A DNA stretch of 63,656 bases, counting the filler. It is 4 parts of 4 records of this genome, joined end to end, with 100 filler letters (N's around TTAATTAATTAA, not from the genome) between each part and the next. Parts side by side here need not be neighbours in the genome. Positions count along the whole stretch, not along the records: positions 46,191 to 63,656 come from SRR9188677_157; 3 more parts are not named here. One strand, written 5' to 3'. Below the pieces are notes generated by a model. That model ran no database searches. It was given only the letters and a program-made list of their open reading frames with translations, and was not told the origin of the DNA. The translations under genes and the position numbers were made by a program. Shown here piece by piece: positions 1 through 63,656 of the stretch. Each line of letters begins with the position of its first letter. Position 1 is the stretch's first letter.

Positions 1-1
1 T

Positions 2-1738
2 TACAATGTTAGATATCGTTTAATTGCCAAAAACTTCTGTAGCGATACGCTTAAAAATATCAGCTTAACCAGTAGCTTGGCAAGCACTTTCAAAAGCCCA
101 GTTACTGTGACAGTGATTCAAAATCCAACTTTAGGAAGAGGTTCTAGATTGGTTGTAAATAATGGTTTTAGTTTGTTAGATTCTAATTTGGTTAATAAAG
201 CTACCAGTTTAATGTTACCAAATGCTGTTGATACAATTACTTATGTTGTTCAAGTGGTAACTGGCGGAAATACTGGTCCATACAATAGCCAAGCTTTAAT
301 TACTGGAACTCGACCAAATACGGAAGTACTTACAGCAAAATCTAGTGATGGAACAAATGTGAACGCCACTCCAAGTATTACGAAAGTACCATTAGGTCCA
401 CCAAATACAATAATTGGTTTAGCGAAAGAACTTGTAGCAACTGGACTAAAACGTGATTCTGCCAATGTTTGGACGGTTCCTTACCGAATCAGAGTCGTAA
501 ATATGGGTGCTTTTGATATTAAAAAGCTGAGTGTAAAAGATAGTTTGGATGGCGTATTTACTTTTAAAGGTGCAGTATTGTTAGGAAAACCAGTGGTAAC
601 AAGTACGAAAGCTGGTATTACAATTAATCCAAATTATACGGGTAAAGGCACTAATACCAATTTATTAGTTGATTCATTGAGTACATTGCTTAGAGGAGAT
701 TCTGCCATTATTAATTTAACAGTAAGGGTGAATGTTGCTGCTGCTACAGATTCTGTTTTCAATAACGTTGCAGTAGGAATAGGACTTGGTGTAGATAATA
801 AATCTTATACCGACGTATCAACGAATGGGGTAAGTCCTGATGTAAACAAAGATGCTAATCCAAATAATGATAATGTTGCCACGCCAGTAATACTTAAAAA
901 AGAAAATGGTTTGAATTCTCAGGCTTCGATAGGTCTTGCTTTAGCAGCTGTAACAGATACTGTTGCTCAGTCAGATGGTTCATACAATGTTACTTTAACG
1001 CTAGTTGCTAAAAACTACGGACCAGTATTGTTGAATAAAGTTGCTTTGAGTAATGATTTAGAAACGACGATTGGTAAACAAGTTGGCTCATGGACTATTT
1101 TAGGAAGACCAACAATGGTGAGAGGAGTGAATGCTGTTTTGAATACAACTTTCAATGGAAGAAGAGACACAGTCCTTACAGTGGCAGAAAATACAGCTTT
1201 GGCAGTAGGAGACAGCATTGTGATAACTTATGTGGTAAATGTTACCAAACCTTTGATTGATACATTGTTCACTTTTGCTCATGCAAAAGCTGTGAGTGTA
1301 GAAAGTACTCCAGTTGATGTAACAGATTCATCAGTGAATGGTGCTAATCCTGATCCAAATAAAGATGGTAAACCTTTGGAATCGTCGCCAACACCAATGG
1401 TATTCCCTAAGAAGGTTACAGTAATATCAATTCCTCATGGATTCTCGCCAAATGGTGATGGGGTGAACGATACATTTGTAATTGATGGAGTAAATGCTGA
1501 TGAAAGAGCCAACCTAGAAGTATATAACCGTTGGGGAAGTTTGGTGTATGCTTCTACAGATTATAAAAATGACTGGAACGGAATGCCAAATACTGGTCTA
1601 AGAATAATAGAAGTTGGAGATGGCTTACCTTCTGGTACTTATTTCTACGTGGTAACGGTTTACAAACGAGTATCAGGTGATAAAGTAGTATTACCTGTAA
1701 ATGTTGAGCCAGTACGTTACATGACAATTTCTCGATAG
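2..1738 (+). CDS. T9SS type-B sorting-domain (gliding-motility-associated CTD) surface protein with tandem Ig-like repeats, 5'-truncated
   Basis: The frame is open from position 2 (YNVRYRLIAKN...). The C-terminus has IPHGFSPNGDGVNDTF...VYNRWGSLVY...YKNDWNG...LPSGTYFY. The gene is followed by a PorP/SprF gene. Confidence 0.9.
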   Translation, partial: YNVRYRLIAKNFCSDTLKNISLTSSLASTFKSPVTVTVIQNPTLGRGSRLVVNNGFSLLDSNLVNKATSLMLPNAVDTITYVVQVVTGGNTGPYNSQALITGTRPNTEVLTAKSSDGTNVNATPSITKVPLGPPNTIIGLAKELVATGLKRDSANVWTVPYRIRVVNMGAFDIKKLSVKDSLDGVFTFKGAVLLGKPVVTSTKAGITINPNYTGKGTNTNLLVDSLSTLLRGDSAIINLTVRVNVAAATDSVFNNVAVGIGLGVDNKSYTDVSTNGVSPDVNKDANPNNDNVATPVILKKENGLNSQASIGLALAAVTDTVAQSDGSYNVTLTLVAKNYGPVLLNKVALSNDLETTIGKQVGSWTILGRPTMVRGVNAVLNTTFNGRRDTVLTVAENTALAVGDSIVITYVVNVTKPLIDTLFTFAHAKAVSVESTPVDVTDSSVNGANPDPNKDGKPLESSPTPMVFPKKVTVISIPHGFSPNGDGVNDTFVIDGVNADERANLEVYNRWGSLVYASTDYKNDWNGMPNTGLRIIEVGDGLPSGTYFYVVTVYKRVSGDKVVLPVNVEPVRYMTISR

Positions 1739-1747
1739 AACATCAAG

Positions 1748-1779
1748 TTGTTGCCATTTCAAATACGGAATGGCAACAA
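1748..1779 (+). terminator. Intergenic hairpin (terminator or stabilising stem)
   Basis: TTGTTGCCATTTC-AAATAC-GGAATGGCAACAA inverted repeat just after the stop codon; no U-tract on the + strand. Confidence 0.4.
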
Positions 1780-1850
1780 AAGAAATCCAATTAATCTTAG
1801 AACAGAATTGACAATTCTGTTAAAACATAAAAAATTTAAATTTGAATCAC

Positions 1851-2837
1851 ATGAAGTTCAAAGGTTTGCTTTCAGGAATTAAATATGTGACAGCCCCATT
1901 GTTGTTAATTATCGCTGTACATTCGGTTCGGGCCCAGCAAGAGGTTCAATATTCTCAGTATATGTTCAATATGCTACCCTTGAACCCTGCTTACGCTGGT
2001 AGTCGTGATGTACTGAGTGCCACTGTTGTACACAGACAGCAATGGGTAAACATTACTGGTGCACCTACAACGCAATCTTTTTCAATAGATAGCCCAATCA
2101 ATGGAGAAAAAGTAGGTGTTGGTTTCCAAGCGTATAATGATAGAATCGGGGATTATAGAAATGTAGGAATGTATGGTTCTTATGCCTACAGAGTAAAAGT
2201 TACTCAAAGAGCTACTTTAGCAATGGGGATTCAGGCTGGTGCAACTAGTATTTCTGGAAATTTAACACAAACCTTAGTGACTCAAACAGGTGATCAAGCC
2301 TTTACTTATTCATTTAATAAATGGTTGCCGAATTTTGGAGCTGGTGTATTTTTGAGTGACGACCGTGGATATATCGGTTTTTCATGTCCTAGTTTGATGA
2401 GAAATAAGTTGACAAGTACGCAGACTGGTACCGCTACCGATTCAGCATCTCGTCAGGAACGTCATTATTTTATCATGTTGGGTTATGTGTTTCCATTAGG
2501 AAGCTCGTTTACTTTAAAGCCGTCTTTTTTATCAAAAGTTACTCGTGATGCAGCTTCTTTTGATTTAAACATGAACCTTTGGTATAACGATAGAATTGCT
2601 TTAGGTTGCTCTTGGAGAACCAATAACTTGAAATTCTCTTCACCATTTACCAACCAAAATGGCGATGCAGTTATTGGAATGTTAGAAGTACAAGCTTCTG
2701 ATCAAATCCGTTTTGGCTATGCTTATGATTATGCAATTAATGGTTTAAAAAGCTTACAAAAAGGTTCGCATGAATTTATGCTTCGTTATGAATTTGGTTA
2801 TCGTAAAACGAAAATTCTTACACCACGTTATTTTTAA
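1851..2837 (+). CDS. Type IX secretion system membrane protein, PorP/SprF family
   Basis: Signal peptide, then QQEVQYSQYMFN..LNPAYAG, HRQQW..GAP.T, GYAYDY and GSHE...RYEF...PRYF motifs. ATG 1851 is preferred over TTG 1842. Confidence 0.92.
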   Translation: MKFKGLLSGIKYVTAPLLLIIAVHSVRAQQEVQYSQYMFNMLPLNPAYAGSRDVLSATVVHRQQWVNITGAPTTQSFSIDSPINGEKVGVGFQAYNDRIGDYRNVGMYGSYAYRVKVTQRATLAMGIQAGATSISGNLTQTLVTQTGDQAFTYSFNKWLPNFGAGVFLSDDRGYIGFSCPSLMRNKLTSTQTGTATDSASRQERHYFIMLGYVFPLGSSFTLKPSFLSKVTRDAASFDLNMNLWYNDRIALGCSWRTNNLKFSSPFTNQNGDAVIGMLEVQASDQIRFGYAYDYAINGLKSLQKGSHEFMLRYEFGYRKTKILTPRYF

Positions 2838-2921
2838 AAAATCAATACTGAAAGAGTTAAATACTCAAAACCAAAGAGAAACCTTCTAGTAAAAACCATA
2901 GCTAGTAAAACATTTAAAACG

Positions 2922-5336
2922 ATGATTAATTTGAATAAAATTATACTCACTTTCTGTATGGTGTTGCTTGCAACAGCCTGTACGATTGCTCAGACATTAA
3001 AAGATGCAGAGTATCATTTCAAGCAGATGAGTTACCTAAATGCTTCTGAATTGTTTGAACAGGTGCTAAAAGGTAAACTATCAGATGCAGACCGACAGGC
3101 TGCGATGATAAAATTAGCTTATTCATACAGACAAATGCGTGATTCACAAAACGCAGAAAGAGTTTATCATGAACTGGTATCAAAAGGAGCAACATTTTCT
3201 GGTGCCGATACAAAGGTATATTTATACTATGCCCAAGCATTGGCTTCTAATGGAAAATATAAGGAAGCGCAAGATGTTTATGAACAATATTCAAAAGTAG
3301 AAATCGCAGATAAAAGAAGCGGAGGTTTCCAGAAATTATATAAAAACGTTGATGTTTTAAACAGAAATGCTACTTGTTATAAAGTAGATTACTTGTCAAT
3401 TAATACTGACCATGCCGATTTTAGTCCGATGTATTATAAAAATGGTTTAGTTTTTAATTCAAGTAGAGTTAATGAAATTGGTTTGAAAAGAATGTTTTCT
3501 TGGGATAATTCACATTTCCTAGATATGTATTATTTGAGTGATATAAACCAATTGACGGTGACAACACCTGCTGGTTTGGGAAGTTCTGCGGATGATAAAT
3601 TGAAAATTGGGAAAAAAACAAAAGCCATCGGCGAAGATGAATATACTGCCCCAACTGCCAATGATACCAGAACGATTGGAACATTCAGTGGTTCAAATAT
3701 CTACCGAAATTTTGTAGAAACTCCGGGCGTAAAAACGGAAAGTTTTAGCAAAAGCTTAAATACCAAATATCATGAAGGACCTATGACTTTTACCAGCGAT
3801 GGCAAAAGAGTAATTTTTACTAGAAATAATTACAATAACGGTAAATACAAAACTTCTGCTGATAAGGTTAATAAACTGAAAATCTATACTGCTGAAGAAA
3901 AGGGTGGAGAATGGGTAAATATCAAAGAAATTCCATTTGATAATAACGATTATTCAACGGGACATCCTTCGCTTACGAAAGACAATAAACTGATGTATTT
4001 TGTTTCGGATATGCCAGGAGGTTATGGTGGCACTGATATTTATGTTTGCGAATATAACGATGGAAAATTTGGTAAACCTATTAATATGGGACCAACCATT
4101 AATACTTTAGGGAATGAAATGTTCCCATTTGTGGATGAAAGAGGTAATTTATACTTTTCATCAGATGGTCATCCCGGATTAGGCGATTTAGATATTTTTT
4201 ATGTGAAACTTTCTGGTACAAAAGTATTGAGTAATGTCTCAAATATGGGAATGCCAATCAATTCAAGTAAAGATGATTTTGGATTGATTACTGATGGAGA
4301 ACGTAAATCAGGCTATTTTTCTTCAAATCGTAAACGTGGAGGAACTGATGATGATATTTACCGTTTTACTCGTGAGTGTGATGAAAAACCAGAATGTCAA
4401 GAATTGCAAGTAATTGTATATGATGCAGATTCAAAAATGCCTTTAGATAATACTGATGTTGCCGTAGTTGAAAATGGCAAAACAGTGATGAAAAAGACAG
4501 ATTCAAATGGTTCGTTCAGAATTTGTATTGATTTGAACAAGCAATTTGGTTTCAATGCAAGTAGAGATAGTTATTTGCCTAATAGTGTTTCGTTTACAAG
4601 TACTGAAAGTAATATGCTGAGAGCGCTTGAGATTCCTTTGATGCGAGTACTTATGAGTGACAGTACCGATGTTGCGGTTTCTAAGAATACCTCTCCTTGC
4701 CCTGCAACTAAAATTGTAAAAGGAAGAGTAACAGTGAATAAAGATAAATCGTCGTTAGGTGGTGTAAAAGTTACACTTACCAATGAATGTGATGGCACAA
4801 TACAAACTGTTGTGACTGGTCCAAACGGGCGTTATCAGTTTGAAATTTGTGAAGGATGTGAATATACGATAGATGCTTCTAAAGATAATTTTGCTTCAAA
4901 AGGAAACAAAATAGATAAATTAGGAAAAGACGACCCACAAGAAATCAATGCTAATTTAAGTATGTTTGAAGAAGGCGATGTCATTGCTATCGACAATATT
5001 TACTATAATTATACCAAGTATAATATTCGTCCTGATGCAGCTAAAGAATTGAATAAATTGTTGTTATTGATGCGCCGTTATCCGAATATGAGAATTGAAG
5101 TTCGTTCTCATACTGATAGTAGAGCAACAACAGAATTTAACCAAACACTTTCTGAAAATCGTTCAGCTTCGGTAGTTCAATATTTGGTAAAAAGAGGTAT
5201 TGCCGCTAACAGATTTGAGACTTCTGGCTATGGCGAAACACAATTATTAAACGAATGTGCCGACGGAATAGAATGTACAGAAGAGCAACACCAAACCAAC
5301 AGACGTTCGGAGTTTAAGATTATTCAGTTAAAATAA
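2922..5336 (+). CDS. TPR + PD40 + carboxypeptidase-regulatory-like + OmpA-C domain protein (PorE-like)
   Basis: N-terminal TPR-like helices, PD40 repeats (YFVSDMPGGYGGTDIY, YFSSDGHPGLGDLDIF) and an OmpA C-domain (SHTDSRA..FNQTLSENRS, GYGE, NRRSEF). Confidence 0.9.
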   Translation: MINLNKIILTFCMVLLATACTIAQTLKDAEYHFKQMSYLNASELFEQVLKGKLSDADRQAAMIKLAYSYRQMRDSQNAERVYHELVSKGATFSGADTKVYLYYAQALASNGKYKEAQDVYEQYSKVEIADKRSGGFQKLYKNVDVLNRNATCYKVDYLSINTDHADFSPMYYKNGLVFNSSRVNEIGLKRMFSWDNSHFLDMYYLSDINQLTVTTPAGLGSSADDKLKIGKKTKAIGEDEYTAPTANDTRTIGTFSGSNIYRNFVETPGVKTESFSKSLNTKYHEGPMTFTSDGKRVIFTRNNYNNGKYKTSADKVNKLKIYTAEEKGGEWVNIKEIPFDNNDYSTGHPSLTKDNKLMYFVSDMPGGYGGTDIYVCEYNDGKFGKPINMGPTINTLGNEMFPFVDERGNLYFSSDGHPGLGDLDIFYVKLSGTKVLSNVSNMGMPINSSKDDFGLITDGERKSGYFSSNRKRGGTDDDIYRFTRECDEKPECQELQVIVYDADSKMPLDNTDVAVVENGKTVMKKTDSNGSFRICIDLNKQFGFNASRDSYLPNSVSFTSTESNMLRALEIPLMRVLMSDSTDVAVSKNTSPCPATKIVKGRVTVNKDKSSLGGVKVTLTNECDGTIQTVVTGPNGRYQFEICEGCEYTIDASKDNFASKGNKIDKLGKDDPQEINANLSMFEEGDVIAIDNIYYNYTKYNIRPDAAKELNKLLLLMRRYPNMRIEVRSHTDSRATTEFNQTLSENRSASVVQYLVKRGIAANRFETSGYGETQLLNECADGIECTEEQHQTNRRSEFKIIQLK

Positions 5337-5347
5337 GTGGATTAATA

Positions 5348-5390
5348 ATCAAAAAAGGCTAATCAGATATTCTGGTTAGCCTTTTTTGAT
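5348..5390. terminator. Bidirectional rho-independent terminator
   Basis: ATCAAAAAAGGCTAATCAGA-TAT-TCTGGTTAGCCTTTTTTGAT between convergent genes. Confidence 0.8.
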
Positions 5391-5405
5391 ATAAGCTTCT
5401 GAATA

Positions 5406-6500
5406 CTATTTCAGTACTCTTGGCAATGTAATATTTACTTCAAAAATACTATTTGTACAGGTTACTTCTAATTGCCCACCAATACTTTTCACCCATTCAT
5501 TTACGATGTATAAACCTAAACCTGTACCATTCTTATCTTTGGTAACATGTGCTTGGTAAAAAGGTTTTATCGCCTGAGTATCCATTTCATAAATACCCAG
5601 AAAGTGATTTTTTAAATTTAGTATCAGTTCTGAATCGGTAGTAAGTATTTCGGAATAAATTCTATAATCTATATTCGCAAATTGAATGATATTTTGATAC
5701 AGTTCTGAAAGTATGTTCTCAAGAAAAATGCTGTCGTAGCCTTCAAGTGGCAAGGCTTTATGGTTCGCAATTAAGTGGAAATCAGTGGGTTTGCTTTTCT
5801 TGAGTTGATTGAATAACTTATTTTCAAGCTTTACAATATCTACTTGTTCTTTGGCAGCATGTTTCCAAGGATTTATGCCATTGATTAGCTGATTGTACCA
5901 AAGTAATTTTCTTGTAATTCTTAGCATCCTATTGCCCGAAAGCCTAATGCCATCAATCAGTACTTGAAGCTCGTTGATGTCTAATAAATCAGAATTGTCG
6001 ATATGTTCTGACATCAAATCAGTAAAATTGACAATGCCATTTAGTGGAGTAAGGTATTCATGATTCGAGATACTCAGAAAAATATCGGTAGCATTTTTTC
6101 TGATTTCGACATCAGCAGAGGCTTTTTTAAGAGAGCTAATTTCTAACCTAGAATTAATCGTCTCTACTAAATCTTTGGTGGTAAATGGTTTCGTCAGGAA
6201 ATCATCCGCACCCAAATTCATTCCTTTTCTTTTGTCAGATAAATCGGCTCTTGCTGAAAGAAAAATAAATGGAAGATTGACCAAACCTTTTTCATAACGG
6301 ATAATTCTGAGAATCTCATAGCCATCCATTTCACCAAGCATAATATCACAAATTACGATGTCGGGTTGAATTTCTTCAATTAATTGAATCCCGATTTCTC
6401 CTTCTTCTGCAACAAAGCAACTAAATCCGCTTATTTCTAAAATTGTTTTTGTATTATCTGCAAGCAAAAAATCATCCTCTATCAATACGATTTTAGTCAT
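5406..6500 (-). CDS. Hybrid response regulator / histidine kinase (REC-HisKA-HATPase)
   Basis: REC domain (IEDD, CDIML, KPF), HEYLTPL H-box and GTGLGL G2 box. Confidence 0.85.
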   Translation of the reverse strand: MTKIVLIEDDFLLADNTKTILEISGFSCFVAEEGEIGIQLIEEIQPDIVICDIMLGEMDGYEILRIIRYEKGLVNLPFIFLSARADLSDKRKGMNLGADDFLTKPFTTKDLVETINSRLEISSLKKASADVEIRKNATDIFLSISNHEYLTPLNGIVNFTDLMSEHIDNSDLLDINELQVLIDGIRLSGNRMLRITRKLLWYNQLINGINPWKHAAKEQVDIVKLENKLFNQLKKSKPTDFHLIANHKALPLEGYDSIFLENILSELYQNIIQFANIDYRIYSEILTTDSELILNLKNHFLGIYEMDTQAIKPFYQAHVTKDKNGTGLGLYIVNEWVKSIGGQLEVTCTNSIFEVNITLPRVLK

Positions 6501-6591
6501 AATTGTTTTTGTAAAATATTGTTAATCATAAATCAAAAATTACACTTTTTGACTAAAAAGCTTTTTTGATGTAGAAGAACATCTATATTGA

Positions 6592-7008
6592 TTAGAGAAC
6601 CGAGTTGAAGTTGTTAGTAGCAAGAAGAAGGGCTTCTTGTAACCTGTTTTTACTTACAGGTTTTTCGAGATACGCTGCAGTTTTTAACGTAATTCCAGCT
6701 AGATTACACAACTCATCGAAACTATTTTGGCTGGCTGCTGATACGATGATGATTTCAATATGTTTATCAGAAAATTCTTCTGGATTGCTTTCTAAGTAAA
6801 ATAGAAATTCGTAACCATCCATTACTGGCATATTCAAGTCTAATAAAACAATGAGTTCTTTTTCAGTAGATTGTTTTATCCATGCTATAGCCTCTTGACC
6901 ATCGGTGGTTTCGCTGTAAGATATATTAAATGATTGCAGTGAACGAGAAAGTAAAATTCTGTTGAGATGTTCGTCATCTACAATTAAAGTCTGGGGAATA
7001 TTATTCAT
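6592..7008 (-). CDS. Single-domain response regulator
   Basis: IVDD, LLDLNMPVMDG, VSA and KP motifs. Confidence 0.88.
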   Translation of the reverse strand: MNNIPQTLIVDDEHLNRILLSRSLQSFNISYSETTDGQEAIAWIKQSTEKELIVLLDLNMPVMDGYEFLFYLESNPEEFSDKHIEIIIVSAASQNSFDELCNLAGITLKTAAYLEKPVSKNRLQEALLLATNNFNSVL

Positions 7009-7414
7009 TTCGTTTCAAAATTTTATTAATAGAGATCAAATTCTCTTTTAATAATTTTAAAGAGATTGAGTTATTAATATCGTACCGAGTACCTAAGTTT
7101 ATAAAACTCAATAACTCAATTTGTTTTATTGACCGATTGAAATTGTATTATACAATCGGTAGATTTAAAATAAGTTTAATAATGGAGTACTTTCAATTGC
7201 TGTAAATACTCTTCAGGCAATTGAAGTAATATTTATAGTTTATTAAGTAATTTATAAATTTATACTAAGGCAAATTTTACTTATTTTTTGATAATTATCA
7301 AGAAATACGCTTTTGGCTAAATTACTTATTTATTCATTAATAACAAAAATTATAAATGCTCTTTTTTGATTGTTCGTCTCTTTTTTACTCCAACTATTGT
7401 TACCGTTATTTTCT

Positions 7415-9223
7415 TTATAAATAACTGAAATGAAGGATGAATGTTGAACCTTTGTTTTCTTCGCTCTCAAAGTTGAGCTTGCCTCCATTTAGTTTAACAA
7501 GGTTCTTTGCAATGACTAAACCTAAACCCGTTCCTTCGATTCTCCCAACATTGCTGGCTCTGTAAAATGAATTAAAGATTTTATTTTTTACTTCTGCTGG
7601 AATACCAATGCCGAAATCTTGAATAATAATTTCAAAGGAATTTTCATAAAATGACAAACTCAGTATTGGATTTGGGCGATTCCTGGAATATTTAAAGGCA
7701 TTTGAAACCAGATTATCAAGTATGAGATTGAGATGGAGTGGGTCTATTTCTGCAATAGTTGGTATGCCTGTTACTTTAAATTCAATTGTACGACCATCTT
7801 TTTGCAAGGCATTTTGCCCTTCAAAGCAAGATTTTACTAGTTCGATAACATTTACACGTTCTTTGTTGCAACTCAAATTGTTAGATTCAATTTTGCCAAC
7901 AATCAATATTTCGTTCATCAAACTCGTGATTCTATCAATTTGACTACCAATAATATTAACATGCTTTTTGATATGCGGATTTTGGTCTTTGTCTATCAAC
8001 TGAATAATCTCAGTACTTGAACGAATCGTAGAAAGTGGCGTTCTGAATTCATGCGATGCTACATTGACAAAAAGCGTTTTTAAATCATTCAATTCTTTTT
8101 CTTTTTGTAAAGAAGTCATTAAAATTTCTTCAGTACGTTTTCTATCGTTGATTTCCCTTGAAGAAGTAATGATGCGATGTGTGAGGTCGTAATCGTCAAA
8201 AAATACTTTAGAGTTTGTTTCTAGCCAAACATATTCGCCATCGGCATTTCTGAAACGATAACTAATATAGGATGAAGTAGTTCCTGCAAAAGGTAGTTGT
8301 TCTTTATCAACCAGTTTTAAATCGTCGGGATGATAATAATCCGAGAGTTTCTTCCCAAGTAAATCTTGTGGTTCATAACCTGTAATTTGTTTAATAGAGG
8401 GCGAAATGTACAACAATGTGCCTTCTAAATCGTGAATACAGACTAAATCCTTAACATTGTTGGAGAGTAATTCGTAAATATGAGCATTTTCCTTTTGTCG
8501 GGTAATGTCTCTGAGTGTACCGGTAGCGCCAATTACAAATCCTTTTGCGTCTGAAATGAAAGTTACAGAAGCTTTAATCCATTTTATTTCACCTGTTTGG
8601 GTGATAAACCTAGCGAGATGTTTACTGGTAGTTTTTTTTTCTCGAATGAGGGCATCAAAAAGCTGCTCTTTTTTGTCAGCATCTTCAGGGTGCATGAAAT
8701 CGTAGAAAGGTTTTCCTAACGATTCCTCGTTGCTATAACCAAGAATTTTAGTCCATGAATCATTCAGGAAAGTCCAACGCCAATGTTCATCTGTTTTAAA
8801 TATAATATCACTTATGAGGTTGATTACTTCATGGTATTGGCTTTCAGAATAAAGGCTGTTTTCAGTGATGAAAGGTTTCGCATCATTTGGTAAGTAAAAT
8901 TGAACTAAAATCATCGAAATTTCGCCATTTTCGTCATTAATTGGCGTAAACTTATGGTTTAGTTTTTGAGGTTCAATACTTATTTCACGTCCTTCAAATG
9001 CGTTTTGATAACTTTGGGCTAAAGAAATAAAAAACTGTTTTTGAGATGTTATTACTTTGCTTACTTTATTGATTTGTGGTCTTTCATTAAAACTATAAAC
9101 ATAATTTCTAATATAAGTCTCATTAAAATACATGAAACGGTATTCTTTATCTAAAATGTAAACATTGCCTTCTAATGAATTCAATATTACTTCTGATAGA
9201 TAATTAATTGAGGAAGATTTCAT
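7415..9223 (-). CDS. PAS-domain sensor histidine kinase
   Basis: Two clear PAS/PAC domains (HPED, HPDD), SHEFRTPL, NLVSNAFKYS, DFGIG and GTGLGL. Confidence 0.92.
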   Translation of the reverse strand: MKSSSINYLSEVILNSLEGNVYILDKEYRFMYFNETYIRNYVYSFNERPQINKVSKVITSQKQFFISLAQSYQNAFEGREISIEPQKLNHKFTPINDENGEISMILVQFYLPNDAKPFITENSLYSESQYHEVINLISDIIFKTDEHWRWTFLNDSWTKILGYSNEESLGKPFYDFMHPEDADKKEQLFDALIREKKTTSKHLARFITQTGEIKWIKASVTFISDAKGFVIGATGTLRDITRQKENAHIYELLSNNVKDLVCIHDLEGTLLYISPSIKQITGYEPQDLLGKKLSDYYHPDDLKLVDKEQLPFAGTTSSYISYRFRNADGEYVWLETNSKVFFDDYDLTHRIITSSREINDRKRTEEILMTSLQKEKELNDLKTLFVNVASHEFRTPLSTIRSSTEIIQLIDKDQNPHIKKHVNIIGSQIDRITSLMNEILIVGKIESNNLSCNKERVNVIELVKSCFEGQNALQKDGRTIEFKVTGIPTIAEIDPLHLNLILDNLVSNAFKYSRNRPNPILSLSFYENSFEIIIQDFGIGIPAEVKNKIFNSFYRASNVGRIEGTGLGLVIAKNLVKLNGGKLNFESEENKGSTFILHFSYL

Positions 9224-9622
9224 CTGGTAAATGGCGGTTTTAATTTTTCAAAATGATGATAACTCACTACTCAATCGGACGGCTATTTATATAAGAGATA
9301 AAACAAAAAAGTATTCATTTTTAGCGAAAACAAATACGCAAGGTTTCATCAAACACCTGATTAGCAATATTATTTGCTAATTGTATAATTTAATTTTTGG
9401 CAGTTTTAATTTATATTTTGAAAAGGCTAATTTAATGTTGTGCGGTATCAAAATAGCTTTTCGTTACTCATGATAAAATTCCGAAACCCAAAAGATTTCG
9501 TGTTTAAAAAATGTAGATATAGTTAATTTGATAAAAGGAAATTAATTAATCGTAGAGACTTTGCATGAAGGATTGCGAATTCAAAATTACAAATTGAGCT
9601 TAATTTACCCAATTGTTATTTA

Positions 9623-9978
9623 CTAATTAAATAATGGATTTTTCCTGATAAATACATCCTGCTCGAAAGATACTCTATATTCAGATAAAAAGTGAGTACT
9701 TTTTAGATAATAATCTGTAGAAATGATTTGAGCACCCGAAATTTTAGCGGCTTCAAATTGAGAATAATCATTTTGGCGAGCTTGAACGGTTTCTGCATCA
9801 GCACGAGTTCTGACGATGTAACCCTTTGATACATATTCTTTGATTAATGTTTGATTCTTTTTGGGGTCATTTAAAATTAATATAGCTGCTTCAGGAGTAT
9901 TGGGAAGGGCATTAGCAAACATTATTCTGCCTTTTAGAGATGGATGCCCTTTGATAAACATTTCTCTTTTTTCATCTT
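9623..9978 (-). CDS. Ca2+-dependent phosphoinositide-specific phospholipase C-like protein, C-terminal fragment
   Basis: GYIVRTRAD and SGAQIISTDY motifs; the 5' part is cut by the spacer. Confidence 0.7.
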
Positions 9979-10078
9979 NNNNNNNNNNNNNNNNNNNNNN
10001 NNNNNNNNNNNNNNNNNNNNNNTTAATTAATTAANNNNNNNNNNNNNNNNNNNNNNNNNNNNNNNNNNNNNNNNNNNN
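9979..10078. other. Artificial contig-join spacer
   Basis: N-run with TTAATTAATTAA (stops in all frames). Confidence 0.98.
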
Positions 10079-10128
10079 CTCTTAACTGTATCCTCGCCTC
10101 CTCTTGCAATTATATCATTGCCAAGTCT

Positions 10129-10338
10129 ATAATTCTAAATGCCAAAGTAATAAATCTAATCGACAAAGCTATAATTCTAAATGCCACACCAATAAATCTA
10201 AATGCCATGCTCCTAATTCCAAATACCACACTAATAAATCTAAATGCCAAGTTCCTAATTCTAAATGACACACTAATAAATCCAAATGACAAGCTTCTAA
10301 TTCTAAATGCCACATCAATAAATCCAATTGACAAAACT
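10129..10338. repeat. Degenerate tandem array of ten 21-bp units with 42-bp alternation
   Basis: Units alternate (A/C)TAATTC(T/C)AAAT... and ATAAATC(T/C)AA...; a typical unit is ATAATTCTAAATGCCACACCA. Confidence 0.85.
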
Positions 10339-10455
10339 ATTTTCTAAAACTATAAAGCCTATGATTGCTATTAACTGACAAATTTCACACAACATCCTCT
10401 AAGTATTCATCATTATTTCCTTCAATCATAAAAAAACAATGGATTATCATCAAAT

Positions 10456-10492
10456 AAAAAACCCTTCATACAAATTGTATAAAGGGTTTTTT
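10456..10492 (-). terminator. Terminator downstream of tRNA-Arg
   Basis: AAAAAACCCTTCATAC...GTATAAAGGGTTTTTT hairpin with A/T tracts. Confidence 0.7.
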
Positions 10493-10493
10493 G

Positions 10494-10565
10494 TGGCCCC
10501 GGAAGGAATCGAACCTTCATCTTAGGTACCGGAAACCTACATTCTATCCATTGAACTACGGAGCC
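10494..10565 (-). tRNA. tRNA-Arg(CCG)
   Basis: Cloverleaf with GGCTCCG/CGGGGCC acceptor, anticodon loop TT-CCG-GT and T-loop TTCGATT; CCA not encoded. Confidence 0.95.
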
Positions 10566-10588
10566 AAGAGCCTTAACTTGGATGGGCG

Positions 10589-10596
10589 CAAAATTA
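10589..10596 (-). promoter_or_regulatory. Bacteroidota -7 promoter element for tRNA-Arg
   Basis: TAATTTTG matches TAnnTTTG about 24 nt upstream of the tRNA and overlaps the RluA stop codon. Confidence 0.55.
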
Positions 10597-11313
10597 CGAA
10601 AACTTCTCTAACTGCTTTACCAAAACCTCAAAATCTTTAGGATATGGCGCTTCTACTGCGATAACCTCTTCATTCAATAATTTAAATGTTAAAGAACGAG
10701 AGTGAAGTGCTACTCTTTTCATCAAAGGCAATTCGTCGGTATCTTTTTTCAGATTGAATTTTCTTTTTAAATCAGATAAGTAAATAAACTCTCCGCCATA
10801 CGTTGGGTCACAAACAATTGGTGCTTTCAAACACACCAAGTGAATCCTAATTTGGTGCATTCTGCCCGTTATAGGCATACATTCTACCAAAGTGTGGTTA
10901 CGATATACTTTAATCGTATTGAAGATTGTTTCAGCCTCTTTTCCCTTCTGCCGGTCAATCATTACTTGTGTTCCATCTCTTTTCTGAGCGATGGGCAAAT
11001 AGACTGAAATCATTTCAAAATCATGTGCCCCATTTACTACAGCATGATAGCGTTTTTCTACCTGACGGTGCTCGAATTGCATAGCCAAATGGCGATATGC
11101 TGCTGGATTTTTGGCAATTGCTAATGCCCCAGAAGTTTCTTTATCCAAACGGTGAGCCAACTGGGCATCATCTGAATACTCTTTTGCCATTCGCAAAATA
11201 CTCTGCGAATTATCAGCCTGACGTTCGTCTAATGAAGCAATGTATGGTGGTTTGTTGATAACAATATAATCGTCGTTCTCAAATATAATTAAGTCCTTGA
11301 AATTCAGTCGCAT
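10594..11313 (-). CDS. RluA-family pseudouridine synthase
   Basis: INKP, HRLDKETSG catalytic motif, TGRMHQIRIH and ALHS; start at MRLNFKD. Confidence 0.92.
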   Translation of the reverse strand: MRLNFKDLIIFENDDYIVINKPPYIASLDERQADNSQSILRMAKEYSDDAQLAHRLDKETSGALAIAKNPAAYRHLAMQFEHRQVEKRYHAVVNGAHDFEMISVYLPIAQKRDGTQVMIDRQKGKEAETIFNTIKVYRNHTLVECMPITGRMHQIRIHLVCLKAPIVCDPTYGGEFIYLSDLKRKFNLKKDTDELPLMKRVALHSRSLTFKLLNEEVIAVEAPYPKDFEVLVKQLEKFS

Positions 11314-11366
11314 GGTAATCTTTTTGTCTTTAAGCCTGCAATTTACCAAAATAGTTTCACATTAGC

Positions 11367-12251
11367 TTATTCATTTTGTTGCTCGATTACCTTGATGAGT
11401 TGTAGCAAAGTAGCTTGGCGAGCCTCATCTGCTTCTGGATACTCCATCTCTAAAGCCTTGATATGGTGTAAAATAATACTGCTGACAATCAATCGCATAT
11501 TCTTTTTATCGTCTGCTGGCACAACATACCACGGAGCATGCTTGGCTGCGGTTTGATTCACCACCTCTTCATAAGCCTCTTGGTAATCATTCCAAAACTC
11601 ACGTTCTTTTACATCTCCCTCTTCAAATTTCCAGTTTTTAGTTGGGTCTTTTATGCGTTCAATCAAACGTTCCGCCTGTACTTTTTTTGATACATTCAGA
11701 AAGAATTTTAACACCACCGTACCATTTCTATTCAAATATTTTTCATAATTACGAATATCTTCATAACGATGCTCCCATACTTTATCTAAATCTTTGGTAA
11801 ATTCTATAGGAAGTTTTTCACTTTTTAATAAAATCTCGGGATGTACTTTTACCACCAATAGCTCTTCATAATACGAACGATTATGAAAAACCATTTTCCC
11901 CCTTTCAGGCATTTTTACCATATTTCGCCACATGAAATCATGGTCTAATTCCTCTTGAGTTGGTCTTTTAAAACTATGCACTGAAATCCCTGCTGGATTA
12001 ATGCCAGAAAGTACAGCTCGCACCGTTCCATCTTTCCCCGCCGCATCCGAAGCCTGAAAAATCATCAACATTGCATAACGGTTATCAGCATACATCAAAC
12101 TTTGGCGTTTATCAATTACTTCTTTAATCTCCGCCATCATCAGCTCATACTCCTCAGCTGATTCATAAAAATCTTTAACTTTAGTATCCGAGTTTTTGAT
12201 TTTAAACTTCTTTTCGCCGTTGTATTCAAAATCCTTGATGTCTATTTTCAT
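11367..12251 (-). CDS. ppk2: Polyphosphate kinase 2 family (polyphosphate:nucleotide phosphotransferase)
   Basis: QASDAAGKDG P-loop, SFKRPT.EELDHDF.WR, NRSYYE and APWYVVPADDK; likely start MKIDIKDF at 12251. Confidence 0.9.
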   Translation of the reverse strand: MKIDIKDFEYNGEKKFKIKNSDTKVKDFYESAEEYELMMAEIKEVIDKRQSLMYADNRYAMLMIFQASDAAGKDGTVRAVLSGINPAGISVHSFKRPTQEELDHDFMWRNMVKMPERGKMVFHNRSYYEELLVVKVHPEILLKSEKLPIEFTKDLDKVWEHRYEDIRNYEKYLNRNGTVVLKFFLNVSKKVQAERLIERIKDPTKNWKFEEGDVKEREFWNDYQEAYEEVVNQTAAKHAPWYVVPADDKKNMRLIVSSIILHHIKALEMEYPEADEARQATLLQLIKVIEQQNE

Positions 12252-12287
12252 GATTGTTTTTGGGGAGAGAGTTAATATTTTGCTTTC

Positions 12288-12314
12288 GCCGTGGGTTGTG
12301 TCTTCACAGCCTAC
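12288..12314 (-). repeat. REP-like palindrome (left copy)
   Basis: Minus strand reads GTAGGCTGTG-AAGA-CACAACCCACGGC; 25/27 identical to the inverted copy at 12632-12658. Confidence 0.75.
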
Positions 12315-12340
12315 CACCACACAAACGACAGCAATGTTTT

Positions 12341-12625
12341 TCAAACAGGATAAACTATACAATAAATGTCTTCAATATCTTTAAAGTTTATTCTATTCTC
12401 ACTTTTCAATTCATCTAAACATTCATAAAAGAGTTCTTCGTTTTTATAGAAATCATTGCTTACATATTGGAGAGATTCATATAAAATTCCAATTGTAACT
12501 TTTTTATAGTTTACTAATAGCCTGTCAATGATGGCATCTTTCATTTTCTTTTTTATAAGTATAGCTCTATCGTTGAACATATTTATTAAAATTATTTTAC
12601 AATTAATGTCAGTTTCACTACTCAT
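12341..12625 (-). CDS. Small AT-rich hypothetical protein between the REP-like repeats
   Basis: 94-aa ORF from ATG 12625 (later starts are possible); no family recognised. Confidence 0.55.
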   Translation of the reverse strand: MSSETDINCKIILINMFNDRAILIKKKMKDAIIDRLLVNYKKVTIGILYESLQYVSNDFYKNEELFYECLDELKSENRINFKDIEDIYCIVYPV

Positions 12626-12631
12626 AAAACT

Positions 12632-12658
12632 GTGGGCTGTGAAGACACAGCCCACGGC
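12632..12658 (+). repeat. REP-like palindrome (right copy)
   Basis: GTGGGCTGTG-AAGA-CACAGCCCAC forms a perfect 10-bp hairpin, followed by GGC. Confidence 0.75.
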
Positions 12659-12682
12659 AAAGATTTAAACTCACCTCCCAGC

Positions 12683-15520
12683 TTAAGCCAATTCTTCTTT
12701 CAAAAATCTAGCCGTATGGCTTCCTTTTACTTTGGCTACTTGTTCGGGTGTACCTTCGGCAATGATTTGACCACCTTTTTGTCCACCTTCTGGACCAACG
12801 TCTATGATATGGTCTGATACTTTTATTACATCTAAATTATGTTCGATAATCAACACAGTATTGCCTTTATCTGCCAAACGGTCGAGTACTTCCATTAAAG
12901 CCTTAATATCTTGAAAATGTAAACCCGTAGTAGGCTCATCCAAAATATACATGGTTTTGCCTGTATCTCTTTTTGAAAGTTCTTCGGCTAGTTTTACTCT
13001 TTGTGCTTCTCCTCCCGAAAGTGTTGTCGCTTGCTGACCAATCGTAATATATCCCAAACCTACTTCTTTCAACATTTGCACTTTCCTCGCAATTTTTGGC
13101 TGATTTTCAAAGTATTCTACGGCTTGCTCTACGGTCATGTCCAATACGTCCGCAATAGATTTTCCTTTGAAACGTACTTCTAAAGTCTCACGATTGAAAC
13201 GTTTTCCTTTACACGTTTCGCAGGCTACATGAACGTCTGGCAAAAATTCCATTTCTATTTTCTTCATGCCCGCTCCTTCGCAATCTTCGCAACGTCCGCC
13301 TTTAACGTTAAAACTAAAACGTCCAGCTTTGTAGCCTCTGATTTTTGATTCAGGTAGTTCAGCAAAAAGTGTACGAATGTCCGTAAACATTCCTGTATAA
13401 GTAGCAGGATTTGAACGTGGCGTTCTACCAATTGGTGACTGGTCAACTTCAATTACTTTATCCAAATGCTCTAAACCTTCTACCGATTTATGCGGCATTG
13501 GCTCACGTTTAGCATTGAAAAAATGACGATTCAAAATCGGGTACATGGTATCGTGAATCAAAGAAGATTTCCCCGAACCACTTACGCCTGTTACCGAAAT
13601 CATTTTTCCAAGCGGTAATTTCAGCGTGACATTTTTTAAATTATTTCCTGTTGCTCCTTTGATAATCAAGAAATTACCATTGCCTTTTCTGCGTTGCTTA
13701 GGTACTTCTATCCCAATTTCTCCGCTCAGGAATTTAGCCGTTGTTGAATTATTCTTTAAGAATTCTTCGGGCGTTCCTTGTCCAACAATCGAACCGCCAT
13801 GACGACCCGCTCCTGGTCCAATATCCACCACATAATCAGAAGCCAACATCATGTCTTTATCGTGTTCAACTACTAAAATTGAATTGCCTAAATCTCGTAA
13901 ATCTTTCAAGGCTTGAATCAATTTTACGTTGTCTCGCTGATGCAAACCAATACTTGGCTCGTCCATGATGTACAAAACGTTGGTCAACTGCGTACCAATT
14001 TGCGTTGCTAAACGAATACGTTGTGCTTCGCCACCCGACAATGTTCTTAGTGAGCGATTGAGCGTTAAATACTCCAATCCAATACCCGTTAGGAAGCCAA
14101 TTCTTTTTCTGATTTCCTTCAAAATCTCTTTCGCAATTACATTTTGGCGTTCGTTCATGCGGTCTTCTAAACCTACAAACCATTCCGCCAATTCAGCGAT
14201 GTCTAATTCTGCTAATTGGGCAATGTTTTTTTTATCAATCTTGAAATGAAGAGATTCTTTTTTCAAACGTAATCCTTTACAATCTGGACAAGTATTCACG
14301 ACCATAAAGTCTTTCAACCACTCTTGAATTTTCTCTGAACCTGTTTCTTGCTGACGTTTCAAGAAAACAATAATGCCTTCGTACTTGGTATTCCAATCTG
14401 TTCCTTCGTATTTTTTTGAAGGAACTGGCACGGGTTCATCTGTGCCATACAACATAATTTTGATGGCTTCTTCTGGAAATTTCTCCAAGGGAGTCGTCAA
14501 ATTTACTTTGTATGGTTTCAATAATACTTCTAATTGCTTGAAAATCCACATATCTCGGTACTCGCCCAAAGGTGCAATTGCTCCTTTGCTGATACTGAGT
14601 GTTTTATCGGGCAAAATAGATTCTTCTGTAATTTCTTCCACCTTTCCTAAACCTTGGCAACTCGGACACCAGCCATAAGGCGAGTTAAACGAGAAATTAT
14701 TCGGCGAAGGTTCGTCGTAAGAAATTCCTGAAATTGGGTCCATCAAGTACTTTGAAAAATTACGTACTTCTCCTTTTTCATCACGAGTCATCATCAAACC
14801 TTTTCCTTGATTCAAGGCTGTTTGAACGGATTGAGATAAACGAAAACGTTCTTCGGTTTTTACGATAATTCTATCAACAACAATTTCAATATCGTGAATT
14901 TTAAAACGGTCGAGTTGCATTTTGGGCTGAATGTCCATCACTACACCATCGACTCTAACCTTGGTATAACCCAATTTAGCAATTTGCACGAAGAGTTCAC
15001 GGTAATGTCCTTTTCTACCTTTTACGACTGGAGCCAAAAGAATCAATTTCTGATTTTGATAATCTTGCAAGATTACTTCAATGATTTGGTCGATAGACTG
15101 CTTTATCATTCTTTCGCCCGTTACGTAGCTAAAAGCCTCCGCCGCACGAGCAAACAATAAACGCATGAAATCGTAAATTTCCGTAACCGTACCAACCGTT
15201 GAGCGAGGGTTTTTAGAAGTAGTTTTTTGTTCAATAGAAATTACAGGCGAAAGTCCATTGATTTTATCCACATCGGGGCGTTCCATATTACCCAAAAAGC
15301 TACGAGCATAAGCCGAAAAGCTTTCCATATAACGACGCTGCCCTTCGGCATAAATGGTATCGAAAGCCAAAGAAGACTTTCCAGAGCCAGAAATTCCAGT
15401 GAAGACTACAAGTTTATTGCGAGGAATGATTAAATCAATATTTTTAAGGTTATGTTCTCTTGCACCGAGAATCTCAATTTGTTCGTAACCTGTAATATCA
15501 GATTTTGTATGATTGGGCAT
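12683..15520 (-). CDS. uvrA: Excinuclease ABC subunit A
   Basis: [32 protein letters not shown], two ABC modules with LSGGEAQR and Zn-finger CxxC pairs. Confidence 0.97.
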
Positions 15521-15701
15521 GGATAAATTTCAAGTTTGTGAATAAGCAAATGAAACAGTCTTCATTTTAACAACAAAGTATCTTATAAAGTTACCAAAAA
15601 AGACCGCTATTCAATAAAGATTATTGCTTGGTTTTATGAATAAAAGAAGAATTAGTTATGGCAGATTATTATCAAAACTACAATTTTAAAGAGATGTCCA
15701 G

Positions 15702-16982
15702 CTATTCTGTATCTACATTATTTTTCACCAAAACCTTATCCAACTTAGCACCATCCATGTCGATGATTTCAAAAATCAAGTTTTGCCAAACGATGGTATC
15801 GCCTTGCTGTGGGATTTGTCCAAGCTCATTCAAAAGTAAGCCTGCTAAAGTATTAAAAGGATATTCGCTGATATATTCGCTCAGCTCAAAATATTGAAGA
15901 AAATCAGCTAAAGGATATTGTCCATCGACTAACCAAGTACCATCTGCACGCTGGTCGAGGCGATAACCTTCGTGGTCGAAATCTGAAACATTTCCTACCA
16001 AAGCTTCCAGCAAATCATTCAGCGTAACAATTCCTTGCGTTTGTCCGTATTCGTCAATCACGATGCCGTAATGAACTCTACTATCTTTAAAACGTTGCAA
16101 AGCCTGATAAGCCGAAGCTGTTTCCATGATAAACTGTGGCGCTTGTAAGTACGATTGTAAATTAAAATCTGCCTGACTAAGTGGCAAAAACAAGTCTTTC
16201 AGTCTAGCAATGCCAATAATATGGTCTTTGTCTTTATCATAAACAGGATAAAGTGAATGCAGTTCTTCGCTAATTACTTCAACAATTTTCTCGACAGAAT
16301 AGGATGCTTTAATAAAAACCAAATCATTGCGATGCGTCATCAAAGACGAAACTTTTCTATCGCCCAAGCTAAAAACTCTGCCTACAATATCTTGTTCTAT
16401 TTCATGTACTTCACCGCTATCTGCCCCTTCTTGAACAATCGCTTTAATCTCTTCTTCAGTTACTTTACTATCGGTAGAAGGCTTGATATTCAGAATTTTA
16501 ATCAGTAAATCAGAAGAAAAAGTAAGCAACCATACAAAAGGAGAAGTTAGTGTAGATAACATATTCATCGGACGAGCAACGGCTTTGGCGATAAATTCTG
16601 GATTGGTTAATCCGATTCTTTTCGGCACTAATTCACCAAAAACTAAAGAAAAATAAGTAATTAACAACACCACAATCGCAACTGCGATGCTATGCTGATA
16701 AGGTACAAGTAAAGCAAAACGAGCCACAAAAGCTTCAATATCATTAGTTACTTTTTCGCCACTGTAAATACCTGTTAAAATACCAATTAAAGTAATGCCG
16801 ATTTGAACAGTAGAAAAAAACTTATTAGGGTCGTTGGCAATTTCTAAAGCGATTTTCGCATTGTTATCTCCTTTTTTGGCAGAAGCATCCAAGCGAGCTT
16901 TTCGTGAGGAAACCAATGCTATTTCGGACATCGAAAAAATACCATTGATTAATATTAAAACAAATATGATGAAGAGTTCCAT
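15702..16982 (-). CDS. Hemolysin-family / CNNM-CBS-CorC domain protein
   Basis: NGIFSMSEIALVS, STVQIGIT, GELVPK, CBS pair (VIDEYG...DLLEALVG) and a CorC C-domain. Confidence 0.9.
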   Translation of the reverse strand: MELFIIFVLILINGIFSMSEIALVSSRKARLDASAKKGDNNAKIALEIANDPNKFFSTVQIGITLIGILTGIYSGEKVTNDIEAFVARFALLVPYQHSIAVAIVVLLITYFSLVFGELVPKRIGLTNPEFIAKAVARPMNMLSTLTSPFVWLLTFSSDLLIKILNIKPSTDSKVTEEEIKAIVQEGADSGEVHEIEQDIVGRVFSLGDRKVSSLMTHRNDLVFIKASYSVEKIVEVISEELHSLYPVYDKDKDHIIGIARLKDLFLPLSQADFNLQSYLQAPQFIMETASAYQALQRFKDSRVHYGIVIDEYGQTQGIVTLNDLLEALVGNVSDFDHEGYRLDQRADGTWLVDGQYPLADFLQYFELSEYISEYPFNTLAGLLLNELGQIPQQGDTIVWQNLIFEIIDMDGAKLDKVLVKNNVDTE

Positions 16983-17176
16983 AATTTGGGAAAGTAGGCT
17001 CAAGGCATGTCCCTCAAGACTACCTGTGGTATATATCTTTTAAAGTTAAAGATTAAAAGACAAATTTATATGGAATGTGGTAAATATTGGTTGATATTTG
17101 GGTTGAAGTATTTTTAGTAGCGCAAGTTTCCAAATATTGGTACTTCATCAAATTTAGAGCTTCTCTTGTGAAAATA

Positions 17177-18508
17177 TTAAAATGCCAATCTAAAAATAGT
17201 CCCCTGCCCTTCTATTGAATTGACTGTAATGCTACCTTTATGCAATGCCATTATTTGTTTTGATAAACTTAAACCAATACCCGAACCATTGGTTTTTGAA
17301 GTAAAAAATGGCACAAAAATTTTATCCATCAATTCTGCCGACATACCGATACCATTGTCTTTTACTTCAATCACTACTTTTTCTTGCGAATTCAAATAGG
17401 CTCCGATTTGGATTTTTGGCTTTTCTGATTCTTTAACAGCATCCATCGCATTAATCATCAAATTAATGATTACTTGCTCTATTAAAGCCAAATCGCCTTC
17501 TATTTGTAAATCAAAATCTTTCAGGATTACATCAAATTCAATGTTTTTCTGTTCTATTTGATTTTCAAGTAAAATCTCTACACTTTCAAACAAATCTCGA
17601 ATATAAAAAGTAGAGAAAGAAGTAATAGAAACCTTTGCTAATTGTCGATAAGTATCGGCAAATTTCAACAAATTGGCACTTCGTTTCTTGATGGTTGAAA
17701 CACCCAGAGTAATGTCTTCTAATAATTGTTTATTGGCTGGATTTGGATTTTCACCACTTTTCAATCGTCCTTCCATCGTTTCTGCCAAAGAGGCAATCGG
17801 TGCAACAGAATTCATAATTTCGTGTGTCATTACTCTCAATAATTTCTGATAGGCTTGCGCTTCGGTATCTTCAATGGCTTCATTTACGTTTTGGAAGGCG
17901 ATTAGATGTGTTAATTTTCCTTCGTTCATAAAAGTAGTTTTGGCTAACAAAACCTGTTTATGGTCTATTTTCACCAATTGATTTTCTCCGCTTTTTAAAG
18001 AAACAATTGCCTGAAAAACAAAAAGATTCCGTTTTTCTAAAGAAGAAATATTTCTTAAATAAGGAATACTTAACATCTTTTTAAAAGCCTCGTTCATCCA
18101 GCCTACTTCTCCGTTTTGGTCATAAGAGAGTATTCCAGTATCCACCAGTTCTAATATTTTTTGAAGGTATTGATATTGTTCTTCTCGCTCAGAAGAAAGT
18201 TGTTTGAAAGTACCATTGATTTGGTTGAAAGCTCTTCGCAATTGCCGAACTGAAACAGGTGCATTTTTTTCGGCAAATTGTAAGGAGAAATCTCTGTATT
18301 GAACCGCTTCAATAAATTGAGTAAGTTCGGTATTGGTTTTATTGATGAATTGAACAAAACTCAAAATCTGAAAAAACAGCACCAATCCGATAAAAAAGAG
18401 TAAAGTAAACTTATCGTTTACGATACAAAAAGCCGCCAAAGTAATACTTCCCAAAAGTAAAAGTACCCTTAGCGTCAGACTGACTTCATAGCGATTGAGT
18501 TTGAACAT
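17177..18508 (-). CDS. Membrane sensor histidine kinase (NtrY-like Bacteroidota type)
   Basis: Two TMs, THEIMNS H-box, NLMINA, DNGIG and GSGIGL; start uncertain (18508 or 18583). Confidence 0.9.
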   Translation of the reverse strand: MFKLNRYEVSLTLRVLLLLGSITLAAFCIVNDKFTLLFFIGLVLFFQILSFVQFINKTNTELTQFIEAVQYRDFSLQFAEKNAPVSVRQLRRAFNQINGTFKQLSSEREEQYQYLQKILELVDTGILSYDQNGEVGWMNEAFKKMLSIPYLRNISSLEKRNLFVFQAIVSLKSGENQLVKIDHKQVLLAKTTFMNEGKLTHLIAFQNVNEAIEDTEAQAYQKLLRVMTHEIMNSVAPIASLAETMEGRLKSGENPNPANKQLLEDITLGVSTIKKRSANLLKFADTYRQLAKVSITSFSTFYIRDLFESVEILLENQIEQKNIEFDVILKDFDLQIEGDLALIEQVIINLMINAMDAVKESEKPKIQIGAYLNSQEKVVIEVKDNGIGMSAELMDKIFVPFFTSKTNGSGIGLSLSKQIMALHKGSITVNSIEGQGTIFRLAF

Positions 18509-18585
18509 AAACGTTTTATTTAATAGTCTTGCGACTTGAAAAATGAGTTTTTGAAAATGTAAAGCTAACAACTCATCACTCAAAT

Positions 18586-19953
18586 CTAAATATCATACTT
18601 CCCTAAACGTCTATACAAAGCGGTGCGGGTTAAACCTAATTCACGAGCGGCTTTAGTGATGTTCCCGTCGTGTCTTTCGATGGCTTTCAGAATGGTTGAT
18701 TTTTCCATTTCATCAATCCGTAAAGTATTAGGCTCATTACTCATGGCAATAGGATTTTCGATGGAAGAACTTAAATCCAAGTCACGAGCCGTTAATATTT
18801 GTTCATCCGACATAATTACGGCTCTTTCGATAGCATGTTGCAATTCACGGATATTACCTGGAAAAGCATATTTACGCAATTTATCTTTGGCTTTATCATC
18901 AATCTCACGAAGATTTTTGTGGTATTGCTGTGCATAAGTCTTTGTAAAATACTCTGCCAATAAAACAACATCATCACCACGACTACGAAGTGGTGGCAAA
19001 GTTATTTCAATGGTATTTAGTCGATAAATTAAATCTTTGCGATACTGATTTTGTGCCGACATTTCTTTGATTGGTGCATTTGTCGCAGAAATTAAACGAA
19101 TATCAATTGCTACTGGTGCATTTGTTCCCAAACGAGTTACTTCTCTATTCTGTAAAACAGTCAATAATTTTGCTTGTTGTGGCAAAGAAATATTTCCGAT
19201 TTCATCCAAAAATAAAGTGCCTTTATTGGCTGATTCAAAACGACCAGCACGGTCTTCACGAGCATCTGTAAAAGCGCCCTTTTTATGTCCGAACAATTCA
19301 GATTCAAATAAACTTTCCGTTAAAGAACCTAAATCTGCATGCACAAAAGGTTTTCCTGCTCTCATTGATTTCTGATGAATCAATTTTGCAACTTCCCCTT
19401 TTCCTGTTCCGTTTTCTCCCAAAATCAAAATATTGGCATCGGTGGGAGCAATCTTTTCGATTTTATAGAAAATATCTTGCATAGCTTCGCTTTTACCAAG
19501 CAAAGAATTGATAATGGTCGGAGCCGCACTTTTTTTATTTTTATTTGAGATAGGATTTTCTAAAGCAGATTTTTCAAGAGCTTCTTCAATAGTGACTAAT
19601 AATTTTTCATTTCGCCAAGGTTTCAATACAAAATCCGTTGCTCCTTCTTTCACCGAACGTACTGCCAAATCAATATCTCCATAAGCGGTAATCATAATTA
19701 CGGCCACAGATTTATTGATTTCTCTGATTTTTCTCAACCAAAAAATGCCTTCATTTCCTGTATTCAATGAACTTTTGTAGTTCATATCCAGCAAAATCAA
19801 ATCGAATTGAGTTTGAGCCAATAATGATTGAATGCGTTCAGGATTTTTTTCGGTAACGATTTCTTTTACTTCAGGACGAAGTAACATTTTCACAGCAACC
19901 AGTACGTCTGGGTCATCATCGATAGCAAGTATTTTGGCGTTTTTTAGAGACAT
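18586..19953 (-). CDS. Sigma-54-dependent (NtrC-family) response regulator
   Basis: REC + AAA+ (GENGTGK, ESELFG, GAFTDA, LDEI) + Fis HTH. Confidence 0.93.
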   Translation of the reverse strand: MSLKNAKILAIDDDPDVLVAVKMLLRPEVKEIVTEKNPERIQSLLAQTQFDLILLDMNYKSSLNTGNEGIFWLRKIREINKSVAVIMITAYGDIDLAVRSVKEGATDFVLKPWRNEKLLVTIEEALEKSALENPISNKNKKSAAPTIINSLLGKSEAMQDIFYKIEKIAPTDANILILGENGTGKGEVAKLIHQKSMRAGKPFVHADLGSLTESLFESELFGHKKGAFTDAREDRAGRFESANKGTLFLDEIGNISLPQQAKLLTVLQNREVTRLGTNAPVAIDIRLISATNAPIKEMSAQNQYRKDLIYRLNTIEITLPPLRSRGDDVVLLAEYFTKTYAQQYHKNLREIDDKAKDKLRKYAFPGNIRELQHAIERAVIMSDEQILTARDLDLSSSIENPIAMSNEPNTLRIDEMEKSTILKAIERHDGNITKAARELGLTRTALYRRLGKYDI

Positions 19954-19960
19954 GTTAGAG

Positions 19961-20085
19961 ATTTAAGCTATGAGTGTTGAGCTGTAAGCCTTTTTTAAAC
20001 AGAATTGAGCATCGTTTATAAACTTATTCAACATTAAAAAGTTCAAAAACTGAAAGCTCAAAGCTCATGGCTGAAAGCTGACAGC
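19961..20085. repeat. Inverted pair of heptamer-repeat tracts
   Basis: ATTTAAG-CTATGAG-TGTTGAG-CTGTAAG (19961-19988) and CTGAAAG-CTCAAAG-CTCATGG-CTGAAAG-CTGACAG (20050-20084). Confidence 0.6.
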
Positions 20086-20128
20086 TTTTTCAAAGATACA
20101 ATTTTACCAACAAAGGTTGCATGAGATT

Positions 20129-21328
20129 TTACTTCAAAGTTTTTAAATACAAAAAGCCTGCTGTTGATAATACACAAAAACTTCCCATTACGTACCATAA
20201 AGTAGTAAAACCAAAGTGTTCCGCCAATTGTGAGCCAATAGTTGGCGATGAAATTTGAGCAAAAGAATAACACATGGTGTACATCGCAATGTATTGTCCA
20301 CGGTTAGATTCATCCGAACGTTCTATCGAAAAACTTTGCATAAATGGCATCGCAAACATTTCTCCTATGGTATTTAAAATGATGGAAATCCAGAGTATTC
20401 CTACAAAGAAATAGGTATTAAAAACCCAAAAAGATAAAGCCGTCAAGGCTGTTCCAATCGCAATCAGGTTTGTTTTCAAGAATTTCCCATCTAATTGATG
20501 TACCAAAATCATTTCTATAAAAGCAATCATCAAACCATTACAAACCATCAACAAACCAATTTGCGATTCGGGCAAATGATACACCGTTCGGAAATACAGC
20601 GGTTCTAAACTGAATAATTGAAAAAATGAAATGGCGTATAGCGTAACACAAACGATAAAAAACCAATATACTTTATCTCGATAAGGCGAAAGAATCAATG
20701 GTTTTGCTAACTGAATTTCAGATTGATTATTACTTTTTTGAATAGGTACTTTTAGCAAAACTCTTAACAAAATAGCAGCTACAATACAAGTTATTCCATC
20801 TGCCCAAAAGAGTAAATCGTAATTGATTTCAGCAAGAATTCCACCCATTCCACCACCTATCGACCAACCTAAATTAATCGCCAAGCGATTCAAAGAAAAA
20901 GAACGAGTACGGTTTTCTGCTTCACTATAATACGCCAAAGCAGCCGCATTGGCTGGACGAAAACTATCTCCAAATAAAGTAAAAATGAATACTCCTGTAC
21001 AAATGGCATAAAAATTAGTGAGGTGCATTATCATCAATAACATCATTCCTGCGAACAGTAAACTAAAAAATTGGATGTAATAAAATCCTATTTTATCCGT
21101 CAGTTTTCCTCCTAAAAAAGTACCACATAATGCGCCTGTTCCATACACGCCCATCACAATACCTGCATCCGTTACACTAAAATGTAGTTTCTGGGTTAAG
21201 TAAAGCGACAAAAAGGGCAAAACCATTGTGCCACTTCTGTTGACAAACATTACACCAGAAAGTAACCATACAGATTTGGGTAATCCTAAGTAAGCATTTC
21301 TATATAATTGTATGGATTTGGCAAACAT
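20129..21328 (-). CDS. MFS transporter
   Basis: Multiple TM helices, motif A-like GGKLTDKIG and NLGWSIG. Confidence 0.9.
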   Translation of the reverse strand: MFAKSIQLYRNAYLGLPKSVWLLSGVMFVNRSGTMVLPFLSLYLTQKLHFSVTDAGIVMGVYGTGALCGTFLGGKLTDKIGFYYIQFFSLLFAGMMLLMIMHLTNFYAICTGVFIFTLFGDSFRPANAAALAYYSEAENRTRSFSLNRLAINLGWSIGGGMGGILAEINYDLLFWADGITCIVAAILLRVLLKVPIQKSNNQSEIQLAKPLILSPYRDKVYWFFIVCVTLYAISFFQLFSLEPLYFRTVYHLPESQIGLLMVCNGLMIAFIEMILVHQLDGKFLKTNLIAIGTALTALSFWVFNTYFFVGILWISIILNTIGEMFAMPFMQSFSIERSDESNRGQYIAMYTMCYSFAQISSPTIGSQLAEHFGFTTLWYVMGSFCVLSTAGFLYLKTLK

Positions 21329-21542
21329 TGTTTGTGTTGAAAGATTTAGAAGCTGAAGCTAAATTATTGGTGAATAAATTTATGTTCTTTGCAAGTATTC
21401 CTGTTTTAAGCGATAAAAAAAGTGTTGTTTGACAAAAAACAGAGAGAAATTATTTTTTTGTCAAACAAAAATATTAACTTATGTTCAGAATTAATAGAAA
21501 ATGGCCTTTAAACGCATTTCACCTTAGACAAGCCCAAAAACG

Positions 21543-21752
21543 ATGAAAAAAAAGCCTCTTATGCTAACAGCAGAATCCGTTGAAGTCTTAGTAACTAATA
21601 TCGTCGAAGAATTATTGAAAGGACAAAATACTTACAAATCAGAAACAGACGCACTGAAACGAAAGATTAAAATTGGTATGCTTAGAACACTTACCTATCA
21701 AAAATTAATCAGAAAACAGCAACTCATTAACACTAGTCAACAGAACAACTAA
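21543..21752 (+). CDS. Small hypothetical protein
   Basis: 69-aa ATG ORF filling the gap between the MFS and the second uvrA, with an A-rich upstream context. Confidence 0.5.
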   Translation: MKKKPLMLTAESVEVLVTNIVEELLKGQNTYKSETDALKRKIKIGMLRTLTYQKLIRKQQLINTSQQNN

Positions 21753-21797
21753 TCCATTTTAACTTTACCGCCATAAAGTTTCAATGTGTAAGTTAGT

Positions 21798-24683
21798 TCA
21801 GATTTTTCCTTTCAAAAAGTTAGCCGTATAATTCCCTTCTATCTTCGTCATTTGTTCGGGTGTTCCCTCAAAAGTAACAAAACCTCCTTTTTCCCCTCCT
21901 TCTGGTCCCAAGTCGATGATATAATCTGATGACATTATCACTTCCATATTATGTTCAATGATAATGACAGAATCTCCCTGTTCTACCAAAGCGTTGATGG
22001 CTTTCAATAATTTTTTGATGTCGTGAAAATGTAAACCCGTAGTTGGCTCATCAAAAATGAAAAGCGTTTTGCCTTTGTTCGGATTGCCTTTTCCTAAGAA
22101 ACTCGCCAATTTTACTCTTTGGGCTTCTCCGCCCGAAAGTGAATTGGACGATTGCCCCAATTTTACATAACCCAAACCTACTTCTTGTAAAGGCAATAAT
22201 TTGTCGGCTAATCTCGGTTGGTCTTTTTTGAAAAGTTCAATCGCTTCATCGACGGTCATGTCTAATATATCTGCAATGTCTTTCTCGTTGAATTTTACGT
22301 CTAAAATTTCTTGTTTAAAACGTTTTCCTCCGCAAGACTCACATTTCAATTTTACATCGGCCATAAACTGCATCTCAATCGTCACAAATCCTTCGCCTTG
22401 ACAAGTTTCACAACGCCCGCCTTCTACGTTGAACGAGAAATGCGCAGGTTTATAACCTCTGGCTTTGGCAATTGGTTGTTCAGAATACAATAAGCGAATT
22501 TGGTCATAAGCCTTGATGTATGTCACAGGATTTGAACGAGAGGATTTCCCAATTGGATTTTGGTCAACCATTTCTACGGCTTCAATCTTGCCAATACTTC
22601 CACTGATTTCGGCATATTTTCCTGCTTCGTCGGTATAAGTGCCCAAATGACGACCCAAAGCTGGATATAAAATTTTACGAATTAACGTAGATTTTCCAGA
22701 ACCACTTACACCTGTTACAGCCGTCAAAATTCCCAAGGGAAACTTAACACTCACATCCTTTAAATTATTCTCGTAAGCCCCTTTTACTTCGATAAAACTG
22801 GTTGATTTTCTACGGAATTTTGGTACTTCTATGGTATCGTGTCCTGTTAAAAAATTAATCGTGTGCGAAAATCTAGCTTCTGGTTTTGCTTTCGCTTCAA
22901 TATCATTAATGGTTTCCCAGTTTCCTTGAAAAACCAATTTTCCACCATTACTCCCAGCATCTGGACCAATATCAATAATTTGGTCAGCCGCACGCATGAC
23001 TTCTTCTTCGTGTTCTACCACGATTACGGTATTGCCCATATCTCGCAGAGATTCCAAAACAGAAACTAATCTTTGGGTATCTCTTGGATGCAAACCGATA
23101 GAAGGTTCATCTAAAATGTACATCGAACCCACCAAAGCACTACCCAAAGAAGTAGCCAATTTGATGCGTTGAAACTCGCCGCCCGAAAGTGTTGAAGATA
23201 AACGGTTGAGTGTTAAATAGCCTAAACCGACTTTCTCCATGTACTCCAAACGAGTTTCTATTTCTACTAAAATTCGTTTAGAAACACCATATTGATAATC
23301 AGGCAAATCAAGGTTTTTGAAGAAATCACTTACATCACTCAAAGGCATAAGTACCAAATCAATAATTGACTTCCCTTCGATTTTTACATATCCTGCATCT
23401 TTTCGCAAACGAGAACCCTTACAATCTGGACAAGTAGTTCGCCCACGATAGCGTGAAAGCATTACTCTGTATTGAATCTTGTGTGTTTCTTTTTCGAGCA
23501 TCGCAAAGAAATCATCCAGACCTTGAAAATATTCATTTCCCGTCCAGAGTAGTTCCTTTTGTTCGTCGCTTAAATCTTTGTAAGGTCGATGAATTGGGAA
23601 ATCGAATTTTGCCCCATTTTTCAATAATGGAATCAGCCATTCGCTCATTTTATCGGTTCTCCACGGAGCAATCGCTCCTTCGTAAACCGAAACACCTTTA
23701 TCGGGAATGATTAAATCAGGGTCGAGTCCGAGAATTCTACCAAAACCTTCACAACGTTTACAAGCACCATAAGGATTATTAAAGCTCAATAAATTCAAAG
23801 AAGGTTCTTCAAAAACAATTCCATCGGCTTCAAAACGGTCGGAGAATACTTTCGTTTCATCGCCTACAATTTCTACAAAACAAGTACCATTTCCCTCAAA
23901 AAAAGCCGTTTGGATAGAATCTGAAAGACGAAATTGCGTTTCCTCCTCTGGTTGTCCATCGGCTTCTTTTTTTATCACCACACGGTCAATGAGAATTTTA
24001 TAATTATTACTGAATAAATCTATCGCAGGCAAATTTTTAAGTGCTGCTTTATCGTCTAAAAGTTCTTCTAAAAATTTGGTTTCGCCATCAATCACAATAC
24101 GAGTATAGCCTTTTTGAAGTAAAATTTTCATTTCTTCTGAAAGCTTGCGTCCTTCTTTCAAGTAAAGTGGCGACAACACCATTACTCTTTGTCCTTCGTC
24201 TTTTGTAAACAAATAATTCACGACGTCTGTAACGGTATCTTTCCGTACTTCATTTCCAGAAATGGGCGAAAATGTTGTTCCAATTCTAGCAAAAAGTAAT
24301 TTGAGATAATCGTAAATTTCGGTAGTAGTTCCTACGGTAGAGCGTGGATTTTTACTCGACACTTTTTGTTCGATGGCGATGGCTGGTGAAATACCTTTGA
24401 TGTAATCTACATCAGGTTTTTCCATTCGCCCTAAGAATTGACGAGTATAAGAACTTAAACTTTCAACGTACATTCGTTGCCCTTCGGCAAAAAGAGTATC
24501 AAAAGCCAAGGACGATTTCCCGGAACCCGACAAACCCGTAATCACGACCAGTTTGTTGCGAGGAATGGCAACATCAATATTTTTTAGATTGTTTACTCTT
24601 GCCCCTTTGATGATGATAAAACGTTTAGGGTCAAGGTCTTCAAATGCAGTATGATTCTGGTTGATGATTTCGGTATTGTTCAT
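21798..24683 (-). CDS. uvrA: Excinuclease ABC subunit A, second paralogue
   Basis: [38 protein letters not shown] and LSGGEAQR; start MNNTEI. Confidence 0.93.
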
Positions 24684-24884
24684 GAAACAAAGATAAGAAA
24701 TTCTGAACTGTGAAAATTGGCTTTTCAACAATCAAATAATGATAAAAGAGGCAAGAAAATAAACCTATTTACTTAGAGACAAGTTTTCTAAAAAGATTGT
24801 TTCGTGCTTTACAAGAAAATAGATAATCTTTGCGTTAAATTAGCAGATTCTATCAACGTTTCTAAGAAAAAATAAAATATAACC

Positions 24885-25451
24885 ATGCAAAAATTACTTT
24901 TTATCATTCTAATCTCTATTACTGCTTATACTACTTCTTATTCACAAGCTCCTGTTGTTATCAAACAAGATAGTTCTGTTCGAGATTTAGACGAAGAACA
25001 AGATGTTAGAGATTTACCTTTTAGCCAAAGAATACGTTTTGGTGGCGGACTTGGCGGTTTGCAATTCGGAAACCCAACAGTAATTGGTATTTCGCCGATG
25101 GTTGGTTATCAAGCTACTAATGATTTTATCGTTGGTGTTGCGGTTGACTATCAATATTACAAACAAAGAAACTTTGCTTCGCTAAATCAATATGGGCCAA
25201 GAGTTTTCGGACAGTATCGTTTACATTTTTTAGATGATATTGCCTCAAATATGTTTGCTCAAGCAGAATTGCAAAAGTATTATTACAAACAAGCTGGGAA
25301 TTCGTATGAGTATCCTGTTCAAACTTTAGCTGGAATTGGCGTTGGTTTTGGCGGTTTTCAGATTACAGCCTTATACAATTTTACTTACAAAGAGTATAAT
25401 TCTCCTTACGGAAGTCCGTTGGTATTACGTGTTGGTGGATTTTTCTTCTAA
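24885..25451 (+). CDS. Putative small outer-membrane beta-barrel protein
   Basis: Signal peptide, alternating aromatic/Gly strands and a C-terminal Phe. Confidence 0.65.
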   Translation: MQKLLFIILISITAYTTSYSQAPVVIKQDSSVRDLDEEQDVRDLPFSQRIRFGGGLGGLQFGNPTVIGISPMVGYQATNDFIVGVAVDYQYYKQRNFASLNQYGPRVFGQYRLHFLDDIASNMFAQAELQKYYYKQAGNSYEYPVQTLAGIGVGFGGFQITALYNFTYKEYNSPYGSPLVLRVGGFFF

Positions 25452-25475
25452 AGAATACTTTATTACAATCACATA

Positions 25476-25504
25476 AGGCGGGTTTTCAATCCGCCTATTT
25501 TTTT
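25476..25504 (+). terminator. Rho-independent terminator
   Basis: AGGCGG...CCGCCT followed by ATTTTTTT. Confidence 0.7.
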
Positions 25505-25510
25505 GAAAAA

Positions 25511-25762
25511 ATGCAAGCAAAGAAAAGCCCTTTCGACAAACTTCGTCCAATTCTGCTGGCTGTTATCGTCGGTATTTTATCTATATTTCTATTGGCAGAA
25601 ATTATCTTATTAGGCTTTTTAGGCTACATTTGGTATGTAAATCCTGAAAATGTTAAAACTGATTATCTTGAAGAAGGTATAATTGGCTTAATCATTTTAA
25701 CCATTTTGACTTATTTCTTAAAAATGAATTTTACAGGATTGAATAACAAGAGTAATTTCTAA
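25511..25762 (+). CDS. Small two-TM membrane protein
   Basis: 83-aa ORF with two hydrophobic segments. Confidence 0.6.
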   Translation: MQAKKSPFDKLRPILLAVIVGILSIFLLAEIILLGFLGYIWYVNPENVKTDYLEEGIIGLIILTILTYFLKMNFTGLNNKSNF

Positions 25763-25809
25763 AAACACTGGCAGGACAATTTGTAAAAAACTAAATAAGT
25801 AAATTATTG

Positions 25810-26423
25810 ATGAATAAAAACATACAAAAACTTTATCAACTAGCTGGAAAAACTTCTCGAAAAATTATTGGTTTAATGTCAGGTACTTCAATGGATGGAC
25901 TGGATGTAGCACTTTGTGAAATTTCAGGAAGTGGCGAAGACACCGTTGTTAAACTATTGAATTTCGAAACTGTTGATTATTCCGAAGCCATCAAAACGGA
26001 AATCAGAAAAGTATTTGCCAAAAAAACGATTGATTTTCAACATTTAGCTTTACTGAACGAATGGATTGGTTTATTGCATGCTGAAATGATTTTGGATTGT
26101 CTAAAAAAGTGGAAAATTGATGCTGATGAAGTAGATTTGGTTGCCTCTCATGGACAAACTGTGATGCACGCTCCTAAAATTTTGCATCAGCAAGAAATGT
26201 TTCCGAATGCCACTTTACAAATTGGCGACGGCGATCACATCGCTGTAAAAACAGGTATTATTACGCTTTCTGATTTTAGACAAAAACATATTGCTGCTGG
26301 TGGCGAAGGGGCTCCTTTAGCCGTTTATGGAGATTACTTTATTTTCGGAAAAAAGGGTGAAAACCGCATTATGCTCAATATGGGCGGTATTGCCAATTTC
26401 ACTTTTTTACCTGCAAGTATGAA
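25810..26423 (+). CDS. anmK: Anhydro-N-acetylmuramic acid kinase, 3'-truncated
   Basis: IGLMSGTSMDGLD, SHGQT, DFR...AAGGEGAPL and NMGGIAN. Confidence 0.93.
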
Positions 26424-26523
26424 NNNNNNNNNNNNNNNNNNNNNNNNNNNNNNNNNNNNNNNNNNNNTTAATTAATTAANNNNNNNNNNNNNNNNNNNNN
26501 NNNNNNNNNNNNNNNNNNNNNNN
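26424..26523. other. Artificial contig-join spacer
   Basis: N-run with TTAATTAATTAA; abrupt AT-rich to GC-rich change. Confidence 0.98.
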
Positions 26524-26524
26524 G

Positions 26525-26632
26525 TTCATCGGCGTGCAATTCCACCCCGAACTGAAATCCAAACCCTTCGCGCCCCACCCGCTGTTCGCCGATTTCATCA
26601 AGGCAGCGGTCGATATCAGCCGGTTGGTCTGA
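26525..26632 (+). CDS. pyrG: CTP synthase, C-terminal fragment
   Basis: Translates as [35 protein letters not shown]; not in the ORF track. Confidence 0.88.
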
Positions 26633-26657
26633 CGGCATCGAGACCTGCTAAAATCAA

Positions 26658-26681
26658 AAGGGCGGGGTAATCCCCGCCCTT
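26658..26681. terminator. Terminator hairpin between pyrG and the convergent gene
   Basis: AAGGGCGGGG-TAAT-CCCCGCCCTT perfect stem. Confidence 0.75.
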
Positions 26682-26706
26682 CGTCATATATCAGGTCTGT
26701 CGCGGC

Positions 26707-27003
26707 TTACTGGCCGACAACTTCCTGCATCACTTCCAGAAGCGGGCGGCTCGGATCGGCTTCACAGGCTGCCGAAGCATCCGTGATGTTGACCTTCAGA
26801 CGCTCGGCGTCAAAGGTCGAATCGCCCGCCACGCCGCCGGTATAGCCGTCCATCCACATCAGGATGGTGCCGATGGTGTCACCATCCAGCGCCGCGATTT
26901 CACCGCAGGTCGCGGCGGCCAGATCGATCGGCTCGGCATGGGCGGGAAGGGCAAGCCCGAAGCCAAGTGCGGCAAGGGCAAGGATCGATGTCGTTTTCAT
27001 CAT
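26707..27003 (-). CDS. HdeA/HdeB-family periplasmic chaperone-like protein
   Basis: Signal peptide, IDL...TC, WMDGY and a second Cys (AC..DP). Confidence 0.7.
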   Translation of the reverse strand: MMKTTSILALAALGFGLALPAHAEPIDLAAATCGEIAALDGDTIGTILMWMDGYTGGVAGDSTFDAERLKVNITDASAACEADPSRPLLEVMQEVVGQ

Positions 27004-27150
27004 TCACTCCGATAATTATGTCACTCGCGAAGCGGCGCACCCCGCGCCGTCCCCGCGCATTACGCTTATCTACCCCCATCAGGACAAGGGCCGAATCGCA
27101 AAAACTATCCAGAATTTCGCTACGTCCCGACCTTTGCCGCAGCCAAGGCC

Positions 27151-27807
27151 CTAGCCCATCGACGCGGCCAGCACCGGCTCCACCTGATGCCACCCTTCCC
27201 AGATCATCTTCAGCGCGACATAGACGATGATGGCCAGCCCTACATAGGCGATCCAGCGGTAGCGGTTCAACAGCCGAGCCACGAAACTCGCCGCCAGCCC
27301 CATCAGCGCGATCGACAGCACCAGCCCCACGACCAGCACGGTGGGATGCTCGCGCGCGGCCCCCGCCACAGCCAGCACGTTATCAAGGCTCATCGACACG
27401 TCCGCGATCACGATCTGCATCGCCGCCTGACGGAAGGTCTTTTGCGGCCCCGCCGCAACCGTTCCGTCGCGGTCCAGATCATCCCCCGTCAGCGCCTCTT
27501 CGGCGCGGTTGTCGTCGCCATGCCCCTCGCGCAGCTCGCGCCACATTTTCCAGCATACCCACAACAGCAGGATGCCCCCTGCCAGCAGCAGCCCCGTCAT
27601 CGCCATGAGGTAACTTGTCGCCGTGGCAAAAACGATCCGCAGCACCGTTGCCGCGATGATGCCAACCAGAATGGCCTTGGTCCGCATCTCCTTCGGCAGA
27701 CCCGCAGCCGCCAGCCCGATGACGATGGCATTGTCGCCCGCCAGAACCAGATCGATGGCGATCACCTGCATCAATGCCGTCAGTCCGGCAGCGGTAAAGA
27801 TTTCCAT
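27151..27807 (-). CDS. TerC/YjbE-family membrane protein
   Basis: IDLVLAGDNAIVI and IADVSMSLDNVLAVAGAA. Confidence 0.92.
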   Translation of the reverse strand: MEIFTAAGLTALMQVIAIDLVLAGDNAIVIGLAAAGLPKEMRTKAILVGIIAATVLRIVFATATSYLMAMTGLLLAGGILLLWVCWKMWRELREGHGDDNRAEEALTGDDLDRDGTVAAGPQKTFRQAAMQIVIADVSMSLDNVLAVAGAAREHPTVLVVGLVLSIALMGLAASFVARLLNRYRWIAYVGLAIIVYVALKMIWEGWHQVEPVLAASMG

Positions 27808-28034
27808 AATGTCTCCAAGCGTCAGTGCCCGTCCTGCCTACGCCTCCGTTAAAAAATCGGCAACATGGCTTGAACAGGATATGCATCGGTTGTGCATCGC
27901 GCCTTGTTCCTGCTTCCTGCCGATTTTTGTCATCGGGCTTGGGGGCGTTTGTGCAAAACTGTGCATCGCCTGTGCATTGCACCGCACCCCCGCAACACCT
28001 TGCCGAAGGCCCGCCAAACCGCTAGCCAAAGCCC

Positions 28035-28811
28035 ATGCTGTCTTACCAACACATCTACCACGCGGGGAACCTCGCCGATGTCCAGAAGCACGCGCTTCTG
28101 GCCTTTGCGCTCGATTACATGACCCGCAAAGACAAGCCGCTGACCTATATCGAAACCCATGCAGGCCGCGGCGTCTATGACCTGACCGCCCCCGAAGCCG
28201 CCAAAACCGGCGAGGCGGCTGCCGGAATATCCCTTCTGGAACAGGGGTTTCCACCTGACCACCCCTACCTGCGCCGTCTGTCCGAGACCCGCGCGCTCTT
28301 TGGCGATGCCGCCTATCCCGGCTCCCCCCTCGTCGCGGCCCTGTCCCTGCGCGATGGCGACAGCCTGCACCTTGCCGAACTCCACCCGCAGGAACACGCA
28401 GCCCTCACCGCCAACATGGGCCGCTGGGGCCTGAACATCGCCAAACGCGACGGTTTCGAAATGGCCCTCGCCCTGACACCCCCCACCCCCCGCCGCGGGT
28501 TGATGCTGATCGACCCGAGCTACGAAGTGAAGGCGGATTACGCCAACATTCCCAAGACCATAGCCCAGATCGCCCGCAAGTGGAACGTGGGCACCATAGC
28601 CCTGTGGTATCCCCTCCTCCTCGACGCCCCCCACACCCCCATGCTCCGCGCCCTCATGGCCGACCACCCCGATAGCTTCCGCCACGAACTCCGCTTCCCC
28701 CCCGTCCGCGACGGCCACAAGATGACAGGCACCGGAATGTGGTTCCTGAACCCGCCCTATGGCATCGAAGCCGAAGCCCAACGCCTTGAAGCACTTTACA
28801 AAAAGCTCTGA
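28035..28811 (+). CDS. rlmJ: 23S rRNA m6A2030 methyltransferase
   Basis: MLSYQHIYHAGNLADV.KH, ETHAGRG, YPGSP, IDPSYE and WYP. Confidence 0.93.
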   Translation: MLSYQHIYHAGNLADVQKHALLAFALDYMTRKDKPLTYIETHAGRGVYDLTAPEAAKTGEAAAGISLLEQGFPPDHPYLRRLSETRALFGDAAYPGSPLVAALSLRDGDSLHLAELHPQEHAALTANMGRWGLNIAKRDGFEMALALTPPTPRRGLMLIDPSYEVKADYANIPKTIAQIARKWNVGTIALWYPLLLDAPHTPMLRALMADHPDSFRHELRFPPVRDGHKMTGTGMWFLNPPYGIEAEAQRLEALYKKL

Positions 28812-28882
28812 TCCGGCCGAAGTGACGGGGCCGTGACCCGCCCCGCCTTGCCCTCGAGCGGCGAGCGTCCTATCCTCCACCC

Positions 28883-29320
28883 ATGTTCGAAAACCTCCTC
28901 CGCAGCCTTCTGGCCCCCGCCCCGACCCGCCTGCCCGAACCCGACGCCCGCCTTGCGCTGGCGGCGCTTCTGGTCCGCATCGCCAAGACCGACGGCCTCT
29001 ATTCCGCCGAAGAGGTCGAACGCATCGACCGCATCTTGATGACCCGTCACGACCTCGGCCCGTTCGAGGTCGCCCGCCTCAGGTCCGAAGCCGAAACGCT
29101 GGAAGCCGAAGCCCCCGACACCGTGCGCTTCACCCGCGCCCTCAAGGCCGCGACGGATGTGGACGACCGCTCTGCCATGATGCAGGCCATGTGGTCCGTC
29201 GCCCTCTCCGATGGCCTCCGCGACGCCGAGGAAGACCGCCTTCTGCGCATGGTCGCCTCGCTTCTGGGCCTGACGGATGTCGAATCGAACCTCGCGCGGC
29301 AACGGGCCGAGCAGCAATGA
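28883..29320 (+). CDS. TerB-family protein
   Basis: LAALLVRIA..DG....EE and MW.VALSDG.RD..ED..LR..A.LLG pattern. Confidence 0.85.
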   Translation: MFENLLRSLLAPAPTRLPEPDARLALAALLVRIAKTDGLYSAEEVERIDRILMTRHDLGPFEVARLRSEAETLEAEAPDTVRFTRALKAATDVDDRSAMMQAMWSVALSDGLRDAEEDRLLRMVASLLGLTDVESNLARQRAEQQ

Positions 29321-30075
29321 TCGCCGCTCTTCCGATGTATGACCGCCCGGAAAACCGTGCGGTAACAGACCGTTATTGGTCGCTGATCCGCTCGGCCCTC
29401 GCTGCGCGCGGCATCGACGCACCCGATGCCCTGCGCCGTGGCGATGCCGACCTCATGCCGCAATGGACCGACCCCGCGCTTCTCCTCTCGCAGACCTGCG
29501 GCTTTCCCTACCGCGCAAAACTCCACGGCCACGTCCAACTCGTCGGCACGCCCGACTTCGGCGTGGCGGGATGCCCCGCAGGCCATTACCGCTCGGTCCT
29601 GATCGCCCGCGCCGATGACCCGCGCGACGATCTTGCACAATTCGACGGCGCCACCCTCGCCTACAACGACGCCCTCTCGCAGTCCGGCTGGGCCGCCCCG
29701 CAGAACCACGCCGCCCAACACGGCCTCACCCTCCGCGCCGGTCCCTGCACCGGTGCGCACGCGGCCTCGCTCGCTGCGGTCGCCGCAGGTCAGGCCGATC
29801 TCGCCGCCCTGGACGCGGTCACATGGTCGCTCCTCGCCGAACACGACCCGCAGGCCAAGGCGGTCAAGGTCATTGCCCAAACCGACCCGACACCCGGCCT
29901 GCCCTACATCACCGCCGCCACCCGCGACTCGGGCGCGATCTTCGATGCGATTGCCGAAGCCATCGCCGCCCTTGACGTAACGGAAAGCAAAGCCCTGCGG
30001 CTTGGCGGAATCGTAAGGATTCCCGCCGAAGATTATCTTTGCGTGCCCACTCCCGCCCCGCCCGGCGCGTTTTAG
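29317..30075 (+). CDS. PhnD/SsuA/transferrin-family substrate-binding-like protein
   Basis: Start MIAALPMYD (ATGA overlap with TerB), LSQTCGFP, YRS, SQSG, TGAH..S...VA.G.AD.AA.D. Confidence 0.8.
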   Translation: MIAALPMYDRPENRAVTDRYWSLIRSALAARGIDAPDALRRGDADLMPQWTDPALLLSQTCGFPYRAKLHGHVQLVGTPDFGVAGCPAGHYRSVLIARADDPRDDLAQFDGATLAYNDALSQSGWAAPQNHAAQHGLTLRAGPCTGAHAASLAAVAAGQADLAALDAVTWSLLAEHDPQAKAVKVIAQTDPTPGLPYITAATRDSGAIFDAIAEAIAALDVTESKALRLGGIVRIPAEDYLCVPTPAPPGAF

Positions 30076-30189
30076 ACCGTAAATTGATCAAATTGCCGCC
30101 CTCTCCTGCCCGAACCGCCGCAAAACGCGTTGCAATGCCGCAAATCCTGCGCCTTACTCGGCAGCCAGAATGAACAACGGCTGATATCA

Positions 30190-30972
30190 GTGCCCGAAAC
30201 AACCAGCGACACACCCGTTATCCGCATCCGCAACCTGCACAAGAGCTATGGCCAGCTCGAGGTGCTCAAGGGTGTAGATATGACCGCCCCGCGCGGCCAT
30301 GTTGTTTCGTTGATAGGCTCGTCCGGGTCGGGAAAGTCGACACTGTTGCGCTGCTGCAACCTGCTGGAAGACAGTCAGGACGGCGAGATCGAGTTCGAGG
30401 GCGAAGCCGTGCGCTGGCGCGGCCAAGGGCTGAACCGCCATCCCGCCGACCGCGCACAGGTCACCCGCATGCGGACAAACCTGTCGATGGTGTTCCAGCA
30501 GTTCAACCTCTGGTCGCACATGACCATCTTGCAAAACGTGATGGAAGCGCCCGTCACGGTGCTCAGGCGCGATCCGACCGAGGTGGAGCAGACCGCCCGC
30601 GCCTATCTGGCCAAGGTGGGCATCGCCGACAAGGCCGATGCCTGGCCCGCCCAGCTTTCGGGCGGCCAGCAACAGCGTGCGGCCATTGCCCGCGCCCTGT
30701 GCATGGAACCCCGCGCGCTTCTGTTCGACGAGCCGACCTCGGCACTCGACCCCGAGCTCGAACAGGAAGTCGTCAAGGTCATCAAAGCCCTCGCCGAAGA
30801 GGGGCGGACAATGATCCTCGTGACGCATGACATGAAACTCGCCGCCGATGTGTCCGATCACGTCGTGTTCCTTCATCGCGGCAAGATCGAGGAAGAAGGC
30901 CCGCCGGCAAACCTGTTCGGAAACCCGCAGACAGATCGCCTGCGCGGTTTCCTTTCGGCCACATCGGCCTGA
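30190..30972 (+). CDS. Polar amino-acid ABC transporter ATP-binding protein
   Basis: [24 protein letters not shown] and [11 protein letters not shown]; likely GTG start at 30190. Confidence 0.93.
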
Positions 30973-31010
30973 CCACACCCATAACCAAAACCACCAAAGG
31001 GGAGTTACCA

Positions 31011-31733
31011 ATGAAGAAGATCATCCTTGCCACCGCGCTCGTCGCCCTGTCGGCGGCCACCGCCAGCGCACAGGACACCGTCCGCATCGCGACCGAAGGG
31101 CTTTACCCGCCCTACAACCTCGTGAACGACGCAGGCAAACTCGACGGCTACGAAGTCGATCTCGGCACGGAAATCTGCAAACGTGCCGCGCTTACCTGCG
31201 AATTCGTTCAGAACGACTGGGATTCGATGATGCCCAACCTGAACTCGGGCAACTTCGACGTCATCATGGCCGGCATGTCGATCACCGAAGAGCGCAAGGC
31301 CGACCGCCTGTTCACCCAGAACTACTACCCGCCGGCCATCTCGCTCTACGTCGCCAAAAGCGCCGATGTCGATCTGGCATCGTCGGTCGTGGCGGCCCAG
31401 ACCGCGACGATCCAGGCAAGCCACGTCGCCGAATCCGGCGCGCAGCTTCTGGAATTCAAGACGCCTGACGAAACCGTCGCCGCCGTCCGCAACGGCGAGG
31501 CCGATGCCGTTCTGGCCGACAGCGAATTCCTCGATCCGGTCGTCGCGCAGTCGAACGGCGAACTCGTCGTGGTCGATCAGGTGCAACTCGGCGGCGGCGT
31601 CGGCGCTGCGTTCCGCCAGTCCGACACCGAACTTGCCGCCAAGTTCGACAAGGCGATCGGTGAAATGAAGGCCGACGGCTCGATCAACGAACTGATCAAA
31701 AAGTGGTTTAAAGAGCAGGCCGTCCTGTTCTGA
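31011..31733 (+). CDS. Polar amino-acid ABC transporter substrate-binding protein
   Basis: Signal peptide, ATEG.YPPYN, WD.M.P.L..G.FD.I.AGMSITEER. Confidence 0.93.
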   Translation: MKKIILATALVALSAATASAQDTVRIATEGLYPPYNLVNDAGKLDGYEVDLGTEICKRAALTCEFVQNDWDSMMPNLNSGNFDVIMAGMSITEERKADRLFTQNYYPPAISLYVAKSADVDLASSVVAAQTATIQASHVAESGAQLLEFKTPDETVAAVRNGEADAVLADSEFLDPVVAQSNGELVVVDQVQLGGGVGAAFRQSDTELAAKFDKAIGEMKADGSINELIKKWFKEQAVLF

Positions 31734-31790
31734 TCCTGAAACAGGGAAAACCGGCCAAGCGCCGGTTTTCCCCCAGTGCCCGGAGGCCCG

Positions 31791-32672
31791 ATGTTCGCCC
31801 AATGCGCCGACCCCGCGGCCCTGAACGGCCCGATCTGGATGCTGTGCTACCTGACCTCGGGCAAGCACATGCTGTTTTACTACAGCTTCGGCACCGTCCT
31901 CACCCTGCTTGCGATCACTGCCCCCGTGGCCCTCGCCTTCGGCTTTGGCGGCGCCATGGCCGCACGTGCCCACAACCGCGCGCTCAGCCTGTTCGGCAAG
32001 GCCTACATGCTGATGGTGCGCGGCATTCCCGACATCATCTTCTTCATGTTCTTCGTGATCGCACTTGATCAGGGTCTGGAAACGCTGCTCCACCATGCCC
32101 GCTGCCCCGATTGGACCGATCCGATCCGCACAGGCCTCGAATTCAAGGTCTGCCCCGAGGCCAAGATCCCGCCGAACTCGGCCCCGCAGATCTGGCATCA
32201 AGTCTACGGCTTCTCCCTTGCCGTCGTCACCTTTGCCATCGTCTTCGGCGCGTTTGCCGCCAACGTGCTTTACGGTGCGATGAATGCCGTGCCCCGCGCC
32301 CAGCTCGAAACAGCCGAGGCTTACGGCCTGTCGTCGCGTCAGGTTTTCCGCCGCATCCTCGTGCCGCAGATGTGGGTCTATGCCCTGCCGGGCCTGTCGA
32401 ACCTTTGGCTGATTCTCATCAAGGCGACGCCTTTGCTCTTCCTGCTCGGCGTCAACGATATCGTTTTCTGGGCGCAAGAACTCGGCGGATCGAAGACCGA
32501 CGCCTATGCCTATCCGCATGATGACTGGCGGCTGTGGTATTTCCTGTTCCTTCTGTTCTTCTATCTGGGTTTCACCCGTGTCTCCGAAATCGTCCTCGGC
32601 CGGCTGACATCGCGGCTGTCGCGCGGGCAGGCCACGATGGCGGGCGAAGCGATGCGCAAGGTGGCTGCATGA
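31791..32672 (+). CDS. Amino-acid ABC transporter permease
   Basis: RGIPD, EAA-like QLETAEAYGLS, and LIKATPL. Confidence 0.9.
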   Translation: MFAQCADPAALNGPIWMLCYLTSGKHMLFYYSFGTVLTLLAITAPVALAFGFGGAMAARAHNRALSLFGKAYMLMVRGIPDIIFFMFFVIALDQGLETLLHHARCPDWTDPIRTGLEFKVCPEAKIPPNSAPQIWHQVYGFSLAVVTFAIVFGAFAANVLYGAMNAVPRAQLETAEAYGLSSRQVFRRILVPQMWVYALPGLSNLWLILIKATPLLFLLGVNDIVFWAQELGGSKTDAYAYPHDDWRLWYFLFLLFFYLGFTRVSEIVLGRLTSRLSRGQATMAGEAMRKVAA

Positions 32673-33496
32673 CCTGCTGGGACACGATCGGCGCCTACGC
32701 CTTCCGCAGCATCGGCTACGGCGAGCGGATGCTCCCGAAAGCCGACTTCACCCTATGCCAGCAATTCACCCTGATCGGGTCTGGCCTGATCTGGAACATC
32801 TACTACGGTGCGCTTGCACTTTTCACCGGCTTTTTCCTTGCCAATGCCCTCGCGCTGGCGAAATCGGCCCGCAGCCCATGGGTTCGCAAACCGGCGGACT
32901 GGTTCATCTTCACCTTCCGCGGCTCACCCTTGTTCATCCAGTTTTTCCTTGCATATCAGGCCTTTGTATTGCTGCCCAAAGGCGGGATCGACCTGCTTGG
33001 CATCACCGTCCATACCGACTGGCTTACCAAGGCATGGGCAGGGGCGCTGGTCGTGCTGTTCCTGAACACCGCCGCCTATTCCGCCGAAATCTTCTACGGC
33101 GCGCTGCGGTCCATCCCGCGCGGCGACATCGAGGCGGCCGATGCCTACGGGATCACCGGCTTCAAACGCTTCCGCCGCATCCTCTGGCCTACCATGCTGC
33201 GCCTCGGTTGGCCCGCCTATACCAACGAGGCGATCTTCCTGTTCCATGCCACGACGCTGGTGTTTTTTTCGTCCTTCCCGGCATTCCGCCAGCAGGGCGA
33301 TGCGCTCTATTACGCGGCCTATTTTGCGGACAAGACCTACAATCCCTTCATTCCCTACCCCATCGTCGGCTTCTACTTCATCTGCTTGACGCTGTTGCTG
33401 ACCTTCGCCTTCAACGCCGTGAACAAGCACCTGAACCGGCATCTGCCATCGAACCAGCGCGCAAGAATTCGCTTGCGTCCTCAACTCATCCGATAG
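32669..33496 (+). CDS. Amino-acid ABC transporter permease
   Basis: Start MTCWDT (ATGA overlap), FRGSPLFIQ, NTAAYSAEI and IEAADAYG. Confidence 0.9.
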   Translation: MTCWDTIGAYAFRSIGYGERMLPKADFTLCQQFTLIGSGLIWNIYYGALALFTGFFLANALALAKSARSPWVRKPADWFIFTFRGSPLFIQFFLAYQAFVLLPKGGIDLLGITVHTDWLTKAWAGALVVLFLNTAAYSAEIFYGALRSIPRGDIEAADAYGITGFKRFRRILWPTMLRLGWPAYTNEAIFLFHATTLVFFSSFPAFRQQGDALYYAAYFADKTYNPFIPYPIVGFYFICLTLLLTFAFNAVNKHLNRHLPSNQRARIRLRPQLIR

Positions 33497-33635
33497 TAGC
33501 CTACATTTGATCAAATTCCTCGGGCATCTGTGCCCGGGTCTGCCCAAAGGGCGGCATTGTGGCATGGGGCCGCATGGGAAGGGGATCGAAACACAAAGGG
33601 ACGGACCGGGGCCGGGCACATTGCTCCCCCGCCTG

Positions 33636-34985
33636 ATGAAAAAGATGATGAAGGATTGGCTGAGAAAGCATCCCGACGTGCGGACCATCCGCGTGGCGGC
33701 TGCGGATTTGAACGGGCAAGCGCGCGGCAAACGCGTGCCGGCGCGTTTTGCCGAAAACGTGGTCAAGAACGGGACGCGGTTCCCGTTCTCGGTGCTGAAC
33801 CTCGATATCTGGGGCGAAGATATCGATGACAGCCCGCTCGTCTTCGAACAGGGCGATCAAGATGGGGTGCTGAAACCCACGGAACGCGGGTTCATTCCGA
33901 TGCCGTGGCTTGAGGCACCTACGGCTATGCTGCCCATCTGGATGTTCCGCGAAAACGGCACCCCGTATGAGGGCGACCCGCGCCACGCGCTGCGCTCGGT
34001 CGTGGACAAGTTCAAGGAACGCGGATTGACCCCCGTCGTGGCGGTCGAGCTGGAGTTTTTCCTGATCGACGACAGCGGCAAGACCATGCAGGTTCCCGCC
34101 TCACCTCGCTCGGGCAAACGACGCAAGGCAGCCGAGACGTTGTCGATCCGCGCACTCGACGCTTTCGACACGTTCTTCACCGACCTTTACGACGCCTGCG
34201 AGGCGATGGATATTCCGGCCGACACCACCACTTCGGAAACCGGCCTCGGCCAGTTCGAAGTGAACCTGATGCATTGCGACGACGCGCTGCGCGCCGCCGA
34301 TGACGCCTGGTTCTTCAAGATGCTGGTAAAAGGCCTGGCCCGCCGCCACGGCTTTGCGGCCAGTTTCATGGCAAAGCCCTACCCGGAATATTCCGGCTCG
34401 GGGCTTCACACACATTTCAGTCTCTTGGACGAAGACGGCCGCAACGTCTTCGACAGTGGCGGCCCGAAAGGCACGGCCACGTTGCGTTCTGCCGTGGCCG
34501 GTTGCCTGAACGCCATGCACGACTCGGCACTGATCTTCGCACCGCACCAGAATAGCTTCGAACGGTTGGTGCCGGGCAAACATGCCCCCACCGCGATATG
34601 CTGGGGTTACGAGAACCGCACCGCAGCGATCCGCATTCCGGCAGGCAATCCCGGCGCCCGCCGGATCGAACACCGCGTCGCAGGCGGCGATGTAAACCCC
34701 TACCTGATGCTTGCCGCCATCCTCGGCGCGGCGCTCGACGGGATCACGCAGGCGATGGAGCCGCCTGCTCCGATCACCGGCAACGCCTATGCGGTCGAAG
34801 ATCTGGCTGAGATCCCGACGACCTGGGAAGATGCCATCGACGCGCTCGAACAAAGTTCGATCGTGCCGCGCTTCATCCATCCCGAGTTGATCAAGAACCT
34901 GATCCACACCAAACGTCAGGAACTGCACTACATAGGCGAGTTGACCGAAACCGAGCGGGTCGAGCTTTACCTCGACACCGTCTGA
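33636..34985 (+). CDS. Glutamine synthetase-family protein (putative gamma-glutamyl-amine ligase)
   Basis: DLNG.ARGK, ELEFFL, GQFEVN, FMAKP, GSGLH.H.S, WG.ENRT..IRIP and EHR..G.D.NPY. Confidence 0.9.
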   Translation: MKKMMKDWLRKHPDVRTIRVAAADLNGQARGKRVPARFAENVVKNGTRFPFSVLNLDIWGEDIDDSPLVFEQGDQDGVLKPTERGFIPMPWLEAPTAMLPIWMFRENGTPYEGDPRHALRSVVDKFKERGLTPVVAVELEFFLIDDSGKTMQVPASPRSGKRRKAAETLSIRALDAFDTFFTDLYDACEAMDIPADTTTSETGLGQFEVNLMHCDDALRAADDAWFFKMLVKGLARRHGFAASFMAKPYPEYSGSGLHTHFSLLDEDGRNVFDSGGPKGTATLRSAVAGCLNAMHDSALIFAPHQNSFERLVPGKHAPTAICWGYENRTAAIRIPAGNPGARRIEHRVAGGDVNPYLMLAAILGAALDGITQAMEPPAPITGNAYAVEDLAEIPTTWEDAIDALEQSSIVPRFIHPELIKNLIHTKRQELHYIGELTETERVELYLDTV

Positions 34986-34988
34986 CCC

Positions 34989-35095
34989 GGCCCAAGACTT
35001 TTCCTCAAAAAGTCTTGGGCCCCTTCCCCGCAAAATCTTCGTCGAAGATTTTGCGGGTATCGTCGGCGAAAAATCTTCTGGAAGATTTTTCGCCG
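34989..35095. repeat. Three adjacent related palindromes (REP-like cluster)
   Basis: Perfect stems of 14, 14 and 15 bp at 34989-35021, 35027-35057 and 35064-35095, sharing an AAAATCTT/AAGATTTT-like core. Confidence 0.85.
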
Positions 35096-35138
35096 GGGCG
35101 CACCTTGTCAGGGCCACAGCGCCTCTCTTACCTTGAAG

Positions 35139-35840
35139 ATGTCAAACGATGGACCGCCCATGCTGATCGGCATTCTGCAAACCGGCCTCGCGCCTGACAT
35201 GCTCGCCCCGGAAATGGGCGACTACCCCGATATGTTCGCGCGCCTTCTGGACGGCAACGGGTTCACGTTCCGCACATGGCGGGTGGTCGAAGGCGAATTC
35301 CCGGCTTCGGTCGAGGACGCCGATGGTTGGCTGATCACCGGCTCGCGCCACGGAGTCTATGAGGATCATGCGTGGATCGCCCCACTCGAAAGCTTCATCC
35401 GCGCCGCCTATGACGCGCATGTGCCTTTGGTCGGCATCTGTTTCGGCCACCAGATCGTAGCACAGGCGATGGGCGGCAAGGTCGAGCGCTATGCGGGCGG
35501 TTGGGCGGTCGGGGCGCAGGATTACGATTTCGACGGGGAAACATTGACTCTGAACGCCTGGCACCGCGATCAGGTTGTGGAAAAGCCCGCGAATGCCGCT
35601 GTCGTCGCCACGAATGATTTCTGTACCAACGCGGCCCTTGTCTATGACAATCGCGCCTTCACAATGCAGGCCCACCCCGAATTCCGCCCCGAATTCGTCG
35701 ACGGGTTGATGCAGACACGGGGCAAGGGCCTGGTGCCGGACGAGGTGATGGCGAAAGCCGCCACCCGCCTGTCGGACCCGCTGCAAGACAAGACCATCGC
35801 GGCCCGTATCGCCGCGTTCTTCAAGGAACCGCGCGGCTGA
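35139..35840 (+). CDS. Class I glutamine amidotransferase-like protein
   Basis: ITGS, GICFGHQ nucleophile elbow and QAHPEF; start 35139 or 35160. Confidence 0.9.
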   Translation: MSNDGPPMLIGILQTGLAPDMLAPEMGDYPDMFARLLDGNGFTFRTWRVVEGEFPASVEDADGWLITGSRHGVYEDHAWIAPLESFIRAAYDAHVPLVGICFGHQIVAQAMGGKVERYAGGWAVGAQDYDFDGETLTLNAWHRDQVVEKPANAAVVATNDFCTNAALVYDNRAFTMQAHPEFRPEFVDGLMQTRGKGLVPDEVMAKAATRLSDPLQDKTIAARIAAFFKEPRG

Positions 35841-35877
35841 TCCCGGCCTGCGGCACCCCAAACCATAGTGTGATCCC

Positions 35878-37233
35878 ATGTCGAACTGGACCGACAAACT
35901 GCCCGAAGCCGCCCGCGACTGGATCGCAGGCCGCCGTGTCGATGAAGTGGAATGCATCATCGGCGACATTGCCGGGGTGGCGCGGGGCAAGGCGATGCCT
36001 GCCTCGAAATTCGCCAAGCAAGCCAACTATTTCCTGCCCAATTCCATCTTCCTGCAGACAATCACGGGTGAATGGGCCGACAATCCGACCGGCGCCTTTA
36101 CCGAGCCGGACATGATCCTCGTGCCGGACTTCACCACCGCGACCGCTGCACCGTGGACAGCCGACGTCACCTTGCAGATCATCCACGACGCCGAAGACCA
36201 GCAGGGCAACCCGGTTCCCACCGCACCGCGCAATGTGCTCAAGCGCATCGTGGCGCTTTACAATGCCGAAGGCTGGCAGCCCATCGTCGCACCCGAGATG
36301 GAATTCTTCCTTGTCGCGCGCAACATCGACCCGAACATGCCGATCATCCCCCCGATGGGCCGCTCGGGCCGACGTGCTGCGGGCAAGCAGGCCTATTCCA
36401 TGTCGGCGGTCGACGAATACGGCAAGGTGATCGACGACATCTACGATTTCGCCGAAGCCCAAGGCTTCGAGATCGACGGCATCCTGCAGGAAGGCGGCGC
36501 GGGGCAGGTTGAAATCAACCTCGCACATGGCGACCCCGTGGCACTGGCCGACGAGATATTCTTCTTCAAACGCCTGATCCGCGAGGCCGCCCTGCGCCAC
36601 GACTGTTTCGCCACCTTCATGGCCAAACCGATCGAGGGCGAACCCGGATCGGCGATGCATATGCACCATTCCGTAGTCGACATCAAAACCGGCAAGAACA
36701 TCTTCTCCGACAAGAAGGGCGGCGAGACCCCCGCCTTTCTGCACTTTATCGCAGGAATGCAGACCCACCTTCCCGGTGCGGTGGCTCTGCTTGCGCCTTA
36801 CGTCAACAGTTACCGCCGCTACGTTCCTGACTTTGCCGCTCCCATCAACCTCGAATGGGGCCGCGACAACCGCACCACGGGCCTGCGCGTGCCGATCTCG
36901 CCACCCGAAGGGCGGCGGCTGGAAAACCGGCTTGCGGGAATGGATTGCAACCCCTACCTCGGAATTGCAGCCAGCCTCGCCTGCGGCTATCTGGGCCTCA
37001 AGGCGCAAAAGATGCCCAAGCCGGAATGCAAGGGCGATGCCTATATGAGCGAGACAGACCTGCCCTATAACCTTGGCGACGCGCTCGACCTGCTGGAAGA
37101 GGATGACGCGCTGCGCGAAATCCTCGGCGTGGAATTCTGCGAAGTCTACGACAGCGTGAAGCGCAACGAATACAAGGAATTCCTGCAAGTCATCAGCCCG
37201 TGGGAGCGGGAACACCTGCTTTTGAACGTATGA
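35878..37233 (+). CDS. Glutamine synthetase-family protein (PuuA/PauA-like)
   Basis: G.ARGK, PEMEFF, E.G.GQ.EIN, TFMAKP, GSAMH.H.S, WG.DNRT and ENR..G.D.NPY. Confidence 0.92.
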   Translation: MSNWTDKLPEAARDWIAGRRVDEVECIIGDIAGVARGKAMPASKFAKQANYFLPNSIFLQTITGEWADNPTGAFTEPDMILVPDFTTATAAPWTADVTLQIIHDAEDQQGNPVPTAPRNVLKRIVALYNAEGWQPIVAPEMEFFLVARNIDPNMPIIPPMGRSGRRAAGKQAYSMSAVDEYGKVIDDIYDFAEAQGFEIDGILQEGGAGQVEINLAHGDPVALADEIFFFKRLIREAALRHDCFATFMAKPIEGEPGSAMHMHHSVVDIKTGKNIFSDKKGGETPAFLHFIAGMQTHLPGAVALLAPYVNSYRRYVPDFAAPINLEWGRDNRTTGLRVPISPPEGRRLENRLAGMDCNPYLGIAASLACGYLGLKAQKMPKPECKGDAYMSETDLPYNLGDALDLLEEDDALREILGVEFCEVYDSVKRNEYKEFLQVISPWEREHLLLNV

Positions 37234-38531
37234 ACCTGCTTTATGCCAACGACAGGGCCGGAGACTATCCGGCCTCGTATTACGCGGCGACGCGGGTGGA
37301 TTTCGCGGCCCAACCCCCGCTGCAGGGTGACATGCGTGCCGATGTCTGCATCGTCGGCGCGGGTTACACCGGGCTTTCGGCCGCGCTCCACTTGGCGCAG
37401 CGCGGCTATTCGGTCGTGCTGCTCGAAGCGCATCGGGTCGGCTTTGGCGCGTCGGGGCGCAATGGCGGGCAGGTCGGGTCGGGCCAGCGCAACGATCAGG
37501 ACGATCTCGAACGCGTGGCGGGCCGTGAAAATGCCCGCCGCCTGTGGGATCTCGCCGAAGAGGCCAAGGCGCTGGTCAGATCGCTGATCGCCGACCACGA
37601 CATCCCGGCCCCCTTCCGCCCCGGCATCGCCCATGCCTGCTGGACGGGCGCCCAGGTCCGCCATGCCCATGCCTCTGCCGACCGCCTGCGCCGCGATTAC
37701 GGCTACGACCGGATCGAGCCGCTGGACCGTGACGCGATGGCCCGCCTGATCCCTTCGGGCGTGTTCAAAGGAGGCGCTGTCGACCGTGGCGCGGGGCATG
37801 TCCACCCGCTGAACTATGCCATCGGCCTCGCCCGTGCCGCCGCTTCTGCGGGAGCAACGATCCATGAACGCGCCGAGGTCATCCGCATCGATCACGGGGC
37901 GCGGCCCGTGGTGCATACCGCGGCAGGCAAAGTGACCTGCGACCATGTGATCCTTGCCGCCAACGGCTATCTGGGCGGGCTGGAGCCGCAGGTTGCCGCC
38001 CGCGTCATGCCGATCAACAACTTCATCCTCGCCACCGAACCCTTGGGCGAGCGTGCGGCACAGGTTCTGGCCGAACCCGTCGCAGTCGCCGATACACGCT
38101 TCGTGGTGAATTACTGGCGTCTTTCCGAGGACAACCGCCTCCTGTTCGGCGGCGGCGAAAGCTATGGCTGGCGCTTTCCCGACATCGTCAAGACGGTGCG
38201 CCCTGCCCTTCTCGACATCTATCCCGCCTTGCGCGATATCCGCTTCGATTATGCATGGGGCGGCACGCTGGCGATTACCATGACGCGCAACCCCTGCTTC
38301 CTGCGGGTCGCGCCAAACATCCTGTCAGCCTCGGGCTATTCCGGTCACGGCGTTGCGCTGGCCACCCTTGCCGGGCGCATCCTGTCGGAAGCGGTGGCCG
38401 GTCAGGCCGAACGCTTCGATCTCATGGCCTCGCTTCCGACCCCCCGCTTTCCGGGGGGAACTTCGTTCCGCTGGCCCATGCTGGTGCTTGCCATGACATG
38501 GTATTCGATGCGCGACAGGCTCGGGCTTTAG
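37230..38531 (+). CDS. FAD-dependent oxidoreductase (PuuB/DadA-like)
   Basis: Start MNLLYAND (ATGA overlap), GAGYTGLS, GASGRNGG and GYSGHGV. Confidence 0.9.
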   Translation: MNLLYANDRAGDYPASYYAATRVDFAAQPPLQGDMRADVCIVGAGYTGLSAALHLAQRGYSVVLLEAHRVGFGASGRNGGQVGSGQRNDQDDLERVAGRENARRLWDLAEEAKALVRSLIADHDIPAPFRPGIAHACWTGAQVRHAHASADRLRRDYGYDRIEPLDRDAMARLIPSGVFKGGAVDRGAGHVHPLNYAIGLARAAASAGATIHERAEVIRIDHGARPVVHTAAGKVTCDHVILAANGYLGGLEPQVAARVMPINNFILATEPLGERAAQVLAEPVAVADTRFVVNYWRLSEDNRLLFGGGESYGWRFPDIVKTVRPALLDIYPALRDIRFDYAWGGTLAITMTRNPCFLRVAPNILSASGYSGHGVALATLAGRILSEAVAGQAERFDLMASLPTPRFPGGTSFRWPMLVLAMTWYSMRDRLGL

Positions 38532-38632
38532 GCGGAAAAGCCCGCGACGGCCCCGGTCACGAACATGGCGCTGGAAATCTGCCACTTGAGGCTTTACACA
38601 AAATGCCAATATCAGTTTAAGGAAAGCTGTAC

Positions 38633-39832
38633 ATGGCACCCGACGGACAGGCACTCGGCCCGATCACCGCCCCCAATGTCTATGACGCCGACCCCATCCC
38701 CCAAGCAGCGCGGGCCGAGATCGACCGCCTGCTCTCCACGGGCGATCTGTTCCGCTACACCGCAGCCGAGGGCGCTCCCGTTGCCCTGCTCGAAGCCGAA
38801 TTCGCGGCGCTTCTCGGGTCGCGTTATGCGCTGGCGGTCTCATCCTGCTCGGCTGCACTTTTTCTGTCGCTCAAGGCGCTTGACCTGCCCCGTTCGGCGC
38901 GGGTCCTGATCCCTGCCTTTACCTTTGCCGCCGTGCCTTCGGCCGTGGTCCATGCCGATTGCACGCCCGTTCTGGTCGAGGTGGGCGACAATTACCGCAT
39001 CGATCTGGCGGATTTCGAAGGCAAACTCGACAGTGCGGCAGCCGTCCTCATCAGCCACATGCGCGGCCATACCAGCGACATGGACGCCATCATGGCGCTC
39101 TGCGATGCGCGCGGGATTCCGGTGGTCGAGGATGCGGCCCACAGCCTCGGCACGGTCTGGGGCGGAAGGAACATCGGCACGATGGGCAAGGTCGGCTGTT
39201 TCAGCTTCCAATCCTACAAACTGGTGAACGCGGGCGAAGGCGGGATCATGGTGACCGACGACCCCGAAATCGCTGCCCGCGCCATCATCATGTCGGGCGC
39301 CTACGAGGCGAACTGGAAGAAACATCCCGGTTTGCAGAACAGCTTCGGTCACTGGCAGAACAAACTGCCGCTTTATAACCTGCGGATGCAGAACCTGTCC
39401 GCCGCCGTCATCCGCCCGCAACTGCCCGAAATCGCAGGCCGCGTGGCGCAGGGGCGGGCAAATCACGACTGGGTGGCCGACCGTCTGAACGCTTGCCCGT
39501 GGCTGACAGTCCCCCCCGCCCTGCCGCCCGAGGAACGTGCCCCCGACTCGATCCAGTTCAACCTGACCGGCGACTGGACCGATGACGAAGCACGCGACTT
39601 TCAGGCCAATGCCAAGGCGCAAGGCGTCTCGGTCCAGATTTTCGGCCTGTCGGAAAACAACGCACGGGCCTATTGGAACTGGCAGTTCCTGCCCGATCTG
39701 CCCGACCTGCCCAAGACCCGCGCCATGCTGATGCGGGCCTGTGACGTGCGCTTGCCCGCACGGCTGACCGGACCGGAGCTCGACTACATCGCTACGGCGC
39801 TGGTCGACGCGGCCCGCACGGTCAAAGGCTAA
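38633..39832 (+). CDS. DegT/DnrJ/EryC1/StrS-family PLP aminotransferase
   Basis: PAFTF.A, VEDAAHSLG and FSFQSYK...GEGG. Confidence 0.9.
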   Translation: MAPDGQALGPITAPNVYDADPIPQAARAEIDRLLSTGDLFRYTAAEGAPVALLEAEFAALLGSRYALAVSSCSAALFLSLKALDLPRSARVLIPAFTFAAVPSAVVHADCTPVLVEVGDNYRIDLADFEGKLDSAAAVLISHMRGHTSDMDAIMALCDARGIPVVEDAAHSLGTVWGGRNIGTMGKVGCFSFQSYKLVNAGEGGIMVTDDPEIAARAIIMSGAYEANWKKHPGLQNSFGHWQNKLPLYNLRMQNLSAAVIRPQLPEIAGRVAQGRANHDWVADRLNACPWLTVPPALPPEERAPDSIQFNLTGDWTDDEARDFQANAKAQGVSVQIFGLSENNARAYWNWQFLPDLPDLPKTRAMLMRACDVRLPARLTGPELDYIATALVDAARTVKG

Positions 39833-40776
39833 AGCACCCGCAGCGACGGCGCGAGCCACGGCCAGTCGCGCAGCGCAGGCACGATCACCTGCGCTTGCAG
39901 TTGCGCTTTGAGTCCGGTCGCGATCTGTGCGGGAATGTCCTTGAGCACCCCTGCCCGCGCCGAAAGCGAAAGCGTCCGGTCCAGCGTGCCGAAGGGCAAG
40001 GGGCGCACCGTCACATCGGGGCGGAACCGTGCGGCGTGGTGCAGGGCAAGCGGGGTCAGGATGGTCCAGCCCGCGCCGCCCGCCACCATGGCCAGGATCG
40101 CGTTGTAACTGTCCAGTTCGAACCGCGTGGCAAGCCGTTGCCCGTTCCGCGCCAGATGCGCCGCGATCTGGCGGCCCATCAGATGCCGGGTGGTATACTG
40201 GATGAAGGGCAGATCGCCCGCTTCGCCCGATGCAGGCAGGATCGCGACAAAGGGTTCGGCCAGCAGCGGATGCACCTCGCGCCAGCCGGTATCGGCCCCC
40301 TCTGCCCCGCTGTCGGCCGCAACGACGACATCGAGCGCGCGGCTTTCAAGCTGTTCGACGAGCCGGTGACTTGCCCCTGTTTCCAGCAGGAAGCGGCAGC
40401 CTTTCAGCGTATCGGCCACGGCCCCGAGCAGACGGGGCGTCACCTCGGCGTCGAAATCCTCGATCATGCCAAGCCGCAGAGTCGTTAGGCCCGACAGATC
40501 GGCCATGGCAAGATCGGCCCGCGCCTCGGCCTCGGCGTTCAGGATGGTCTGGGCGTGGCGGCGGAACATCGCGCCCGCCGGTGTCATACCCATCGGGCGC
40601 GCGCCCCGGTCCAGAAGCAAAGCCCCAAGCGCCGCCTCGAGCGAGGCGAGCTGCTGGCTCACCGCCGACGGGCTGACGCCTAGACGCCGCGCTGCGGCAG
40701 AAATCGCGCCCTCGTCGGCTGCGGCGAGAAAGACCTCGATCCCCCAAAGGGTAACGCGCCCATGACCGTCAGACAT
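39829..40776 (-). CDS. LysR-family transcriptional regulator
   Basis: N-terminal HTH (AAARRLGVSPSAVSQQL..LE) and a substrate-binding domain. Confidence 0.92.
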   Translation of the reverse strand: MSDGHGRVTLWGIEVFLAAADEGAISAAARRLGVSPSAVSQQLASLEAALGALLLDRGARPMGMTPAGAMFRRHAQTILNAEAEARADLAMADLSGLTTLRLGMIEDFDAEVTPRLLGAVADTLKGCRFLLETGASHRLVEQLESRALDVVVAADSGAEGADTGWREVHPLLAEPFVAILPASGEAGDLPFIQYTTRHLMGRQIAAHLARNGQRLATRFELDSYNAILAMVAGGAGWTILTPLALHHAARFRPDVTVRPLPFGTLDRTLSLSARAGVLKDIPAQIATGLKAQLQAQVIVPALRDWPWLAPSLRVL

Positions 40777-40791
40777 CGGACGCCCCGCACG

Positions 40792-41355
40792 TTACAGTTT
40801 GGACAGTTTCTTTTGCAACTCAGCCAGTTGCCGCCTGATCTGGGCCAGCTCGTCAGCGTCGGGCGCGGGCGTCGCAGCATCATCCTCTTTCGCCGGACCC
40901 GTGCCACCCCATCCCGGCAGTCCACCCATGAAGGCCTTCATGAAGACTTCTTGCTGTTGGCGCATCGCCTCGAACCCCGGCATCGCGGCCATCGGATTGG
41001 GAATGGTGGTCAGATTTTCGAGCATCTTCGACTGTCCGTCGCGCAGCATCTCGAAACTGGCCGCAAGGAATTGCGGCACGACCGACTGCATCTCGGTGGT
41101 GTAAGAGCGGACAAGATCGGTCAGTACCCCGATGGGCAGAACGTTTTCGCCTTTGGATTCATGCTCGGCCACGATCTGCAAAAGGTATTGGCGCGTCAGG
41201 TCGTCGCCGGATTTGAGGTCGACGATCTGAACCTCGCGGCCCGCGCGTATGAAACCGGCGATGTCTTCCAGCGTTACGTAATCGGATGTCTCGGTGTTAT
41301 AAAGGCGGCGGCTTGCGTAGCGCTTGATCAAAAGCGGCTTCGTCGTATCGGCCAT
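40792..41355 (-). CDS. phaR: Polyhydroxyalkanoate synthesis repressor
   Basis: IKRYASRRLYNTETSDYVTL...GDDLTRQYLLQI; start MADTTKP. Confidence 0.95.
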   Translation of the reverse strand: MADTTKPLLIKRYASRRLYNTETSDYVTLEDIAGFIRAGREVQIVDLKSGDDLTRQYLLQIVAEHESKGENVLPIGVLTDLVRSYTTEMQSVVPQFLAASFEMLRDGQSKMLENLTTIPNPMAAMPGFEAMRQQQEVFMKAFMGGLPGWGGTGPAKEDDAATPAPDADELAQIRRQLAELQKKLSKL

Positions 41356-41398
41356 CGGCCAGCCCTCCCCGGCAATCGTCATTTCGCAGTCGCAATGG

Positions 41399-41409
41399 CT
41401 GCGCTGCAG
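41399..41409. promoter_or_regulatory. Putative PhaR box upstream of phaR
   Basis: CTGC-GCT-GCAG matches CTGC-N3-GCAG. Confidence 0.6.
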
Positions 41410-41505
41410 AGAAACCTTAAGACAGGGGATTCCAAAAAGAAAGGGCGGGCACAAGGCCCGCCCAAAGCGCCGATCAGACCGGGAGGAGGCCGATCAGGCG
41501 TAGTC

Positions 41506-41955
41506 TTACTTCGCAGCCGCAGCAGCTTTTTTCGCAGCGGTGGTCACGTCCGAGGTGGCTTTCTTGACGGCAGCGGTCGCGTCTTCCGAGATGTCCTTGC
41601 CGGCAGCCAGAACCAGTTCGACGGTTTCCATCTGCACTTTTTTCGCGACTTCGGCGAAAGCGGCCATGTTTTCAGCGGCCATTTCAGCAGCGGCCGAGGC
41701 GAAATCGGTAGCCGACTTGGTGTAGTCGGTCACTTCCGATTTGGCTTTCGACACGTCAGCCAGCTTGGCGAGGGTGTCCTTGGCCCATTTCGAGGTGATC
41801 TCGGTCGACTTTTCAGCAGCTTCGAGAGCGACTTTCGACAGCTTTTCAGCCATCGCAGCCTGCGTCTTGAACGCGTTCTGAAGGGCGGACTGGTCCACCG
41901 GGAACGAGGCCATCATGTCCTGCATGACTTTGGTGAAATCGGTGGGTTTGTTCAT
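41506..41955 (-). CDS. phaP: Phasin
   Basis: Ala/Lys-rich helical 149-aa protein between phaC and phaR. Confidence 0.9.
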   Translation of the reverse strand: MNKPTDFTKVMQDMMASFPVDQSALQNAFKTQAAMAEKLSKVALEAAEKSTEITSKWAKDTLAKLADVSKAKSEVTDYTKSATDFASAAAEMAAENMAAFAEVAKKVQMETVELVLAAGKDISEDATAAVKKATSDVTTAAKKAAAAAK

Positions 41956-42013
41956 GATTAGCTCCTGGCGTTTCGGGCATTGCCCGGGGGGTGCGTTTCC
42001 TTGAACATCATAT

Positions 42014-42055
42014 AAATGCTGCGGTGCAGCATTTCAAGTTTTTTCTGCACCGCAG
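42014..42055. promoter_or_regulatory. Two putative PhaR boxes upstream of phaP
   Basis: AAATGCTGC-GGT-GCAGCATTT (42014-42034) and CTGC-ACC-GCAG (42045-42055). Confidence 0.7.
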
Positions 42056-42114
42056 CATAAAGCTGTGAAGTCAAGACCGCCTGACGCAAATTCGTGCGCT
42101 GCATCAAGGTCTTG

Positions 42115-43911
42115 TCAGATGGCAGGCGCTGCGGTGACGTAACTACCGGGCGCAGGCGCAAGCACCTCGGCCCCCGAATCACCGGGGTTTCGCGCCTTGA
42201 TCTGCTTGCCGGACCGCGCGGCCAGCCAGTCTTTCCAGCGCGGCCACCAGCTGCCCTGATGGAATTCGGCCGCCGCTTTCCAGTCTTCCGGCGCACCGGT
42301 AAGGGCGGTCGTGCCGGTGTAATGGCCGTATTTGCCCTTGGACGGCGGATTGATGATCCCCGCGATATGGCCGCTTTCCGACAGGATGAAGGTCTTGTCC
42401 TTCGATCCCATCTTGGCCACGCCGTTGAAGCTGCCGCGCCAATGGGCGATGTGGTCGGTCTCGCAGGCGATGGCGCAGACGGGCAGCTTGATGTCGGACA
42501 GGCGCACCTTGTCGCCGAATACCGTAAAGCCATCGGTGGCGAATTCGTCGCGCTGGCACAGGCCGCGCAGGTATTCGACGGCCATCTTGGCAGGCAGGTT
42601 GGTTCCGTCGCCGTTCCAGTAAAGCAGGTCAAAGGCGGGCGGTGCCTCGCCCATCATGTAGCTCTTGATCGCAGGCTGATAGATCAGGTCGTTCGAGCGC
42701 AGGTAGCTGAAGGTCCGGCTCATGAACATCTTGGACAGGATGCCGTCGTGCTTCGACTGCCGCTCGATCCCGTCGACAAAATCGTCGTTCAGGAACACCC
42801 CCACCTCGCCCGGATCGGAGAAATCGGTCAGCGTGGTGAAAAGCGTTGCCGATTTCACCGACCGGTCCCCCGCCTTTTCCAGATGTGCCAAGGTTAACGA
42901 CAGCGTCGTGCCGGCGATGCAATAGCCCACCGCATTGATCTGCTTTTCGCCGGTGATGCGCCGCACCTCTGCCATGGCGCGGATGAAACCGTCGCGGATG
43001 TAATCGTCCATGCCGACATCGGCGTAAGTCGCATCAGGATTGACCCAGGACACGACAAACAGCGTAAAGCCCTGCTCGACGATCCATTTGACCAGCGAAT
43101 TCGCGGGCTTCATGTCCATGATGTAGAATTTGTTGATCCAAGGCGGAAAGATCAGCAGGGGCGTCTGATAGACCTTTTCGGTGGTCGGCGTGTATTGGAT
43201 CAGTTCGAACATGCGGTTGCGGTAGACCACGGCACCCGGCGTGGTGGCGATGTTCTGGCCGATGTGGAACGCTTCCTTGTCGGCCAGCGTCACCAGCAAC
43301 TCGCCGGAATTCGCCTCGATATCGTTGACGAGGTTTTCGAGCCCCTTGACCAGACTTTCGCCATCGGTCGCCACCGCTTTTTCCAGCGCGTCGGGGTTGG
43401 TGGCCAGAAAGTTCGTGGGCGAGAACATGTCGACGATCTGTTTCGAGAAATACTCGACGCGACGTCTGTCGGCATCATCCAGCGTTTCCATGTCGCCGAG
43501 CGCGGTGGTGATCGCCTCGGAATTGATCATGTATTGCTGTTTGATGAAGTTGAAATAGGGGTGGGTTTCCCACAGCGGGTTCGAGAAACGGCGGTCTTTC
43601 GGGGTGGCATCCTCGGGCGCCTTCAACTCGCCGCCCGCAAGCGCCTTTTGCGCCTCGACATAGTGGCGCAGGCTTTTGCCCCAGAAGCCGATCTGGTGTT
43701 CGATGATCTTGGCGGGGTTCTGCATCATCTCTGCCAGATAGGCCGCCGCAGCCTTGAGGTAGACATCGTTCGACGGACCGTTCAGCGCCGCATCATGGGC
43801 TTTTTTCTTGGCCAATCCGTTAACCAGCCGCTCGGTCAGCTCTTCGACACGGGCGAGGTTTGCGGTCAAACGGTCAAGCTTTGCGCCTGCGTCATTCTCT
43901 TGCGTTGTCAT
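42115..43911 (-). CDS. phaC: Class I PHA synthase
   Basis: DRRF, SPTNF..TNP, PPWINKFYI, GYCIAG lipase box, DHI and SGHIAG. Confidence 0.96.
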   Translation of the reverse strand: MTTQENDAGAKLDRLTANLARVEELTERLVNGLAKKKAHDAALNGPSNDVYLKAAAAYLAEMMQNPAKIIEHQIGFWGKSLRHYVEAQKALAGGELKAPEDATPKDRRFSNPLWETHPYFNFIKQQYMINSEAITTALGDMETLDDADRRRVEYFSKQIVDMFSPTNFLATNPDALEKAVATDGESLVKGLENLVNDIEANSGELLVTLADKEAFHIGQNIATTPGAVVYRNRMFELIQYTPTTEKVYQTPLLIFPPWINKFYIMDMKPANSLVKWIVEQGFTLFVVSWVNPDATYADVGMDDYIRDGFIRAMAEVRRITGEKQINAVGYCIAGTTLSLTLAHLEKAGDRSVKSATLFTTLTDFSDPGEVGVFLNDDFVDGIERQSKHDGILSKMFMSRTFSYLRSNDLIYQPAIKSYMMGEAPPAFDLLYWNGDGTNLPAKMAVEYLRGLCQRDEFATDGFTVFGDKVRLSDIKLPVCAIACETDHIAHWRGSFNGVAKMGSKDKTFILSESGHIAGIINPPSKGKYGHYTGTTALTGAPEDWKAAAEFHQGSWWPRWKDWLAARSGKQIKARNPGDSGAEVLAPAPGSYVTAAPAI

Positions 43912-44015
43912 ACCAACAAATCCCCCCTATCCTCGCACTTGCAGCATAGCTCCGCGACCCTTGCGGGGAAAGCAGCGAATTCGGGGGAGGTTCCCTTCCG
44001 ACAAGGAGACGTAAG

Positions 44016-45287
44016 TTGCGTTACATGTTCACCTACGACCTGATGGAAACCGCCCGCAACACGCATGAGTGGATGGGCGCGACCGCACGGGCGATGGCCT
44101 CCTATCCTGCATTCGCGCTGTCGATGAACCCCGCGCTGCCCTTGATGGCGGCATGGGGCGAGGTGACGGAACGGTCCTTCAGCCGCATGGTGGTGAAACC
44201 CGATTGGGGTATCCGCTCGATCGTCGGGCCTGACGGGCAGGACCATCTGGTCGATATCGTGCCGGTCGTGGAAAAGCCCTTTGGCAACCTGATCCATTTC
44301 TCGGTCCGCCGCCGTGCGCCCATGGCGCGCAAGGTGATGCTGGTGGCCCCGATGTCGGGACATTACGCAACCCTGCTGCGGTCGACCGTCGCCAGTCTGC
44401 TGCCCGACGCCGAAGTCTACGTGACCGATTGGCACAATGCCCGCGACATTCCGGTGTCGGCGGGCAAGTTCGATGTCGAGGATTACACGCTCTACCTTGT
44501 CGATTTCCTGCGCGCGCTTGGCCCGGACACCCATGTGATCGCCGTGTGCCAGCCTGCGCCGCTGGCTTTGGCCGCGACCGCCTATCTTGCCGCCGAAGAC
44601 CCCGAGGCCCAGCCGCGCAGCCTGACGCTGATCGGCGGGCCGATCGACCCCGATGCCGCCGCGACGGATGTGACGGATTTCGGCCGCCGGATCACCATGG
44701 GACAGTTGGAGCAGATCGCCATCCAGCGCGTTGGCTTCAAGCACAAGGGCGCCGGGCGCTTGGTCTATCCGGGCCTGTTGCAGCTGCAAAGCTTCATGTC
44801 GATGAACGCCGACCGCCATTCGAAGGCCTTCTCGGAACAGATCATGCGCGTTGCCCACGGTCAGGCATCGGACCATGACGCGCATAACAGGTTCTACGAC
44901 GAGTACCTTGCCGTGATGGACATGACGGCGGAATTCTACCTGTCCACCGTCGAACGTATCTTCAAGAACCGCGAGATCGCGCTGAACGAATTCGTCGTGG
45001 CGGGCAAGCGCGTCGATATCGGGGCGATCAACCGTGTGGCGGTGATGACGGTCGAAGGTGCGAATGACGACATTTCCGCCCCCGGCCAATGTGTTGCAGC
45101 ATTGAAGATGTTGACGGGTCTGGCCGACGAAAAGAAAGCGCAGCATCTGGAACCCGAGGCAGGGCATTACGGGATTTTCGCGGGCAAGAGCTGGCGATTG
45201 AACATCCGCCCGCTGGTGCTTGGCTTCATCGATGCCAATTCCGCCGAGCCTCCGGCAAAGAAGAAGGTCAAGCTGGCTTCGGTTTGA
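44016..45287 (+). CDS. phaZ: Intracellular PHA depolymerase
   Basis: VAPMSGHYATLLR, AVCQP, FYDEYLAVMD, VEG..DDIS and GHYGIF.G. Confidence 0.95.
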   Translation: MRYMFTYDLMETARNTHEWMGATARAMASYPAFALSMNPALPLMAAWGEVTERSFSRMVVKPDWGIRSIVGPDGQDHLVDIVPVVEKPFGNLIHFSVRRRAPMARKVMLVAPMSGHYATLLRSTVASLLPDAEVYVTDWHNARDIPVSAGKFDVEDYTLYLVDFLRALGPDTHVIAVCQPAPLALAATAYLAAEDPEAQPRSLTLIGGPIDPDAAATDVTDFGRRITMGQLEQIAIQRVGFKHKGAGRLVYPGLLQLQSFMSMNADRHSKAFSEQIMRVAHGQASDHDAHNRFYDEYLAVMDMTAEFYLSTVERIFKNREIALNEFVVAGKRVDIGAINRVAVMTVEGANDDISAPGQCVAALKMLTGLADEKKAQHLEPEAGHYGIFAGKSWRLNIRPLVLGFIDANSAEPPAKKKVKLASV

Positions 45288-45999
45288 CGCCCCGCAACAT
45301 CAGGGGCCCGTTCAGGAACTCTTCCAGCGCTGCAGTGACGGCTTCGGGCTGCTCGAGCGTGGGCAAGTGTCCTGCTTCGGGGATGACGACCAGCTTGCCA
45401 TAGGGCGCAAGGCCCGAGGTGAAGTCCTGCCGCCGGACGGGGGTGATGGTGTCGCTTTCGCCGGCAATCACCAGAACCGGCAGCATGGCGCGGCGCAGCG
45501 TCTTTTGCTGGTCGGGGCGGCGCTGCGAGGCGCGCGACTGGCGCATGAACACCCCCTCGCCCAGGCTTAGGCCCATGTCCTGCATCAGCGCCATGATCTC
45601 GACCCGCCACGGGCTTTGGGCAAAAGCCTCGGGCGGGTATTCGTGCACGATGGCCTCTTTCAGCCGCCCGGATTTGGCCGCCACGATGCGCGCTTCGCGG
45701 GCGGCGGCATTGGCGGGCGCCTCGGCCAAGGGATCGGTCGAGATCAGCGCCACGCGGGTGACGCGGTCCATGTCGCGACGCAGGATATCAAGCGCGATGT
45801 CGCCGCCAAGGCCGCAGCCGACCAGCGCGAACTTGGCGGGCGCATGGGCCAGCACGCGTTCGGCCATCTGCTCGACCGATTCACCCGTGCCGGGCACGGC
45901 GATCTGGATGGCGTGCTTTGCCCCCAGATGCACGATCTGCGGCAGGAAGATGCGGGCGTCGCACAGGATGCCGGGGATGAACAGGATGGGATCGGTCAC
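45268..45999 (-). CDS. Alpha/beta-fold hydrolase
   Basis: PG.LCD, GCGLGG (Gly at the usual nucleophile position), GESD and AGHLPTLE.P; 20-nt convergent overlap with phaZ. Confidence 0.85.
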   Translation of the reverse strand: MTDPILFIPGILCDARIFLPQIVHLGAKHAIQIAVPGTGESVEQMAERVLAHAPAKFALVGCGLGGDIALDILRRDMDRVTRVALISTDPLAEAPANAAAREARIVAAKSGRLKEAIVHEYPPEAFAQSPWRVEIMALMQDMGLSLGEGVFMRQSRASQRRPDQQKTLRRAMLPVLVIAGESDTITPVRRQDFTSGLAPYGKLVVIPEAGHLPTLEQPEAVTAALEEFLNGPLMLRGVKPKPA

Positions 46000-46090
46000 G
46001 GGGCGGGGTGTTCCTTGCGGTTGGCGTCAGGGTAGACTCGGTTGGGTGCCGGACCAAGGCCGGAATTTGACGCAAATTCCGCGCCGATTT

Positions 46091-46190
46091 NNNNNNNNNN
46101 NNNNNNNNNNNNNNNNNNNNNNNNNNNNNNNNNNTTAATTAATTAANNNNNNNNNNNNNNNNNNNNNNNNNNNNNNNNNNNNNNNNNNNN
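46091..46190. other. Artificial contig-join spacer
   Basis: N-run with TTAATTAATTAA; GC-rich to very AT-rich change. Confidence 0.98.
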
Positions 46191-46616
46191 CATTGTCCAA
46201 TATTCCCCACTGCTGCCTCCTCAACAGAGATTGGGCCCTTTTCAGTCCCAACGTGGTTGTACGTCCTCCCAGACCAACTAAAGATCACAGGCTTGGTCCC
46301 CTTTTATTAAACCAACTACCATAATCTTACAATAATTACTTTTCACAACGATTAATCTTTATATAAAATAAATTGAATGAGGCAATCTTTAAAAACCACT
46401 TTACTCCATAAAAAATATGAAATAAAATTCATTTTAATTTATTTTAACTTATAAGGAGTTTAAATAACAATTGTTAATACGGAATTCCTTGCTGCGAAAA
46501 TTTTATATTAATGCATTACTCACTCGTACGCCATGAAAATTAATTTTCATTCGACTCGCATGTGTTAGGCACACCCATAGCGTTCACTCTGAGCCAGAAT
46601 CAAACCCATTCAATTC
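46191..46616 (-). rRNA. rns: Mitochondrial SSU rRNA, 5' portion (end approximate)
   Basis: Minus strand has GTTTGATTCTGGCTCAG, CCTAACACATGCGAGTCG and GGAGGCAGCAGTGGGGAATATTGGACAATG. Confidence 0.93.
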
Positions 46617-46696
46617 TAATCAAAAATCAATTTCGATAATTTAGACGTAACGCTAATAAAAAATTTATTAGCAATTTTTGATTTTTTATTTTATCT

Positions 46697-46770
46697 TCGA
46701 CCTGAGTGGATTTGAACCACTGACTTTACGCTTATCAAACGTACACTCTAACCAACTGAGTTACAGGTTA
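46697..46770 (-). tRNA. trnI: mt tRNA-Ile(GAU)
   Basis: Cloverleaf with loop TT-GAT-AA; acceptor TAACCTG/CAGGTCG has U1.G72 and A2xC71. Confidence 0.92.
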
Positions 46771-46771
46771 T

Positions 46772-48733
46772 TTATAAAACAGTAACCAAAACATAAATAA
46801 AAACCAATCCATAAAACATCGTTGAAAAATAAAAAGATAACCTACCGTTCTGTAAATGCAGTACCGCGCCACTTACTTTTGTTAAAAACCTAACACTACC
46901 TAAAGGACCAAAAATTTCCACAAATCCACGATCAATAACTCTAAACATGAACGCAAAACCGAATTCTAAAAAGTTTAATACAATATATTTATTATAAAAT
47001 TCATCAAAACAAAATTTTTTATTGAAAAATGTATATAAAAATAGTATACTTCTAATAATAAAACCGGAAAAATTAATATAAGATTTTACCATTAAAGCAT
47101 AAATAAAAAAACCTTTAAAATATGATACTACCAAATACCCTAAAAACAAACCAACAAAACTAAAAATCAAAGGAACCATTTTGTAAAATAACGGAATTAA
47201 TTCCAACTCAAAATAATTCCAATTTATTGCACCAAAACCTAAACTTACACCCCAAAAAGAACTTCCCATTCCAACAAACATATCTTTACAAATAAATCCA
47301 ATAAAAATACTTAAAAAAGCTAAAATACTTAACACAACTGTCATATAAATTGGCGACTCATGTACACCTGGTAACGAACCTTTATACCCATTAAATTTTC
47401 CAAAAAAAACTAATGTTAACAACCGCATTGAATAAAACGCGGTAAAAAACGCTGCGGTACTACCTATAAAAAAAACAAAAAAACCTTCTACAGTATAAAG
47501 ACTACACGCTCCTTCTAAAATAAAATCTTTTGAATAAAAACCAGTCAAAAATGGAAAACCTGTTAACGCTAAAGAACCTATTAAAAAACAAATATAACTT
47601 AAGGGCAACAATTTTACCAAACCACCCATTTTCCGTATGTCCTGTTCGTCACTGACAGCATGTATAACAGCTCCCGCACTTAAGAACAAAAGCGCTTTAA
47701 AAAATGCATGATTTGATAAATGAAAAATTGCGCCTTGAAAATTCGATAAACCACACGCAAATACCATATAACCTAGCTGGCTACACGTTGAATAAGCGAT
47801 AATCTTTTTTAAGTCATGCTGAAATGCTCCTACAACCGCAGCAAAAAAACTTGTTAAACCACCTACCACAACTACCACTTTTAAAAAATCAGTTGAAAGT
47901 TCGAACAATGTGCTACAGCGCAATAATAAAAAAACACCTGCTGTTACCATTGTTGCTGCATGAATCAACGCTGACACAGGTGTTGGGCCTTCCATAGCAT
48001 CTGGTAACCATGTATGTAGTCCTAGTTGAGCTGATTTTCCTACAACACCAATAAACAAAAATAAATTTATCAAAAACAAACTAGAAATACTAAAACCAAA
48101 CAATACAAAATCGTCAATAGTATACAACGACGCCATAAAAGAAATAAAATTAAAATCTAAACTTTTAAAAAAAAAAAAACAAAGTGAAATTCCAATTAAA
48201 AGGCCTAAATCACCCACACGATTAACAATTACCGCTTTTAACGCGGATTTAACAGCCTTCTGACGAGTAAACCAAAAACTAATTAATAAATATGAAGAAA
48301 TACCTACTCCTTCCCAACCTAAAAATAACTGCGCAAAGTTTTTAGCTGTTACTAAAAACAACATAAAAGCCGTAAATAGTGATAAATAACTCATAAACCT
48401 TACCAAAAAAGGATCACCATTCATATAATCATACGAATATAAGTGCACCAAACATGAAATACCGGTAACAACTATCAACATTACACAAGTTAATGAATCA
48501 TACATAAAACCCCATGCAAAATTTAATAACGACACTTTAAACCAGTCAAAACATGGTACATAACACACACTTTGCATTAAACAAACTTCATAAAATGCAA
48601 ATAACGAAACCAGTAAAGCAAAAAAACAATTAGTTATCGCAATTAATGAACTCCCAACACGACCAAAAAATCGACCAAACAACCATAATAAAAATACGCT
48701 ACTTATTGGAAAATACAACACTAATAAATACAT
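46772..48733 (-). CDS. nad5: NADH dehydrogenase subunit 5
   Basis: GWEGVG, NRVGD, KSAQLGLHTWLPDAMEGPTPVSALIHAATMV and HAFFKALLFL. Confidence 0.98.
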   Translation of the reverse strand: MYLLVLYFPISSVFLLWLFGRFFGRVGSSLIAITNCFFALLVSLFAFYEVCLMQSVCYVPCFDWFKVSLLNFAWGFMYDSLTCVMLIVVTGISCLVHLYSYDYMNGDPFLVRFMSYLSLFTAFMLFLVTAKNFAQLFLGWEGVGISSYLLISFWFTRQKAVKSALKAVIVNRVGDLGLLIGISLCFFFFKSLDFNFISFMASLYTIDDFVLFGFSISSLFLINLFLFIGVVGKSAQLGLHTWLPDAMEGPTPVSALIHAATMVTAGVFLLLRCSTLFELSTDFLKVVVVVGGLTSFFAAVVGAFQHDLKKIIAYSTCSQLGYMVFACGLSNFQGAIFHLSNHAFFKALLFLSAGAVIHAVSDEQDIRKMGGLVKLLPLSYICFLIGSLALTGFPFLTGFYSKDFILEGACSLYTVEGFFVFFIGSTAAFFTAFYSMRLLTLVFFGKFNGYKGSLPGVHESPIYMTVVLSILAFLSIFIGFICKDMFVGMGSSFWGVSLGFGAINWNYFELELIPLFYKMVPLIFSFVGLFLGYLVVSYFKGFFIYALMVKSYINFSGFIIRSILFLYTFFNKKFCFDEFYNKYIVLNFLEFGFAFMFRVIDRGFVEIFGPLGSVRFLTKVSGAVLHLQNGRLSFYFSTMFYGLVFIYVLVTVL

Positions 48734-48736
48734 TGT

Positions 48737-49045
48737 TTAACCTTTTATATTTTGTATACTATCTACCGCAATATAACCTTGCAACCTATAAAACACAACT
48801 AAAATTGCTAATCCGATCGCAGACTCCGATGCTGCAACGGTTAAAATAATTAAAGTGAAAATCTGACCAACTAAATCCCACCAAAGCAAAGAATATAATA
48901 AAAAATTAATATTACAAGCCAAAAGCAATAATTCAATCGACATTATAACAATAATAATATTTTTCCGACTGAAAAATATTCCATAAACCCCTATAAGAAA
49001 CAGAACAAACGGCAAATATAAAAACCAAATCATGGCTTTATCCAT
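48737..49045 (-). CDS. nad4L: NADH dehydrogenase subunit 4L
   Basis: MSIELLLLA and VAASESAIGLAILV. Confidence 0.96.
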   Translation of the reverse strand: MDKAMIWFLYLPFVLFLIGVYGIFFSRKNIIIVIMSIELLLLACNINFLLYSLLWWDLVGQIFTLIILTVAASESAIGLAILVVFYRLQGYIAVDSIQNIKG

Positions 49046-50099
49046 TTACACTAATTTTATTATACCATAAAGACCAGGTTGGAAAATCAAACGCTTCAAT
49101 ATGAACAGGCATAAAACCATGATTAACACCACAAATCTCACTACATTGACCATAATAGGTTCCGGGATACCAAATATACATGAAAGTTTGATTTAATCTT
49201 CCAGGACAAGCATCCATTTTAACACCCAATGCTGGAACCGCCCAACTATGCAAAACATCAGTAGAGGTAATGATTAATCTTATATAAACATTTGCTGGTA
49301 ATACTAAAGGATTATCTGTTTCTAACAACCGACGATCGCCAAAAGAAAGCATATCAGTTGGAACCATATAACTAGTAATCTCATGCGACTTTAAATTATC
49401 AATATCCAACCCATCCGCACTATCAAAACCAAAGCAATTAATTTCATAAGTCCAATACCATTGATGGCCTATAACTTTAATAACTAACATGCTCTGATCA
49501 ACATATTCATCCATCGAGTACAACAATAAAAACGACGGAATAGCAATACATAACAATATTAACGACGGAATGATTGTCCAAACAACCTCAATTGTTGTCC
49601 AATGATGAAAATTTCTTAACTCCCAACCAAACAAAAGCTTTTTATACTCGTTTTCAATTGTATCATTTTTTAATGTGACAAAAGGATTATTTCTTACACT
49701 TTCCTTCAAATAAGCACTCCATACGACACTGCTTGACCCTGCTAAGTGTGTTTTAAGCGCATTTTGCGCTGGTAATTTATCTAAAAATTGCACAAATAAA
49801 TGTTTGACAATACGACGCCAATGCCAAGTAAATGCATATTCCCTATGTGCTACAAAAATCCATATTATTAACCAACCAACAAATCCTATAATAAAAAATA
49901 AATAAAAACAAATATATGCATGCAAATCAATAATTCCATCCATAATAGGACTCGCTGGACCTTGAAATGCTGCTTGGCCATAATCCGCTGCTCCAACAAA
50001 ATTTGGGATATGCTCAAAACTACCAAAAGAGTTGTTTATTAAAACTCGTCCTAACTCAGACATTTTGTTCGAAAATGATTGTATCACATTAAATAACAT
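49038..50099 (-). CDS. cox2: Cytochrome c oxidase subunit 2 (N-terminal extension and internal insertion)
   Basis: FQ.PASPIM.GIIDLH, IEVVWT, GHQWYW, DVLHSWAVP and the CuA motif CSEICGVNHGFM. Confidence 0.97.
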   Translation of the reverse strand: MLFNVIQSFSNKMSELGRVLINNSFGSFEHIPNFVGAADYGQAAFQGPASPIMDGIIDLHAYICFYLFFIIGFVGWLIIWIFVAHREYAFTWHWRRIVKHLFVQFLDKLPAQNALKTHLAGSSSVVWSAYLKESVRNNPFVTLKNDTIENEYKKLLFGWELRNFHHWTTIEVVWTIIPSLILLCIAIPSFLLLYSMDEYVDQSMLVIKVIGHQWYWTYEINCFGFDSADGLDIDNLKSHEITSYMVPTDMLSFGDRRLLETDNPLVLPANVYIRLIITSTDVLHSWAVPALGVKMDACPGRLNQTFMYIWYPGTYYGQCSEICGVNHGFMPVHIEAFDFPTWSLWYNKISVNG

Positions 50100-50133
50100 A
50101 AAAAATTTATTGAAATATTTTTAATAGAAAACT

Positions 50134-50205
50134 CGGTGGAGATGGGAGTTGAACCCACATCATTCAAGTCGACAACCTGACCCTTTACCATTAAGATACT
50201 CCACA
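50134..50205 (-). tRNA. trnD: mt tRNA-Asp(GUC)
   Basis: Loop TT-GTC-GA and G73; acceptor TGTGGAG/CTCCACC has U1xC72. Confidence 0.92.
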
Positions 50206-50208
50206 AAC

Positions 50209-50282
50209 TACCCCCTGCGGGATTTGAACCCGCGTTACTGCCTTGAAAGAGCAATGTCCTGACCAGACTAGACGAAAGGGGT
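50209..50282 (-). tRNA. trnE: mt tRNA-Glu(UUC)
   Basis: Loop CT-TTC-AA; acceptor ACCCCTT/AGGGGGT is paired. Confidence 0.93.
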
Positions 50283-50304
50283 AATTTGTATAACTTTTAT
50301 AAGG

Positions 50305-50419
50305 ATGAAACTATATTCAACTTGTTTTTTTATTTAACCTCAATAAAGAAAACAAGCATTACACATTAAACGAGGTCAAAATGGTTTCGATTTTTGTAAT
50401 TATAAAAATATAATTTCAC
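50305..50419 (-). rRNA. rrn5: Candidate divergent mitochondrial 5S rRNA
   Basis: 115 nt. Terminal helix GTGAAATTATATT/AATATAGTTTCAT, ATTACA/TGTAAT helix II, CGA-AACCATTTTGACC-TCG loop-C-like hairpin, and a long CTTGTTTT(C)TTTATT/AATAAAAAAACAAG hairpin. Confidence 0.7.
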
Positions 50420-50432
50420 TAGTTTTCAGTAT

Positions 50433-50503
50433 TGGCGGAAGTCAGAATTGAACTAACATCTACAGATCATGAGCCTGTCGGGTTACCATTACCCCATTCC
50501 ATA
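50433..50503 (-). tRNA. trnM: mt tRNA-Met(CAU), possibly the initiator
   Basis: Anticodon arm ACAGG-CTCATGA-TCTGT; acceptor TATGGAA/TTCCGCC has U1xC72, A2xC71 and U3.G70. Confidence 0.88.
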
Positions 50504-50512
50504 ACACCAAAA

Positions 50513-50585
50513 TACCCTTGATAGGATTCGAACCTATATCTCAACCATTATGAGCGGTTTGTTTTAACCATTAAACTACAAGCCC
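50513..50585 (-). tRNA. mt tRNA with CAU anticodon (Ile2/lysidine type or elongator Met)
   Basis: Anticodon arm AACCG-CTCATAA-TGGTT; acceptor GGGCTTG/CAAGGGT has G1.U72, G2xG71 and G3xG70. Confidence 0.85.
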
Positions 50586-50599
50586 TTATAAAAATAATT

Positions 50600-50671
50600 G
50601 CGAATATAACTCAGCGGTAGAGTGCCAGATTGTGGTTCTGGAAGTCATGGGTTCAAATCCCATTATTCGCC
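50600..50671 (+). tRNA. trnH: mt tRNA-His(GUG)
   Basis: GCGAATA/TATTCGC acceptor, loop TT-GTG-GT and C73; position -1 (50599) is T. Confidence 0.95.
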
Positions 50672-50691
50672 TATTTAAACAAAATAACTAA

Positions 50692-52897
<2,206 letters not shown>

Positions 52898-52901
<4 letters not shown>

Positions 52902-54169
52902 CTTTGAATTTGATTAAAAGAAATTCTAAAAATTTTACGGCGTTTTCGCCCTTTACCTTTTCTATAAACCCTCGAACCGATAAAATTTAAACCAATCAAA
53001 AAAGAATCCTTCTTCAAACGCTTTTGATACCGAACAAATAAACGCCTTGGAACTTCGTTATACACTTTCTTGAAAGTTTTTTGAAAACTCGCAATCTTTA
53101 AGCCCCACTTCTTTGACTTCTTAAATTTAAACTTCTTGTTGTATTTTTTAGACCTTAATAAAAACAATTCATTACGGTTCTTTTGACGTTGAAAAAACGC
53201 AGTTTCCGTCTTTAATAAATTAAAAGAACCGGTACCATAACGACTTAGTAAGATCGAATATGGTAATAATTTTCTTTTGGCTTTTAAAATCATTCGACTT
53301 CTACGTAAAGCAAAAAAACGTCCTCGCATACTCTGACGTTTTTTTTTCATCACGGTAACGCCAAAATAATGTAAAATACGACGATACAGAGCAAAACTGA
53401 ACTGCGAAACATTAGAAGTACGTACAGACCCTCTTGTATTCATTCGAACAGCGAGCTTTGACACACTCCTATTTGTCCTCCGTAATAACCTTTTAATCCT
53501 TTTAGAATTAATTCTCTTTAACGCTAGAGATAAAACCTTTTGTAAGAAAGTAGTTCTTCTCATACAAAAACCTGTGCTCAAAGCTCCTAAAATGTTTAAA
53601 TAAAACAAACCTAACGAAAATTCCGAAGAATCATTCCCGGGAATCATATAAAACACTCCATAAGGACGTACATTAGTATCTGTAAAACCTATCGTCGGAA
53701 TCTTAAACTTTAAACATTCAAATAATACATCATAAGAACGTTTTACACTTGATAAAACAAAAATAGATGGAAATTTAAAAAAATTAATACACACAGAATT
53801 CCTTTTTATACGCCACTTATCTCTATACAAATACCGACCACTCCAAAATTTCCTATAATTAGTTAAAGTGCCAGGAAACCAATAACCCCAAAAAACTATC
53901 TGTCCCCATTTCTTCGAGAATAATTTTATCCAATGCAATACACTTTTACTCGCATCACTGAAACCAACCAAACCATACCCTTTTATAACGGCACTTAACA
54001 ACTTACTACTTTTACGCATCGCTAATAAAGTCACTTCAAGATCAATCAGAACCTTATTTTGAAAAACACGCTCCATAAAATAAGAATATCCTTTATCCCA
54101 AGAACCCGCTTCATTACCTAGATGCATCTTACTTTCAATTAATTGACTTAAATTTAATCTTAAAAGCAT
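52898..54169 (-). CDS. rps2: Ribosomal protein S2 with a long basic C-terminal extension
   Basis: HLG, W..GTLTN, IPTIG..DTN and IPGND motifs within aa 1-200. Confidence 0.88.
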
Positions 54170-54172
54170 TAT

Positions 54173-55678
54173 CTACATAAAAACATAACAACTTAAAGAT
54201 AAAATTGGACTTTCTACCAAATAAATAAACCATACAGGTAAAAATAACAATATTAAATTAACAGCACCACTTGCAAACAACACCAAACTATTAAAAAATG
54301 GCATCGGCAACACGAACAATTGTACCGCTACATCCTTGGAAATATCAAAAAATAACAAACGAACCAACCGCAAATAATAAAAAACACTAATCACAGTTAC
54401 TAAAAGTACAAAAATACATAAAAAAAAAAAATCGGACCAGACCAAATTATAAAACACTAAAAATTTTGATAAAAAACCACCCATAGGAGGTAAACCCGCT
54501 AATGAAAAAACCAAAATACAAAATAAAATACACGACACCGGAACACTAAAAAATAATCCCTTTAATTCACTTAAACGCTTAATCTTTAAACCATCTTCTG
54601 ATCGTATACCCAACAAAAAACTAAAAAGTCCAAAAGTTATACTAATATAAATTATAAAATAAATATGACCCGCCACCAAACCAGAAAAATTACCTACACA
54701 AAAACTTAAACCAATAAAGCCCGTATTCGCGATTGTACTGAAAGCCAATAACCTTTTTATTCGTGTTTGTAATAAAGCACCCAACGTTCCATATAAAATA
54801 GAACATATACTACTCACTAACAAAAATTTATAAAAATAATTATCATTTGGAATAGCAAAAAAAATTGTTATAAACCTTGTTAACACATTTAAAAGCGCAA
54901 TTTTTGGTACAACAGAAAAAAACAATGTTATAATCGTAGGCGCTCCTTCATAAACATCGGGAATCCAATTACTAAAAGGAAATAATCCCAACTTAAAAAA
55001 AACACCTAAAAAAATAAAAGATATACCAACAACTAAATTATAATCAAACATTTGAATACTCGCACAAAACAATGCATAATCACTCAAATTTGTTAAACCA
55101 CTTACACCATATAACAAACTTATACCAAACAAAATTAAACATGACGCAACAGAACCCATAATAAAATATTTCAAACCAGATTCAACCGAATAAATGCGAT
55201 TATACTTTAACGCAGCTAAAATATACAATGGTAAACTTTGCAGTTCCAAGCCAACATAAAATAAAATTAAATCATTCGAGCTTATGACTAACAACATACC
55301 TAAAACAGCCAACAAAATCAACAAACTAAATTCATATGCCTTAAATTTCTCATACTCCACATAAGATAAACTTAATAAAAAAAATACAATAGTAGAACCT
55401 ATTAAAAGAACTTTACAAAACGAACTATACTCGGTTACCGAATACAAAGAAGTACTTGTAAGCAGAACATTAAAATCATAAAGAAATAATAAATTAATTA
55501 AGAATAATACACTTATTAAAATACTAAAACCTATTAATACTTGAGATAACCAATTTGAACTTTTAAATTCTAAACGACTTAAATACAAACCAAAACAAAT
55601 TAGAAGAACAATCGCTGTTCCAAACGCAAATTCGGGAATTTCAAAAACCCTTAATTCAATTCTTTGTAAAATTGCCAT
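54173..55678 (-). CDS. nad2: NADH dehydrogenase subunit 2
   Basis: LELQSL..Y.LA, ESGLKYF, FKLG..PF..W.PDVYEGAP and FSLAGLPP..GF..K. Confidence 0.96.
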   Translation of the reverse strand: MAILQRIELRVFEIPEFAFGTAIVLLICFGLYLSRLEFKSSNWLSQVLIGFSILISVLFLINLLFLYDFNVLLTSTSLYSVTEYSSFCKVLLIGSTIVFFLLSLSYVEYEKFKAYEFSLLILLAVLGMLLVISSNDLILFYVGLELQSLPLYILAALKYNRIYSVESGLKYFIMGSVASCLILFGISLLYGVSGLTNLSDYALFCASIQMFDYNLVVGISFIFLGVFFKLGLFPFSNWIPDVYEGAPTIITLFFSVVPKIALLNVLTRFITIFFAIPNDNYFYKFLLVSSICSILYGTLGALLQTRIKRLLAFSTIANTGFIGLSFCVGNFSGLVAGHIYFIIYISITFGLFSFLLGIRSEDGLKIKRLSELKGLFFSVPVSCILFCILVFSLAGLPPMGGFLSKFLVFYNLVWSDFFFLCIFVLLVTVISVFYYLRLVRLLFFDISKDVAVQLFVLPMPFFNSLVLFASGAVNLILLFLPVWFIYLVESPILSLSCYVFM

Positions 55679-55682
55679 AGTT

Positions 55683-57398
55683 TTAATACTTTTCTACATA
55701 AAATAAATTGTAACAAAAATCTTCAATAAAATCAAAATAATATACAGAACCTATACCAAATATTAATACAATAACAAATAAAAAACCTAAAATACAAAAT
55801 TCACTTCGCGTTAGATCAGAAAAACCATACAACGTATAAGCCCTTAAAGAACCAAACATTACACGATTATACAACCATATCGAATAAACCGCACTAAAAA
55901 CTAAACCTATACCGGACACTACAAACAAAAATAAATTTTGACGAACCAAACCTATTGAAACTAGAAATTCACCTACAAAACTACTTGTTCCAGGAAAACC
56001 CATATTTGCAACCAAGAAAAATAACAAAAAAAAACTGTAAACAGGCATTAACAAAGTTAATCCTCCATAATAATAAATATTACGGGTATGATAACGATCA
56101 TATAACATACCAACACAAAAAAATAAAGCTCCAGACACAATACCATGACTCAACATTAAAAATACAGATCCTACAAACGCTTGAAAGTCAAAGGCAAACA
56201 AACCCAAAACCACAAAATTCATATGTACAATTGAAGAATAGGCTATTATTTTTTTCAAATCAATTTGGCGCAGTGTACTAAACGAACAATAAATAATACC
56301 TAATAAACTAAAAAACATAACAACAGGGGCCATAAACTCATTATATTCGCTAAAAATAGACAAGGAAACACGAATCATTCCAAAACCTCCTAATTTTAAC
56401 AAAACACCTGCCAATAAAACCGAACCTGCTGTTGGAGCTTCCACATGCGCTTCAGGTAACCAAATATGAACTGGAAACATTGGTATTTTTGCTGCAAACG
56501 CAATGAAAAAAAAAAACCAAAGAATAATACCCGCTACAAAAGGTAATAAACTAGTTTTATTAAATAAAGTACTTAATAAAATCATATCACACGAACCTAA
56601 CTGAACATACAAAAATAAAATTCCTATTAACATAAAAATAGACCCAAATAAAGTATATAAAAAAAATTGATAAGCCGCATGAATTTTTCGTTCTCTTGAA
56701 CCCCAAATTCCAATCATTAAAAACATTGGAATTAAAATAGACTCAAAATAAATATAAAACCATAATAAATCACCAGAAAAAAATACATTATACAATAAAA
56801 ATTCAATTAAAAATAACAAAATTATATTTAAATTTAAAAACTTTAAATTAGATTCAATATTATACAAGATACATAAAAAGATTAAAAAACCAGTTAATAA
56901 ACTAAAAGAAAGACTCAATTCATCCACAATCACATCACTCTCAAAACCAAACCAATCCTCACCCGCAAAAAACCTTATAAAAAAATTACGATTCTCTGGA
57001 AATTGAACATAAAGTGATTGAATATCTAAAGTGCGTTTATATAAAATATTATATGGAACTAATGTTAAAATACAATTTAAAATAAGCAAAACTATCAAAA
57101 ACACACAATTACCTAAAGAAATCCATAACGACATCTTTGGAAAATTCTTGAAAAAAATAAAACCGATCAAAATAATTAAACCCATATAGGACATACCATC
57201 ATACAAAAAAACTTCTATACGGTCTAAAAAAATAATTAAATTTCCCGCTTTAAGTGTCGGTGCTAATAATAAATAATCTGAATCATACACAACTGAACCA
57301 AAAAACAATTCAACTAATTCATTCACGTGATATTTTGGGGAATAATATAAAGATTCCGCCTGCTTTTGCAACGATATTGCCGTATTTATATTGACCAT
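55683..57398 (-). CDS. nad4: NADH dehydrogenase subunit 4 (N-terminal extension; start uncertain)
   Basis: FES.LIPM, K.PM.P.H.WLPEAHVEAPTAGSV.LAG..LKLG and IIAYSS..HM. Confidence 0.96.
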   Translation of the reverse strand: MVNINTAISLQKQAESLYYSPKYHVNELVELFFGSVVYDSDYLLLAPTLKAGNLIIFLDRIEVFLYDGMSYMGLIILIGFIFFKNFPKMSLWISLGNCVFLIVLLILNCILTLVPYNILYKRTLDIQSLYVQFPENRNFFIRFFAGEDWFGFESDVIVDELSLSFSLLTGFLIFLCILYNIESNLKFLNLNIILLFLIEFLLYNVFFSGDLLWFYIYFESILIPMFLMIGIWGSRERKIHAAYQFFLYTLFGSIFMLIGILFLYVQLGSCDMILLSTLFNKTSLLPFVAGIILWFFFFIAFAAKIPMFPVHIWLPEAHVEAPTAGSVLLAGVLLKLGGFGMIRVSLSIFSEYNEFMAPVVMFFSLLGIIYCSFSTLRQIDLKKIIAYSSIVHMNFVVLGLFAFDFQAFVGSVFLMLSHGIVSGALFFCVGMLYDRYHTRNIYYYGGLTLLMPVYSFFLLFFLVANMGFPGTSSFVGEFLVSIGLVRQNLFLFVVSGIGLVFSAVYSIWLYNRVMFGSLRAYTLYGFSDLTRSEFCILGFLFVIVLIFGIGSVYYFDFIEDFCYNLFYVEKY

Positions 57399-57416
57399 TT
57401 GTTTTACCAATTTCGA

Positions 57417-57695
57417 TTAAGATAAGCCTTTTAAAAGGTGACTAACCCTTGAACAAACCCAGACATTCAACACTAAAGGTGATGTTAAATTAAATGTTTT
57501 ATAAACATCATACTTTAGCATACGCACTTTTAATTTTACTGCAACAATTGAAGAAGTACTAAAAAGTTTTATCATTACACCCCAAACAAGATGATAAATA
57601 AAACCCTCCTCTCCAAATTCTAAGATCTTAAGACCAATCACAGATCCTTTTTTTATAGATGTTTTTAAACCTTTTAACGGAAATTTTAAAATCAT
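57417..57695 (-). CDS. rpl19: Putative divergent ribosomal protein L19
   Basis: The pattern IKKGSVI.LKI...GV.I...V..TF.L.SP.V..V.V aligns by eye to the bL19 core (G-D-x-V...GV.I...VE..F..HSP.V..I.V). Confidence 0.6.
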   Translation of the reverse strand: MILKFPLKGLKTSIKKGSVIGLKILEFGEEGFIYHLVWGVMIKLFSTSSIVAVKLKVRMLKYDVYKTFNLTSPLVLNVWVCSRVSHLLKGLS

Positions 57696-57725
57696 AGTAA
57701 TAGCTATTTTAATATATTGAAGGAA

Positions 57726-57797
57726 AGGCTAGAATCGGACTTGAACCGATATATTAAATTTTGCAAATTTATACATTAACCATTATGTTATCTAGCT
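57726..57797 (-). tRNA. trnC: mt tRNA-Cys(GCA)
   Basis: Loop TT-GCA-AA and U73; acceptor AGCTAGA/TCTAGCC has A1xC72. Confidence 0.92.
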
Positions 57798-58045
57798 TTC
57801 CCCATCAGAACTAAATAAAAAACAAATAAAAATAATACTCGAGAAATACGTACCGTTGGAATACTTTTTCGTTTTAAAGACCATTTAACTTCATTTAAGC
57901 GCAACGAAATAAATGAATAATTAGACTTAATTAATAAATCCTTTTTCCATGAACCTAATTTCTTTAAAACTTTATGACCCGATACGGCGCATAGCACACC
58001 AGTTTTTGACGAACCTGCTCTAGGGTTTTTTACTAAAATTTTCAT
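57788..58045 (-). CDS. rps16: Putative divergent ribosomal protein S16
   Basis: 85-aa basic ORF from ATG 58045; KVLKKLGSW...ISLRLNEVKWSL.....PT.RI..VL resembles bS16 (FIE.LG.Y...L....I..WL..GA.PT..V..LL). Confidence 0.6.
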   Translation of the reverse strand: MKILVKNPRAGSSKTGVLCAVSGHKVLKKLGSWKKDLLIKSNYSFISLRLNEVKWSLKRKSIPTVRISRVLFLFVFYLVLMGKAR

Positions 58046-58062
58046 GTTTGATAAATAAAATC

Positions 58063-58135
58063 GTGTGAGTAGCTCAGTGGTTAGAGTAGAAGTTTGAAAA
58101 ACTTTTGGTCGGCGGTTCAAATCCGCCCTCACACA
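58063..58135 (+). tRNA. trnF: mt tRNA-Phe(GAA)
   Basis: Perfect GTGTGAG/CTCACAC acceptor and loop TT-GAA-AA. Confidence 0.95.
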
Positions 58136-58138
58136 TAA

Positions 58139-58221
58139 ATCCGCTTGGTGGAATGGTAGACACGGTAAACTCAAAATTTATTTTCCTAACGGAAATATCG
58201 GTTCAAGTCCGGTAGCGGATA
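58139..58221 (+). tRNA. trnL: mt tRNA-Leu(CAA)
   Basis: Perfect ATCCGCT/AGCGGAT acceptor, loop CT-CAA-AA and a long variable arm TTTCC-TAAC-GGAAA. Confidence 0.94.
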
Positions 58222-58242
58222 ACACAATTAAAAAAATATTCT

Positions 58243-59022
58243 TTAATGACCTGGCTCAGAAAATGAATCATTTAAATAAATACTTACCAACACCGCAAAA
58301 ACATAAGCTTGCAAAAACGCAATACCAACCTCTAAAAAAAAAATTAAAATAACTAAAACCAATGGTATTAAAGGTAAAAAATCAAAAAACGATACGCTAC
58401 CATTTATAAAAGCAATATTACCTTTTACATAAAACGATGTTAAAATAAACAACAAGGCATGACCAGAAGTCATATTTGCAAATAACCGAATTGCCAAACT
58501 AAACATTCGAGACAAATAAGATACAAATTCAATTACAACTAAAAACGGTACTAAGGCAACTGGAACATCCTTCGGGACAAATAAATTTAAAAATTTCAAA
58601 CCATGACGCTCAAAACCCAAAATCGTTAAACCAGTAAAAAACATAAAACTTAACGTAAATGTTGTCATTAAATGACTTGTTAATGTAAAACCAAATGGAA
58701 ATAAGCCAAAAACATTAAACACCAAAATCGAAACAAACAAAGTCATTAATAAAGGAAAGTAGTCTTTCGCTTTTGTACCTACTTGCTGCAAAATAATACT
58801 ATAGATAAAATTATATAAACTCTCTAAACTAAATAAATAAACATTTGGAATCAAAAAACCATTAACAAAATTAGAAGCAGCCAAAAAAAATACAACCGTA
58901 AAAAGTGAAATACAAATCATTTCTAATAAATAATTTGTTATAAATAATTTTATACCAAATAAAATTTCCGTGTGGGAAATAAAAAAAATTTCAAATTGTT
59001 CTAACGGGGAAAAATATAACAT
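58243..59022 (-). CDS. atp6: ATP synthase F0 subunit a
   Basis: SPLEQF, SLAIRLFANM.SGH and LE..IAFLQAYVF. Confidence 0.97.
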   Translation of the reverse strand: MLYFSPLEQFEIFFISHTEILFGIKLFITNYLLEMICISLFTVVFFLAASNFVNGFLIPNVYLFSLESLYNFIYSIILQQVGTKAKDYFPLLMTLFVSILVFNVFGLFPFGFTLTSHLMTTFTLSFMFFTGLTILGFERHGLKFLNLFVPKDVPVALVPFLVVIEFVSYLSRMFSLAIRLFANMTSGHALLFILTSFYVKGNIAFINGSVSFFDFLPLIPLVLVILIFFLEVGIAFLQAYVFAVLVSIYLNDSFSEPGH

Positions 59023-59023
59023 C

Positions 59024-60178
59024 TTATTTTACTACTGATTTTTCATACTGTCCTTCAAGCCATTCTATCGCAGGTAACACAATGAAAAAATGAGCAAAAT
59101 AATAAAATGTGCTTACTTTACTCAAACTTAAATATGGCTCCTCCAAAGGCATCCCGCCTATCCAAAATAAAATAAAAAAATTAAAAATAAATAACCAAAA
59201 AAAAAACGTTCCAATTAATTTAAATCTTGCAGAACGACATATTGGTTTAACATAATACGGGATAATGACTAATATTAAAATAGCAAACAATAATAGAACA
59301 ACACCCAATAATTTATTTGGAACAGAACGTAAAATCGCATAAAAAGGTAAAAAATACCATTCCGGAACAATATGAGCCGGTGTTGATTGTGGATTAGCTG
59401 GAATATAGTTATCAGGATGACCTAAATAATCTGGATATGCCAACATAAAAACCAACATAATATAAGTACAAAATACAATACCATGAATATCTTTAACCAA
59501 ATAATAAGGCATTAACGGAACATCATCGTATTTTTTAAACGAAACACCTAACGGATTGTTAGAACCATGTTCATGTAATAAAACAATATGTAATAATACT
59601 AAACCTAAAATTAAAAAGGACAACGTATAATGTAAACTGAAAAATCGATTTAATGTCACAGTACTAACAGAAAATCCACCCCAAAGCCATTTTAAAATAT
59701 CAACTCCAATAACGGGTACCGTCGAAACTAAATTAGTAATTACTGTTGCAGCCCAATAACTCATTTGACCCCAAGGTAAAACATAACCCAAAAACGCAGT
59801 GATAATCATAACTAAAAAAATAATTACACCAACAATCCACAACAATTCTCTTGGTTTACTATATGATGAATAATACAAACCACGAAAAATATGTAAATAT
59901 ACCAATAAAAAAAAAAATGAAGCACCGTTAGCATGCCAATAACGTAAAAACCAACCATAATTTACATCACGCATTATATGTTCAACACTATTAAATGCCA
60001 TATCCGTATGCGGTATATAATGCATTGCTAAAAAAATACCGGTCAATAATTGTAATACAAAAACAAACAAGATCAACGAACCAAAATTCCAGAGATAATT
60101 TAAATTCGACGGACTTGGATAATGCCAAGCACTTCTATAAATTGCTAATAAAAAATGAAACTGTTTTATTAAACGCAT
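59024..60178 (-). CDS. cob: Apocytochrome b
   Basis: [31 protein letters not shown] and PEWYFL. Confidence 0.99.
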
Positions 60179-60184
60179 AAAATT

Positions 60185-61363
60185 TTAACGATCTACTTCT
60201 CCAAAAACTATATCTTGAGTTCCAATAATAGTAACAACATCCGCAATCATATGCCCTTTGGACATAAAATCTAACCCTTGCAAATGAAAAAATCCTGGTG
60301 AACGAATTCTACAACGATAAGGCTTATTAGTACCATCAGAAACTAAAAACACACCAAACTCACCTTTCGGCGCTTCAACTGCCCTATATATACTACCTTG
60401 GGGCACTACAAAACCTTCAGAAAACAATTTAAAATGGTGAATTAAAGACTCCATCGAGTGCTTCATATGAGCACGCGTCGGTGGAACAACTTTATTATTT
60501 TCCGTTTTTACAGGTCCAGACTCAATCAAATTGATACATTGATTCAAAATACATATACTTTGACGCATCTCATGAATACGAATCAAATACCGGTCATAAC
60601 AATCACCATTTAAACCAATAGGAACATCAAATGAAATAGATTCATAAATTTCATAAGGTTGATTTTTACGCAAATCCCATGAAACACCCGAACCTCTAAC
60701 CATTACTCCAGTAAAACCATGATTTAAAGCCTCTTCTGCACTGACAACACCTATATCAACCAACCTTTCTTTCCAAATCCTATTACCAGTTAATAATTCT
60801 TCTAACTCATCAACTCTTGCGCTGAACTGTACAATAAATGTATAAATATCATCCAATAAACCTACAGGCAAATCCTGATCGACACCACCTGGTCGGATAT
60901 AAGCCGCATGTAATCTAGCACCCGAAACACGCTCATAAAATTCCATTAACTTTTCACGTTCCTCAAAACCCCAAAGAAATGGTGTTAAAGCTCCTACATC
61001 AAGAGCATGCGTGGTAATAGCCAATAAATGATTCAATATTCGAGTAATTTCAGCAAAAATAACACGAATATACTGGGCCCGGACAGGAATTTCACACTGT
61101 AACAAGGATTCCACAGCTAAAGAATAGGCATGTTCTTGGGCCATCATCGAAACATAATCTAAACGATCAAAATAAGGTAAAGCCTGCAAATAATTTTTAG
61201 TTTCAATTAATTTTTCGGTACCACGATGTAACAAACCTATATGTGGATCTGCTCGTTCAACCACCTCTCCATTTAACTCCAATACTAGACGTAAAACTCC
61301 ATGCGCGGCTGGATGTTGCGGACCAAAATTCAATGAAAACGATTTTAATTCTTGTAATTCCAT
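60185..61363 (-). CDS. nad7: NADH dehydrogenase subunit 7
   Basis: [28 protein letters not shown] and [12 protein letters not shown] 61363. Confidence 0.98.
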
Positions 61364-61368
61364 AATTT

Positions 61369-61977
61369 TTACCAGTCTTTTACCTCGACATCCCAAGGGC
61401 TTAATCCTTCTTGCAATCTAAATTCTTGACTTATCTCTAAATCAACTGAAACAACACTTTTTTGTTCATCATCATAAAAAACCTCAGTGAAACCACTTAA
61501 CGGAAAATCTTTTCTTAAGGGATAACCCGCAAAACCATAATCCGTTAATATACGACGTAAATCGGGATGATTAGCAAAAAAAACACCGTACATATCCCAA
61601 ACCTCGCGCTCTAACCAATTAGCTCCTTTAAAAACAGGAGTTAGCGAATGAACAAAATCAAACTCACCAGCCATGGTATAAAATAATACCCTAAAATTTA
61701 ATCTTAAACTTGTTAAGTTATAATAAATAGAAAATCTTTTTGATTTCGATGGATAATCAACCGCAAATAAATCAATTAATTGTCTAAAACCAAATAACCC
61801 GTGATCACGCAAAAACAAAAAAATTAATGGTAAATCAGCAGTATTCGCAACTTGAACATGCACAGTCGGGATTTTACAACGAAAATCTAAAAAGAAATTC
61901 TCAACATGCCTTGGAAAAACATCTTGTAAATAACGACAAAACTTTAATTCCGGTGTAAAATAATTATTTATTCCCAT
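61369..61977 (-). CDS. nad9: NADH dehydrogenase subunit 9
   Basis: [17 protein letters not shown] and [25 protein letters not shown] 61977 overlaps the nad3 end by 10 nt. Confidence 0.96.
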
Positions 61978-62342
61978 TCTAACGCCCCTTTTGACCACTC
62001 ATACACAAAACCTACTGTTAAAATAACTAAAAAATAAAACATACTCCAAAACCCAAAACTACCTAAATCAGTAAAAACCAATACCCACGGAAACAAAAAC
62101 GAAACCTCTAAATCAAATATAATAAATAAAATAGCAACCAAATAAAACCTTACATCAAACTTACTTCTAGCATCATCAAACGGAGAAAAACCACACTCAT
62201 ACGGAGATACTTTCTCCACATCACGGTTTTGTAAAATTAAGCGGTACGATAAGAATAAAATTAATGAAGAAATAATAAAAACCAAAATAAATAAAAAAAA
62301 AACAAATTTATAATTTAGAAAAATCCAACTTAAATGTTTCAT
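61968..62342 (-). CDS. nad3: NADH dehydrogenase subunit 3
   Basis: [28 protein letters not shown] and YEW.KGALEW. Confidence 0.97.
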
Positions 62343-62346
62343 TTAT

Positions 62347-62823
62347 TTAAACTAATAATAACGTTCTACTAAAAAAAAATAAAAAACGATAATGTACAAA
62401 ATTAAGATTAAACATTAAATTATTTAAACTAACAAAATTTAATAAACCCACTAAAATTAAACCATTAGCAATAGAATTTATATAACTAATAAAATTTTTA
62501 ACAGACAAAAATTCACTTAAATACTTAGACAAAATAATACGCAAAGAAACCAAAGTCTTATAAAAAACAAATAAAAATAAAGATTGTTCACTCAAACCTT
62601 TTACAGTTTCATATAAATCTCGTTGTATCGCAGCAAACGAACGAATTAAATTAACACGCAAATTAACCAAACGACCCGTTACATCACGATAAAACAATAC
62701 ACTTAAAACTGAAAAACATAGTGTTCCGCAAAGACCTAATACAAATTCTTCCTGGCCTTCGGCTGTACGTTCGACTACAAACGCAGTCTCTTGCATTATA
62801 TTTACAAATAATAAATTTAACAT
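62347..62823 (-). CDS. atp4: Putative ATP synthase subunit b (atp4/orf25/ymf39)
   Basis: QEEFVLGLC resembles the NEE..(V/I)..C motif before a TM; position next to atp8; 158 aa. Confidence 0.6.
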   Translation of the reverse strand: MLNLLFVNIMQETAFVVERTAEGQEEFVLGLCGTLCFSVLSVLFYRDVTGRLVNLRVNLIRSFAAIQRDLYETVKGLSEQSLFLFVFYKTLVSLRIILSKYLSEFLSVKNFISYINSIANGLILVGLLNFVSLNNLMFNLNFVHYRFLFFFSRTLLLV

Positions 62824-62865
62824 AATTTTAACTCCTAATTATACTTACTTCTTTGGATTAATAAT

Positions 62866-63282
62866 TTAATCAACCCATAAAGAACTTTCTGCTACTTTTA
62901 GAAATGATAATAAAACTTTAACTCTTAAAAAAAAATAATTTAAATTATTCAATAAACTTGAAAAAAATGTATTTTCCAATAGCTTATAAACAAAAATAGA
63001 ATTCCAATTAACAACATGAACAATTGACAACGAATTTACTAAATTTGGCAAATAACCTAAAAACAATGATAACAATTTTAAAAAACCTTTATGGATTAAA
63101 CTTCCAAAAGCCAAACCATCCTTATTTTCGCCTTCTAATTCAAATAATAAAAATTGACGTAATTCAATTTGCATCCGAATTAATGGTAAAATAACCAACC
63201 GAAAGAAAAAATAAAACGCCCAGAAGAAAATAACCATTAAAAAAATCTGATCTAAAAACGTTAACCGATCTAACTGCGGCAT
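62866..63282 (-). CDS. atp8: ATP synthase subunit 8 (orfB type)
   Basis: MPQLD..TF..Q start followed by a TM helix and LP.I....R. Confidence 0.9.
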   Translation of the reverse strand: MPQLDRLTFLDQIFLMVIFFWAFYFFFRLVILPLIRMQIELRQFLLFELEGENKDGLAFGSLIHKGFLKLLSLFLGYLPNLVNSLSIVHVVNWNSIFVYKLLENTFFSSLLNNLNYFFLRVKVLLSFLKVAESSLWVD

Positions 63283-63339
63283 CCGTTCCCCAAAACCAAG
63301 ACAACCCTTCTTTTAGAAACACTCGTTTCTTATTCTTCT

Positions 63340-63656
63340 ATTTTTTTGATTAATAAGTTATTTCTAGCTCCAATTGTTACCAACCGTCAACCTGAAAACT
63401 TAATGATAGTCTTTCACAAATCTAAAATAATAGAAAATTATTATTAAAGCAACCTTCCCAGCTTTATACGATATCAGCGGTTATGTTGTTATACTTAGCG
63501 TCCCAGCAATGCTTTTTAACAACTGGTCAACCAGCGGTATATCTTCTCCGGTCCTCTCGTACTAAGAAAAGAACTTTTCAATCTTCTAACTTTTGCGGCA
63601 GATAGGGACCGAACTGTTTCACAACGTTCTAAACCCAGCTCACGTACCACTTTAAT
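63340..63656 (-). rRNA. rnl: Mitochondrial LSU rRNA, 3' portion (3' end approximate)
   Basis: Minus strand has GTACGTGAGCTGGGTTTAGAACG...CAGTTCGGTCCCTATC and the sarcin-ricin loop AGTACGAGAGGACC (63550-63563). Confidence 0.93.

Follow-up and report, generated by a model that had tools for sequence, protein, structure and literature searches.

The last contig of the DNA analysed here is part of an uncultured protist's mitochondrial genome, and tRNAs encoded on it probably undergo 5′ repair by a Thg1-like enzyme. Mismatches in the tRNAs encoded by this mitochondrial DNA are confined to acceptor pairs 1-72, 2-71 and 3-70, and they constitute the known DNA signature of tRNA 5′-end editing, making the contig a likely new example of a known process. 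As published, mitochondrial 5′ editing is recognised in DNA when mtDNA-encoded tRNAs that are normal in other respects have mismatches at acceptor pairs 1-3 and nowhere else (PMC4284800). If confirmed, an uncultured lineage would join the short list of those with mitochondrial tRNA 5′ editing, and one fragment would unite three types of substrate – templated purine additions, a likely templated addition of G-1 to tRNA-His, and a tRNA with GxG pairs. The last of these would tell C insertion by the repair polymerase in vivo from a coexisting 3′ pathway.

A protist mitochondrial contig and its tRNA genes

The window – the whole stretch of 63,656 nucleotides that was analysed – is made up of four contigs with N spacers between them. 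The last contig is a protist mitochondrial fragment, set apart from the bacterial contigs by the N run at 46091-46190. That a mitochondrial contig has been grouped with bacterial contigs matters for users of that assembly. Pfam and rRNA matches give the gene order on the minus strand as rnl (3′ end), atp8, orf158, nad3, nad9, nad7, cob, atp6 and trnC, followed by two nad2/nad4-type genes, rps2, nad6, cox1, two tRNAs with a CAU anticodon, trnE, trnD, cox2, nad5, trnI and the 5′ part of rns. The plus-strand exceptions are trnL and trnF, between atp6 and trnC, and trnH, between cox1 and the CAU tRNAs. All of the reading frames are open under translation table 11, so reading TGA as tryptophan is not needed.

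ARAGORN and the Rfam tRNA covariance model together identify nine tRNA genes on this contig. The covariance-model search found no additional tRNAs at E <= 1, and the tenth tRNA gene of the window, at 10493-10565, encodes tRNA-Arg and belongs to a bacterial contig. For four genes (Asp, Glu, Cys and the first CAU tRNA) ARAGORN reports coordinates one base too long, having drawn flanking bases into the stem to make eight pairs; we used the register of seven pairs adjoining the T stem, in agreement with Infernal. For the first CAU tRNA, which has G37 and pairs G11 with C24, the covariance model aligns only positions 4-67, and pairs 1-3 were read directly. The contig and its tRNA genes are as follows:

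46191-63656, minus strand: protist mitochondrial contig, from N runs, Pfam matches, rRNA matches and open frames
46697-46770, minus strand: trnI(GAU), with U1.G72 and A2xC71; pairs 3-7 Watson-Crick
50134-50205, minus strand: trnD(GUC), with U1xC72; discriminator G73
50209-50282, minus strand: trnE(UUC), acceptor stem fully paired
50433-50503, minus strand: CAU tRNA 1, with U1xC72, A2xC71 and U3.G70 by direct reading
50513-50585, minus strand: CAU tRNA 2, with G1.U72, G2xG71 and G3xG70
50600-50671, plus strand: trnH(GUG), fully paired; discriminator C73, T at -1
57726-57797, minus strand: trnC(GCA), with A1xC72; discriminator U73
58063-58135, plus strand: trnF(GAA), acceptor stem all Watson-Crick
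58139-58221, plus strand: trnL(CAA), acceptor stem all Watson-Crick

Acceptor-stem mismatches and their conservation

A preliminary description of this DNA held that five of the nine tRNAs are mismatched solely in acceptor pairs 1-3, and both the Infernal marks and direct reading bear this out, returning the same pairs that it had listed for Ile-GAU, Asp, both CAU tRNAs and Cys. There are seven mismatched pairs – one each in Asp and Cys, two in CAU tRNA 1, Ile 2-71, and two in CAU tRNA 2 – and they occupy 7/27 cells at pairs 1-3 of the nine tRNAs, against 0/36 at pairs 4-7 and 0/162 among all stem pairs outside pairs 1-3. The probability of all seven landing in those 27 of the 189 stem cells is 5.8e-7. 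The remainder of each affected tRNA is normal, also as described: pairs 4-7 read directly as Watson-Crick in all five, Infernal marks no non-canonical pair in the D, anticodon or T arms, and the scores of 46.6-61 bits compare with a gathering score of 29. The controls are 227 tRNAs taken from a further 78 metagenome loci that were retrieved with cox2. They have 6/681 cells mismatched at pairs 1-3, and the proportion of mismatched tRNAs differs strongly between the nine mitochondrial tRNAs of the window (5/9) and the controls (4/227; Fisher p = 2.6e-6).

The mismatches are retained in two independent, related metagenome contigs, L081 and L082, which share 87.5% DNA identity with the mitochondrial contig. 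The trnI gene of L082 is identical to that of the window and CAU tRNA 2 is identical at 73/73 positions in both relatives, while CAU tRNA 1 has AAA at 5′ bases 1-3 and T at position 71 in both. The window's letters across the tRNA genes also recur in a contig from a DNA run (X2) and in RNA-library contigs (X1, X4 and X5; three studies). The mismatches are thus not assembly errors, since related and independent contigs share the bases.

The tRNA genes match those of L081 at 581/591 positions (98.3%) and those of L082 at 432/437 (98.9%), compared with 86.9% identity for coding sequence, and they are therefore under selection and in use rather than pseudogenes. Between relatives, 5′ sites 1-3 of the five mismatched tRNAs have changed at 2/15 positions versus 8/650 at other tRNA sites (p = 0.019), and this faster change fits bases that would be discarded, the numbers being small. 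The 3′ sites 70-72 of the same tRNAs have changed at 1/15 positions, so the contrast in rate between the two strands is weak.

Proposed 5′ repair and alternative explanations

Homologous tRNAs indicate which strand holds the consensus base. At five of the seven mismatched pairs – those in Asp and Cys, both pairs of CAU tRNA 1, and Ile 2-71 – the consensus base stands on the 3′ side and the deviant one on the 5′ side. The control trnD genes have G1, C72 and G73 in 7/7 cases and the control trnC genes G1, C72 and U73 in 10/10, with the 3′ strand of the window's trnC identical to that of its L090 homologue; the nearest homologues of trnI have G2-C71, so that C71 is the consensus base; and CAU tRNA 1 in its repaired form resembles the L104/L122 homologue. 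Conservation of the 3′ base in these four tRNAs is as 3′-templated 5′ repair predicts, and it would favour repair of the Acanthamoeba/Dictyostelium type, at the 5′ end, over jakobid-type repair at the 3′ end. The mitochondrial tRNA 5′ editing put forward in the preliminary description thus appears to be supported both by the match to the published DNA signature and by the 3′ consensus bases.

In CAU tRNA 2 the situation is reversed: the 5′ GGG is the homologue consensus and the 3′ bases G70 and G71 are deviant, the homologues having C70 and C71. Under 5′ repair the two ancestral G-C pairs of this tRNA would be inverted rather than restored, which counts against 5′ repair.

In the 5′ repair that we favour, five of the nine tRNA genes would be transcribed with 5′ nucleotides unable to pair, one to three of which would be removed after or during 5′ processing. 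A nucleus-encoded, mitochondrion-targeted Thg1-like 3′-5′ polymerase would then re-add bases templated by positions 72-70, in the manner of Acanthamoeba and Dictyostelium. All of this – that nucleotides are removed and re-synthesised, by which enzyme, and with what mature sequences as the outcome – we infer from the DNA. The predicted mature 5′ ends are G for Asp and for Cys (repair of G1 in each), GG(C/U) for the first CAU tRNA, (C/U)G for Ile-GAU (repair of G2 and possibly C1), and (A/G)CC for the second CAU tRNA. For Asp, Cys, the first CAU tRNA and Ile (there given as CG), 3′-templated repair would yield the ends forecast in the preliminary description, which offered none for the second CAU tRNA. 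A bacterial Thg1-like protein is described as adding any of the four templated N+1 nucleotides about equally efficiently (PMC3061083), so the C additions called for in CAU tRNA 2 would be enzymatically plausible.

The same or a sister enzyme would probably also add G-1 opposite C73 of tRNA-His. The T at -1 of trnH means that G-1 is not encoded, and this layout, with discriminator C73, is common to the window, L081 and L082; G-1 is encoded in 3/4 control trnH genes. The D. discoideum mitochondrial tRNA-His substrate is reported to have the same layout, with DdiTLP2 adding G-1 and DdiTLP3 performing 5′ editing (PMC5041481).

Across trnI, trnD, trnE, trnC and the CAU tRNA 2/trnH region, the contigs of three RNA libraries show the genomic letters, with no edited letters among the 40 listed of their 170 differences. 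Unedited letters are as expected from precursors or contaminating DNA. Because contigs cannot show small mature RNAs, the genomic letters in RNA libraries are neutral rather than negative.

According to section 5.1 of a review from 2014, no single organism had been found to combine 5′ with 3′ editing (PMC4284800). There is a slim chance that a widespread lineage, possibly outside the groups in which editing has been shown, mends its tRNA ends both ways or inserts pyrimidines. With such dual repair – improbable in our estimation – four tRNAs would be mended at the 5′ end on the 3′ template, and CAU tRNA 2 would either be mended at its 3′ terminus or have two C's built in.

We also think it unlikely that there is no editing and that the mature tRNAs tolerate mismatched acceptor tops, in the way that animal mitochondrial tRNAs accommodate many mismatches. 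The RNA-library contigs with genomic letters only would agree with this, as would conservation of the mismatched bases between relatives in 4/5 tRNAs and the 1-72 mismatch that bacterial-type initiator tRNAs naturally have. Tolerated mismatches should, however, scatter rather than gather in pairs 1-3 as these do, and in other respects the tRNAs resemble bacterial ones and are strongly conserved. Two GxG pairs side by side, or UxC with AxC, would open two to three of the seven acceptor pairs, and the G1-C72 pair that tRNA-Asp and tRNA-Cys have lost is present in all of their control homologues.

Lower still is the likelihood of 3′ editing like that of jakobids (Seculamonas) or centipedes, in which nucleotides 70-73 would be replaced to pair with the encoded 5′ strand. 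CAU tRNA 2 agrees with this direction, since C's in place of its deviant G70 and G71 would restore the ancestral stem opposite the consensus GGG, but elsewhere the process would replace the C72 that is invariant in the Asp and Cys controls. The Seculamonas activity is described as acting at positions 71-73, where the nucleotides it adds are mainly C and A (PMC4284800), whereas U would be needed opposite Cys A1, Ile A2 and A2 of CAU tRNA 1, and in CAU tRNA 2 position 70 would have to change as well. Judged by the bases required, jakobid-type mending at 71-73 with C and A would not account for these tRNAs. Metazoan 3′ editing is driven by overlapping tRNA genes, and the genes here do not overlap, trnE lying 3 bases upstream of trnD.

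It is very unlikely that the five genes are decaying while imported cytosolic tRNAs take over their role. Import of tRNAs into mitochondria is common among protists and the readable ~25 kb of the lineage holds only 13 tRNA species, but from one relative to another the five genes keep 95.8-100% identity, against the lower figure for coding DNA, and their D, anticodon and T arms are intact in pairing. Just as improbable is C-to-U deamination on the 3′ strand, which would convert AxC to A-U in 3/7 mismatches (Ile 2-71, CAU tRNA 1 2-71 and Cys 1-72) and for which editing factors are reported in some amoebozoans and heteroloboseans (PMC4202320), but which would leave two UxC and two GxG pairs (4/7) beyond repair and destroy the invariant C72 of tRNA-Cys.

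Lineage and comparison with known editing systems

Sequence similarity links the organism weakly to Amoebozoa. The best named match to its cob is Clydonella sawyeri at 61%, with jakobids at 59-60%, and in the cob tree the window's clade and the Clydonella clade fall within an 85-row clade (SH-aLRT 99) of which Clydonella is the only named member; in the cox1 tree a long, isolated branch leads to the window's clade. The gene content and single-strand layout fit those described for amoebozoan mtDNAs (PMC7194472), and fit oomycetes too. The lineage is placed in no group where 5′ editing is shown, which was counted against 5′ editing.

In Acanthamoeba castellanii, 12/15 mitochondrial tRNAs are reported to undergo 5′ editing (PMC4284800), and the mitochondrial contig resembles it in having mismatches at 1-72, 2-71 and 3-70 of otherwise normal tRNAs, in the several species affected, and in a 3′ strand that mostly carries the base that would template repair. 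It differs in that the genes for which we infer editing are a smaller share (5/9 on the fragment), cox1 is a gene distinct from cox2, and no frame calls for TGA=Trp. The replacement nucleotides of Acanthamoeba are reported to be purines, whereas the window tRNA with GxG pairs would require C incorporation.

The account of Dictyostelium discoideum, with 5′ editing of 10/18 mitochondrial tRNAs (PMC4284800), describes the same mismatch signature, and templated G-1 addition is possible on the window's trnH; the window organism is not a dictyostelid, however, and editing of G.U/U.G pairs is reported to differ between dictyostelids. For Heterolobosea, 5′ editing is predicted for 8/11 mitochondrial tRNAs of Acrasis kona and 8/20 of Naegleria, likewise from DNA alone, with the first one to three acceptor pairs mismatched in well-conserved tRNAs (PMC4202320); heteroloboseans are absent from the named cob and cox1 matches. 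The jakobid 3′ system also shows mismatches within acceptor pairs 1-3, but as described it repairs the 3′ strand of only two tRNAs, whereas the window's 3′ strand matches the consensus in 4/5 tRNAs.

The same signature is described for the chytrids with 5′ editing, Spizellomyces, Harpochytrium and Monoblepharella (PMC4284800). The window's mtDNA differs in encoding nad7, nad9 and rps2, and its relative L082 additionally carries nad11, rps4 and atp1. Fungal mtDNAs are not known to carry these genes. The lineage is present in 19 sequencing runs from 11 studies, covering wastewater, river, aquatic and biofilm samples.

Composition and gene content of the window

Runs of N at 9979-10078, 26424-26523 and 46091-46190, which appear as pairs of 44-N runs at the joins, divide the window into four contigs rather than a single molecule. 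Contigs 1 and 2 are bacterial and low in G+C (0.33-0.38 over 1-24 kb), with OmpA/TPR, PAS histidine kinase and two UvrA-like genes, and contig 3 is bacterial and high in G+C (about 0.61-0.65 over 28-44 kb), with a PhaC synthase. Contig 4 (46191-63656) is mitochondrial, with a G+C content of about 0.29-0.33 over 48-60 kb, and the whole of the tRNA finding is confined to it. Because the four contigs differ so greatly in composition, contig 4 looks like a stray mitochondrial piece in a bacterial bin, and features are not to be read across the joins.

Contig 4 has rRNA matches to rns (its 5' 425 bases) and to rnl (its 3' end), and carries nad5, cox2, cox1, nad6, rps2, two nad2/nad4-type genes, atp6, cob, nad7, nad9, nad3 and atp8, nearly all genes being on one strand. 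All of its frames are open with the standard bacterial table, so reading TGA as Trp is not needed.

Selected protein-coding genes of the window
12683-15520 (-), UvrA-like gene, 945 aa, low-GC bacterial contig
21798-24731 (-), UvrA-like gene, 977 aa, same contig
49038-50099 (-), cox2, 353 aa; Pfam transmembrane domain matched in two stretches, periplasmic domain from residue 205
52898-54169 (-), rps2, 423 aa; S2 domain match partial only
62347-62823 (-), orf158, between atp8 and nad3; no Pfam match at E <= 0.01

From its domain matches, cox2 seems to contain an N-terminal insertion of roughly 100 residues, and orf158 may, judged by its position, be atp4/ymf39. The rps2 gene is a fast-evolving, lineage-specific form, since the search gave it no clear relatives beyond six metagenome clusters (95-64% identity). 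Weaker UvrA domain scores suggest that the second UvrA-like gene (21798-24731) is a class II UvrA paralogue.

Mismatches at the top of the acceptor stem

Nine tRNA genes on contig 4 are called both by ARAGORN and by the Rfam tRNA model, and a permissive scan added none. The ARAGORN coordinates are one base too long for four of these genes because the stem was lengthened with flanking bases; the register used here, the seven pairs adjoining the T stem, is that of Infernal. Non-canonical pairs are marked by Infernal only at the acceptor-stem top, and the stems of the Glu, His, Phe and Leu-CAA tRNAs are fully paired.

Non-canonical acceptor pairs in contig 4 tRNAs (x, mismatch;., wobble)
Ile-GAU: pair 2 (Infernal)
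Asp: pair 1 (Infernal)
Cys: pair 1 (Infernal)
50433-50503 (-), CAU tRNA 1: U1xC72, A2xC71, U3.G70 (base reading; the model aligns only positions 4-67)
50513-50585 (-), CAU tRNA 2: pairs 2 and 3 (Infernal)

The preliminary description had listed five of nine tRNAs as mismatched only in acceptor pairs 1-3, and the Infernal marks and base reading bear out every detail of that list. We parsed 78 other metagenome loci fetched with cox2 in the same way as controls, and among their 227 tRNAs only 6 of 681 cells at pairs 1-3 are non-canonical (4 tRNAs affected), against 7 of 27 in the window, spread over five of the nine tRNAs (Fisher p = 2.6e-6); mis-registration in the controls would only raise their mismatches, so that the comparison is conservative. 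The chance of all seven mismatches landing in these 27 of the 189 stem cells is 5.8e-7. The mismatch pattern is real and far beyond chance.

A metagenome scan yielded just two close relatives, the JGI metagenome contigs L081 and L082, with 87.6% and 87.4% DNA identity to contig 4 and the same nine genes in unchanged order. The acceptor tops of four of the five mismatched tRNAs are identical in both; in CAU tRNA 1, positions 1 and 3 on the 5' side and position 71 are changed. Between the relatives the tRNA genes are 98.3% (581/591) and 98.9% (432/437) identical, compared with 86.9% for coding sequence and 85.5-88.6% for non-genic DNA, so that the tRNA genes are under purifying selection.

A search of sequencing runs returned 19 rows from 11 studies (wastewater, river, aquatic and biofilm samples) containing all or part of the stretch, and contigs from three RNA libraries and a DNA run, aligned to 46600-58300, reproduce the window letters over the tRNA genes; they include the following.

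Contigs aligned to the tRNA region
46600-50211, RNA library X1, record 1: one difference, at 46672
49647-50315, RNA library X4, record 19: no differences
49842-50456, DNA run X2, record 11: no differences

The two relatives and these independent DNA and RNA-library contigs dispose of assembly error, which the preliminary description had named as a possible source of the mismatched bases. Among the 40 of 170 differences listed for the contigs of the three RNA libraries and the DNA run, none is an edited letter at a tRNA 5' end; contigs cannot display mature tRNAs, and the RNA-library letters thus speak neither for nor against editing. In X1 a single contig of depth 53 spans the rns 5' flank, trnI, nad5, cox2 and trnD and ends at 50211, near the trnE/trnD junction, past which contigs have depths of 3-20; this end could be a processing site or a simple assembly break.

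Two tRNAs have other peculiarities. CAU tRNA 1 has G37 (anticodon loop CUCAUGA), in common with one control tRNA (in locus L159), and a purine11-pyrimidine24 pair, which is not usual in Met or Ile-CAU tRNAs. Besides the G3.U70 alanine identity pair, the trnA(UGC) of L082 (13678-13750) shows a non-canonical pair, 27-43, at the upper end of its anticodon stem, the sole such pair outside acceptor pairs 1-3 among the 13 tRNA species seen in this lineage.

Direction of the proposed repair

Mismatches in the first three pairs are described as marking both the 5' editing of Acanthamoeba, dictyostelids, Physarum and chytrids and the 3' editing of the jakobid Seculamonas (PMC4284800, PMC3590771). The former is a familiar process in Amoebozoa and chytrids; in Heterolobosea it is a prediction, for 8 of 11 tRNAs in Acrasis and 8 of 20 in Naegleria (PMC4202320). 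To distinguish 5' from 3' repair, we set every mismatched tRNA against its homologues in the control loci. Control trnD genes have G1, C72 and G73 (7/7) and control trnC genes G1, C72 and U73 (10/10); the window genes keep C72 and the discriminator and deviate only at position 1, the 3' strand of trnC being identical to that of its homologue in control locus L090. The trnI core is almost identical to homologues with a GGG/CCC stem top, with C71 kept and position 2 deviating. The 3' strand of CAU tRNA 1 resembles that of its homologue in control loci L104 and L122, whose 5' strand would be matched by the one that 5' repair recreates.

The consensus base is thus on the 3' strand in five of the seven mismatched pairs, as 5' repair templated by that strand predicts. 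Between the relatives, 2 of 15 sites at 5' positions 1-3 of the five tRNAs have changed, versus 8 of 650 other tRNA sites (p = 0.019), and 1 of 15 at 3' positions 70-72 (p = 0.21); these small numbers are suggestive. From the DNA, 5' editing on a 3'-strand template is the best-supported reading and a probable one. It was also that of the preliminary description. Its expectation of a consensus base on the 3' strand fits these five pairs; in the two of CAU tRNA 2 the situation is reversed and the 3' strand is deviant.

CAU tRNA 2 does not differ between the window, L081 and L082. In its closest homologues, from five control loci, a 5' GGG (AGG in L085) is paired to C70, C71 and a U or C at 72; the window gene retains GGG and U72 but carries G at both 70 and 71. 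Repair at the 5' end would yield a mature start of (A/G)CC, with two ancestral G-C pairs inverted. Known 5' edits reportedly insert purines. Templated C and G are reported to be added with the same efficiency by a bacterial Thg1-like protein (PMC3061083), so that such repair is enzymatically possible. Repair at the 3' end would instead restore the ancestral stem. Section 5.1 of a 2014 review (PMC4284800) states that 5' and 3' editing had not been found together in one organism. This tRNA is the unusual case, and its mature ends are of special interest.

A Seculamonas-like 3' editing activity as the general mender shares the same mismatch signature, but Cys A1, Ile A2 and A2 of CAU tRNA 1 each call for a U on the opposite strand, which an activity described as adding chiefly C and A to positions 71-73 (PMC4284800) could not provide. 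Conversion of C to U would mend the three AxC pairs only.

The tRNA-His gene bears indirectly on 5' editing.

50600-50671 (+), trnH; T at -1, C73, G-1 not encoded

Both the preceding T and C73 are present in the window, L081 and L082; G at -1 is encoded in three of four control trnH genes. The mitochondrial tRNA-His of Dictyostelium discoideum is described with the same layout, C73 and no encoded G-1, and there a mitochondrial Thg1-like protein, DdiTLP2, supplies G-1 and DdiTLP3 carries out the 5' editing (PMC5041481). By analogy, the trnH layout lends indirect support to a 3'-5' polymerase in the mitochondria of contig 4, although it is not proof of one, because some organisms are reported to dispense with G-1 altogether (PMC6471195).

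Affinities of the mitochondrial lineage

Exact look-up of five proteins matched three (cob, cox2 and nad5), in metagenome records only, on contigs of up to 38,270 bases. Among genome contigs of bacteria and archaea, cox1 matched bacterial records only, mostly alphaproteobacterial going by their titles (best 67%), a cox2 scan of viral contigs gave no match, and the protein Atlas gave generic nad5 clusters only. The lineage also has remoter members, seen as proteins, at 81-64% identity for rps2 and 83% and 72% for cox1.

The best named cox1 matches are three stramenopiles (68-69%). In the cox1 tree the four-member clade of the window lies on a long, isolated branch, separated from these three by over 2 changes per site, and a stramenopile origin was therefore rejected.

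Our tentative best guess for the host group is Amoebozoa. The best named cob match is the amoebozoan Clydonella sawyeri (61%), narrowly above jakobids, and in the cob tree the window clade and the Clydonella clade fall within a supported 85-row clade of which Clydonella is the only named member, with jakobids, an apusomonad and bacteria outside. L082 additionally has nad11, nad1, cox3, atp9, rps4 and atp1. The gene set so extended, the single coding strand and the clustered tRNA genes fit described amoebozoan mtDNAs, and oomycete ones too (PMC7194472).
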